Origin: Neoechinorhynchus agilis
Taxonomy: Eukaryota > Animalia > Acanthocephala
Assembly: GCA_051530055.1 (NCBI GenBank)
Contig: CM121342.1
Span: forward strand, 406,797-470,796
Direction of reading: 5' to 3'
DNA length: 64,000 bases
Shown: one piece after another, positions 1-64,000 of the stretch
Layout: every line of letters starts with the position of its first letter
How positions within the stretch are numbered: position 1 is the stretch's first letter
The notes under the pieces: generated by a model
The model's input: the letters and a program-made list of their open reading frames with translations, nothing else
Told to the model about the DNA's origin: nothing
The model's database searches: none
Made by a program: the position numbers and the translations under genes

Positions 1-854
1 GATCCGCACATAACTGTTGGACATATTTAACAGCCGGTTGTTTCACGGGACGAGTGTCGATTATTGTGTATGATTGATCATCACATGGATTTGGTGGACA
101 ATCACGTTCAATTATGATTTTACGTGCTTTTCGGCTTTTCGGCGGAAGCCACCGTTCGATGATTATATTGGGTTGTTTGGGTGGAGGTGGTGGTAAGCGT
201 TCGATTATGATTGGTCGTGGCGGCGGTGGAGCCGAACGATATTCTATTACCTGACTTTGTCTGCTTTTTGGCATCGGTGGAGGATGCTCCCTGTATATTA
301 TAGGCGGAGGAGTTGCTGGGGATTCACTCGGTTGCTGCCTGATTATAATTGGTTCTAGATTCTCCCTAGGTTTGTGGTCTTTTAGAAGTATTTGTTCCTC
401 TGGCTCTGGAGTCGGTGGTTGAAGATATCGAACAAATACCCGTTGTTTATAGACGATGTCGTCGCTGTCAGTTTCATTGTGGCTTTGAGGGTACAAATGA
501 CTAACCAGCTCTGAACTCTGAGTATTACGATGTCGCTCGTGTTTCCGCTTAAGATGTCGCTCGGCTAGCTCAATGTTTGACGGAGCGCTTGAGGAAGACG
601 ACGAGCTTGAGCTGTTTCCTCGACTCATCTTCCACCTTTCGTTCGAAAATACGAATCCAGACGAGTCTCTGATTTTTGACATATCATTGGTAAATCCGTG
701 GGTCGTTATACTCGGGTAATTGCCAAGAAGGTAGTCTTCGTTTGCGGTAGGCGACTTTATCAAATCACCGTATCCTTGTTTTGTTAGCCACTGCTTGATT
801 TCCTCATTATTGGTGACATCTATTAGTCCGCCTGATCCAGTGGGGTCCAAAATT
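1..854 (-). CDS. Proline-rich repeat protein, partial (runs off the left edge; upstream exon(s) unresolved)
   Basis: Open minus frame from a ttag acceptor at ~855 to the window edge, absent from the ORF track because it has no stop. Reads ...VFVRYLQPPTPEPEE...PIIIRQQP...PPPIIYREHPPP...PPPPRPIIIERLPPPPPKQPNIIIERWLPPK..., alternating PPP and IIIER motifs. Confidence 0.7.
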
Positions 855-1597
855 CTAATTGGTTAGCAAATATGAATTCGGTGAGAGCGTATATTCAAAC
901 TGTATCGATCAGAACCAAAAATAGAATATTCTTGGGATTAAACTTGTTGTTCTAAACCTTAAAACTTTCTGAAGAGATCGATCTTATCATTTAATTTGAT
1001 TTGTCTCTTAATGTTAGTCAAATGAGGTCACTGTGGTAGGTTATTTTAGAGCAAATTATAAACCAATCTCATTGTCTTTTTAGTGTAATTTACTCAATTT
1101 TGCTGCCTATGTATTTTTAGAGTTAACCCATTATTGTTGTATTTCGCTTCTCTATATTTTCCAACCAAAATCCAATAAGTTAAAAAATTTGAAAATTTGG
1201 CCGATTAGGATGATATTTCTATCCGTATTATTACTTTATTGAACTACACTAAATCTTATTACAGCTCGTTAAGAAAAATCAAAATGCTCAACATCATCGT
1301 TAATCTCATTTGGTACCTCCCCACTCGATCAATTCAAACCTATTCATCGGGACTGTTTCGCTCAACAAGCCTTCGTATCCGCTTGACTTTAACCAGTCAC
1401 GAACGCTAATGTCGCCCGTAACTTCTTCTCCTTGAATACTAAGAAACAGAATGTTAGGCTCAATTACTCATTACGCTAACCTGGTAGCGTCAATTACGCT
1501 ATTCATAATAATTTTTAATGCTGCTGAGGCAGAACGTACGGTGATACTATCTTGTCGAAAATCTCAAATGGAAGGTGTAGGAACGGGTCGTGACTGC

Positions 1598-2160
1598 TCA
1601 TTCAATGGGTGCACTAGTAGGTTCTTGAGTGCTCATATCTGATTCATGTTGCTCGTTTTTGAACTGTTCGAGTGTGTCAGCGAGATGGAGTGCAGGAAAG
1701 CAAACGGAGGCACTTTGTACGTGTGCAAGCTATCTCAACGCCACAAAGGACCTGTATTAATGTAAAGTGTAAAGTGCTTTCAAACTTTAAGTTCACTGTG
1801 AATTACTAATTGATGTTTTCGCTACGGTGCATAGAAACCGTGAAACCTAAACACATACATTCGATTGGGGTTCAAACAAATTCGAGTGTCTTTATGATCG
1901 GATTCGCAAAAAAATGGTGACAAACTGAATGGGATTGCACTGAACGAAATATCTTGCATGCCGTTTTGGTGCTGGCGAATTTGGTTGCTCTTATTTAAAT
2001 AACTGTCGAAAATGCAAACGGGCAGCAGATATCCCAACTTCATTTTACACTTAGACAATTATTCACCGAAGATTACTTTGGCAATCCGATATCGAGTTGC
2101 CACGTCTTTGCATAAAAATAACACATCGAAAAGAGTAGAAATATTTTTTAATGTTGACAT
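1598..2160 (-). CDS. Hypothetical multi-exon protein (manual splice model)
   Basis: Five GT-AG introns (29-56 nt) can be chained in phase to give MSTLKNISTLFDVLFLCKDVATRYRIAKVIFVGISAAQQPNSP...HESDMSTQEPTSAPIE*. No recognisable domain and the model is hand-picked. Confidence 0.3.
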
Positions 2161-2486
2161 CTTCAGAATAAATTGACCTTAAATTCTGTTATAATGAGCT
2201 AACAATGTGACCTTACGATAGGATATGCAAGCATTGATATTCATCCTTTGTTTGAAATTTCGGATCAATCGGTCGTTCCTAACAGTTATATGTATGAGCT
2301 GTATGGAAAACGACGCAGCGTATTACAGTTCGTCAAAAGAATACACAATAAAAGTTAGATGATATGCTACTCGGATAACTTGCTAATCTTCATAAATATT
2401 TCGACAAACGCTTGCTGCTCTTCTTTTCTGTTATGACCGGAGTTTATTAACTGCAAGAAACTGCATAAATACAACCGCACTGATTT

Positions 2487-2882
2487 CTATTTTAGTGACC
2501 ATATCATTATAATCGAATTAATAATTTTAAGCGCACACAGGTCACGATCATGAAAGCATTTATATGGCTTTGATTGGACTTTCAAGCATCGTTTTAGTGG
2601 ACTCAAGATTTGAAATACATTAACCTGATCAACTAGTTTTATTTGGCGTTGAATATATAACATAGTGTTAATGAAGAGACGTTCAAGTAATTTTGTGCTT
2701 TGCAAACAAAGAAAAAGCGTTATAATAGCGTGGAAAACAACTTGACTGCTATTAAGGATAGAGACAAGATCTAGATTGTAGAGAAGAGAATTTTGGAAAG
2801 CTTGAAAGTTCGGGAAACGAAATTTAAGAATAGAATGTATTGGCCACAATAAAGAAACTAAACGAGTTATGTATTTGCTCAC
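2487..2882 (-). CDS. Unassigned 131-codon ORF, possibly exon(s) of an orphan gene
   Basis: Long open frame in AT-rich DNA; no motif recognised. Confidence 0.2.
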   Translation of the reverse strand: MSKYITRLVSLLWPIHSILKFRFPNFQAFQNSLLYNLDLVSILNSSQVVFHAIITLFLCLQSTKLLERLFINTMLYIQRQIKLVDQVNVFQILSPLKRCLKVQSKPYKCFHDRDLCALKIINSIIMIWSLK

Positions 2883-3082
2883 TTTTTATTTTGGCGACTC
2901 TCAGGATTCCTAGACCCTTGCGCCCACACATAAGAAAAAAGGTGAATTAACGATTTACATTTTATAAAGATACAATAAACGTGGTGATATCGGATTTTAA
3001 CGGTAACTTTAAAAAACATTTTAGATTGTTCAGACACGTGGAGACAGAACAATGTGCGTCTGTGGGATTTGATAAGCCGGAT

Positions 3083-6000
3083 TCAATCCAATTTGCATAG
3101 GGCTGGAGGACATTGAGGTAGCGTCGACCTGAGCGATCGTATTTGCTTGCAATTTGATTGAGCAGTAACTTTGTTTGATTGGGGTAAAATGCATTGCAAC
3201 TGATGATTTCTTGTGTAATTCTTGCATAAGCACTTGAAAAAAAATTTTCGTTAAAGTGCTACTAAATAACTAACCGTTAAATTTCCTATTATTTTCCATC
3301 GGCCACACTTGCACAGCCCTTTTATTCTCCCGGCCTTTTCATTGCAACCATTGGTTATGGCACCTGATTCGTCAACACAAATCGCATCCCGTGTCCTCAA
3401 GCAGCGACCATTAACTTCTCTGCACTATAATTAATAAAAACAAGGGAAGAAACAGAAAAACGAAAGGCACATTGACAACTTAAAAAATCAATTATTCTCC
3501 CAAACAAATGAAAATTCAGACCAATGATACTTACTGGCTGCCATGGACCGTATCTCAATCTTGCTCCACATGTAACCGTACATGGCTTAACTTCTATCGG
3601 ACGATCAGCCAACTTGCATTTTTCCTCCGCCACTGAACACCAAACTGAACGTCTTCCACAAGTCTGGTTACACTACAATTACAAAGGGAACTGATCGATG
3701 TTTTGATTTTTAAGAGATCACCAACGTGTTGAAAAGGTCCACTCTTCCATTTGGGAATATCGCAGTCGAATCCCGTGCATGGCTGAATTTGTGCTGGTTT
3801 AGTGTCCATCGCACATGAGTTAGACGAGTGACCATTTTCCGATAAGCAATACACGTGACGGCGTTTTATTCCTTGTCCGCATACCACCGAGCACTTATAT
3901 AACAAAATGGATTTGGGCGGCATTTTATGCACACCGAGACAAACCTTCGACCATCCACCCGTGAACCAATGACCGCAGTCTGTCAAATTGCACTCTTCTC
4001 GAGATGCAGGACGATTACCTGGGCACTTATAAGCACTCGTGGTCGTTTTATGCGATGCTTCAACGCACGAAACAGTCCGCGTCTTTGAACCCATTTTGCC
4101 ACACTCTCCTTTGCACTGAACAAAAATTTCAGAATTAAATATAACCTTGAAGCATACCTGTGACCAAGAACCAATCGTCCATTCGTACTTGCAATCACGT
4201 CCACTACACTTACGGGCGCCGACCGGACGCTTGGCCAAATCACAATCAATTAAATGGGAACAATGAACGTTACGAACTTGAATGCCTTTTCCGCATTTAA
4301 CAGAACACTACGACAAAACATAATCGGTGGGATTAGGTCAACAAATTAAAGCGTCTAAAACTCACATCACTCCATCTTCCCGCAATCCACGCCGCACATC
4401 GATTACCAATGCATGGTTGATCGGTTTTTGGTCGTGGTAAATGAGAACATATTTGATCCGATACTGAAGATCCTTCTCTAACACAATTCAATAAGCGACT
4501 CTGTGTTCCGTTTCCACATAACTTTGAGCACTGTAATGGAAGAAATTGAACGTGTTTAACACTAGCAAAGTTTAGAGCTCCTGTTATGGGGTTTAAATAC
4601 ATCAAATTAAAGGATCTGAAAAATAATAATTTCCTGAAAATCCGAAATATTTCAAAAAATTTATATCGAAACTATCGAAGTTTAAATGTTAAAATAAAAG
4701 ACATGATATAACGTGTTTTTTACGAATTACGATTGTACTTAATTATGAATATAATCAACTAAGCAACAATAACTGAATAAACTTACGAATGTCTGGAGGA
4801 CCCAAAGGTACAGAGGACCCAAAGGTACATGGGTCCTCTTCTTTATGAATCAACAAATAAAACGTGTTATTATAAGGTTTGACCAGGAATTTTAACAAAA
4901 ATTAACGAGGTTTATGACAGAGTCTTTTAATACAGTGATGACAATCATTGCCAATCAGCGATCGGCCCCCAAACTTCACTTTTTAAATATTCGGTAGGCA
5001 CGTTAAGGGGATGGAAATACTGAGGTATAAAAGAGGCCAACTTTAAGCGATCAATAGATTCCTCATAACATCACAGAAAATCAAGAATATTCATATCTTT
5101 TTGACTATGCGCAATGCTGTTGAAAACTGATACGATCGATGCAGCACAACGGAAACACACCTCGCCCCACTTTCCAGTCTGCCAGTCAACTACACAAGGT
5201 CGATTGCTGCATAGTTCAGTATCCTTTGGTCGATTTATTAGCCTGCAATATTGTACTGGTACTTGCCGTTTTCCAATGAAGCAAATAACTTTTCTACGGC
5301 GAACTCCAGGTCCGCATGGTGTCGAGCACTGTTCACACACAATGGATTGGTTGAAAGCATTTCAAAAAGTCTTACTTGCGACCACTTTCTGGTTATCCAT
5401 CGTGCTTTTTCACACTTGCATTTTAAAAAGGTCACCGGCTTATCAATAAGATCACAGAGATAATCCGCGACATGCTTTCCATCACTTCGTTCACACCAAA
5501 TATCCCGAACGCGAGTGTTATTCGCACAATGACACTTTGACCACGTTCCTAATTTCCAACTCCTACATATTGGTTGAACACATAGGTCAATATCAACTGG
5601 TTTAGGAGTTCCCGAGCATTGATAGGCGTCGACAATCCTATTATCTAGCACACAGTAAATCTCTCGCTTTCTCCAACTAAGTCCACAAGACTTCGGGCAT
5701 TCTGTCCATTCCCCTGAACTCCATTTCGCCTTAACACATGACTGAGAACAACTCTTATATCCAATAGGTTTTAAATTTGGACACCGATTGCGAGGAAGGC
5801 TCTTTGCTGTAGACGATGTACACTTGACAACTCTGTATTGGAATCCATTTAAGCAATCGCATTTGTCCCATTCTCCAATTGACCACGTCCCTTGCTCACA
5901 TTCAGACATCTTACATGCTTCCCTCGTCGTTTTGTAACGAACAATACATAAGGACTCATGAGCTTCTATTCCCCGTTCATCAAGGCAAGTAGCGTTTCGG

Positions 6001-9000
6001 GTACGAACACAACGTCGAGACCGAAGTTTGCAGTTGCTCCATGGGGAGAACATCCATCCCGATTCAGTACAGTCACCATCACATGGAACACTCATTGAGG
6101 GCTCAGGGCCCACTAATTCGATGCAATGCGAGTTCTCTATGAGTCTATAAGTTTTGTTTGTTTTTTCATCTAAACGACAAGCAAAACGTGCGTCCTTAAA
6201 TCCATGGCCACAACGAGATGAACATGGCGTATAGCTCAACTGAACCCAACTGAAAACGAACTGGCTTAAAATAAAATTCTTTAGACTGATGCAAACCTGA
6301 CGTAACAATCAGTGTTGCATGGCTCATCGACTACTTCTGGTTTCGCTGATGGGTCACATCTTTCGTCCAAAACAGTTTGATAGCCATCTTTACAAACGTA
6401 CTGTTTTGCATGTCTCACACCTTATAGTTTAAGTGAATTTATCCTTTGGAGATTTTCACTAACCATTACAAATGCGACTACAGGCTGGAGTGTAACTGGT
6501 CTCAACGTCTTGTACCCAGCGAAATATTCGGCGCGTCCTACTTTCAATCCAATATTCAATATCTATAATCATTCGCGCTACATCGGCTTTCATAACCTAA
6601 AGATTGTGTCTCTTTAGTAATCCTTAAGACGTTTTAACTTACAAATAACGACACCGGCGTTCTCAAGCGCTTCGTGGCGTTTATGCGTTCAATGTGAGTG
6701 TCAGTCCCGGTGTATTCGAATGGAGTTGACTTGTACTTAATTATACGTCTTCGAGTACTGAAGCTTTGTTCACTGTTGATTATTCCGTCTTGCCCACTCG
6801 CGTCCTTTAGAACTATATAGAAAAATGTATGAATAAACGAATTGGATCAAATTTTTAGAACTAAATAACGAAACTGTTTCAGCAGTACAGTCGAAGTGCT
6901 TTGATGCACAAGCGAACGATTAATTTCTAGCAAAGTCGTCAGTGGACAATTCGCGTTAAACGTTCCTTCTTCCAACCGGTTTAGTGATATTTTCATGCAA
7001 TGATCGCGGGAAAATCATATTGAATTATCAATTTAATCCCATTAGAGCCTTGCTGGATAAGCTCTAAGGGGCCACAATGATTAAGCCATACCCACAACTG
7101 CAAAAAATCAAAAATTGAAACTATTTAAAAATACATCTTGACCAAGAAGTGAATTGAACAAGGATATTTTTCTCTCGGCGATTAGCAAAAAATCAAATTG
7201 TACAATGTGTGATGCATCTTATAAAGAAAACCGCTAAATACTATACGAGAAAAATTGTACTCATGTGATGGTATTTAAGGAAAGTCATGGCCTTAAAATG
7301 TTTTGAACAAAATCATTTCGAAATTTGGTCACATCGTACTAATGGTTACCAAGAGGAAACTTTTAGAAGATTTTTTACACACTGCAACAGTTGTCAAATG
7401 TATAAACAAATTTTTTTATAGCGAATTATAATAATTTATTGATTTGTTTGATAAGTTTCAAAAAGGCCTACGAGAAGGCTGCAAATTATCAAATAAATCA
7501 ATTATTATAATTCGCTATAAAAAAGGAAATGATGAACATCTTTACAATGTATAAACAAATGCAGAATTCTATAAGGCTTCCTTTAAATCGAGAACTGTAA
7601 AGATTTCATATGGTTCTAGGTTTTCTGTAATTTTATTTATAATCTTGTCACACACATGATAAACATTTTTAACTGAGAATCCCAACAATATATACCTAGA
7701 TAATTTTTATCCTTTTGACCCCTCCGGGCTGAAACTTGCTTAATTTCGATATTGGTAGCACCAATAGGAATGCTCGCAACCAATTGAAAACCTATATAGA
7801 TGATTTAGAGAATGCTCAAAGAGAAAATTTAACCATAGTCGTCTTTAATTATCCGCTTAGATATTTTTTCGCAAGTGTCGTTGTTTCCTCCACATACACC
7901 ACACATGTCAGCCATTTTAATCTCGACAATACTTTCTGAATCGTAGACATTATCGCAACCGATTCTCTTTGAAATATTTACGTGTTGATAAACCCATCTT
8001 AAACGAAATACACCTACTATACATTGGCCACTTATGCATAAGTCAGTGGTCTCATCCTCAGGACCGCATTTGGTACCATCCTCGACTGCATCAGAGATGA
8101 CGACCGACCTTTCTTTTCTGTCATCTTGCACTTGGCAGATAAGTTTGCATCGTTCGTTCTCCATAACTATGCAAAAAGGTATATGATTGGCTGCTTAAAG
8201 CAACATATTTTACATACCTTCGTACTTTGGAACCCATCTCACGTTTCTTGGAAGGTCGGCGTGACCGAATGTTTGACCGTTGTACTTGCTACATTGCATT
8301 TGGCGGTACTCAATATAGCGGGGAGGGCATTTCTATTGGTGTGCAAAAATCTTGTTATACTGATAAGATTTTATATTGGACAAATTACCTCCAAGTTGCA
8401 AGTCCTTATTCCAACATTATTTCCCACGCAGAAGCGGCCCCCATTCGCCGGTCTTAAATAATGTCAAGAGATGTAAACGACCATTTTGGGAAAGAGAAAC
8501 TAACGTAGGATTATTACATTCCCTGTAACGCTTTTGAATTCCCCCACCGCATGTCCTAGAGCACTGTCCATAAGGGCCCCAAGGTCCCCATTTTCCTTCG
8601 ATTGGAGCTCGGTCGTACCAACAGACGCAATCACCATGAAGGCATCGCTGCAATTTTGTGCTTTTAAGCGTCAAAACGAAAAGAACATACTGATGTGCTG
8701 CATAACGAATGTGGGGAAGTGGAATCTGTGCAAGGTGTTCCATCCGCTACAGTAGCATGATTGGTCGCGCAAAATGTGCCGTTTTGGTCCGATCGACAAC
8801 AAAATAAATATTTACAAAATGGCTATACAAACGGTTTTTAGCACAGGCTTTTTAAGGATGTTCTAACCTGTGATTGAAAAGGGCAATAAGTGTATCCCAT
8901 ACCGAATGCTTTTTCACATTGGTCGTTGACGGGATAATAAAACCCCGGTGGGTATTGCATCATATGTGCCTGGTCGCCATTTACGATCTGCTGTGCGTTT

Positions 9001-12000
9001 GATGGCTTGTTTCGCAGACACCACAAGTCAGCCGATCTAAAATATCAGTACAGTAGTTCTGGTAACTTATCAACCAATCGTTTACTGGAGCTTAGCATTA
9101 AAGAAATGACGACTGCAATCCGACCATTGCCAGTGATTGTGAGCGAATGTTAAAGAGGTCGCCATAAGGTTTGTTTCTGTGAGGCCACGTTCAACGCAGA
9201 GTTTGTCTCCGTCATGACGGACACCAAACCTAAAAAGAGGTTCGATGGTATGAAAAAGCACTTGTTTTGTTCTTCAACTATAATGAAACTCGATCACTAA
9301 ATATATATCATCAGAAGGTATCAAAAATCATTATACTGCAAACTGCGTATATTCGGGTTCCATTCGATTAAGTTATGAAAGTTTGCAATGTATTTCTCAA
9401 GCCAAATGTTAAGAAATTTAGCCGAACAAACAAAAAGCTTTAATATTGATTTCTGCGTGAAATTTTATTCCCGTTATTTAAGGAATGTAATATTCACAAA
9501 ACGAAAATATGAACATTTATTACTCTTAATCTGGAATTTAATTTCGAGTGCAAAAGCATTAGTTGCGGTATCGAGTATAATAGAAGGCGTTCTAAACTCA
9601 CAAATTGACGTTAAGAAGCCTTTTTAAAAAATACGTGATTTATATACGATCAATACTATTTGTTTCGATCTCCAAAATAATTTTGATTGGCATAATCGAT
9701 GACAATGGTGGCAGACTTGTAATTTGGGCAATGGAAAATATTTGAAAATAGTTGCATTTTAAGCACATTCTGACTAATTGAACATATTTGTGAGAATACT
9801 AAAAATGTTGCATTTCGCATCTTATAGATTTTTCAAATACGTTAACGACAACATATGAACGTGAATATTATTAGAATGCTGGTTGGCGCTACTCCCTACA
9901 ATTTGTCTTTGTGAAAAGTTGAAATCAAATAATTCAGGAAAGTAAAGTTACTTCGGTCAACCGTAAAAATAACGGCTCTAAGCAAAATCTGATCCCTGGA
10001 CAAAATGAAATGTATGAATCGACTTACAAATGTGCTAATTCGTGAGCTATTGTAAATCCAGTTGCCAAGCCATTATCTTCAATTACAGCGCAACTTGTTG
10101 ACAAGCTACACAATCCATTTAACTCAGCAACACCTAGGAAGATTTGTGGTGTTAAGAATGAACTCAAAGGATATAATGATACCTAACGTGTTACATCGCT
10201 CACGGCACAAATCCTTTCTAAATGCACGCAAAATTAAACATAACTATATTATTGTTGTTTATTTTCTTCTATTACCTAGTTAATAGAACGGCTGCATCAT
10301 AGTGGAGTGGATTGTGATTATCTTTGACGTTTAAGCTACTTTGCCAATTGCAAAAATTGTGAAGAGTCTCTAGAGCATTGTTGGTTATTTCAGGTGGACT
10401 CTTATATTATACTGATGAGGTATTTGCATTAATTTTATTCTTGGTACTTACATCGGGATCCTGGATCATGTAATGTCGGACGAGTGAAACCTCAATGGCA
10501 ACACCTATACTCGCTTGCCGGTACAAATTAGCAGCCTTAACGATAATAAGCGGGATATGAGAGTCTCATAGGCACAAAGCTTTATTTATATTTACGAAAC
10601 TTATAATTTGAACCTTTGCTTTGTTAGCTGATGCTCAGATTCCTGGCGCTACTAATTTAGTAGGAATATCTTTTGACGAATGTTCAGGGAAAAAGCTTTC
10701 TGCATTTGTTTTCCTATTCTCAATATTTAGAAACGATATTTCAATTCACAACCAATTCCGAGATTTAGGCTAAATTTTTAGAACTGCTAGTTATAGTACC
10801 GCAATACTCATAAATCATCAACATAAAAATGCAGTTTCAACAAATCAAAGTACAGTCAGATTGCATTTTCTAGCTTGCTCCACAGATGTTACGCTCTGTT
10901 TTGCGTAGAAAACATATATGAAATATCTATGAAAATTTAGAAGTAATAAAGCTTGAGCTAAATTTTGAAAAAATGAAGCGATTTTCAATTGGAAGAGAAT
11001 AAAATTCGACCGGAGATATAACCAACGTACACAGGGATCTTTGCACTAAATGATTTGCGTTAGTTAAAAAAGGGCTATTGTATGAATGCTCTTGATAATT
11101 TGTTTGAAAGAATTAGACTTGTTAGGTCGAGAGAAGAAATACAAAATCGTGGTTTCCGTACCTAATTTCAAACCACGAACGCCACGTTCCGCACGAAACA
11201 GTTTATGTCGGAGATTTGATCATGAGCCTTATCAACGCGGTAACGAAGATCGTATAAATAAATGCGAAGAATATGCATGAAATATATATACCGACGGCTA
11301 GAATGAACGCTGTACGAACTCATCAATCATATATGAGCTTTACTCGCAGCTGATCTGCTTATCAGATCCCTTCTGTAAGTCGTCTCAAATCATGCAAATA
11401 TCGCTAACAACTGGAGTATACGAAGGTAAGCGAAATCCTTAGCAAATCTACATTAGGTTATGATCAGAAACAAATTAACACAGGCAAATTTTCGAATGTT
11501 CTTCAGTCAAATCTACAGAGGAATCAAAATGAAAGAGCGCTTTTTATACAAGTAACAAATTTGTGTACCATTTATTCATCAAATTCTCGCGCCTATCGAC
11601 TGAATTCGATGAGTGGAACTTCATTTGTAAATTTTTAGGATACTCAAAAGGGCGCCATAGTGACAGTTTGCCATGTATCGAATCAAAGGTGTGCGCTGTG
11701 CAGATATGGAATTTGGACTGAAAATGGTTAAAACGTTTAAAGTGAGTTTAAATAATTCACTAATTATTAGATTTAAAGTACGCGTAGATATGAAGGTGAA
11801 GACACTGCAGCATACAGATAAGAATTTTTAAAATCTTAGTGGTGAGGCTACCAATTAAATATCACGAAGGTTGCCATTTTGTCTTCAGAATGCAGAAAGC
11901 TAAAAGCAGTTTGCATTTTTCCTTAAAAGTTCTGTTCTTTTTCCTCATTCGCTGAAAATTTCAGAGATTTCATAAAAAATTCCTGTCTATAAGAAATAAC

Positions 12001-12869
12001 CGGCTTACAGCTGCCATTAAGGTGAGTACGTAAACTTTGAGATCATCTTCGTGGAACTGATACATTGAGTAATCTGTGACGACCATAACCTCCAGGTAGA
12101 ACGGTCTGGTCATGTCTCTTCGCACTCGTCTGCGTATCGTGTTTGAGAAGTTTTTCTTCTCACTCATAACGACCTGATCCAGTACTAAAAGTTTTCACAT
12201 GTGATTTGAGAAGGGCAAAATTATTTGATTATTAATAACCTTGACATTGGTGAGATAAGAACGGAGAATTTTGGCTAGGTTTTTGCCTTGTCAGACGATG
12301 ACCAACGATATTAGTTGTCGAATTATCATGAACCGGCTCTACAAAGTAGTTTGTACCTTCTGAATAGAAGGTACCAAGCTGGCGTGGGATTATGATTATT
12401 TTCGGGAAATAATAGCCTGCATGAGAACTCACCATTCCATTACACAAGCTGACAGACACTGTTCGTTCGAAGCTTTGATTGACAAATCCGGTATAAAAGC
12501 AGTTGGGTAGTGAACCGTGTCGAATCAGCCATGCTCTATCACCACTCAATCTTTGTGATAAAAATCTGACTGACAAGAACTTGTCATCCATGTGAATGTT
12601 CAAAATGAATGTGCGATTGAGACCAACGATTTTGTACAGGAGGTGATGGAGAATCGAGCTCTCCACTTTGCTGGTGTTTTCACGGTTATTTAATAATTCA
12701 ACTTTACAATCATCGATTTCTAGCTGTGGTTTGTGACCTGAACGCGAAGATGTTATTTGTGTTAATCTACCGGCAGTATTCACTGCCCTCTTCTCGATCA
12801 CGTACCTACGACACTGGATTCACTGATTGCAGTTATATACACCATCAAATGAATTAGATGGTGGATCAT
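3083..12869 (-). CDS. ADAMTS: ADAMTS metalloprotease (ADAMTS9/20/GON-1-like architecture), many short exons
   Basis: Signal peptide [21 protein letters not shown] (ATG 12869); prodomain CFYTGFV..SLCNGM; furin site RRRVRR; LEVMVVTD; [15 protein letters not shown]; zinc motif HELAH|LFGVRHD split by an intron (~10030/9231); Met-turn NLMA; [20 protein letters not shown]; Cys-rich/spacer; 14 further TSP1 repeats; TGA at 3083-3085. Confidence 0.95.
4790..4885. repeat. Dispersed repeat with GC hairpin in an ADAMTS intron; second copy ~40186-40265
   Basis: GAGGACCCA-aaggtaca-TGGGTCCTC hairpin, preceded by a 17-nt tandem copy and followed by aataaaacgtgttat. The same motifs occur at ~40190-40250. Confidence 0.6.
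7412..7524. repeat. AT-rich palindrome / MITE-like element in an ADAMTS intron
   Basis: ttttatagcgaattataataat..tgatttgtttgataa is inverted against ttatcaaataaatca.attattataattcgctataaaa. Direct repeat aatgtataaacaaat at 7397-7411 and 7546-7560. Confidence 0.6.
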
Positions 12870-15800
12870 AGCATTCTAGTTTGCAAAGGTTGTTATTGTT
12901 CCACATTCCAAGGTCATTATAATAAAAAAAAGTTGGCTCTCTAAATGCGAAATTGTCGAATAAAGCAATGGAGGCGTTCTACGAGATCGGATATGCACAT
13001 TCGATCATATCGGTATCAAACGACCTACACTGGCCTAAGAGCTTGAGATAAGTGCTGAATAGACTGGAAAGGTTTTTCTGCTGGATTGCGGTCTAGTGGT
13101 GCAAAAAAGATGAAGATTGATGGATCCATTTGGAAACTCTCAAAGCGGGAGGGGAGGATTTCTTATGTGACAGCAATACAGGCGATGAGAATGTCATATC
13201 AGATTACGTTGATCGCAAGGGAGGAGGTGATCGTGCATGGTGGAAGAGAGTTGGGAACCAAGTCGCGCTCAAGGTAGAAATTTTGCCATTATGAAATGCG
13301 AATAAACTCACTCTATAGTTCACGGTGTGGAGCTCGCGGTTGATTACGCATTGTTTGCTTGTTTATCTGAACCGATCTAAACGAAAAGAGGGGATTTTGC
13401 ATATGTAAATGTGTTGAGGGTTTGAGTGTGGGTGGAGAAGACAAGTGAAACGAAAAATCGAAGTGCGTATTGTATAATATGTCAAAAGCTTCAATTCAAA
13501 ACCTCTTAATATTCTTCATTGACAGTTTAGAAAAACGATGATTCCGTACGGAAAACAGTTTGGTAAGAAAAGAACATACCAGAAAAGGTTGACAAATTTT
13601 CTGGGGCAAAGGAAAATGCGATTAGTCAACTATAAATAAGCCCTCGAAAATAACTCCTAATAGCCGTCTCCGCAAATATTCTTTCTCTAATCATGTAAAT
13701 GCGAATATAGGATAATCGCGTACGGCTGAATATCGAATTATATTTAAACTAGTAAAAAGAGTTTCATTGCGAATGCCTACACCATTTTTGGAATCGAAAC
13801 GTAATTAAAGAATATCGGAAAGTGCTGTAATCAATATGGTTCGCAAACTGAGGGAAGAAACCCAATACCTTGTTTTTCAAGAATTCCCAAATTAAAAAAG
13901 CTTAACATGAAAGAGAGCATCGAAAAATGAAATTTAATTTTTTTTATAATTTATTTGCTACATCTAACGAATTTGACTGTGTTGGAACCGCACCAATTAA
14001 ACCAAAAATTAAAACAAGTTTCTTAGCTAAATATGCCTTGACTTATCGTCTTTCAGTGACTAACTGAAGTTATCTCTTTAATACTTCGAGAACGGAAGAG
14101 TAACTTCGATCAAGCACGATTCCTTCTCCAGAGTATTGCGAAAAAAACTCAGACAGCAGTGTTAAATTAGAAGAATATATTAAAAATTGTGGGCAAATAC
14201 CGATGCATTTACCATTATATTGTTCATGAGACCGTATACATGTATCTAAAAGATTAGGGGTTAAATTTGATGAAAATAATCTAGGAAATAAAATATTTCA
14301 TTCTTTGGCAGAGCAAATCGGGAGGAAAAATCTACGCGGTTTGCTGTGTCTTTAATTTGTAGATGAGTTGCCCTGTAGATGGGTATAAATTTCTTTAAAA
14401 AATGAATAAAGGCGAAACCTAAATGGTAGTCAGACAACGTTAGCGATGATTACGTATCTCAGACAAAATTCCATTACTTCGAGGATTAAAAAATTCGTAT
14501 CCTGAGTGGTATTTATCTCGCTATTTCTGAATGAACAAAATAAGCTTACTTAAAGATATTTGTGCTCCAATATAAACTTAGTTCACGAGAAAGATTCAAG
14601 TCTTACAAAAGTGGAATAGCCACGGCCATATGTGCGGAATATAGGAGGACTCGTGGAATTTTACTACCTATTAACTATAAAAGAGTTCTTAGAGAACTAT
14701 CTAAAAATCCGATGTTACCTAAAATTGTTTTCATCACATCTGAATAACTTTTAAGGATTTGTAATGTTTTAAATTTTTATTATAAATCACAAAAAATCGC
14801 AACTGTACTAACGTTTAGGATTATTGAGGTCATAAATGTAAACACCGCCAATAAATAAAACAATTATAGATAAAGCGCTTAACGTCGACTAGCTTTTCCC
14901 CAAGGCATGAATTCTTGAAAATCACACAAACTCTGGATGCACTATCTTCTCAATGCAGACACGAAAAAATAATATTAGCAGAATTTCATTGTTATTGTAT
15001 TAAATCAACCATCGAAATAAGAGAAAGTGGCACCGTAGAGCAGACGGCGTGCAAACTAGTTTAATAATAAGAATATATTTCAAGAAATCGTGATATTTTT
15101 AAGCGATAAGAAACCGTCTACCACTGTAAATGATAAGAAATTCCCTATCCATACGAATATTTCTTTGTTGGAGTGTAGACGAGTACCCTCGAGGATAAAA
15201 GTCTGGCATCTCGAAGAGACGGAAAACACTGAACTAAGAAAGGACAAGTACTATGTTCGACGATAAAAGTTTTTGCAAAAAAGGCACCTTGTGATCTCTA
15301 TAGATTTGTAAATCATAGAAAAATTTGTTTCTCTAAATCAGGTAATAATTCAAAGAATATAAAAAGGACGTTGAAGTTTATGTTTAAAAAAGGAACTTGA
15401 AATATGGGTCTGTAATTATACTGCTATATTTCTGTCACGACAAATAGCACTAGCCGTAGAGGCTTGTAAAACAGCAAAAATGTGGTACGAAAAAGACGAC
15501 GTTGGTATGGTGCACAAAGGCCCCATAACATCGTCGTATATCATTGATGGATGATAATAACACTCACTGAGAAGATTTGTACTCATGGTGTCGAGCGTAA
15601 CCCTTTTCAATTTTTGCGACAACTTATTTGCCTTGCTTCTCTGGGTGCCTTCCATTAATCAAATAGGTCACTGAAGATGCTGAACAAGCTCAGTCGAACA
15701 TGAATTACGTTTATCTTAATGTAGACATTTGGTGAACAAATAGGTCAATGCAAAGTGCTTGTGCCCCGTGAAACCGACATGGGTAAAACGGGGAACTCAG

Positions 15801-17372
15801 TGAAAGAGACCTAATCTTACAGTACTAAGCTTTTGTTATATTCCGCACTGTTTGTCTCTTAATAGAAGACGGGTATACCATAATTAGTATCCATTAAAAG
15901 ACATCTTCTATGCCGTCTTTAAGATATGATTTGCGTACCCTGCGAACGTCGTGAACGGTTTCGCTTTCTTGAATGGAAGCACTTGCTTTTTGGCTAAAGA
16001 ATTGAACCCAGATTAAGCAGCTAATTGGATTAAAAAAAGATTTAAAAAATTGTATAATAGCAAACATATTCGGCGATCATCTTGCCTATTAGAGCGATTA
16101 TTATCAATGAAGAATTATTTGTCCCTGTTGTTTGCGCGTGGAAAGGAACATGAACATAACTTCCTCTGATCATCTGAGAAAAAGAGCAGTGCGTGACGAG
16201 GGCCTATAGCTGTTACAGTCGCGAAGGAGTCTCAGAAAAGAAGGCACCGTAGCCGTCATCGCGATAAGATAGTTGTCTGGATGCAGGATTAGTCGGGAAC
16301 GCGTGAATCAAACCGGATCTAAAGAGACAAAATGGATTCAAATGTCTAGACCTATCTTATTTGATAGATAGAAAAAAGAAGTACGGTCTTCGCAGGTTGA
16401 ATCGAAAATCAAGAGTACAGAAAATTTTAGGCAGTAATATATCAAATACAAAAGCTACAGTGCAAAAATATTAAAAGTGTACTCCGAATGAGAGGAAAAA
16501 ATGCGGAGGCGATACCTACAACACGAATTGAGGATATCTCAAACCAACATCTCCATTATTTCTGGCGTAGAAAGTACAAACGCCAATCTTACTTTCGCAA
16601 AAAGACTACTTACAAGCTGGAAATATATCCGACTATTTTTGAAGTTTTTGAAGACTACTATGCTCTCAGGCAGCATTCGCTGGGGAATCGCTTTTCATTA
16701 AACAGACCTTTAAATGGCTACAAAATAATGCATTTGTGTCGCATTGACAAAATGCCCAACCGTCTATTTGCCTAGAACTAATTTTACTAACCTTTTTAAA
16801 CCGTCCATTCGTTTACTAGCAATGGCTCAATCAATGCATATATTTTGCTTGCAATTACAAAATCAAGTGTCGAATTTGAGCTCAAATTTCGCCAATCAAT
16901 GTTTAAACACGCTAGCCTCAAGAAATGTATTACGAAATTTCTGTGCGTCTGCAGTAATAATAAAAATTAATTCGTCGTAATAATAAAGTTTGCCAATCAC
17001 ATTACGAGCACAGTTAAATCGTTTGAAGTCGTTTAACTGCAATGAACGCTTTCAGTTTTTACTTTTAATTTCTAGTTAGAAATCTTTGTTGGTGCAAGAT
17101 AAGGCAAGTATCTCGACTTAATTACACCGCGCTGCAAGTAAAGGAATAACCGAAAATGTTTGCTATGTGATAACCGAATATTTTTAATAATTGTACAAAA
17201 ATATGATATTGCCAATATTGTCCATTTGCAAAAATACTAATTCTTTTTGTTATCGATATTTTTACGATGAAGTGCAAAATATGAGTGTTATTCAAAAGAA
17301 GGATTTCCATCACATTAAAAATTCTTTTAATAAACTTGAGCATTTTCCAATAATGCTCTCAATAATATAATC

Positions 17373-17933
17373 GTACGTTGGCGAATCCTGTTCCCGGTGT
17401 TGTCGTTACTCATTTATTTGAGAAATATTTCGCAAGGTTTTCCTTGCCTCTTCAATAGGTATCTAAAATGGAGACAATATAAACAGCGCTCAGTACCGCG
17501 GGTTTGCTAATACCCGAGGTGTGGGGGTTCGATCCGCACACACCTCTTGCGGTTTGTTGCCGACTAATTGGTTACGCCCGGTTAAATTTGGACGATGGAA
17601 GGCAACAAATCTAAACACACTCTGGTGCTACCAAAGTTGCGTAGCTAGCACGACGAGCAAATTAGTCGGCAACAAACCGCAAGAGGTGTGTGCGGATCGT
17701 AACCCCACACTTCGGGTATTAGCAAACCCGCGGATCTGAGCTACATCCAAACGCGACCGACTGTGCATGCTGTTTATATTGTCTCCGTTTTAGATAGAGA
17801 CTGAAGAGGCAAGGAAAACCGTGCGAAATATTTCTCAAATAAATATAACCACACTCTGGTGCTACCAAAGTTGGGTAGCATGACGAACAAATTAGTCGGC
17901 AACAAACCACGGGGACAGGATTCGCCAACGTAC
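17373..17933. mobile_element. ~560-bp foldback/MITE-like palindromic element
   Basis: Ends gtacgttggcgaatcctgt / acaggattcgccaacgtac; long internal inverted arms; internal ~60-nt direct duplication (cacactctggtgctaccaaagttg...caacaaacc). Confidence 0.75.
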
Positions 17934-20229
17934 AATCAAATTCACCCCGAGGACAATGATATATGACAATAATATAATCGTACTGAGAGTATTACAGATA
18001 TATATATATATTTAGCAGATATTTGCGGGCTCAAGTGGAGTATTTGCATGTCTCGGGGAAGAACAATATAATCTTTTTGTTACATTGGCGAAAATTTTAT
18101 GATATTTGAAAAGACTACATTCTGTAACAGTATCCCAATTCCATTAAAAGCATTCATGAATTTTCGAAAAATTTCCTCCTGTGCCAATTCATTACACTTT
18201 AACACAGCTTGACAAATGGTTTAAAACATCATATTGCCACTCACCTAAACAGCTACCCGGATATCATTTCCTTCCTGCTCACCCACAGCAGTATTCTAAA
18301 GAAAATATTTCATTTGAATTATAAGCATGATAGTCCAAAATAGAAAATGAGTAATTGCAGCGACCAGTTTTTTCTAAATCAGGACGATATCAACTACTTT
18401 CTCAGACGTTGGCGTTTACACATTCGTTGGATTCGACTGTAGTTTGATACGAGCAAAAATTGCATTTTTGATTGGTTAGTAGAAACGTTTACTTAAAAGC
18501 TTAATGATATTTTATTCCCCAAGTAAACAATGAAATAAACCATGAATTTAAATTCTGACGGAAATGAAATAGTTATTTTCTCGCCATATACCCTGGAAAT
18601 GCTTGAACTTGTTTATACTTTGAATGAGGTTCCTTCAAAGCCAACAACCTACACATTGACCTCATTTTTCTGAAAAAAAGATACCGGCAATCTATAGATG
18701 TTGCTAAACTGCAGCCGCTATTTGTCACCGGGATATTGTTGGGCATAATTATAGCACACAAAATCTACAATTTTTGCGTAATTCAAAAACAGTTACTTCT
18801 ATTTAGTTTTCTCAATATCGTGATCTACATCTGAGATTTGTTAAGATCGAGTATATATGAAGTATGTATTCGAATCAAGATGTTGTACAAAATCTTTACT
18901 GTAAAAGTGGATTTTTAGTGCATAATAAGACTTCTTACCGTTTGTGGAATATTGTTGGATTATATAAGTCCACTTGATTGATGGAGTCCAGACTATCAAC
19001 AATTTTACCAATGAACATCACTAGAATGCTCATAAAATTAAATATACTTGCTTTATGATCCGTTATTATCTAAGATACAAGTATAAAAGGGATCGGAAAT
19101 GATCTATTTTACGCCTATATCTTTGTACTGAATTTGCCAGTGCCAAAAAATGGATAAACGGTGCTAATTCAAGATTGTGTGGAAGCAGTGCATTTCCGAA
19201 AGTATTAGGTCACAATACAGCCCTTTTTTAACCCGCTGCTTGGCAAGGAATGATGCTGAATGCACAATAAACTGAATAAGTGGGTGCGAAAATTTCCACG
19301 CAAAATCGTGTTGAAATCTTAAAGCACCTAATGAAGGATAAGTGGCTAGTCAGCATAATTATTACTCATGGCAAATCATAAGAGACTGCACGATTCTTAG
19401 ATATCTTAAAGGCAATTGCATTTTTATTCGCGACTAGACCAGCAACTTGTGTATGTGACTGAATGAAGCTACTTGAGTGTAAATAAAGTTGGGGAATTTT
19501 ATGGGCACCATACTTGTGTGTTCCGCATTTTAGTCAGCGAAATGCACTGAAATAGGAGGGGAAAATCCAGGCTCCACAGATTATGCAGCAACTTTGAATT
19601 GACTTATTAGCATGCCAAAACGCAAATCAATGAGCTGTGTGTTATTTTTCCTTGCTTCATCAAGTAAAATATTTAGGACTCGGCAACCCATACGATGCAA
19701 TGTTCAAACAGAAGCTACAAAAATTCACTCGGTTCATGATTGGCCAAGGGAAAATAACTTTCCGATTTATAGAGATGCACATAGTCTCTCAATGAAGTCC
19801 CCTTCAATCTATTCATCTAGCAATTCAATAATCGAAATTTTTAGCCGTGAAAAATCTGACGGTTTGTATTGAGAGGAGAATAGATCGATTTATGCTGTAA
19901 TATTTAAGATGACTTCAACTTGCCGTCAAACATTAGAATGCTAGCTAACAGGAAGTATGCGGTAATAAGGTAGGGCCGCATAGCAGTTTGATTTGTATTG
20001 ATTTTTATGGAACGAAACACATAAACGGTATAATGAGGCTTAGAATTTTATCTATCCTAAGCGCCTCAGTGCAGCAGCAATTCGAATTTTCTGCAACTTG
20101 GTTGATTGAACGAGAATAACATACATACACACATAAGATTTATTCGAAGGAAGACATTGGATGATTAACCGACATAGTTTATGTGTAGGAATAATTATAA
20201 TTCGACAGAATTAAAGTTATAGCATCGCT

Positions 20230-23200
20230 GTCCATTTAAGCGCTTGTTTCCAGAAGTAAAGGAGTTTGCTCAGAGCCTCTAGGAAAGTGCTAATGTACTT
20301 TAATCGTTATTCGGGGTCTTCCTCTAGAATAGAAAACTAGGCCTGACATTGCCCAAGAGTTCCAAATACTTCTGGCATCATGAGAGCCGAGTCCAAGCTT
20401 AAAAGCTCTTCTGGATTTAAGCTTAGCGACACGTAAGAGTTTTTTGAATTTGCGGAGGTCGTAGGGTGTATCCCAGAGGTCAGATTAAAAAATTGTTTAT
20501 AAAATTCGCGAGCACGTTGTTTATCAAAAACCGACTAAGATTTTAAAATAAATTTCGTCTTTAAAGGGTTGAGTGACAGACCCATCTGAGGGAGAATAGA
20601 ATTAAGACATGACAGTAAATCTGAGAGTTTCTTTGTAGCTGCTAGGTAGTTCGCTTCCTTGATTACCGCTTTGAAATCGTCTGCATATAGGGTTAATTCA
20701 TTGCAGACTCTGCAGTTCTTAAGCAGAAATTGGGAAGGCAATTAAAAGAGGATGATTGATAGCGGGGACCCTTGCGGAACTCCTTTTGTTTGATGATAGA
20801 TTTGGTGAGATGTGTCATCTTGATAAAAAAATTGCTTAGACTTCATAGTGTTGTGCACTCGTGCAACTAGGTTATAAGGGAAGTGAAAATAACGAAGGAT
20901 CTTCATTATAAAAGCGATATCAATGTTATCAAAAGCCTTAGAGATATCGAAGGAAATTATAATGTTCATTGACTTCTGATTCCAATTAAAATTAGTGGCA
21001 ATTTCAGACAAAGCGGTCTGAACGCATTTATGGGGTAAAAAACCGTGGCATCCGTGGTCGATGCAGTCATTATTTGGGGCAAAATGTAAAAGCGTTTTAG
21101 CTTGTGCCCGTTCGTAGATTGATACCAGTGAGCTCTGAGTGGATATGGGACGAACATCTCCACCGGCTACAACCCTTTCCCCTTTCTTTTTGACGGAGAC
21201 GCACTGACCATAGCTTTAGCGATATCGGTGATGTTGACCTTGTAGAGTACATTCGTGGCTTTCAAACATATTGATGAGCCGTTATCAATATGTTTGAAAG
21301 CCACGAATGTACTCTACAAGGTCAACATTCGTGGCTTTCAAACATATTGATGAGCCGTTATCGGAAATCTTATCCCTTGACCTCCACCATTGAACAACAT
21401 TAGAGGCTTAAAGATCACGCCGTCTTGGTTTGACAGGTAAGAAAACTGCATATAATGCTGGTCAGCATCCTTCAGAATGAAAGCCGCAAAGAGTTTTCAC
21501 CGCGTTGTTAAGACCCGAGGTTTTAATCCATGATGCAGCCGCTTGTTGCCAAGGAACGAATTTTTTCTTAGAGACAACGCGTCACAACTGAGAAGAGCTG
21601 GGAAGGAGTGATTTGATCCTACCTCTATCCTTGTTCAGTTGGAAATGAGCTCTAAAAGGCCAGTATAATGCTGACAAGAATTTAACAGCTGCAGAATTTC
21701 CTTTAATTTTCTTACAAAGCCAGAGATTTTTATCAAAACTCCACACGATACCATCGTGGCCAGCACTTCCGAAAAGGGAGCTCTGGGAGACAATTAATTA
21801 AACAGGTTTTAGATTCTTATAAATGGATTTTACTGCGTCTGATGTAAATATTACATGCTAAAAAGACCTTTCCATTAAGAACTAGCGAAAAATCGCATAA
21901 AGCATGCTCGGGAAAACAAATTCTGAGATACGTTTCAGTGAGAAATAAGGTCGAAAAAGCGTTAAGAAACCCTGTGAATTGGCTACAAAAGGAGGGGTTA
22001 TAAAAATTATAAAATCGTTGTATAAACTACTGAGGTTACTTGGAAGATCTGAATGCGAATAGATGGATTTGGTTTCCTGTATAAAAATCATCTCGTAATT
22101 TCCTAGTTCGGGCTTTAGGTGCGAAACACCCAACGACCCCCTGCATTCCATTGCACTAACCTGAGGCTCATCGTGCTCTGGCCTTACGTTTGTGAGGCTT
22201 AGATATCATCTTATAGGTTCTGTCGGCGATTATCTGCATCTGCTCCTCAATGATTTGACGTACATATTCATCATTGTGAAGAGCCGGAACATCATTGACC
22301 ATCATCGGAGTGTCCGTCATACCATTCTGGGAAAGATCAAGGCAGCCCCTTTTGGCTGGTGCCTCTGGAGTCGGTACGTTGTTTTTTATTAAACCAGATA
22401 GGTTCATTTTTATGGAATTGACTAGCGCATCGAAATGTGCTCCCAGTCTTCTTTTAAAGCCTTGGATTGCGTTATTGATCCCTCTTTCCACTAAGCTTAG
22501 GATGTTTGCCGAGAACTCTTCGAGCCTTGCTTCCGATGGCCAGAGGTTTTTGAGCCCAGTCCCCATTTTTGACACGTGTTGGGGTAGGTATAGTCATCTT
22601 GTTGTGAGATTTACTTCATAAAGAATTTTACTTCCATAGATTGAAAGGAGCAGGGAGATCTTGTTAGCTTGTCCCGAACATGAACAGGTGCTTTAACCAC
22701 TGCCCGAGGAATCAGTTTCCCACGTAGTAAAGACTTTAAGAAGAATAACAACTTACATCCGAACTTCTCGAAAACGACCCTGTCTTCATTATCTATCTTC
22801 GGAAAGAGGCCGGAAACGATGAACGTAGATGTATAGCTCGAATCCGTGTATTGCAGGCTAGGATCTTCCTTAAATCTAGTAAGGAAACTCACGAATTGTT
22901 TCCTAAATAAATCGGAGATGAAGTGAATTTTTAAAAACTCCACCGTAGAACGAAATTGACTTAATACGATTGTAATCGTCTTTGAGTGATTTGAGCCACG
23001 CAGCTGCGTAGGTCTTGTGAAGGATTCCCTGCGTTGGATAGGGTTCGTCGTTATTGAGATCGAAAATGGCTATTTTTTAGCTTCGGTATTGACGAGGTGT
23101 TAATGACGCACTTCAGGGATGAAAGGTCCACCCATGTCTTTGTCCGTATCCATTAATTCCGTCACTTGGTCGTCCGGAGGAACGGTCGAATGATCGAAGA

Positions 23201-23330
23201 TGGAGGCAGGTTCATCGGGTGGCTATTTGCAAACCCTCCGCTGCAACGCTAGGTTGCGAAAACATTGCTGGTTGCAAAAAACGAGAATGACTGTCGAACC
23301 AATTTTCTACCGTTGCGCGTTTTGTCTTGA
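20230..23330 (-). mobile_element. Decayed APE-type LINE (I-group-like): ORF1, endonuclease, RT
   Basis: IFIQETK (APE); ISFDISKAFDNID, GVPQGSPLS, YADD (RT); multiple stops and frameshifts. Confidence 0.8.
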
Positions 23331-23399
23331 TCACAGTTTTATCATTTGAAAATTTTGGCACACTTAAATCGATATTTATTTAATCAAATTTTAACGAAA

Positions 23400-23835
23400 T
23401 TGCATACCTACAGCTGGACCAAAAGTATTTACAAACATTCACGACACCGCTCTGGATCACTCAGCTGCCGTCCTGGTGTGACGGTCGAAAGGAAGGATGC
23501 AGCGTTCCCTCTTTGCACAGCCAAACTTATGTTTTGTAGGAGGAATGCTCCTGTCCTCAGATCGCCAGCAATTCGTCTCAATCTCCTAGACAATTGCTTG
23601 ACCAGGTCCTGTGCCGCGGTACAAAGCGACCCGAGTGTCTCGACGCCAAAGGGAACAAAATAATGATTTTGACTCAGGTCCTTGTATTTGGTGTTTTTGG
23701 GATCCTTAGCGACGGCTGCTGCTCCCTCTAGTTTAACAGTAGCGAATTTTATGTTGCTGGCTGCGAACGGAGTCTCAGAGAAGACATTTCGCTACCAGAA
23801 GTGAATCCCAAATTGATTGCCTGGGACAATTGACG
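23400..23835 (-). mobile_element. 3' end of CRE-clade (restriction-like endonuclease) non-LTR retrotransposon
   Basis: Minus frame ...GAAAVAKDPKNTKYKDLSQNHYFVPFGVETLGSL...ISLAVQRGNAASFLST, the CRE-type REL C-terminus. Confidence 0.75.
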
Positions 23836-23839
23836 GGTG

Positions 23840-24400
23840 TTGGAAGCCCGACTTCTGTTATATACTGTAAGCTCTTCCAGTAGTCAATTCGCTTTCTGCT
23901 CAGGAATAAAACCATGAAAATGTCCAGGAATGTGTTTCCTCTTAAGCAGAAACTTTTCCAATAGTGAAATCATTGGATCTTGTATCGCGATAAATATAAC
24001 ATCACTTAGAGATTCAGTAACTCTTCTAATTTAATAATCATGCATTTCCGTATATTTTTAATATCATCTTCTATCAAATCAAATATTCTCTGAGAACTAG
24101 AAATGGAATTTTTCGCCTTGGGCTTTCTATTATTCCACGACAATTACATCTTTTAAATCAGTAAAAGTTGGCTCCAAATTCGCTCCTCGAGAACGGCTTG
24201 TATTTTACCAGACAACGCGTCGCCACCTTCGATGTTATTCTGTCAAAGAGCATAAAGTTTAATCGTGGAAAATCGTTCAGTCTCTCAAATTTCTTTGTTG
24301 AACTCAACTATTTTCTTTTCATCACAACAAATCCGCGCTTCTTAGACGTGCCTTTTCGATCGCATCGGAATCATTTCGGGCCATTTTGATAAAGCGTCGA
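23840..24400 (-). mobile_element. Fragment of I-group LINE (pre-RT region)
   Basis: Minus reading ..AIQDPMISLLEKFLLKRKHIPGHFHGFIPEQ resembles SIQNPIISCIER...SYFHGFIKG of the 35.4-39.1 kb LINE. Confidence 0.5.
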
Positions 24401-24406
24401 CCAAAA

Positions 24407-26497
24407 CTAAATATGTAATTCCATCACATGGTTCCGCGAAATCGATGTGTACCCGTTGCAATTCTCGCTGGGTATACTATACTCGCCTAATGCATGAGGA
24501 GGTTCCGCTGCCCTATTGGCCTGACACTGAGTACACCACTTGACCCATTCTTCAATGTCACCATCCAAATTCGGCCAACACACGTAGTATCGCGCCAAGC
24601 TTTTCATCGCGATCATCCCCGGATGGCCGTTATGCAACGTTTCTAACGCTGCCTTTCTTGGATCACTACACTCCCAGACATCATTAGGAAACCTCCTTCA
24701 ACAGCCAACTCGTTCTTGCGGCTCCCGAAGCGTTCCAAATCCCTCGGTACTTTGTTTGGCCAGTTAGTTTCGACGAACCTTTTAACTGTTCGTAGGTCTT
24801 TATCCCTATTGGTTTCTTCTTCGACAGATTCCAAAGATAATGATAGTTGGTCGCTTATCTCGTTCCGAATTAAATTGATCGCGCTCAACTCCTTCATCTT
24901 CTTGTCTTCTTCAGTGGCAAATCGAGACAAGATGTCCGCTATCATATTGTCTTTCCCATGTATGTGCTGCAATTTATAATCATATTGCGACAGTAAGATC
25001 GCCCAGCGCACAATTCGGTGGTTCGACATTTTCTGCAGATTCCCGTTTTCGCCGAAAATATACTGGAGGGGTTTGTGGTCACTAACAAGGGTGAAAGATC
25101 GACCCATCAGGTAGTAGTTAAATCTCGTCACCCCGTAAACGAGCGCAAACGCTCCTCTTTCTATCTGAGCGCGTCGCTGTTCCGCTGGCCGGAGTACTCT
25201 CGAACAATATGCTACTGGTTTGAAAGATCCTTCATCCGTTTCTTGCGGCAATACCGCTCCCAATCCTTTTTCACATGCGTCGCACATGAGACATAGATCT
25301 TTTCGTCCATTGTACGGTACTAGTACCTGAGCCGCTGCCAGCGCTTCCTTAATTGCACCAATCGCATCGTTTGCTTCCGCGTTCCATGACCATTTCATTC
25401 CCTTCTTCAGCATCTCGTACAATGGTGCGCATTTCGTCTGTAGATGCGGTACAAAACGCTCTAAGAAATTTACCGCGCTCAAGAAAGTTCGAAGTTCTGA
25501 TACACTGGAGGGCGTCTTCATCTTTTCAAGGTCTCGATTCTATCTTCATCTGGTTTGATTTGGTTCGATTCGAGGATATGACCCAAAAATTTAACTCGTC
25601 TTTCCATAAAGACGCATTTGTCTCTTTCGACCTTGATCCCTGCGTTTCGTAATCTCTCCATGACTTTTTTCAGATTTTCCAAGTGTACCCGGTCATCAAC
25701 TCCCGTTATGACTATATCATCTAAATATACGGCCATTCCAGGGATCCCATGCGGTAAATCACTCATGTACCGTTGGAAGATGAATGGTGCAATCGAAACT
25801 CCAAAAGGCAGCCTACAAAATCTAAAATATCCGATCGGTGTCGATATGGTCACTAGAGACCTCGATTCTGGTGCCACAGGCATCTGTAGGTATGCTTCTT
25901 TAAGATCGATGATCGAATATTTTCACCTCCAGCAATTTTGTAAACGGTCTCCTCGAAAGTCGGCATGATGTAAGAGTATGTCGAAATATATGGGTTGATT
26001 GTGACACTAAAGTCACCACATAAGCGCAATCCTCCGTCCTTTTTCCGAACAATGACTAACGGCGTTGCCCATGGAATCAATTCCTTCGATGCGTCCACTG
26101 GTTCCAAGATGTTTGCCATGACCATTCGATTCAATTCATCACGAATTCCTTGGTGAAGCATTAGTGGCGCTCTTCTTGGCGGGAGACATTTCGGTGTCGC
26201 ATCTGGTCCGATGAACAGTTTCGCTTCGTAGTTTCTAATCGTTCCAGCTTCTCTATCAAACAAATCTTGCATGCTTGATAATAAGTTTCTTAACTCAGAG
26301 TCGTCTGGACGATCGGCAACTTGCGCAACTTCTACTTCCTTCGGCCATTGAAGTTTGAACGCAGCAATCTACGGCCTTCCAAATAACGTATGAGCGGATC
26401 CCTCAACGACCGTTATTGGTAGCATACGCACCATGTTTCCGTTATTTGGAAGGCCGTGGATTGCTGTTGCTGAATTACGTCTTTCACATCCTACCAT
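24407..26497 (-). mobile_element. Ty3/Gypsy (Mag/K02A2.6-like) pol fragment: protease tail, RT, RNase H, integrase zinc finger; no LTRs seen
   Basis: PWATPLVIVRKKDGGLRLCGDF; RLPFGVS, VYLDD; CDACEKGLGAVL, SDHKPL; HNGHPG..MKSLAR..WP..C..CQ; domain order PR-RT-RH-IN. Confidence 0.92.
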
Positions 26498-29165
26498 GTC
26501 TCTCCTGGTGACTCCAGCTATCCATCGCAGCATATTTATCTCGGCCACCTGTAGTCTTTTGATGTGGTTCTTCGTGGTACTCCATGTCTCTGAGCCATAA
26601 ATCATCGCTGGCCGTATCACAGTCTTATACACGTGATCTTTTATCATCAGTGGTACCTTATTATCACAAATGATCCCTGTGAGACTTCTCCATTTCATCC
26701 ACCCGTTTTGAATCCTAGCGCTTATTTCGGCTGTCATGTCGTTTCCCCTCGATACGAATGAACCCAGATATTTGAAGTTCTCAGCTTTGTTCAGTTGCGT
26801 ATCTTGTAAGCAAATTCTTTTCGGTCCGACATAGACGGTTTTATCCTTCGAGAGATGTAGACCATTTCCTTCCAAGGCCTCTCTCCATTTTTCCAGGTCT
26901 CTATGCAGTTCTTGGCATGTATGGCTCGACAACACAATATCATCAGCAAATAAAATATTCCACTGAGCACCTCTATTTAACGGTCCGCTGATTACGTCCA
27001 TGATTATCACGAATAAATACGGACTTAATGCTGATCCTTGATGTAGTCCAGCTTTCACGGCGAATTCGCTCGTGTTTCCGGCCGGGGTTCTTGCTATTAC
27101 CTTGCATTCATTGTACATATCTTGTATTACTCGAACGTATACCGCTGGACAGAATTTTCTGCTCAGGCACATCCATATCAGATCTTTGGGAACGGTGTCG
27201 TATCCCTTTTCGAGGTCAATGAAGACACTGTGCAGCTCTTTCTGCTTTTCATAGCACTTTTCGTACAACTGTCTCATTGCAAATATTGCATCCATGCTAC
27301 TTCTGGCTGGCATAAAGCCTCGCTGAATTTGAGATATTGATATTTCACTCCTTAAGCGTCGGTCAACTATTCGCTCGTACAGCTTCATCGTGTGACATCA
27401 ATTTGATTCTTCTGTAGCAGTTGCAATCTCTGACATCCTCTTTTCTTTTGAAAATCGGGATCATAATGCTGCGCCTCCATTCGTCTGGAATCCGTTCAGC
27501 ATCAAAGATATGTCGTACAAATTTAGTCAATAAATGAATAGCATTATCCTCCAAGACATTCCAGACCTCTATCGGTATTTCATCCGGTCCAGTTCCTTTA
27601 CCGTTTTTCATTTTGGAAAGAGCTATCCTGATTTCGTTATTCGATATGGTTTGTACTAATCCTTGATTCGATCTTTCATTTCCACTTTTTCTTCCGCGAT
27701 TTTCGGAATTCAGAAGTTGTTCGAAATAACTTTTACATCTCTCTCGGATATTTTCATCGTTGTGTAAAACATCACCGTCGTTATCTTTGACTTCCCTCAC
27801 ACTCTTTACGTTTTTCGATTTTCGGTCTTTGATTCTTGCAACTTTGAATACATACGAATTTCCTTCATCCTCCTGTATCCTCGAATAGAAAGCCGCCTCT
27901 GCTTCTTGCTTCGAAATCAACACCGCTACCTTTGCTCTTCTTTTGGCCTCCCTGTATATTTTCTTGTTTTCTTCAGATCTATCAAGGTCCATCTTCTTTT
28001 TGGCCTCTTTTTTGGCTGTCGCTGCTATTCGGACTGCATCGTTCCACCACCAAGCTGTCCTTTTAGGTCCTTTTCTCCCGGAGGTCTGTCCGAAAGTTTC
28101 CTTTCCGGCGCACCGTATGAAGTCTGCTGTTTTAATCCACCAAACATTAGGGTCCCCGATGTCATAATCTATATTGCCGATCACCATCTTCTTGAACTTG
28201 TCTCGACTTTGCGGTTCTTCGAGGCGCCACCATTTGATCTTGCGATTTGTCTAATATTTTCTTCGATTGATGTTTAGAATTCGAAGATCAATCAATAGTG
28301 GTCGATGTTCTGTGGTGCATATTTCTCCTAAAACCATTTTTGAGACTAACTTCTTTCCATTTACTCTGTGGATACAGAATGTAGTCGATTTGAGTTTGCC
28401 GTCCACCGATACTATATGTAACGAGGCGTCTCGTCGATTTCTGAAAAAATGTGTTTGCGATCCTCAAATCGTTTGCTAATGCGAAATCCACAATACATTC
28501 TCCCTCCTGATTTCTGTTTCCGAGGCATTTTCCACCATGCACTTGGTGACATCCTGCGTTTTCAGCTCCCGCATGACCATTGAAATCCCCACAAACAGCG
28601 TATCGATCCTCTTTCGTTACATTTCGCATAACGTCATACAAGTCTTCCAAAAATTCGTCTTTCTCCTGCTGTGGAAGGCCGGCTTGTGGAGCATAACAGG
28701 ACACTATTACCATACATTGACCTCCAAGATCTATCTTCATCCACGTCATTCTATCGCTTTTTCGGTTCACTTCGATCATTCCGCCTGTATACGTGTTGCT
28801 CAAAACTACTCCGATCCCATTTCGTTCGGTTGATGTACCATTGTAGTACAACTTATAACCATCGCCCAATTTCCTTCGCTTTTGATCCCTTCCACCTCAA
28901 TTCTTGGACGTAGAATACCAATCTTTCTTCGCCTCATCATATCTACAACCTCCATTTATTTCCCCGTCATCGTACCCACATTGAGGGTTTCAACTCTTAT
29001 ATTTCGCTGCTTCGTACATTTTTGCTCTTTCGTTAACTTATACACAGAGTCTGAGCGTATTCTCTGCGCGTCGCCTACGGGGGACGCCCTAGTTCAAGAA
29101 TCCCTGGAGGTGCAGCCAGTGCAGCGGAAGGGGGGAAGTTACGAAAATATAGAGATTTAGCCAGG
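26498..29165 (-). mobile_element. RTE-clade (BovB/RTE-1-like) LINE, frameshifted, 3' end missing
   Basis: LNVGTMTGK..MMRRRK, GYKLYYNG, CGDFNGH, TQIDY (APE); FIDLEKGYD, GLHQGSALSP, LFADD (RT); ends at IAGVTRRD. Confidence 0.92.
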
Positions 29166-29169
29166 GCCC

Positions 29170-29420
29170 ACTATTTTGTCCCCTTCGGAGTAGAGACGTA
29201 TGGAGCGCTTGGCAGCTCGGCACTCTGCTCCAGGATCTTTCGAAGAAATTGAGAGAAACGACCGACGATGCACGGGCAGGTGTATTCCTGTGACAAAATA
29301 TCTCGCTTGCAATACAACGAGGCAATGCTGCTAGCGTGATAGCGACAGCTGAGGAAGGAGAGAAGCTCCAATTTTGCGGACGGTGGTGATTGCACGTTTT
29401 GTACTTTTAATTGCTTAGAA
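29170..29420 (+). mobile_element. 3' end of CRE-clade element
   Basis: YFVPFGVETYGALGS... and SLAIQRGNAASVIAT; homologous to 23430-23660 on the opposite strand. Confidence 0.7.
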
Positions 29421-29779
29421 TAAAAGTTTGATGTTTTTCGATTTTATTGGAGCAAAATGTTTTACAGCCGGATGCCCCTGTCCATTGATGATAAAAGACG
29501 AACTGCTCCTCTGACATCTCCGTCTGCGAGTATCGACGAAACGCGTCTAGTAAGCAACGGATTTGAGTTTCGGCGGTGGTCAGGCACCAGGACACACTCC
29601 TTACGTAGCTCGCATGTTGTCGAAATGTATTTAGTAAAATTTTCGTCAAAAGAACTTATTAGCTCTTTTATTTTTTGTCAGAAATCCCTCAGAAACATCA
29701 CCAGCGGAAAGCACTAGTCTAGGGAACGCAAAGAGACACATCTACGAGAACTCTGAGTTAGTTTGCTCGTGACCCTTGG

Positions 29780-31230
29780 GAAAATCTGTTCTCTATATAG
29801 CCCCCGAGCTATCGTTTGTCTACTACTAGGTGACTAAATTTTCTAAATATAGTTAAGATTGGAGCAGATTTCGCGCTGTTTTCCGATTTTCCTTGTTCCC
29901 TTTAGTAAAATCTGTTTTCTTTATTGGCCGCATTTTTGGGTTTTTTTAAAGGCCTATATAGCGGATAGTTTTTCTGGTCCCTGTTCGGTTACCACTAGTT
30001 GAAAATCGTTCGGATATTCAGCAGATTATAGAAGATTTCGCGCTGTTTTTCGAATAAACTGATGTTTTGCACGGCTTCTCTGCGTATCCTTTTCTTATCA
30101 AACGTTCTACATGTAAAATTAATGCCCTTTATCCTTGGGAAAGTCTACTCTCTATAGTTCACGCATTTATCGCTTGTCTTGACCTACGACGTTATGATTT
30201 TTTAATTATATCAAGTGGATCCCTTTTCTGGCCCATTTTTGATTACCATTTAATAATCCTGTTGATATTCTTACAATTACAGGAAATTTCGCTCTTTTTT
30301 GATTAGGCTTATGTTTTCTGCAGTTTCTATATTAAATCTTCGGCCTATAAAACTTTTGAAATGTAAAATTTTTGAAATGTACTGCAGGGAAAATCTGTTC
30401 TCTATATTGCTCGCATTTGTCACTTATCTTGACCTACGACGTGATCATTTTAACAACTATTTAAAGCAGATCTCCGTTCTCGCCCTCTGTCAATTGCTGC
30501 CAGTTGAAAATCTTCGCGATACTTAGGATGTTATAGAAGAGTTCGCGCTGTTTTTCAATGAAACTAATGATGATAACTTTTTAATTGTAAAATTATTGCT
30601 TTTTTACCTATGGGAAAATCTATTGTAAATATTGCCCGAATTAATCGCTTGTCTTGACCTATGATGTGATCATTTTTCATAACATTATAAAGCTAATTTC
30701 TTTTCTGGTCCCTTTTCGATCACTATCAGCTGAAAATCTTCTGGGTATTAATGAGATTATAGGAGATTTCGCGCTGTCTTTCGATTAAACTAATGTTTTT
30801 CGCGGATTCTTTATTCAATCTTCCACCTGTCAAATTTTTTCTAAATGCTTAATTATTGGTCTTTATCCATGGCAAAATCTGTTGTTAATATTGCCCGCAT
30901 TTATCGCTTGTCTTGACCTACGACGTTATCATTTCCTTTAAAATATAAAGAGGATCACTTTTCTGTCCCCTTTTCGATTACTACAAGTTTAAAATCTTTT
31001 GGATATTCCTGAAATTTTAAAAGAATTCACTCTTTTTTGATGAAGCTATTGTTTTGCGCGGTTTCTCTATACAATCTTTGGCCTTTCAAACTTTTTGAAT
31101 GTATTTTTTCCTTGTTCCCTTGGGAAAATCTGCTCTCTATATTGCCCTCATTTGTTGCTTGTCTTGACTTGCGATGTAATCACTTTATTATAACCATTTA
31201 AAGCTGATCTCCTTTCTTGCTCCTTGTAGT
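29780..31230. repeat. Diverged tandem array, ~225-260-bp unit, about 6 copies
   Basis: Motif gg(g/c)aaaatct..t...tatattgc.cgcatttatcgcttgtcttgacctacgacg recurs at ~29780, 30137, 30387, 30612, 30871 and 31121; gatttcgcgctgtttt recurs between them. Confidence 0.85.
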
Positions 31231-31636
31231 GAGACAAATGTGAGATTATGATGCTGGAAATGATGTATCGGTTAAAGAGGAAAAAGGAAGGAGAGTGTAG
31301 TCTGACATTTGATAAGAAAATGCGGTTAATAACTGATAAAGGACTGATCAATGAAAATGAATTCTTGAAAAAATAAGTTTTGATTTAAACATGACCTGAA
31401 ATCCAACTTACGACCGATAGTAAAGACCAGGCGAATAGAATGCTCTTGAATATACCTTTCTCTAAAGAGAATTCGCCATTTAAGATCAATGAATTTCGTA
31501 GATTGCGTCAGAGGCGAATTTTATTCAGTATGCGCATTTTATTCGCAAATGTATTAAAAAATCGATATTACAATAAATGGCCGTATAAATTTACAACCTA
31601 AAAAAGTTGTGTCGACTTAAAACTCCTCGGATCACG

Positions 31637-31948
31637 ATGTATCTACGTTGTACTCAATTAGTAGTCATCTTCGTTTTGATCGCTTTTAATATCGTGAGCA
31701 AAGCTTCTACAACTGAGCATCTTGAAACGCATCCAGAAAATGTTAATAAAGGGGAAATCGAAAAGACAGGTCGAAACCCTCGTTCGCCACAATCATATAC
31801 ACACCCAGATTTTTTGTCGGATATGGATTCCGACTCGGATGATTCCGATTACGACTACGGTTGTTATCGAAATGATGAGCATTGTGGAGAACGAAAACCC
31901 AACCGATTTCATGAGATTTATGACGAAAAGGATGAAGCTATGGTTTAA
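31637..31948 (+). CDS. Small secreted acidic protein (~103 aa)
   Basis: ATG 31637; signal-peptide-like MYLRCTQLVVIFVLIAFNIVSKA; acidic tract DMDSDSDDSDYDY; 2 Cys (GCYRNDEHC). Confidence 0.6.
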   Translation: MYLRCTQLVVIFVLIAFNIVSKASTTEHLETHPENVNKGEIEKTGRNPRSPQSYTHPDFLSDMDSDSDDSDYDYGCYRNDEHCGERKPNRFHEIYDEKDEAMV

Positions 31949-32288
31949 AGACGATTTTGATAAACGAGTTGTGCCGCATTAAAATGTTAAAAAAGTTTTG
32001 ATTGTTTTCCTCGGTTCCTCCTTTTCTTTCTGTATTTGATTCGCAACTGATAATTTCTAAAATTACTATTATTGTTTTTAGTATTGGTTAAAGTACTGAG
32101 TAATAAAGACCTGTTCCTGACCATTAAATTTTTAAATGACTACAGAAGTGCATTATCTTCCCTAAAGTGCAGAGCGGGGCATACATTGCCGAAGAATTCG
32201 AGAAACAATAGCAACCTCAATAACGAACAGAGAAAAAGAAAGGATATCTCGTCAACGGCACTTTTAGTCTACCATTCAAGAGGTTTAT

Positions 32289-34721
32289 TTATTTGCAAAC
32301 GTTATTGCATTGATCCCCCGATTTCAGCAATCCCTTAGTGCTCACAATATACATTGGAACGGCACCGACGAATCCTCCTGCTTGGACGGTGACACCAAAC
32401 CAAAATAATTTTGTTGAATCCAGCTGACTAATGGTGTTTGCGATTTGAATTCGGATGAAGGATAGTGTGAGCTGTGCAGTGAACCACGAAACAAGCTAGG
32501 AATTCGTGTTAAAATTACACGATCGAATACTGCTCACATACCACAATGACAGATCCTTTTTGAGATCCATTCCAAAAAGGACATGGACTCATGATACTTG
32601 TAGCGACAATAACACTAACTGGCAAGCATCCAAATATAAATATTCCAACAAGCGGATAGACTTCAAGTTTAAGTTTAGGCCAAATCATCTTTGGCAGGAG
32701 AGAAATCGAACTTGCGATCGGGTCTAAAAAAATTATAACGTTTAAAAGGGATAAATATCGCTATTGTTTGCATTAATATTTTAAATATCGATTCTGGTCC
32801 ATTTCGTACTTTCGCATGTCTTCTTAACTACGTGGTCCACGAGTTAATTAACTTATCTAAGGTAATAATTGCGTAGATTTTTACGGCGATGGTCTATCAA
32901 ATTGTATTTTCTGAGGTTTTAGTTGTAAAGTAGCTGCACATTTGAAGGATGAGATAAGTTAGGTATTATGATATCATTTAAAAGCAAACCATTAAGCGAG
33001 AATTAATATTCTACCTTAGAGTACGATTCTCTAGGAGGTTCAAAATGCAAGTCAGATGAACGCCACGGTCAAAAATCAAAATTTTCGAGATATCAATAAA
33101 ACGAATGATTAGCACTTACTTAGTATGCTTCCTATATAATAAACGACGTGACCATAAGGAATCAAGGAATACGACGACAATGTAGGCAATATACCGAATA
33201 GAATGCAATTGATTGGAAGAGACAAGATTAGTAAGCGACGGCATTCGATTTCGTCTTTTGGTTTTGGAAGGAGAGCTTGCCTTGAATGTTCTTCGCTTGG
33301 AAAAGATTGTGCTTCTGTGAACCATCCATTGAACTCACGTCTTAAGAGGATGAATGCAGACAGAGAGATGCAGCAGATTATTGCAATGACAATAAAGAAT
33401 ACGCGAACACTAAATCTTGGCGGAATAATATCGACGACAAGACTGCCATTTAAGTTGTTTTCTTTATAAGTACAATTTATCTCCCCGATTCCTTGAACAA
33501 GAGCCAGAGATGGGGGCAGTAAGGTGCCGATCGATTCTCCAAGCAAAACAGCGTTCACGAATTTCGTTTTGTATTTCTTCATGTAATCCATATAGGAAAT
33601 ACTAGACGCTGTATCCACTAACGCAAGAACAAAAACTGTAACGAGAAGTACTACACTTTTGCTATTATGGATCTTTTGCCAGGCGAATGCAATTACGATG
33701 CAAGAGATCATTGAAACAATTATACTGGTGTATCGCGACGATTAATAATAAATTCAAGTAAGGTGCTACTTCTTAGCATATTTAAACGATTTAAACATGT
33801 ATATTTGACGAAAAAACGATGGTATTTAGCATAAGGCTTAACGAAATCATTAATGCATTTTATCAATTTTTGTCTTCAAACATTAGTTTTAATTAATAAG
33901 ATATCTTTCTATCGCCTAATTTTAGAAAGTTATTTTGTATCTTTTATGCAATCAAAATCTTTTTAAAAATGTCGGAGACGTTCTAAGAGACAAAATTTAC
34001 GAAAAACTGGAATAATAGAAATCATCGTCATGATCAGGTGCTAAATGTCACAAAAAGTGACAATAACCTTTTAATTGGAGCAACCAAAAGCATTGACTAA
34101 TTTGTGACCACAATGTTTACAGACTAAAAGTAATCGTAAGAGTAATCTTAATAGTTGTTACCGTATCCTTAAAACCTTTTGCTCATATATTTAAGCGAAC
34201 AAATTGATATAAGCATTGGAACTGATAAAATATAATGTTATTTTGCAATTGAGTGGTCTCAATTAAATCTCGAAATAAGAGGACGGAGATCCAAAACTGC
34301 ATGAAAATTTATGTCGGTTATCTTTGCCTCGTCAATGAATACTATTGTTTGAGCAAATAAATGTCCGAAACCGATAACTGTCAACAGATTAATCGGCGCT
34401 TTAAATCAATGGTACTTGGTTCATTTCGTCCTCCGAATCGTCGGTCTTTGCACTCCTTACAAAAGGAATTAATGACCACAATCTCATCAGCCATTGATAT
34501 CGGTGTCGCTGCTTAATGGTTTTATAAAGTACAATTGAAAGTGGAGCGATATTGCCTATTTGAATAAGTAAAGACATAATTGATGGTAACTTCCATCCTT
34601 CCGGTGCACTGTCAATAATAAGCGGTAGCTCGACAAATAGAGAATTTATATCAATCCATGTAGATGTACCGAGTAAACAAATAAGAAGGTAAACGATTCG
34701 AAGCACAAAAATTTCAAGCAT
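32289..34721 (-). CDS. SLC52A: SLC52-family riboflavin transporter (RFVT/GPR172-like), multi-exon
   Basis: WIDINSLFVELPLIIDSAPEGWKLPS; IQIGNIAPL; LALVDTASS; GESIGTLLP..LALVQG; PPRFSV; GILPTLSSYSLIPYG; SPCP; FWFGVTVQAGGFVGAVPMY; ends GDQCNNVCK*. Confidence 0.92.
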
Positions 34722-35130
34722 TAAGGTGCTCGTTTGTGTGCAGTTGGAGTTGTGTAATGAGTCGCTTTCTTGTTTTGAGAGGATCACGTTTCGTAACGTA
34801 ATATACGCAAATTCCGAACTTACAAGAGTGTATCTAAAAAGTTAGTGAGATGAAGCGTGTAGATTGCTCAATGTATTGATAATCAAATAAATTCCAATTA
34901 TATTCTTTATTTTTAAGTTTTACTGGCAAGCCGGTATTGTTTTTATCATCATTAAATTTTTAGTTTGTCCCTTCTTGTCCGACTTATTTTTAGGCATAAA
35001 GCCAAACCAATTACATCAGAGAAGTGATATAACCACATAGTCTCTAATGCACGGTTAAAAGTTTGAACATTCCTCCGGATCCTCAGAAACCTCCAGGAGG
35101 CGGGACTCATCAGTGAGTTTCCTCCCTTCA

Positions 35131-35385
35131 GCACCGTAACTATCTCTTCTTATCATGTAGATTGGATAGCCCTTTCCTTTTAGCATGCTCCACAGAAATT
35201 CAAGTTTCTCGCTGAGGGAGTCTTGGTTGGAGCAATAGTTGTAGCCCGGTCAAATAACGACTTAATCTTAGTTACTTTATATTTAATTGGTACCATTGTA
35301 ATGAAAGGGGCAATGCTATCCGGTATACCAATCTTCCTGCATCGTCAAATGTTTCGACGCGAGGACTTGGGTTATAGTCTTTATT
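35131..35385 (-). mobile_element. Penelope-like fragment (RT C-terminal part), duplicate of 50005-50259
   Basis: Near-identical to 50005-50259; KIKSLFDRATTIA..MLKGKGYP. Confidence 0.75.
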
Positions 35386-38300
35386 ATTTTTTATTTATTT
35401 ATTTAACACGGCCATACAACTAGTAAGATAACAATTAGGGTTTTTCGTTAGTCTAGAAGTTATCGTTGGTCCTTTGTCTGCTCTATTGGACTTCAGGTAT
35501 TAGGTCGATCTCAGACCACCTCGGAGGACCAAAAGATCAGATTAATCTTTTATCCTGGTAGTATTACTTTCTTGCCATTAACCTTTTTCTATCTTTATCC
35601 ATTAAGAAATTGCTTATTGTAAAAAAGTGTGTGCATCATTGAATTCTAATCGAATTGTGTGGGAGCATTGTGCGTTGAAGTTAGGGTTAGAAGTAGAGGG
35701 AAAGTAGAATACCTGTTCATTAGATATAAAGAACTTACCTTTATTAGAAAATGAAGAGAAGAATAAGATTTTTCCCAAAAATAAGCGTGAGAGGAAAGAA
35801 AAGAGGCTCATGAATAATTCAAATCAAGATATTTGGCTCTATTGAGAACATATTTGATTTTTAGAAAGGTATTATTAATCGAAGAATTAATTAAAAATCT
35901 AAATGTCTTGGAGGGGAAGTCGATTCCTAGAACCCTGGTAAATTTCTTAATGTTGGAGGAGTTAAAATTGTGGTATTTAATTAAATTATTGATTAAAACT
36001 TTCCTAGAAGAGAACGAGTTAGTGAGGGGGATAAAAAAGGTTTTATTGGCATTGATGACTAGATTAGCCAATTTCAACTCTGAGCTAAGGGTACTCAGAG
36101 CTGCTTGAATGTTGCATAAAAGAGAGGGACAAGACCTGGCCTTGCAGAAGACAAAGATATCGTCTGCATATATAAGAGGAAGGATACCCCTGGGTAGTTG
36201 CGATTTCTTAAAGATAAAATAAGGCCGATAAGGAAAAGAGTAGGGGGCAGTGGAGAGCCTTGGGGGACCCCCAAACGGGAAAAGAATTTGGTTTTTGAGG
36301 GATCCACCTCATAATAAAAGGACTTTGATTCAAGTATGTAATTACTTTTGTATATAAGATTCAGAGGAATTTTTAGCTCCTCAAGAGCTTTGTATAAAAA
36401 GGTTCTATCCAAAGCATCAAATGCTTTGTTCAGGTCAAGCTGAATAAGAATTTTTTGAACAAATTTAATATTGTTCATACAGTTAAGGGAATCAAGTAAA
36501 GTGTTAACGCCTTTACCCTTAATAAAACCATGGAAGTAAGAAGGAATAAGCTTCTTAGTTTCCCAAAACGTGTACAAAAGTCTATTTACGACTCTTTCTA
36601 TGCAGGAGATTATAGGATTCTGAATTGAAATTACTCTAATATGAGCCGGTTTAGAAATAATACCCTTGGTTTTTGGTAAAAAGACTTTCTTCACTATATT
36701 AATATGAAGAAGATCATCAAAATCTAGTTTTGTAAATTTTAATTTTAAAAAGAATAAAAATTTAATTTCTTCGCTGGTAGCAGCACGATTCCAATAGAAA
36801 ATTAATGTCTAAGTTCCAAGAGAATAATTTTTTATTAAAAATGGGAAGAGGAGGGCTGCGTAAGCCGAGAATGTATGCGCATTTAAAATTTCCTCAGTCA
36901 CCTTGGGATAAGAAATTGAACCAATCCAATTGGCAGCTTTTGCTCTCCAACAAGATGGGTTTTTGTTTAAAATGGTGGACCAAAAACCTTTGCCAAAAGG
37001 TTTGAGATTCACTAGGGTTTTCTTCTCCTGTTCAATCTGAAAGAAGAATTTTTCAGTGTAAAATTTCTTCATGAAGAGTTTTGTTATTAAAAAGATTGGC
37101 AATGATTGCTTTTTTATAAAAAATATTTGCAGTCCTACATACAGGAGGACGCTTAATGTAAGATTGAGTGATAAGATGTTTCTTTACAGAAAGTAAAATG
37201 AGGTCGTTAAAGATGCTAAGATGAGAGGGATAAAATAGTAACGGAAAGTTCTTTTTAAGAATTGCACTATCCAAAAAGGAGTGCCTGTTTGAACTAAAGT
37301 TATGAAAACATGGAAATTTAGGTAATAAAAAGTCTTTGGATTTAAAGAACGGTCTGAAGCCTGAGAAAAAATTAGTATTGAAGTCCCCAACTATAAAGTC
37401 GGGATCCCCAAATAATAAGAAGTTAATATACATTTTGGTAAAAGAGTTAACTTTCTTGGGTTGAATATGGAGATTGCATATCGTTAAATGGAGATTAGAG
37501 GGTGAGAAAGAGCCGTATAGAAGGTTTTTAATAGATACAATCTGTATCGCAAAGATCTCGTTCTTCTCCTGAAAGAGCAGCTTGGGGCATACTTATCCAG
37601 GATAAAAGTTGAAGTCCGCCGGAAAATCCTATACTAGATGAGGGTTTAGTAAAACGTGGAGATAAGAGAAAGCACTTATAGTTATTGGATGTAAAAATGG
37701 ATAATGGACCAGTTTCTTGAAAAAAGAGAAGATCCGTATAAGAAGAGTTTAAACAGTCAGAAAGGTGAGTGGGAAGTTTATATGCTCTAGAGGCATTATA
37801 TGTTATAAAAGAAAAATTCGAGTCAGGGGTCCAGAGAGGCTCTGCAATTATATTAAGATCTGTTACGTTTTGGATTTGATTCGTCCAATTCTCTAGAGTA
37901 TGGTGAGATTTGTCTTTTCGTAGAAGAGAAATTAAGCATTTCCCTAATTTTATTAAATGAGGTATTTTCTTGTAAGGATAGTCCATTTGCAAGAGAGAGC
38001 AAAGTCCGGATTTGTCAGTCTCTCAACAATCCACGCAAGCATGGATTTTAAGAGAATTCGTTTTCAAAGTTTAAACTCCTTTGGGATGAGGAGTGGGATA
38101 TAGTAATAGAATCAGTAGGGAAGGGTGAAATGCCCTCCAAGGTACAATGCTGCACGATTGTTTAGTGTTGTCAGCACTGTGAACTGGATGAGGATTGTAA
38201 GTAGCCCAGCCCATACAAACTTGCACTTCCTAGCAAAAGCTGGATGTCTCTTTCCGCAATTCGCGCAGAGAGGATTATCCTGTGCCTTACGGTCCCTTTT

Positions 38301-39115
38301 ATGGTGGGAGCCAGCTCAAAAGATGCATCTCGGCGAAGCCTTGCAGCCTGATTCCGTATGTCCCCATACAGAGCATTTTTGGCATATTGTCAGGTTGAAG
38401 TTGTAAATTGGCTCATGATACATGGAGAAGGTCACCCAGTGTGACGTGATAGCACGACCTGAGGAAGCCAATATGTCTGCAGTCTCCACCGGGGCAGAAC
38501 AAAGAAGTGCATATGCTGAAACCGAATTAGGACTGAATAGGTATTTTATCGGTTTCACACCTAATTCCTTCTCCACCAATCGAAAACCTTCTGCATCCAG
38601 TTCTTGAGGCGGATTAAACATTCTAATGGTCACCCTTCTTGAAAGATAAACAAACGTAATATCCAAGCCCGTCAACATTTTGAAAAATAAGTCCCTCCCT
38701 TCCGCATCGAAAAAGCAGAAGATAATATGAAACTTGGCAGCGAATAACCTCTTGATGTTGAAATGCCTAAGAGACGCTTTGCCGCCAGGGACCAAATAAC
38801 GTGAAAAATAGGTTCGTGTAAGCTCAGCAGGTGATCTGGTACCCAAAGCTTCCTTTGAGATCTTCACAACAAAATCATCCTTCTAGGTTGGACGTTTAAT
38901 AATGTTCGAAACTGGGGCACAATCATTCCTAACTTCACAATCACACGTGAGGGAAATAACTACGTCCGAAACCAGAGGAAAACTTGAACCGGAAAGTATA
39001 GTGGCCATATCTTCCAATATATTAACCTTTCAGAGAAGATATCGGCTGCTTACTTGGCTGTTTCTTTGATTTTATCAGAGCGTAAAAATAAACAAAAAAT
39101 AGCGCACGGTTTTTT
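35386..39115 (-). mobile_element. Full-length but frameshifted I-group-like LINE (ORF1 with CCHC knuckles, APE, RT), 9-bp TSD
   Basis: CQKCSVWGHTESGC and CANCGKRH knuckles; LFFQETG, IVGDFN (APE); QLDLNKAFD, GVPQGSPL (RT); A-rich 3' tail; TSD gtctttatt at 35377-35385 and 39116-39124; empty site at 50251-50259. Confidence 0.9.
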
Positions 39116-39124
39116 GTCTTTATT

Positions 39125-40152
39125 GTATATACATTGTTGTTCATAAATATACGTAGTGTGCGTTTTTAATCAATGCGTTTTTGTGTTTGTTGTCTATTTT
39201 TTTATTCTGTGTACTTTTAAACCTTTATTTTTGTTTATTCAAGCTTTCAGTTTCCATTTGTGTTTGCGAATGTGCAACATTCCCGAAGCTCCACTGCTGA
39301 TATCGCGCTAAAATTAATGCGGACGCCCGATCATATTTGCATAATAATTTTCCCATAAGTCCACAAAGATCAATGTACATGGTTCCTCTTTGTCTTGTTT
39401 CCACGAGGAATGGTCGAAATCGATATTGACGATTTGGCTGAGCTTATTCCGAAGAAGATAATCCAGACTTGATATATCATCAGTTCACGCGAAGGCGGGT
39501 GCAGATCTCAGTCTGTGCAAAAACTTTGAGATGTAGAGGCAGTTTTTAATCAAAAAACGGCTTCGTGAGACTTAAGCTCTGAACATCTCTCACATGGTAA
39601 AATCAGGGCGGCAAAGATATTTGCCACGTTCTTCGGAACATCCTCCTTGAAAACGCATGAACCTAGGAGATTGAGGTCGCAAATATTGATTCGTTTGATA
39701 CCCGGATTGACATTTTTGAATTGCTCGTGTACCCGCGAGCTTTCTGTTCTGTCCATGTTCAGGAGTAGCAATTCACACTTTGAACTGTTCAACTCGAAGC
39801 CTATCTTGGAGCTAATCTCGATGATGCGGCTAATATCACCCAGAACAGAGAGAGGGTCACCTCCCAGGATGCCGTCGTCCAGGTACCACGCGTTGAAGTT
39901 CGATTTTAGTGACCTCACCGATGGATTGATTGCAATGGAGAAGCCAATCAGACCGAGGGGCATGCTGCTTTTTCCATGCTGCCCAATCGATTCGGGTATC
40001 ATAATCTGAAATGAACCTGAGGAAATACCTGTAACGGGACGTCAGCGACACGCATAATGATAAATGTGATATCGATAGTGTGTTGTGGGGATGTGAACAT
40101 TGTGTGCGTGTTGTCTGCAAACAATAACCACCAATTCCCACAAGAACGGACA
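39125..40152 (-). mobile_element. CRE-clade retrotransposon remnant, duplicated at 50260-50997
   Basis: AWYLDDGILGG..SKIGFELNSSKCE, a CRE-type RT signature; long alignment with 50260-50997. Confidence 0.8.
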
Positions 40153-40379
40153 TAACACGACCTGATATTCCCAGATTATCTGTATGTTTATGAGGACCAA
40201 AGGTACATGGGTCTAATTTCTTAAACACAAAGGTCAATAAAACGTGTTATGATTATTATAAAACGTCGTTTTACCGTAAACTTACAAGGCGTTGTCAACT
40301 GTTATGAAAAATCGCGTTGGTAGTGTAAAAACGGTTTCTTAACCCCCAGACCCTTCCGATGATCCTGCGGGAGATCTGT

Positions 40380-42052
40380 GATGGATCAACGACCATTGCG
40401 AGAGCCGCTGCCTTCTGATTCTGTTTCGAACCTTACTACTCAGCTTCATAAATGGACATCTTCAAACAATTCTCAAGAAACTTATTTAGTTTATCCTACT
40501 AAGCGATGGCCTAGTACACCCAGCATAAAATCGAACCCCATAATGCCAAGGGATATCATCTTCAATCAAACAATCACCCCGTGGGCCAGTTCTTTCAAAA
40601 ATTCGGTGTTCTAAGAATATACTTGACCAATCTTAAGTGGCTAACAAATCTACAAAAACTCAACATTAAAGCTGCAGAGATTTCAAATATAAATCACGCT
40701 AACGATACTTGCATGGAATTAGAAGATTTGTGTATAGATGCAGAATAAAGCAATTCCGGATTTGTCAGTCGGATTATGGAGACGCAGATGTCCCTTATTG
40801 ACAATGATTCGGCCGATCTCATTAATGGGAAGATCAGCTCAAAAAAGCCCAGGTAATGAAGGGGAGTTTTAGAATTGTTCAATGGAACTGTGGTGGGGCG
40901 ACAAATCTCTACAAGATTACACGTTTTATCCCTGGAATTTCAATTTTTTTAATACAGGAAACCAAGATCATTTAGGCGAGCGCTCGACTATACAATATTG
41001 TACATCAACTCAACTCTCCAGAGTTCGACTGCTTCATCACTGCTCCTTTTGGACATTCCTCGCAAGGACTAATATCAATTTTTAATTTCTCACTTAATGC
41101 CACTTTGATTTCTTCTTTTGGCTCGAATGAACTATCTTACTCTACAAATTTTTATTTAACAAAAAATATTTCACTATTGCAAACCTGTACATTAAACCTG
41201 GTTTTGTGCATCGACCTTCCACTAAAAATATATTAAAGTTCCTCCTTTGGTCCAACATAGATTTTATTGTTGGGGATTTCGACGATATTTCGTTAAAATG
41301 TACCAAAGCAATGATCAACTTCGTCAAACCTTCCTATGAACTTTCTTTACCACAGTCTCCGTCCTTTCACATAATCTCCAAAAACACCCACTCTTTTTTA
41401 GACTTGTTTATCAGTAGGAAATGTCATAATCTCTTAATTCAGGTTGATCGTCAAGTTTCCCTTTTTGACCTGGCTGATCACAATCTTTTAATTTGGTTCT
41501 GTGGACTAACGACACTTTACGAAGAATCTCTCATCTGCCCCCTGGACATCGCTCTTTTTAAATGCGTCGTTCAAAATATTTTTTGCTTCCAAATACAACT
41601 CCCTTTTAACCTCCTAACGTAAATAGCTTAATCAACAAAACGGTTAGTTTATTTCTATATCATCCAATAATAATTTTTTCTAGACCCTACGAAAGCCGTT
41701 CCTTGCGCTTTATTGGAAGGCAATTATATATAACTAAGCAAGCCGGAGACCCCATTCTCTCCAAGCTGTTTTCCAATCATTTTTATGCTGATCGATGTCG
41801 ACAGCATTACAGAAGAGAAGGTGCGGTATTGGACGCTCTTAAACCTTACTCTTCGAAATGGTGGTCAACTTTTTCAAAAAAGAAGTTCATCAAATAGAAA
41901 TCAAAAGTTGTGAGCTGGTTAAAATCTGCTAATATAGGGTCTATTCTTAACGTTATTTTCGAATACCACTCTGTTGGTCGGGTAAAAGATAGACCCTCGT
42001 TAGTATTTCGCAGACTAATCACTGGTCGTCGAGACCTTAATGTTGATAACAT
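40380..42052 (+). mobile_element. Decayed I-group-like LINE (APE region), 3' truncated by CR1
   Basis: LIQETK, IDFIVGDFD, SFHIISKNTHSFLD; same motifs as the 20-23 kb and 35-39 kb LINEs. Confidence 0.7.
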
Positions 42053-42054
42053 TT

Positions 42055-45000
42055 TGAATGTCTGGCCACATCAAAGCAGCTAACGTCATCAGGGATCGTC
42101 AACGCCATCAAGGATAGTCAACGTCATCTCGCTCGTCAGCATCCTCTCTCGCGTGAACGCCCTCCAAAGTCGAAAACAATTATCGATACAATTAAATCTT
42201 CATCGTTGCGCTCACCTTCATGGCTGGTAAAAAGTCCCGTAACCCAGCCTCTAAGAAGATCACCTGCTCGTGCCAAGGGTGCTCGATAACAACCCTCATC
42301 GCCCCAACGCACATCCCAGAGTCTTGCCCGTTCTTTATCTGTGGGTTCTGTTGCGCCAAGCTGCTGATCAAATTGGCACCAGATAGAATACCGTTTGGAA
42401 TGTCTTTTGGAGTTGTCAACAGGGCACTTTCGACCGCGATCGACGCTAACCTCGAAACATACCCTTCTACCATGCCTTTGAACATCACAACAGAAGCCAT
42501 TTCACAGATTTCTCCCGATCTGATGTCCAACAACGGCCCATCACCAGAATCATTCCACCACTCCGATCTCTTTCCTCCCGTTTCACCCGTCACAACACTT
42601 CCCACTCAACTGAGTATATCCCCAAGACACAACCAAACAATTGTCAAGGATCCCTTACCAGCTCCCTGCAGGCCGTTAATTTCACATCTAATTAATGACA
42701 ACGAGCGTGACCTGTTTCCGTAATAGGCCAACCAACTATCTTGTGACAACCCAAACATGCCATGCACACCTGGAAATGATAAATCGTCTCTGAACCCTCG
42801 ACCTAACTCAATCCCGATTATCAAACCTCCAGTTCAGACTCATATTACCTCCCTCGCATCCACCCTCCCCGCAGCTCCTTCTTATCCCGCTCGTCGACTT
42901 CCAACCTTTGTTTTCCATCCCTTATCAGAAAATCGTCACACCTCAGACATACTAGTCACCACAGAAACCCGGCTAAGTGACTCAAACAAAGACACCGCAG
43001 CCATACCTAACTTCACTCACTTTCACTCTGTCAGAGGCCCAGCCCAAAAAATTTCGGTCGGCCTTGAAAATCTACTTACACCCTAGATGAACAGGCAACC
43101 ACAACGTCACCTGACTTGACATCCATCTCCCCCCTCGAACCCATTTCCTTGCTGAGCATCCCACCTAAACAGCCGTTCCCTACAATCATATACACCAATA
43201 TTCGTAGCATCCTACCAAAAATCGACGAGCTGTCCATACCAAAGCTGACATTCTCGTCATTACGGAAACCTGGCTCTCCCAATTTAATAAGGACACCGCC
43301 ATCATCCCCGGATTCTCCTCATTTCACCTAACTAGAGATGATCGTTCTGGGGGAGGCGTCTCTATTTACTTGAAGTCATCCTTACCATACACCATCTCCA
43401 TCCCTCACTATTTTATATAAGAACATCTCAAAAGGGTTCACCTTCAACTCTCTTTTTCTCTTCATAACGGCAGCCGTGAAATGAACGTCGCCGGTGTTTA
43501 TCGTCCCCCTGCCTCAACTCCCGCCGCAACATCTGAACAAATCGATACCTTAATTAATGACAAGCTATCGTTAAATTCTCAACACTTCATGATTCTAGGA
43601 GCCCTACCGCTCCGATTCCCAACTGGGCCATTCGCATTATCATTTCCTTGATCTTTGAGCCTCTAGCTCATATCATCAATTCTAGCTTTGAAACGAGGAT
43701 TTTTGCAGATTGCCTGAAGACTGCTCGCGTCATTCCTATCCCTAAGGCGGGGAAACCCGTTTCTCCGACTTCCTTTCGCCCTATATCTCTACTCTTGCCG
43801 TTTTCTAAAAATTGTTGAAAAATGTTTCAGAACTCGCATCCTCCCCATCTTTTTACAAAATATTTCGTCTAACCGATTCGGCTTCCGACCAGGATTCTGT
43901 TATACCGATGCCCTCTTGTGCATTTACGATTCAATTCTGCGCAATCTTGACCAAGAACCGTCTTTCGTTTGTCGCCTCATCCAGGTGGATCTTGCCAAGG
44001 CCTTTGACTCTGTAGGTCACGATCTTCTCGTTAAGGCCTGCGAGAAATTTGGCTTCTTACCCTGGCAAATAAGCTGGCTCACTTCTTTCCTCGCAAACCG
44101 GTCGCAATATTTTCAATGCGGAAATACCCACTCGACGACGCTTCCCATACATGGCGGTGTGTCACAAGGAGCAGTACTATCGCCTTTACTTTTCGATATC
44201 TTCCTCAACGACCTTACACCCCTCTCAACGTCCGCTAAATATTTCCTTTATGCGGACGGCCTAACCATCATAACCCATGCTCCTCCATCACCCTCACTCA
44301 GCCTCACGTCCGCAGAGATTTAAAATCTTAAAGATTTTTGCACCACCCATAAACTCTCAATTAATTTCTCCAAATCTTATGAACTTATTCCGTCGCTTCG
44401 AAAACCTAGGACTGGTATTCCACCGCTCCCTCTCGATATCCAACGAATCACATCGCTTCGCATTCTGGGCCTATTCTTCCAACATAACCTCAAATGGGAC
44501 ATCCACATTAATGGCGTCGTAGCAAAAGCCACTGCTAAATTGTATTTTATCAAGCGCTTGCGTTTCCTCGGAGTCAGCCCACGCGATCTAGCACGTTTCT
44601 ATTGGTACGTTGTGGTCCCTGCAATCTCATATGCATACCCAACCTTTTGCAATTAATCGACCCCTGTTAGATCTGATATTTCCAAAATGATAAAACTTTT
44701 GAAAATTGCCAAATCTAAAGTCAAACCGGTCTGTAATCTTGGATTGAGTGTTAAGCACTTCCAATCCATTTGGAAAACTTGGGCAATCTCTAGCCTGGTA
44801 TTTTTTTTCTAGAGGTCGCCCTCCAGAACAGAAACCACAGTTCATTAACGGCTTTTTGAAACATCTAGACTCGTTACCTCTTACCTGGACTTGAGAGTTA
44901 AGAGACTTCTCCCTTAAAAGGCTTGAGAAATGGACGAATCAATAGGAATCTAACATCTTCTTAGTATATATCCGAGCTATACAAAACAACTAAGATCTTT

Positions 45001-45060
45001 TTAGACGACTGGTGGAACGAGGCTTCTTTTAAGAAACATTTCAATTCAGTAAACTATGTT
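42055..45060 (+). mobile_element. CR1-clade LINE, decayed
   Basis: ORF1 with Cys cluster (CSCQGC..FICGFCC); IIYTNIRSILPKIDEL, TETRL (APE); QVDLAKAFDSVGH, GVSQGAVLSPLLF..FLND, LYADG (RT). Confidence 0.85.
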
Positions 45061-45103
45061 TTATCCTGGATTATGATCACCCGAACTCCAACAAAAAGTA
45101 ATG

Positions 45104-46550
45104 CTACAAATCTGTCTTTTTCTCAGCTTCCATCCTCCTATATTCCTTCTTAACAAATGCAGACGTAGTGACAGCCAACAAAAGACAGACACAGAGGAAA
45201 ATGTTCGAGAGTACCGACTTGTGGTTTTCGAGAATCGCTGCATGAGAATAGGTAAGCACTATTCCGAAGATCTGCGCGGACCAGTTTAGAATTCCACTGG
45301 AAATGTCCTCGTTGGTTGGATAAGTGATTTCAGCGGCGAGTTCGAATCCGATTGCTAAGAATCCAGTCATCGTAAACCCCAACAGAGCCGAAATGAAGTA
45401 ACCAATAAGCACGTTGAGATGAAGAGTTGCCGTAAATATGATCATAAAGATGAGACTGCATGCGCAGGAAATGATAGAAACCACTCGGTACTTTTTGGAC
45501 CAACTTAATATCATACCAGCACATATGCTTCCAACAAGTCCACTGATTACGATAATTACACCGACGATACCAGCGGCATTTTTGTTGTTAGGGTGGTTTT
45601 CCTCGTAGTATTTATGGACATTAACCGAAAAGGCATAATACACGCCAACGACGAGTCCATAGGTAAAGAAAAGCACAATAAAGCTTTGCATAAGTAGCGG
45701 GCATGCATGACGAACTTAAAGAACTTCGTTTTAAACCGTTTGTCAGACAACCCTTTAGGTATTTGAATGTTTCGAGAACGCTCATTTTGTTCTCGGCGCG
45801 TAGTACTTCGGCTTGGCTAACTGGCTTTTTGGGTTTATCAGGGAAGAATAAAACAATCAACAAGCAATCTATGCAGGCGACAACACACAGGGGCACAGCT
45901 ACTCCGTACAGCATCGTATTTTTAAGTCCATTAAATACTTCATCGCTAATATGGGTACTATTGTATATTCCTTCAATTCTGTTGACTAAAACACTAGGGA
46001 TGATGAACCCAAAAGCAATTCCGAGTTCATTGGCAAAGACGCCTATCGATGCAACGATCGATGCTACTTCTTGACGAAACCAAAGTGCAGCTAAATGGGA
46101 TGGCTGACCAAGAGTGAACGTCTCTGCTAATCCGGATATAACTTGACCAAACATTAATGCTCCAAATGACAGATAATGTTGGGCTATGCATTTTATTACC
46201 GTCCCGGTTGCATTTAAACACGATCCAATGACAATGCTGGTTCTCAGACCCTTTCCTTCCAGTAGAAAATGACATGGAATAATGAAAACAAAGTACAAAA
46301 ACATGAAAACCGTGGCTGTTGTGTCAATTACGAATTGTCGGCCATTGACAGGAAGAGTAGAGTTGTAAAGTATTTTGACTTGCTCACTTACGACTGTGAA
46401 TTGTATCCATTGAAAAGCGTTGGAACCAGTTAAAACAAGGAAGAGAAAAAGGACGAGAAACCGGCGAGGTTCCTCGCCTATTGTTGCTTCAATACACAAG
46501 TCTTGCTTTGTGTTTTCGTTCAGTTTCCGCGGATTAGAGTGGAGCTCCAT
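45104..46550 (-). CDS. FLVCR: FLVCR/SLC49-family MFS transporter (heme/choline/ethanolamine family)
   Basis: ATG 46550 (MELHSNP; the ORF track starts at an upstream TTG); RRFLVLFLF..SNAFQWIQF; GQPSHLAALWF..SIGVFANELGIAFGF; GFELAAEITYP..SSGILN..AQIFGI. One short intron or frameshift near 45690-45740 is unresolved. Confidence 0.92.
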
Positions 46551-46835
46551 GACCTTTTGATTACATCTACCCTTCAATGTGAAATTATACTTGACAAAAA
46601 ATAAAAACGAACCTAGAACTATCCCATGTACGGTTTGATATTTGCTCCCATGCTTTCACTTGAGATACGTCTTTGACTGATGCGACATTTAACATGCGAC
46701 TAAGGTTGTAAAACGATAACGATATTTAAATACCATAGCTTTAAAAATTTGATAATTCACATTTAAACGCGAAATAAAATGGTGAATGATTTCTGTTTAG
46801 TTAAAGATAGAATCCATGAGTATGTGGCGGTGGGG

Positions 46836-47024
46836 AGCACAAAAATTTCAAGCATTAAGGTGCTCGTTTGTGTTCAGTTGGAGTTGTGTAATGAGTCGCT
46901 CTTTTGTTTTAACGTAATATACGCAAATTCCGAACTTACAAGAGTGTATCTAAAAAGTTAGTGAGATGAAGCGTGTAGATTGCTAAATGTATTGATAATC
47001 AAATAAATTCCAATTATATTCTTT
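46836..47024 (-). pseudogene. Duplicated SLC52 promoter plus first 7 codons
   Basis: Near-identical to 34702-34908 (one ~18-bp indel); includes ATG CTT GAA ATT TTT GTG. Confidence 0.9.
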
Positions 47025-48008
47025 GCCAAGAAAATAAATTCTATTAGCCGTTTATAAAATTACAAGCATCAATAATGCTCTGTCCGTTTAAACGTGTAAC
47101 ATATCTTGGCTGTTGGCTGTTTCAGGTGCCCAAGAAGCATAAAAACGTCATTTTCAAAGTCGTCAAAAAAAATCGAAATTATTCTCGCATTCATTACGTC
47201 TTCGAAATGCCTATATATCGCAAGCCACCGAAAATAGGCTGCTCTGTTCAACCGATGGAAAGTAAAAAAGTCAACATCAGTTTAAAATTGCCTGTTGAAA
47301 AGGCAGTGGTGCTAGTCCGTAGGATAACGCTAATGTTCGTGGTTTAGATGATAAACCTTGATAATGTCGGAATTATCCAACGTGAAATATCGGAAATAAA
47401 TTAGTGAATTTAAATCCGGGGTGGCAAAGCTGCCAAAAGAACCCAAGACATCAAGAACAAAAAAAACCATGGCTAATTACCAATGGATAGAAAACTTTCC
47501 ATCGTAACCTCAAGGTTCTCGTGCTTAAGGGACCAGAACAAATTTTAAAACTGCTGAAGTTTCAAAGATTAATGCATATAGGGTAGGGAGGTTGGGCATA
47601 TAACAAGAAAGCACTTAAGGGAGTCTAGGTTGCTTTGGCGATCTCAGGCCTTGTCTTTTCGAGAGGGCTCTCGATAAGCCGCCCTCCCAATTCACAATAT
47701 ATGAGCACTGGACGCCTCAAAATAAGGAAATGGTTGCATTGAGGCTAACACTAATAAATATTTATTAAGGCGATTTTTACTTGCCCAAGTCAGTATTGTT
47801 CATTGGTAGCCCTAAAGATTAACTTGCTTGGGATAAAATGGCGATTCTGGATATCTTCAATTAATTTTATTGCCGGGCTGTAGATCAGAATTACTGCCAA
47901 AGAAAAAATGAAATTTTAGTTGAAGCATCTACATTCGAAGCGGCGTAAACTCAAATAAAATTGTATTTGATACGTAGGTTTTAAGTAGATAATTGTTATT
48001 GTTTTAAC

Positions 48009-49021
48009 ATGCGTCCAAATCAACTGGTCGTGAAAATCGTACTTAATTTGCTTGCTATATTAACCTCAACTTGCGCTGAGCTGGGAAGAAACTGTTTTGA
48101 TGAACAGTACGATACAATCTATATAGCAAGTAGACCGAAAACCGACACCTCGGTGATCGTACCTTTCCGAATATCAATTCCACAAAACATGCTAACATTT
48201 TTCTTGCTTGTCAGTGGAAACATGACCGACAGTGTTGGTCAATTGATTTCTTATGATGGCTTTCTATTCGATAATCCAGTTCTGGTTTGTGCAATCATTC
48301 CCTTTACAATCAAATCGGTCCTATTTAGCTCAACCGGACACTAGACGATGATTTTGGTTCAACATTAAAAAAAGAGAATAACACGGAATTCAGTGGACGC
48401 GTATTTTTCAACAACACTGATTCGCCAAATGGGTGTCTGTTCATCGGCCACATCGACGAGGATACTGGTGAACTCTCATGGCAACTGACAGCGACGGTTC
48501 TTGGCGAGCCGAATGCTCTACAATATGAACCGTGCGCTTTTTGGACAAAAATGGAACGAGATGTTGCAAGTTGTGTAAATGAGTCGAATTCCCTAGTGAA
48601 TTTAGCAGTTGAATTTGGAATGGACTCGTGCTGTTCGGAATGCGAGTCAATGAACTTTAATCACATCTCAAACATTTCAATTGCCAAAACGATTTTCGAG
48701 GGCAAAGCAAAGTCAACAAAACGTGGGTGGCTTATGCTCGGAAAATTGCGCAGAGTCGCAAGCAACCGTAGAAAGGACGTTCAGATGTTAAAGCGATTGC
48801 GCTTTGCGAAACCTGTGCCAGTGGACAACGAGTTTGTTCGTTATTTACGAGCTTCGAATCACAAATGCTGTAAATTTACAATTGATCCAAATCGCTGTAA
48901 TGTAGAAACTGAAGTACGCCGAATTTTTGAAACTTATGAGACAATTTGGAGATGTTTATCATTTTTACAAGAAAGTGATCGCAATTTGATGTACTCGCGA
49001 TTGACTGTTCGTCTTTACTGA
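48009..49021 (+). CDS. Orphan secreted Cys-containing protein, 2 exons (48009-48284, 48329-49021), ~322 aa
   Basis: Signal-peptide-like MRPNQLVVKIVLNLLAILTSTCA; 44-nt phase-0 GT-AG intron joins two open frames; CCSEC and CCKF..C motifs; several N-glycosylation sequons. Confidence 0.7.
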
Positions 49022-49559
49022 TATAATGGTGGCGAGAAAAAAAGACCTTTACATATATGTTTTTATCAGAAATGTATGCTAAAACGTTTATTATAGTTAA
49101 TCTAATTTCGATCCATTCCGATTTCAGCAAAATTCTGATTTATCGCGTTGTCTGCTAAAATGTGCTTTATGGTTATTACAATGCCATAAAAAGGTGCAAA
49201 CGAATGATTGTAAATTAATAGTTAAGAATACATTACAACCATCTGCAAATGTTGAAGGCCGGTAATGTACAACAAAAGAGAGAATCTTGACAATACAAAA
49301 GTCTTGGGGAAGAGCTACCATTTAATAAGTTCATTACAAAGACTTTTTGTCTTGGGTTATTATCTTCGACGAGAGCCACACACAATTGCTCAGTGTTTTA
49401 ACAAGTTAATTTAAAAATAAATGAGAAAACTGAACGCTTGCAAAGTTCAAGAAGCAGCGAATACGGCGATGCTTATAATAATGTTTTAAGATTGAATTAT
49501 TCATATAGTTTGTTTTTGGCGGGAATGGATCAATATTCACTGCCCTAAGATTGAGCCTA

Positions 49560-50259
49560 AAGTCCGCCTTGTTCCCTTCAACCGTTTTCACTTGGCGGAT
49601 TAATATGGTCTCCAAAATTACACGATCCCATTTTTTTAACTGCGTGCCAAAATGGTCGTGTTGTCAATGTTCATGACGTGGCCTTGTTGTGCGAAATGGT
49701 TGAGTATTGCGGAACTGGCATCGGTACCTATCCTCAGAGCATATTTGTGCCCATTGGTTGTTTTTTCAAAATTGCGTGTTTGGCCCACATACGACTTTTC
49801 ACATTCGGTGCAAGGAATTTTGTACACCACTCCATTGCCTTGACGTTTTTCACGTCCCTTCACCATGGAACTCAGTTGCTTAGCTTTCTTGGTGCAGATT
49901 TGATCAGGCTGCTAATTATAGTGAAGAATTCCTCGTCGACGAATTGTGCATCTATGGAGGCCTTTTGTTTTGACTTCTGGCGCATAGTTTTCGTTGCGTA
50001 GAAGGCACCGTAACTATCTCTTCTTATCATGTAGATTGGATAGCCCTTTCCTTTTAGCATGCTCCACAGAAATTCAAGTTTCTCGCTGAGGGAGTCTTGG
50101 TTGGAGCAATAGTTGTAGCCCGGTCAAATAACGACTTAATCTTAGTTACTTTATATTTAATTGGTACCATTGTAATGAAAGGGGCAATGCTATCCGGTAT
50201 ACCAATCTTCCTGCATCGTCAAATGTTTCGACGCGAGGACTTGGGTTATAGTCTTTATT
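49560..50259 (-). mobile_element. Penelope-like element, decayed (RT C-terminus plus GIY-YIG endonuclease)
   Basis: GNGVVYKIPCTECEKSYVGQTR..GHK..HFAQQGHVMNIDNTTILA; KGYPIYMI upstream. Confidence 0.88.
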
Positions 50260-50997
50260 GTATATACATTGTTGTTCATAAATATACGTAGTGTGCGTTT
50301 TTATGTTTGTTGTCTATTTTTTTATTCTGTGTACTTTTAAACCTTTATTTTTGTTTATTCAAGCTTTCAGTTTCCATTTGTGTTTGCGAATGTGCAACAT
50401 TCCCGAAGCTCCACTGCTGATATCGCGCTAAAATTCATGCGGACGCCCGATCTTCCTCTTTGTCTTGTTTCCACGAGGAATGGTCGAAATCGATATTGAC
50501 GATTTGGCTGAGCTTATTCCGACGAAGATCATCCACGCTCGATATATCATCAGTGCACGCGAAGGCAGGTGCAGATCTCGGCCTGTGCAAAAACTTTGAG
50601 ATGTAGAGGCAGTTTTTAATCAAAAAACGGCTTCGTGAGACTTAAGCTCTGAACATCTCTCACATGGTAAAATCAGGGCGGCAAAGATATTTGCTACGTC
50701 CTTCGGAACATTCTCCTTGAAAACGCAAGTTCAATTTTAGTGACGTCAGTAATGGATTGATTGCAATGGAGAAGTCAATCATACCGAGGGGCATGCTGCT
50801 TTTTCCATGCTGCTTTTTCCATGCTGCCCAATCGTTTCGGGTATCATAATCTGAAATGAATCTGATAAAATTCCTGTAGCAGGACGTCAGCGACACGCAT
50901 AATGATAAATGTGATATCGATAGTGTGTTGTGGGAATGTGAACATTGAGTGCGCGTTGGCTGCAAACAGTAACAACCAATTCCAACAAGAACGGACA
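50260..50997 (-). mobile_element. CRE-clade remnant (duplicate of 39125-40152 with internal deletions)
   Basis: Direct sequence similarity to the first copy, ending at caagaacggaca. Confidence 0.8.
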
Positions 50998-52603
50998 CAA
51001 TTGTATTGCATTGTATGCAACGGTACTTTCCTACGTTGCACCGTAGGTATAAGCCCGTCAAATAGAATTAGACTCCGCAAGGGATCTAAAATACACGACT
51101 GCAGTCCTGTTATGCGGGCAATTCGCGTCTCTTAAAATCAGGTCATCGTATGTACGGCAGTTCCCTTTGCCTTTACGATACAATGTCGTTGGCTTCCAGA
51201 AAAGGAATTGTTGCACGACCTGTGGGCAAGATGCCTCGGACCGAATTATATTGCCCGTGAACTGCAGTCGTCTGCGGTGCAAATATTCACTGGGCGGTTG
51301 TACTCCGGCTCTAATACAGTGCTTTGTTGGTCACTTTATCTGACCATCTGACCTTGAACGCCGCACGTAAGAGAGATGAATGATTTTGGCCCAACTGCCT
51401 CGTCGCCGTTGGTGACAGTGTCCAGGTCTCTGCATTGTAGTAGAGAATGCTCTCAATTAGAGCCCTGAACAGCTGCGAACGGAGTTCATCTGGCAAAGAC
51501 TCGCTGTCAAACAGTGGTTTAAGTTGCCCCATTGCTCTCCAAGCTATAGCTCTCCATCGGCTGACATCCGCACTCACCTCAGGAACGACAGCTCCCAGAT
51601 AGACATACCGCTCTATCTGTTTTAATTGCTCAACGCCATTCGGCCCTTCGCCAGAGACTGTATGCGCGACATGCGGAATCGTCACGAATTCCGTCTTTTT
51701 CGAGTTGATGGTCAGACCAATCATACTCGCCCTCTCGCACAGTCTATTTAGCATGCGTTGAGCTCCTTCGACTGTCGAGGACATCAATACGATGTCGTCG
51801 GCATATGCCATGTAGGAGGCGCGTATCTCAGGATACTTGCGACCTCTTTTCCTCAACAGAAGAAATCCATCTTCATCATTCGGTGGTGCCCATCCCATTA
51901 CCCAATCAAGCACCAAGATGAATAGAAAAGGAGCCAATGTGTCGCCCTGCAGAACACATGAAGTGGTGGAAAAGTATTCTGTCAAATCGTCAGCTGTCTT
52001 TACGGCGGACCTTGTGTTTTTATATAATGCCATAACGGATGTGACAATGATCGGCGGCACTCCATACTCCTTTGAGATACCGCCAATCATCGTTCGATTT
52101 ACCGAATCGAAAGCTCGACGGAAATCAACGAATACCAGCGTCACATCCGTTTGATGAATTCGTGCCTCCTCGAGGATCCTCTTCAAAGCCAATATGTGCT
52201 CTGTGTTGCCTCGACCATTCCTGAAGCCGTTTTGTTCAATTCTTAGAAACGGTTCGAGGATTGTCTGAATTCGGCGTCTCATAATGCCGCTGAAAAAGCA
52301 TTTCTTGGGGATCATTGTTAAATGCGCCGTTTGCCAGATTTGAAGTACTCAGCCACCATTCATTATGCCATTCATTATCGGTATGATTTTTCTGGCAATA
52401 GATTCAAACCTCAGTACCTCTGCGATTGTCCCATTTGGGCCTGATGCAAGTCCCGCACGCATCATTTTCGCCGCAGCGATCACTTCCTTCACGGAAATCG
52501 GTCCAGTGAAGTATGCCTCAGTGCTTGGGACGATTGTGCTTTTTGCGAGTGCAGGACTCACTTCGAAAGACGATAATGGCGAATTGAGAATTTCCGCAAA
52601 ATA
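50998..52603 (-). mobile_element. 5'-truncated RTE-clade LINE
   Basis: EQNGFRNGR, FVDFRRAFDSVNR, VLQGDTLAPFLF, AYADD; 3' tail of short CAAT(A/G) repeats at ~50998-51020. Confidence 0.9.
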
Positions 52604-52945
52604 ACACAAGTCTTGCTTTGTGTTTTCGTTCAGTTTCCGCGGATTAGAGTGGAGCTCCATGACCTTTTGATTACATCTACCCTTCAATGTGAAATTATAC
52701 TTGACAAAAAATAAAAACGAACCTAGAACTATCCCATGTACGGTTTGATATTTGCTCCCATGCTTTCACTTGAGATACGTCTTTGACTGATGCGACATTT
52801 AACATGCGACTAAGGTTGTAAAACGATAACGATATTTAAATACCATAGCTTTAAAAATTTGATAATTCACATTTAAACGCGAAATAAAATGGTGAATGAT
52901 TTCTGTTTAGTTAAAGATAAAATCCATGAGTATGTGGCGACGGGG
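52604..52945 (-). pseudogene. Duplicated FLVCR promoter plus first 19 codons, fused in frame to RTE ORF2
   Basis: 342-bp direct repeat of 46494-46835 (offset 6110); ATG at 52660. Confidence 0.92.
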
Positions 52946-53104
52946 AAAAATATATTAAAGAATGACTTTAATTGAAATGTTTCGTTCAATCACACTGTAC
53001 TTCTTCAGTCAATTATTGCTTGTAAGTTTCAAAAATTCCAGTGTGATTGGACGAAATATTTCAATTAAAGTCATTCTTTGATATAATTTTTCCCCACCGC
53101 CACA
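52933..53104. mobile_element. 172-bp palindromic MITE-like element
   Basis: tgtggcgacggggaaaaa..aaagaatgactttaattgaaat..tcaatcacactg is inverted against cagtgtgattgg..atttcaattaaagtcattcttt..tttttccccaccgccaca; no TSD seen. Confidence 0.75.
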
Positions 53105-53597
53105 GATTTCTGTTTAATTGAACCATTCGTTGCTGTTATAAAGAACAAATACCGTTTCTAAAACGCTGATAAACCAACCAGCTTTAAGATCCATTGCGAC
53201 ACTTAACAGTTGCACCCAGTGCATAATATTAAACTAAAAGTATTAACTAAGCTTCATGAGAGACGGTTCCTTAGAGGCTCAGCCTAAAGACTGCCTTGTT
53301 ATTAGATAGATGTCTTTGTGATGTACAAAACAAAAATGTGCATTGAATGAACCACAATTAACATCGCATATTGCCAACAAATTCAAGGTTTCTTCAACAT
53401 TTGAATTTAAATTGCTTACTGTGCTCCAAATAGTGAAAATAAACGATTCTCTCACTTGAGTCACGGAATGAGAATCTATATTTCCACTGCAATTCATAGA
53501 ATAAATATGATTCATAAAATAAATGTGATTCATACAATGGAAAAATATATTTTCTGTTTAAGTGTGGCCTTTTTAACGGCTGATAAGTTTTCATTGT

Positions 53598-53675
53598 GCA
53601 CACAGCCCACCGATCTGGTTCAGGGATGTGCATAAAATCACTTAATACCCTGGACCATATGGGTGGGCTGTGTGC
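53598..53675. other. 78-nt strong hairpin (candidate structured RNA or tiny MITE)
   Basis: gcacacagcccacc pairs perfectly (14 bp) with ggtgggctgtgtgc; inner stem tggttcaggg / ccctggacca. Confidence 0.5.
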
Positions 53676-53799
53676 CAGGGAGGTGCGAAATTGAGGGAGT
53701 ATGAAAGGAATTGGGAAAATGAGTATTGTGCTCGTGGGGTGTTGTATTTGAATGGAACCTCTTGAACAACTAAGTTTTTTTTCCACACAAACAACAACA

Positions 53800-54265
53800 A
53801 TGATTTATTCGAAAACGAAGACGATGTATTGTAGGGTTACGATAACGATTCCTTATAAGTGAGACGGAAGCGAAAGAGTTGAGCGTTATAACTGTCAGTT
53901 GGAGATCCACTTTCGACTTCGGTCAGCCCAGTCCGATGTGTGTGCCCAAAGATAGGGGAGTTTTGCGAGATTGCTAAGAAAGGTGCTTTGGAAGATCTGA
54001 CGTTGTTCCGGTGGTCAGTCACGAGAAAAAAGACTAGGCCTACTATCGCCCAGGAATTTCATATGCTACGACAATGTTTATCGCCAAGGCCGAGGCGCAA
54101 TGCACGCTTAGCCTTGACTGCGGCGACTTTTAGTAGCTTTTTAAGTTTGGAGATATCTCGTTTCGGTGAAAACTTAGTGGTGAATGTGTAACCTAAAATA
54201 TTGAGTTTCCTTGGGATGGTGCTAACCTCCTGATTGAAAAAACTGCAAAATGTTCGCAAGCAAAT
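53800..54265 (-). mobile_element. 3' fragment of I-group LINE
   Basis: KLKKLLKVAAVKAKRALRLGLGDKHCRSI resembles KFKKLLRVAKLKSRRAFKLGLGSHDARSI at ~20370-20460. Confidence 0.65.
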
Positions 54266-54420
54266 AAATTCACGGACTAAACCCAGCTTTCTGTTTAAAT
54301 ACTAAATTTAATTAAATTAGTTAATGTGAACGGATGGCACGTATAGCACTCGCGGTGTGCAAAAAAATGAAGAATTTTTCAAATTTCGTTACTCCGTATA
54401 TCACTGAATACTGTAGGACT

Positions 54421-55005
54421 TTACTCACTATTCTCTTCTTGATCATCATATTCCTCCTCTTTGTAGTCACTAGGTCCAACGTTTAGCAAATGTTCAACGT
54501 CCGAGATAACTGCAGGTCCGAGAGCCCTATAAAATTCATCAAAATTAATTTTTCCATCCCCATCGAAATCGTTATAAGTCACACCACGTTCAACAAGGTT
54601 TTTTATTTCCTTATCGTCCAAAGCACCGGCAACCATCATCTTGGTAACGTCGAATAGTTCCCGCTTACTAATATAACCATCTCGGTTTTTGTCAAAAATG
54701 TCAAAGGCATATCGAATCTTGGTCTTTACAGGGAGAGGCTTCATGAAAACACAAATTCCGTTGATAAACTCCAGAAAATCGATCTCGCCATTTCCGTCAA
54801 CATCGAACATGGCAACAAGGTGGCGAACAAATGGATTTCTAGCTAGTGGTCCCTCGGCCATTAGTTCTTTGAGATTTAAAGTCCCCGATTGATCAGTGTC
54901 AATTCGCCGAAATGTTTTTTCAATGCGTCCAATGTATTCTGGTTCAATCTCCGCCTTAAGACTGGTCAGTCGCCGGAGGTGTAACCGGGACTTTTTCCCA
55001 CCCAT
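54421..55005 (-). CDS. Calcineurin B-like EF-hand protein, intronless, divergent
   Basis: N-terminal MG (myristoylation-compatible); four canonical EF loops (DTDQSGTLNLKE, DVDGNGEIDFLE, DKNRDGYISKRE, DFDGDGKINFDE); CnB-like NPFVR and KMMV motifs; acidic C-terminal tail. Confidence 0.9.
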   Translation of the reverse strand: MGGKKSRLHLRRLTSLKAEIEPEYIGRIEKTFRRIDTDQSGTLNLKELMAEGPLARNPFVRHLVAMFDVDGNGEIDFLEFINGICVFMKPLPVKTKIRYAFDIFDKNRDGYISKRELFDVTKMMVAGALDDKEIKNLVERGVTYNDFDGDGKINFDEFYRALGPAVISDVEHLLNVGPSDYKEEEYDDQEENSE

Positions 55006-55272
55006 TTAGTTCAATAACGGATTGACCTTGAATTTCTTGAAAGTAACCGGTTGTTATGGTAATTTGGGATGTACAATGTACCAATACATTGCCGCGCAAA
55101 GTGTACGAGGTGCTTATTGGAATTCTAATTATGCAAAACTGACATTAATGGGAAAAATGTAGAAGAACCGTTCCTAATTTGCAAGATACACAGTAGGTTC
55201 AAGTTGTACTAGTTCAAAACTTCATCGACAAAAATATTGCGCAACTTTTGTGTAAAAATTTATTATTTAGTG

Positions 55273-55457
<185 letters not shown>

Positions 55458-55539
55458 AACCACGCCTCATGCAGTTTAGTGGTTCGTACACATATTCACT
55501 TATACTACAGTTTATATTTATAAACACGTTTTATTACTT

Positions 55540-57968
55540 TAAGGTGTCTGGCTGTCGGATGTTGAGGCAGGGAGGTGGGACTTGTCTTTGAAGGAGTTTT
55601 AATGTGCGATCGGAGACTTTGTACAGGAGATAACCGATTGGGAGCCTTTCCTTGTTCTCCGATTGTTCAGGAAAGATTGGGCTTGGGGGAGGAAAGATTT
55701 TTTGTAGAGGGTTATACGAGCGGGGGATGAAAAAGGTTGGGGCTACGGGTGTTTACGAGGGAAGAGTAAAATGGAGTGGAGATGGGCGTCGAGGGGAGGG
55801 AGTGAAGTCCCGCATATTCTCGCTGCTCTCTTGTGGAAGGTTTCGAGGGAGGCCAAAGGAAGCACCTGGTTGGAGGAGAAGGGAGTGATCTACCGACTCA
55901 AACGCCCTGGAAATATCCAGTTGCACGAGACGGACGGTTGATGCTGGATAGGAATCTAAGCTGTGCACAAGCGTATCGTAGATGTAGAGGAGGGCATCAG
56001 AACAAGAGTAATTGGGACGGAAAGCGAATTGTGAAGGGGAGATGTTTTTGAGGAAGAAGGGAAGTAGTCGGGTTTTAAATGAGAAAATTTTATCAAGATT
56101 GGAGGAGAAGCGTGTAAGGAAGGTAACGAGTTGGTAAAGATGAGAGAGCGAGGGCGGGATCGGCAGTTTGTTAAAATCGCCCAATATGATGAAGTGATCT
56201 GAGGAAGTGGAAAGTAGGTCAGTAAATAGGTGGTCTATTTGTTGAAGTGTGTTGGGGATGTTTGAGGAAGGAGGGCGATAGAGGCCAGCGATAGAGATCT
56301 CACGTTGGCCATTGCGGAGGGGGAGATGAAGTTGGATGTGAAGCCATTCAATATCGTCGGAGATGAAAAGGAAGGGTGAAGAGCAATGGTAAGGGAGAGA
56401 GGCGCGAATGCCCCGTTTCGGAAGTCCCTTGTGAGGTGAAAAGCTTGAAAGTTTGGAAGGAAGGCAGATAATTTGCTATGGGGTGAGAGCCATGTTTCCG
56501 TCATTACAAGGATGCCGGTGTTGCAAGAAGAGGCAACAACATGGAGCTCATCCAGTTTGGGGAGGAGATGGCGGATGTTGGCATAAAAGATTATTGGAAA
56601 GAGATGTTTAGAAGGGACATGAGAGGTGGACACTGACGGAGAGGGTTGAAGCTGCGCAGCGAGAAAAGGGATGGGAGTTGACCGATGCGGTAGTTCGGGG
56701 GTTATGGATTCGTGGGTGGACACTGTAGTAAGGGGTGATTTGAGTGTAGGGACCATAAGGGTGGGAACTGAGCGTGCGGGATGAACTCGGGGGAAAGAGG
56801 ATATTGGAAGTTGAAGAGGTGGTGATAAGAGGTGAGGAAGTGTAAGCGTCCAAAATATTTTTCGCTTCTGAGGGGCGAAGCTAAAATTTCCAGATTTGGT
56901 AGGATGCGGATTAGTGGTTTTAGGCAGATAAGAGATGAGTGGAGGCAAGGATGAGAGGGGTTTAGGAGGAGTTAATTTACGAGGCGATGGATGCTTAATG
57001 TAGTCTTTGAAGGATGGTAGGGGTGTGTGCTTTTTACTGGAAAATCGAGGTACCGGAGAGAAAGTGGTAGGTTTTGATGGGGCTAACGTTGAGACGTAGT
57101 CGTAGAAGGATGGAAGGGGTTTATGGTTTTTTCTAGCAGTACGGGGTGCTAGAGAGGAGGTGGAGGATTTAGATGAGGTCGAGGAGGAAGGGGGTTCGGT
57201 TTTAATGATGGAGCAGAGTATGACTTAGATTGCAGGGACGAGGGAAAAGGGGTATGAGAGATGATAGGAACGGAATTAAGGAGGGGAGAAGGTTGTTGAT
57301 GAAAAGTCGAATTAGGGTGTGGAGAGGAGTCTTGGGGGGCGGATACAGCAAAGGGTGGGTGGAAAGGATTCAGAGGGTGAAACGAGGGAGAAGAAGAGGT
57401 TTAGGGTGGGGACATTGAAGACGGAAGGAGTAGGGTTTGGGGGTTTGGGAGTGGTCAGTGTTTGAGTACTTATTAGGAAGGGGGGAACCGTAGAACACGG
57501 TTTGAGCAAGGCGGCAGTACAGAAACCGCAAATAAATTTCCTGCCTACTGCCCAAGTATTTGTGACGAATATTTGAGTTTTAACCGGACAATCGTCCATG
57601 TCACGGGACGAGCTTGGTGGTTGGACGCTTTGGCCTCGGCATTGAGCAAGTGTTTATGACGTTAGATCGTGCGACGACGTTGATCGTGTGACGACGTTGA
57701 TGCTCACAGATTTGATTGCAATTGTTTACGACGTTAGATCTTGTGACGGCGTTGATCGTCTGACAGGGAAAGTATTCGATGATGTGTGACGACGAGAGAG
57801 AACGTTGAACTTTGACGATTGACGAGAGAAAGAACGTTGAACGTTGACGATTGACGTGAGAGAGAACGCTGATTGACGAGAGAGGGAACGTTGACAAGAG
57901 AGAGAACGTTGACGAGAGAGAGAATGCTGACGAGAGAGAGAACGTTGACGAGAGAGAACGTTGACGGG
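55540..57968 (-). mobile_element. CR1-clade LINE, internally deleted
   Basis: FICGFC ORF1; IFYANIRHLLPKLDEL..MTETWL (APE); QFAFRPNYSC..QLDISRAFESVDH (RT); homologous to 42055-45060. Confidence 0.85.
57655..57966. repeat. Minisatellite in the CR1 5' region
   Basis: Units gacgag(ag)nagaacgtt (16-18 nt) and gacgttgatcgtgtgac. Confidence 0.8.
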
Positions 57969-57974
57969 GGCTGC

Positions 57975-59445
57975 ATACAAAAATGTTTGCAGCGCGTAGT
58001 TTTGGTGTTGATAAAAATTACGCTCAGCGAAAAAAGGGCTTTTGCAAGATCCGGATCCTCCTGACGATAGAGGAGGAGGTATGTATGAAGCTATGGATGT
58101 GGATAAAGATGAGGTAAGTACGAGTGTATGTGAGACGGGAATCGGTCAATACGATCCTGCCGTTGTTTCCTCCAGGTTGCGTGAGTGTGACACAGTTAGA
58201 TCTTCCCTGGATCATGTCGATATTAATTTTTTAATAGAAGATGGACATATTTATCATAATCAAGGAAATTTCGTGCCGAGACTTCCCAGATTAAAAGAAA
58301 ATTATATTATAAGAATCAAAAAGGAAAACTTGGAGGTAATATCTTCAAACGAATTAATCAGATTTTTTCAAAGAGAATTGAATCCCCGTAAGCTCGAGGT
58401 GAATAATCATTACCAGATAAAAAGATTTTTTTCTACCGGACATAGAAGGAATTAAGTTGTTTTCAGATTTTTTGAAAAAAAGGGAATCAAGTTTGATGAT
58501 ATATCTAAAAAGTCGTCGTTACTTGTATTTAATCCCCCAGGAAATATGGATAAAGAGGAAATGGATTTATTTTGGCAGACTTTTCAGATGCAACCCATTA
58601 AATATTTAAAAAGGAATCCGGACAAAGCCCTTATGCACTCCTGGTTCAAGGTAATCAAAATGTAATAGAGAAATATAGGGGCCGTTCATGTAGTTTCATT
58701 TCTTATCTAATGCAATTTTCCCAACCAAAAGAAAATACTATTTACGATTATATATTGACACAGTGTTCGAATTGTGCTCAATGGGGACACGTAGTTTTTC
58801 AATGTAAAAACGGAGTAAAATGTAATATCTGTGTAGGAAACCACAATGGCGGTTCTTGTACCCGTAGAAACTTCAAATCATGTGCTAATTGTGGGGGATC
58901 TCATGAAGCATTTAGAAGAATATGCCCGTGTGCGATACGATATTATAAAATGGCAAAGGAGCTTTCTAACTCTGTAAAAAATGAGTGGTAGAATAATAAA
59001 AGCCTTACAAATTTTTTTGTCCCAATGAAAGATAAAAACGTGAAAATAATTTTTTAGAAAAATTATCAGAATTGGGTGAACAAATAAAAGCTCTGAATAG
59101 GACAGTATCGGGACTTACAGAAAAATTGATGTAAAAGGATAAAGTAATCGACTCTTTGAGGGCATTGAACAATGAGCTTATGATAAGGATAAACGGTGGC
59201 TTAGCTACGAAGAATCCACTTAAAATCGAAATCTATGCGAATTAGAGAGTAGTGAGAAAAGTGGGGAGGAAGATTTGGAACCCTCACCTAAACAAATGGC
59301 TTTCTCCCATATAGCAAGGAATAATAAGAATAAAAATAGAAAAAGAGAGGGAACCAGTGCTTCCCATAAATGATAAATATGCCCAGCCAGGTTTTAAATT
59401 TTATTGGGTACAACATATCCAGAGCCTCCACTATTTCTATGGAAG
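57975..59445 (+). mobile_element. I-group-like LINE, 5' half (5'UTR, gag-like ORF1, start of APE)
   Basis: Three knuckles CSNCAQWGHVVFQC, CNICVGNHNGGSC and CANCGGSH; 5'UTR similar to that at ~39060-39115. Confidence 0.85.
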
Positions 59446-59489
59446 CAGATTTATTATCGAACGGAAAATGGGTGTTTTATTTGTTTATT

Positions 59490-59528
59490 GCTTCAAATTT
59501 TCGACGCCTTGCGTCTTCGTCAGGAAGC
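59490..59528 (-). ncRNA. Minimal hammerhead ribozyme in Penelope 3' UTR
   Basis: Reverse complement GCUUC-CUGACGA-A-GACGC-AAG-GCGUC-GAAA-AUU-U-GAAGC. Confidence 0.75.
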
Positions 59529-62235
59529 TTTTCTTCGGTTGTCTGAAAAGGAATCAGAGGAGGGCAACGCTGTCCGTCAGCTCATCCCTCTTATTGAGCA
59601 TCCCCTCTGCCTCGTTGTGTCCGTCCTTGCTGCTCGTAACCCCGCTCAATCCCACTACTTTCTCACGATTAATGCATAGCGCTTCGGCAATCGAGAGATC
59701 CACCGGATCGGATGCCTTGTGCATCACCTCAATCTCGAAGGCTGGGCTGGCACCAACGTGAGAGGTAGCGAAATGGGTAGCCCATGGGGTCGACCGGTAT
59801 GACGGAGCTGTCGGATTGCGCGCATTACGCACGTGTTCCGTCACACGTGAACGTAATGTTCTTTCCGTCTTGCCAACGTAGGACGTTGTCCGTCCTTCGT
59901 CCTTGCATAGCCGGCACAACATCCTATATACCACGCATGTTGATTGGCAAGACGGTCCGAGAAATCGTCCTTCTTCGTTGTGGCACATCAGACATGCCTT
60001 CGGACAACGATTTTGATCCTCGTGGTGCTCGGTCTGCGTCAAAATCTGTCTGAGTGATGGCCCTATCCTGTGGACAACTCGCGCTTTTAACTTGCATTTC
60101 AGCAATGCTTTCTTGACTTCGGTCGTGAATCTTTCATCGACGAATGGCACTTTTAGGACTGGTAGACTTTCCTCTGCTAGTCTACTTCGTCGATCGAATC
60201 TTTTCTCTTTTTTCATCGCACCAGCCGTCAACCTGGTAATGTCCTTGCTGGAATACCCATTACCAGCGAACAGTCGCTTTATCCGCTCCTCCGCCTCGTG
60301 TTTTCCATGATCCGTCGAAGCACATATCCTTGCTGTTTTCCACATTTCTGTGAAGATAGATTTCTTGATGATCCATGGATGGTGAGACTCACGATGAAGG
60401 ACCAGATATTTCTTGCATGGCTTCCTGTACCATGTTCTTGTTATTGGGTTATTCACCATAAAACAGAGGTTCAGGGACGGTAGATAGTCACTTGGTTTAT
60501 CCCGAGTAACCTTGATGCGACCTGCTAAATCCATTGAATTTAGCTTTTCTTCGATTGTGTCGACCTCACTATCCTCGTGGTAGGTTAGCAGCACATCATC
60601 CACATATCGGAGATAGATTTGACTCGACGAAAGATGTGGAAAAATGTGCTGCGCCTCTAAGCCATCGAGGAATAGATTAGCCAAGACTGGCGCGAGACTG
60701 TTACCCATCGAGAGACCACGGACTTGACGATACAGTTGATTTCGGAATCGAAAAAGGTTGCATTGTAGGACCAGACGTGTGAGCATCAACACATCAGAAG
60801 GTTCCATTCCGAACAGGTTTGTCCGACGTTCTTGCAACTTCCTGGCCAATGTATCAATTGCGGCTTCAGTGTCGACATTCGTATATAAGCTTTGGAAATC
60901 GAAGGACATCACTTTAGATCGTTGCAGGATATCTTGCCTCGATTCCAATGTTTCTGTTAGTCCGCGCGTATTTTTAATGTATGCTGGCCCATCTCCAACC
61001 AAAGGAGCCAACATCTTGGCTAGCAGTTTGGATATCCTATATGCTGGTCCATTTATTGTAGATACAATTGGTCTGCATTTGAGCTGGTCTCCTCTCAATA
61101 AGACCTCCGGCATCTTATGGGTCTTTACCATCGCATATAGAACTGGGGTACGTAAGGGCCCTTGGGTAAATGCGTGCATTCTCGTAAGGTTCCTACGCGT
61201 GACTATCCTGCGAAAAGCTTCGTTCAAACTGCATCGTTTCTCATCGGAATCATCCTCCGTTTCGGGCTTATATAGAGATTCATCGGAAATCAATTTCTTC
61301 ATCATTTCGTCTTTTGTTCTGAACAAGAACATGGTACAGGAAGCCATGCAAGAAAGATCTGGTCCTTCATCGTGAGTCTCACCATCCATGGATCATCAAG
61401 AAATCTATCTTCACAGAAATGTGGAAAACAGCAAGGATATGTGCTTCGACGGATCATGGAAAACACGAGGCGGAGGAGCGGATAAAGCGACTGTTCGCTG
61501 GTAATGGGTATTCCAGCAAGGACATTACCAGGTTGACGGCTGGTGCGATGAAAAAAGAGAAAAGATTCGATCGACGAAGTAGACTAGCAGAGGAAAGTCT
61601 ACCAGTCCTAAAAGTGCCATTCGTCGATGAAAGATTCACGACCGAAGTCAAGAAAGCATTGCTGAAATGCAAGTTAAAAGCGCGAGTTGTCCACAGGATA
61701 GGGCCATCACTCAGACAGATTTTGACGCAGACCGAGCACCACGAGGATCAAAATCGTTGTCCGAAGGCATGTCTGATGTGCCACAACGAAGAAGGACGAT
61801 TTCTCGGACCGTCTTGCCAATCAACATGCGTGGTATATAGGATGTTGTGCCGGCTATGCAAGGACGAAGGACGGACAACGTCCTACGTTGGCAAGACGGA
61901 AAGAACATTACGTTCACGTGTGACGGAACACGTGCGTAATGCGCGCTATCCGACAGCTCCGTCATACCGGTCGACCCCATGGGCTACCCATTTCGCTACC
62001 TCTCACGTTGGTGCCAGCCTAGCCTTCGAGATTGAGGTGATGCACAAGGCATCCGATCCGGTGGATCTCTCGATTGCCGAAGCGCTATGCATTAATCGTG
62101 AGAAAGTAGTGGGATTGAGCGGGGTTACGAGCAGCAAGGACGGACACAACGAGGCAGAGGGGATGCTCAATAAGAGGGATGAGCTGACGGACAGCGTTGC
62201 CCTCCTCTGATTCCTTTTCAGACAACCGAAGAAAA

Positions 62236-62274
62236 GCTTCCTGACGAAGACGCAAGGCGTCGAAAATTTGAAGC
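62236..62274 (+). ncRNA. Minimal hammerhead ribozyme in the inverted pLTR copy
   Basis: Stem I GCUUC/GAAGC, CUGACGA box, stem II GACGC/GCGUC, GAAA box, palindromic AAUU stem III; predicted cut after 62269. Confidence 0.75.
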
Positions 62275-62318
62275 AATAAACAAATAAAACACCCGTTTTC
62301 CGTTCGATAATAAATCTG

Positions 62319-64000
62319 GAATAAACATGAGGGTGTTGGGAAAAGAGGATTTCCATAATATCTACGGAAGCAATGTTGGCGGGGAAAATAGAGCAGGCGG
62401 ATTTTATTTGTTTACAGAAAGCGGGACGAGAACCAACTATTCGCCTCCCAGTTTTTAAGGAATTTATATTGAATCCTACAACTAGTAACCAAAGCGTAGG
62501 ACAAATCGGATTTTCGGGGGCTATAAACTTATTTGAGTGAACCTTAACCCTAGACTTCTTTTTCAATACAAAGATGAATTTTTGGCAGTGCAATTCATCG
62601 CAGTTAGCAATATGCTGCTAAATAGAGATGACCGAATGATTCTGGCGAATATCTATATTCCACCCCGTAAAGTATCTAATTTTCTTAAATACAAGGTTAA
62701 ATGGTTTAATGAATGGTCCTTGGACATTGTAATAAGTTATTTCGATTCGAACGGGTTAGTTTCGTTTTCTGCCCGGAAACCCATTTATGATTTTATTCTA
62801 GCACCATACCCTTCCTTTCATAACTACTCAAAAAACGCACATTCGTTTTTAGACGCATGTCTTATTAAAAAAAAGTTTTAATATACAGGCAAAGGTTACT
62901 ACTCAATTTTTTGAACAGAAATTGATGAGGTATGACATGATAGTCTACAGAGTAGGAAGGGCGGATCTAAAAGCTCGGGTAGTTCTGGATGCAAAGAGAA
63001 TTCAAGAATTTAATAATACAATAGGGGGACATACAGAGGAAGCGATATCATTGTCTGCGATCAACCCAATTATATTCGATGCTTCTGATGCTCATCTTTT
63101 AACTCATTTACCGGAACATCTTCGACGTCCGTCGAAGGGAGCTAACTCCTTACTTCGAATGGCAGTTATTGCCGAAGTCTAGGGGGACATAAAGCTTTGC
63201 AAATTTTGTAAAGAAAAATTTTATAAAAAATTTTATTGGAAAGAAATTGAAAACGACCAGAAGAAAATTTTTTCAACTAAAAAACTAAGTCATTTTGAAA
63301 TATACTTTTAAAGCGAAGATGGTGTGACTGGAAAATTAGGGCGTCGAAGTGGATTGGGTCTATTTCTTACGAGGAGGTTATAGCCCAAATTTTAAGGCGT
63401 AATCTTTTTGGAGTATCTTCAATGCCATCATGGAGCCCGCCCTTGAGAAGCAGAATATCAATGGAAATTGACAAAGAATCTTTGCTTTGTTTCTGGGGAA
63501 GAAGTGACTCGGGAGCTGATAACACTCTATCTTGTTCTATAAAAAAGTTTTTAACGTTGTAAATATTAATAACCGAAATAAACTCTTGGATAAATGGAAT
63601 AAAAGATAAAGTTTCGAGGATTTAAAGGAGATAAATAGGGTTAAAAAAGTTATTATACCGAAAAATTAAAAGATGATTGAATCTTCGGCGGACGTTAGAT
63701 TGATCGCTAAAAGATAAAGTTTCGAGGATTTAAAGGAGATAAATAGGGTTAAAAAAGTTATTATACCGAAAAATAAAAAGATGATCGAATCTTCGGCGGA
63801 CGTTAGATTGATCGCTATACAAAATCCAATCATCTCCTTAGTTGAAAAGGTAGTGAACCCCAAGCTCCTTAATTTTATCATGTTTAAAAAGTTATTCCCG
63901 AACAACTATCATGGCTTTATTCCTGGTAGGGGAATATGAACTCTTATGCATGAATTAAATGAATTAAACAACAGTCTTATAGGTGTGAACAAAATTTTAC
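62319..64000 (+). mobile_element. I-group-like LINE, APE and start of RT, decayed; runs off the right edge
   Basis: ADFICLQ, NIYIPP, YPSFHNYSKNAHSFLD, IAIQNPIISLVEK..YHGFIPGRG. Confidence 0.8.
63601..63816. repeat. 108-bp tandem duplication inside the LINE
   Basis: aaaagataaagtttcgaggattt...gacgttagattgatcgct repeated at 63601 and 63709, with 2 substitutions seen. Confidence 0.9.

Follow-up and report, generated by a model that had tools for sequence, protein, structure and literature searches.

When considering the gene order at this locus, a simple question arises: did an FLVCR-like transporter gene and a neighbouring orphan gene reach their present positions through tandem duplication of a multi-gene block, followed by loss of one gene from each copy? 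The locus lies in a 64-kb window (the whole stretch of DNA analysed here) of the nuclear genome assembly of the thorny-headed worm Neoechinorhynchus agilis (Acanthocephala), CM121342.1. The assembly material was a pool of worms, not one individual, and the pipeline was hybrid (ONT, sparse HiFi and Illumina reads; MaSuRCA/Flye, purge_dups, instaGRAAL). Duplicate blocks were called by self-BLAST of the window, and gene and TE domains were assigned by Pfam profile matches on ORFs (e.g. PF06237, RVT_1). The features are collected in Table 1.

Table 1. Features of the locus (positions in the window; primes mark copy 2)
Feature	Position	Strand	Description
Pair A, A'	34702-34908 and 46836-47024		4 mismatches in 189 aligned bases and one 18-bp indel
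Pair B, B'	35131-35385 and 50005-50259		255/255 identical
Pair C, C'	39116-40152 and 50251-50997		three pieces, 87-96% identity
Pair D, D'	46491-46836 and 52600-52946		3 mismatches, all in the final 27 bp
SLC52 riboflavin-transporter gene	32292-34721	-	Pfam PF06237 matches, profile positions 4-420 of 429
Block A, copy 1	34702-34908		SLC52 ATG and 6 more codons, 5'UTR, proximal upstream DNA
Copy-1-only segment, 222 bp	34909-35130		occupies the place of 2980 bp in copy 2
Block B, copy 1	35131-35385		with block C, one old retroelement remnant
Copy-1 LINE	35386-39115	-	decayed, full-length-sized (3.7 kb); RVT_1 E=1.7e-15 on ORF 36095-36694
Block C, copy 1	39116-40152	-	remnant of a reverse-transcriptase-bearing element
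Copy-1-only TE-rich DNA	40153-45103		LINE fragments listed separately
Endonuclease-like LINE fragment	41206-41622	+	ORF
LINE with RT domain	~42100-44900	+	RVT_1 E=2.9e-16 on 43916-44323
FLVCR-like MFS transporter ACOME3_004697	45104-46550	-	474 aa, intact; 100% match to P0001
Block D, copy 1	46491-46836		first 19 FLVCR codons and 286 bp upstream; the palindrome left arm starts with its final 14 bp
Novel tandem junction	46835-46836		...GGCGGTGGGGA / GCACAAAAATTTC...; 1 nt microhomology
Block A', copy 2	46836-47024		orphaned copy of SLC52 upstream region, 5'UTR and ATG; faces FLVCR
Copy-2-only segment, 2980 bp	47025-50004	+	carries orphan ACOME3_004698
Orphan gene ACOME3_004698	48009-49021	+	322 aa; 44-nt intron 48285-48328
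Blocks B' and C', copy 2	50005-50997		contiguous; empty site of copy-1 LINE
5'-truncated RTE-clade LINE	50998-52603	-	~aa 505-1036 of ~1036-aa relatives; RVT_1 E=2e-21
Block D', copy 2	52600-52946		FLVCR upstream region and 19 codons, in-frame fusion to RTE ORF
Imperfect palindrome	52933-53104		172 bp, arms 88% complementary

Paired blocks and their junction

Self-BLAST of the window recovered four block pairs, A to D, collinear and on the same strand, just where a sequence-only reading had placed them. With E-values of 1e-68 to 1e-177, the matches are far beyond chance, and none of the blocks has a further match elsewhere in the 64-kb window. The homology of D and D' is ungapped from 46494/52604 onward; that of C and C' is possibly 3 nt longer than listed, to 40155/51000. 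Within block C, stretches of 15, 50 and 239 bp are limited to copy 1 and a 14-bp duplication is limited to copy 2. The sequence missing from the 239-bp gap of C' is RT-like and coding and, because it persists in copy 1, the gap represents a deletion in copy 2.

Position 46836 is both the last nucleotide of block D and the first of A'; the copies are therefore directly adjacent, sharing 1 nt. There are no Ns at 46835/46836 or between the copies, and the junctions, including 46835/46836, contain no DpnII/HinfI (scaffolding) sites. Beyond 34702 on the left and 52946 on the right, the flanking DNA does not resemble the opposite copy. The left breakpoint falls in codon 7 of SLC52, and the right one (52946/52947) lies upstream of FLVCR, 14 bp into the left arm of the palindrome. 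Whatever the proposed tandem unit predicts that can be checked in the sequence alone was found, including the single novel junction.

Genes and retroelements in the two copies

The SLC52 gene, with at least four exons (34721-~34500, 33741-33112, 32760-32542, 32495-32292), an intron of 46 nt at 32496-32541 and its ATG at 34719-34721, looks apparently intact and functional. Since the unit begins 20 nt inside the SLC52 coding sequence and takes in just these 20 nt (34702-34721), the earlier claim that each of the three genes survives exactly once is real for two genes only, FLVCR and the orphan; SLC52 itself was never duplicated. In A', the copied ATG opens a chimeric ORF of 30 codons (46855-46766; MLEIFVL+PTATYSW...).

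The FLVCR gene of copy 1 has a 22-nt intron (GT..AG, 45715-45736), and its product matches the structures of human FLVCR2/FLVCR1, a haem/choline transporter, over the full length (E=9e-75). Its dN/dS relative to a paralog is 0.18 and 0.14 on either side of the intron, and to judge by the sequence the gene looks functional. In copy 1, and likewise in the distant paralog at 2.14 Mb, exon 1 runs unbroken across the D boundary; hence D' is a derived truncation, and the body of FLVCR was lost from copy 2, as had been proposed. No remnant of this body was detected in copy 2. The RTE-clade LINE (1.6 kb) exactly occupies the gap that matches 6.3 kb of copy 1, FLVCR body included, and the fusion ORF from D' into the LINE (52660-52349) extends for 103 aa up to the first stop. 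In tblastn searches with P0005, P0007 and P0013, this element showed 42-44% identity over ~480 aa (E ~1e-127). Its ORF ends at ~51061, followed by a 3'UTR of ~60 nt and a complete 3' end; its lesions are an in-frame stop (52349-52351), a frameshift at ~51312 and one 19-aa deletion. It is bordered by a 6-bp direct repeat, ACACAA (50995-51000 and 52604-52609).

The other LINE, in copy 1, has an A-rich tail at its low-coordinate end and an ORF2 in at least four pieces. It is flanked by a perfect 9-bp TSD, GTCTTTATT (35377-35385 and 39116-39124), and its empty site is kept in copy 2 at 50251-50259; the LINE gain suggested earlier is borne out by both features, and, as far as the sequence goes, the element is shown to have entered copy 1 after the duplication. 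In block C, ORF 39550-40002 has a weak RVT_1 match (E=0.014). As side observations, the LINE at ~42100-44900 hosts, on its opposite strand, an annotated gene model of 231 aa, and the copy-1-only region 40153-45103 shows weak DNA similarity to a LINE at 55876-56617.

The orphan gene encodes a cysteine-rich product with an N-terminal hydrophobic, signal-like segment. It has no Pfam match and no homolog at E<=10 among 5.8e9 proteins, and exhaustive HMMER searching returned a spurious repeat match as its single outcome. No remnant of the orphan was detected in copy 1, where its place is taken by a 222-bp segment that, at word size 7, matches nothing else in the window. Nothing is common to the 222-bp segment and the 2980-bp one, so that either direction of change is formally conceivable, and the one observation suggesting a loss from copy 1 is that there is no second copy or homolog anywhere.

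History of the locus and competing explanations

Taken together, these data make it probable that the locus underwent a real, fairly young, non-homology-mediated tandem segmental duplication that was partly resolved by complementary loss. The ancestral order would have been SLC52(-), orphan(+), the old retroelement remnant (B-C), FLVCR(-), the palindrome and an EF-hand gene(-). A unit of ~10 kb, with its left end in SLC52 codon 7 and its right end just within the 172-bp palindrome, 286 bp before the start codon of FLVCR, would have been copied head to tail, and the 1 nt of microhomology points to end joining or to template switching during replication. In copy 1, a LINE then inserted by target-primed reverse transcription, leaving the 9-bp TSD, and the orphan segment of ~3 kb may have been swapped for a filler of 222 bp. 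Copy 2 lost the body of FLVCR along with the ~5 kb of the unit that lay upstream of this body, and the 5'-truncated RTE element stands in their place; the outcome is plain, and the mechanism was most likely a LINE-insertion-associated deletion. Several features sit less comfortably with this history: both losses are replacements, not clean deletions; the RTE element bears a 6-bp direct repeat, while classical LINE-mediated deletions are without TSD; and the assembly is a hybrid ONT assembly of pooled worms.

The divergence between the copies calls for an additional step. It is a mosaic (0-0.2% vs 7%): the left part of block C (to 39452) is ~99.6% identical, while its right part (39453-40152) has diverged by ~7%, with mismatches at 0/255 positions in B, 1/263 in left C and 0/319 in most of D against 33/461 in right C (1/518 for B plus left C vs 33/461, Fisher p = 1.6e-10). 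A simple duplication of a single age does not predict such uneven divergence, and, therefore, gene conversion is invoked as an extra assumption: it would have homogenised B, left C and most of D, leaving right C at ~7%. In sum, the sequence-only reading is supported in part: the sequence bears out its tandem duplication, LINE gain and FLVCR loss, SLC52 was not duplicated, and the orphan loss is probable only by inference.

An assembly artefact, namely a false 'heterotype' duplication in which two alleles segregating in the pool, one without the orphan and one without FLVCR, were placed in series, is an unlikely source of this pattern. It would suit the pooled worms and the pipeline described above, and the copies, like divergent haplotypes, differ by large TE insertions/deletions, false duplications being common at such haplotypes (PMC9516828); here too, adjacent diverged copies of a locus are found in a primary assembly of heterozygous (pooled) material. 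However, false duplications of this kind are typically separated by gaps or unsupported sequence (Ko et al. 2022, PMC9516828), whereas the present copies meet without Ns at a clean microhomology junction, located at a palindrome and away from the DpnII/HinfI sites where instaGRAAL cuts. Furthermore, an allelic graph would have no edge from D to A', so that a chimeric join would be needed, placed exactly so as to leave the flanks unrepeated; a breakpoint within a palindrome is to be expected of a biological rearrangement; and the same two replacement events would still be required, plus an assembly error.

It also seems improbable that the tandem duplication was real, of an ancestral unit that never included the orphan, and FLVCR alone was lost, the 2980 bp having entered copy 2 later and displaced 222 bp. 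The dissimilarity of the two segments formally allows either direction, and the orphan, being without a homolog in other organisms, could be young. Yet neither the annotated proteome of N. agilis nor any other source yielded a paralog or donor copy of the orphan, the 2980-bp segment was found to carry none of the marks of an insertion (TIRs, TSDs, a LINE tail), the orphan is not a retrocopy because it has a 44-nt intron, and, mechanistically, one deletion with filler is a simpler event than the insertion of 3 kb with a gene at exactly the place of a 222-bp deletion.

It is very hard to believe that there was no large duplication at all, with B-C representing two independent retroelement insertions, and A' and D' small duplications or LINE captures (e.g. 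an FLVCR 5' mRNA-RTE chimera). In favour of this reading, B-C is a retroelement remnant, right C is diverged like unrelated TE copies, and D' adjoins the RTE 5' end with orientation and reading frame preserved, as template-switch chimeras do. Yet independent events would not be expected to end the D/D' homology at the very nucleotide where A/A' starts, nor old independent TE copies to be as identical as B and left C. The two copies of B-C have identical ends, agree in order and orientation, and have no further match in the window. In D', the 286 bp that precede the ATG extend to the palindrome and do not form a defined mRNA 5' end with a TSD.

Comparison with known systems

In L1-mediated deletions, a truncated insert lies between kilobase-scale deletion breakpoints, as where an L1 of 2.1 kb accompanies a deletion of 3.9 kb, typically without a TSD (Rodriguez-Martin et al., 10.1101/179705). 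Here, similarly, the space between kilobase-scale deletion breakpoints is exactly taken up by a non-LTR element that is truncated at its 5' end and intact at its 3' end; it differs in being of the RTE clade, without a poly(A) tail and flanked by ACACAA. A two-step history of this site (deletion and then insertion, or the reverse) is also conceivable.

Palindromes and hairpins are associated with rearrangement breakpoints. In the N. agilis locus, one breakpoint falls inside an inverted repeat that folds as a DNA hairpin at -60 kcal/mol (z = -15), which might possibly have triggered the duplication; this applies to one of the two breakpoints and, with palindromes covering ~1.6% of the window, would occur by chance in ~3% of cases, so that the association is suggestive only.

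The overall scheme is that of tandem duplication-random loss (TDRL), a model of gene-order change classically applied to animal mitochondrial genomes and also to local transposition of nuclear genes. The likeness consists in a head-to-tail multi-gene block with alternate losses, here turning SLC52-orphan-FLVCR into SLC52-FLVCR-orphan. Unlike the classical case, the locus is nuclear, the losses are LINE and filler replacements rather than gradual decay, and the remnants A', B'C' and D' are still visible, the ancestral order being deduced, not observed. The net effect would be that FLVCR and the orphan have exchanged places and, as divergently oriented neighbours, now lie on either side of the novel junction. 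Of its native upstream DNA the intact FLVCR retains only 286 bp, beyond which lies a copy of the SLC52 promoter/5' end on the same strand, while the FLVCR promoter copy with the full native upstream region now heads the in-frame fusion of 19 FLVCR codons to the RTE ORF. The type of event, tandem duplication followed by random loss, is already known; the locus would be an ordinary, albeit unusually readable, case of gene-order change.

Collinear blocks and the novel junction

Four pairs of matching blocks, A to D in the left copy (copy 1) and A' to D' in the right one (copy 2), were recovered by self-BLAST where the sequence-only reading had placed them, with order and strand conserved between the copies; the blocks have no further matches elsewhere in the 64-kb window. 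In a base-level alignment, D ends where A' starts, at 46836, the joint being formed by GGCGGTGGGGA followed directly by GCACAAAAATTTC; the microhomology there amounts to 1 nt. At the outer edges homology ends abruptly, and no similarity between the copies was detected below 34702 or above 52946. The abutting of D on A' and the unique outer flanks are what a head-to-tail duplication leaves behind when it creates a single novel junction; together with the collinear direct copies, they characterise a tandem segmental duplication. We are fairly confident that the duplication is real.

Features of the SLC52-FLVCR locus (window positions; adding 406,796 gives the coordinate on record CM121342.1)
Feature	Position (copy 1 for blocks)	Position in copy 2	Strand or orientation	Divergence or character
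Block A	34702-34908	46836-47024	direct	4 mismatches in 189 aligned bases
Block B	35131-35385	50005-50259	direct	0 in 255
Block C	39116-40152	50251-50997	direct	left C 1 in 263; right C 33 in 461
Block D	46491-46836	52600-52946	direct	0 in 319, then 3 in 27 beside the junction
SLC52 riboflavin transporter	32292-34721		minus	Pfam PF06237, profile positions 4-420 of 429; four exons
FLVCR homolog (ACOME3_004697)	45104-46550		minus	full-length match to human FLVCR2/FLVCR1 structures, E = 9e-75
Orphan gene (ACOME3_004698)	48009-49021		plus	322 aa; 44-nt intron
EF-hand gene	54421-55005		minus	intronless
Copy-1 LINE	35386-39115			3730 bp, between B and C
RTE element		50998-52603	minus	5'-truncated LINE
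Palindrome	52933-53104			172 bp, imperfect

The main competing explanation, a false heterotype duplication produced by haplotype stacking in the assembly, appears to us unlikely, even though the setting is prone to it: the assembly was built from a pooled sample with MaSuRCA/Flye, followed by purge_dups and then instaGRAAL (PMC12690905). False duplications are betrayed by half read depth, by single-copy haplotype k-mers, and by a gap or a stretch of unsupported sequence that separates the copies (PMC9516828). Here, the window contains zero N, so that no assembly gap separates the copies, and the joint 46835/46836 is clean and lies outside any DpnII or HinfI site. An exact look-up of nine ORFs of the window, including junction-spanning sequence, in public and Logan assemblies found only the annotated EF-hand protein.

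The right breakpoint (52946/52947) falls 14 bp inside the left arm of the palindrome, the arms of which are 88% complementary (DNA fold of -60 kcal/mol, z = -15). Since palindromes make up about 1.6% of the window, a breakpoint inside one has a chance expectation of roughly 3%; this position is suggestive, and only suggestive, of a biological break or a template switch. The end of D as it stands in copy 1 agrees with the complement of the right arm, and hence two of the three mismatches between D and D' can be polarised as changes in D'. Further palindromic or hairpin-forming stretches, mutually dissimilar at the DNA level, are found at 7412-7524, 17401-17853, 21231-21351, 26362-26466 and 53598-53675.

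Insertions, losses and the divergence mosaic

A perfect 9-bp direct repeat, GTCTTTATT (TSD), brackets the sequence that separates B from C in copy 1, copy 2 holds the empty site at 50251-50259, and the inserted segment shows an RVT_1 match (RT domain) and an A-rich 3' tail, TAAATAAATAAATAAAAAAT, on the element strand. These features demonstrate that copy 1 gained a LINE, as had been proposed from the sequence, and identify it as a non-LTR retrotransposon insertion by TPRT. B and C together constitute one old retroelement remnant, contiguous in copy 2 and carrying a weak RVT_1 signal; no RT signal was found upstream of this element, beyond 40152, in copy 1, a result that adds no proof of a truncation in copy 2. 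The 239-bp gap in C' coincides with RT-like coding sequence still present in copy 1 and therefore represents a deletion on the copy-2 side. The annotated 231-aa gene model at 42108-43164 (minus strand), antisense within a LINE and devoid of Pfam support, is probably spurious.

The interval between C and D comprises 6338 bp of TE-rich DNA and FLVCR body in copy 1, as against about 1.6 kb in copy 2, where it is filled by a truncated LINE of the RTE clade. In copy 1, as well as in the distant paralog, FLVCR exon 1 runs uninterrupted through the D boundary; hence D' is a truncated derivative and copy 2 has lost the gene body, as the sequence-only reading had it, D' being the remnant that proves the loss. 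No remnant of the FLVCR body was detected in copy 2 by word-7 BLASTN or tblastn. The RTE element is homologous to about residues 505-1036 of ~1036-aa elements, its ORF ending at about 51061 and being followed by a short 3'UTR; thus it is 5'-truncated, has a complete 3' end and lies between the deletion breakpoints, a configuration expected of a LINE-mediated deletion. A deletion of this kind would also be expected to lack a TSD; here the hexamer ACACAA is present on both flanks (50995-51000 and 52604-52609), and the corresponding points of copy 1 read ACATAA (40150-40155) and ACACAA (46494-46499), each hexamer being contiguous with copy-1 homology. The flanks may represent either a TSD left by two successive events or a resemblance between the sequences at two sites of cleavage; for the motif itself, a TSD, microhomology and endonuclease site preference are alternative accounts.

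The FLVCR codons of D' continue in frame into the RTE ORF, with 103 codons to the first stop. An origin of the FLVCR 5' end from the LINE, which the apparent extension of the tblastn RTE homology 90 bp into D' seemed to indicate, was rejected: the shuffle test gave p = 0.08, the unrelated N-terminus of the paralog obtains a still better score, and the homology of the paralog runs through the boundary.

The simple duplication model does not predict the mosaic of divergence between the blocks. Right C (39453-40152 versus 50523-50997) forms a patch of ~7% divergence within duplicate blocks that are otherwise 99-100% identical, a difference with Fisher p = 1.6e-10 when right C is compared with B plus left C. 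Gene conversion is the likely cause of this patch, either as interlocus conversion between the tandem copies, with tracts bounded by heterologies, or as ectopic conversion, with a different copy of this retroelement acting on right C, both of which are possible. CpG content does not account for the patch: right C has 34 CpG in 700 bp, an absolute number above that of the other blocks, but its observed/expected ratio of 0.94 is not above theirs, and the CpG sites, touched by about a third of the right-C mismatches, do not explain a 30-fold difference.

The remaining part of the window contains several further elements. A Penelope-like retroelement (59446-62318) encodes a 611-aa ORF (59554-61389, minus strand) with RT and a GIY-YIG-type endonuclease motif, and carries an inverted repeat of its own 3' part (997 bp, 99.6% identity). 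Three retroelement ORFs at 24643-26272 (minus strand) are read as a putative LTR-type Pol remnant, directly adjoined by a LINE (26369-28869, minus strand) that is RT- and endonuclease-like and is matched by RTE proteins in tblastn.

The three genes

The A-B interval measures 222 bp in copy 1 versus 2980 bp, including the orphan gene, in copy 2. These segments share no similarity, the 222 bp having no match in the window (word-7 BLASTN), and no remnant of the orphan was detected in copy 1 by word-7 BLASTN and tblastn. Around the 2980-bp segment neither TIRs nor TSDs were found. Given this lack of transposon hallmarks, the presence of an intron in the gene and the lack of a donor copy elsewhere, loss of the orphan from copy 1 with insertion of a filler would be the more economical reading. 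Thus, of the proposed reciprocal loss, the FLVCR side is documented by D', whereas the orphan side, with no remnant, is one that we infer. The orphan product has no match at E<=10 among 5.8e9 proteins and no Pfam match, and its single-sequence AlphaFold model is uninformative (pLDDT 30); a FAZ1 repeat protein, the only match in an exhaustive HMMER search over 1.84e9 representatives, is spurious.

The SLC52 gene appears intact. Its ATG is located at 34719-34721, so that block A carries 20 nt of its coding sequence along with the 5'UTR and the promoter; SLC52, therefore, was never duplicated as a gene, and the earlier claim that each of three genes survives once describes a real outcome for the other two alone. 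The orphaned SLC52 start in A' begins a 30-codon chimeric ORF directed towards FLVCR. The gene is probably missing from the deposited annotation, because a query with ~300 of its residues, concatenated with the C-block ORF and both LINE RTs, matched no N. agilis protein; the matches of this query were swamped by RTE relatives and included no N. agilis TE copies. Just downstream of SLC52 there is a degenerate tandem array (29955-31227; period ~260 bp, repeats ~75% identical), and a (TTA)65 microsatellite (55260-55456) adjoins the EF-hand gene.

The FLVCR-like ORF is identical (100%) to 'hypothetical protein ACOME3_004697 [Neoechinorhynchus agilis]'; its residues 23-470 align to FLVCR2 (8vzn), and it also matches the MFS fold (PF07690). 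Block D contains codons 1-19 and 286 bp of upstream DNA. A paralog with 75% identity, ACOME3_005081, is also located on this 16.4-Mb chromosome. The FLVCR-like gene is functional as judged from sequence by evolutionary criteria, dN/dS being 0.18 and 0.14 on either side of the 22-nt intron, and the dS of about 0.65-0.69 between the paralogs makes the tandem event much younger than their split. The paralog locus (L002) has neither SLC52 nor the orphan as a neighbour and is uninformative on the ancestral order; protein searches with the FLVCR-like ORF and the orphan returned N. agilis proteins only.

The FLVCR-like gene has its GT..AG intron at 45715-45736, and the paralog has a 23-nt intron at the same position (about 11150-11175 of L002). 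Neither 22 nor 23 is divisible by 3, and purifying selection acts on the coding sequence on each side, so the segment must be spliced out. An intron of 22 nt is extremely short for an animal; other introns at the locus are 44 and 46 nt long. The annotated paralog model (P0002) has instead a 107-nt intron, omitting about 28 conserved codons.

Gene order and its possible consequences

If real, the duplication changed the gene order from SLC52-orphan-FLVCR to SLC52-FLVCR-orphan. FLVCR and the orphan, now adjacent and divergent, have the novel junction in the 1.46 kb between their ATGs, and of its native upstream DNA the intact FLVCR retains 286 bp, beyond which lies a copied SLC52 promoter. A real duplication would make the locus a clean, base-pair-resolved nuclear case in which gene order and promoter neighbourhoods were altered by duplication and complementary loss, with the steps still legible: joining through microhomology at a palindrome, insertion of a LINE that left a TSD, and a further LINE occupying a deletion.

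A nuclear tandem duplication with random loss caught before its scars eroded, perhaps still polymorphic in the sampled worms, and with two nutrient transporters functionally re-wired, is the most far-reaching possibility, and we consider it a long shot. Were re-wiring true, the sole intact FLVCR would stand behind the same-strand SLC52 promoter and 5' end copy, preceded by a new upstream ORF of 30 codons; a predicted FLVCR-RTE fusion transcript would be driven by the native FLVCR promoter in its full extent; and FLVCR would form a divergent gene pair with a lineage-specific, predicted secreted orphan. N. agilis is a gutless parasite that feeds through its body surface, and altered regulation of riboflavin and haem/choline transporters could, in such an animal, matter biologically. 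For users of this pooled-sample assembly, the A' and D' fragments and the FLVCR-RTE fusion ORF carry a warning, as they could be mis-annotated, and the SLC52-FLVCR locus lends itself well to a test for haplotype stacking.

With a real duplication, the pattern at the locus would be that of tandem duplication and random loss, events of a kind already known; the locus has no earlier description and is not surprising. The arrangement of the RTE element in copy 2 is like that of L1-mediated deletions, in which a truncated insert lies between kilobase-scale deletion breakpoints (10.1101/179705).
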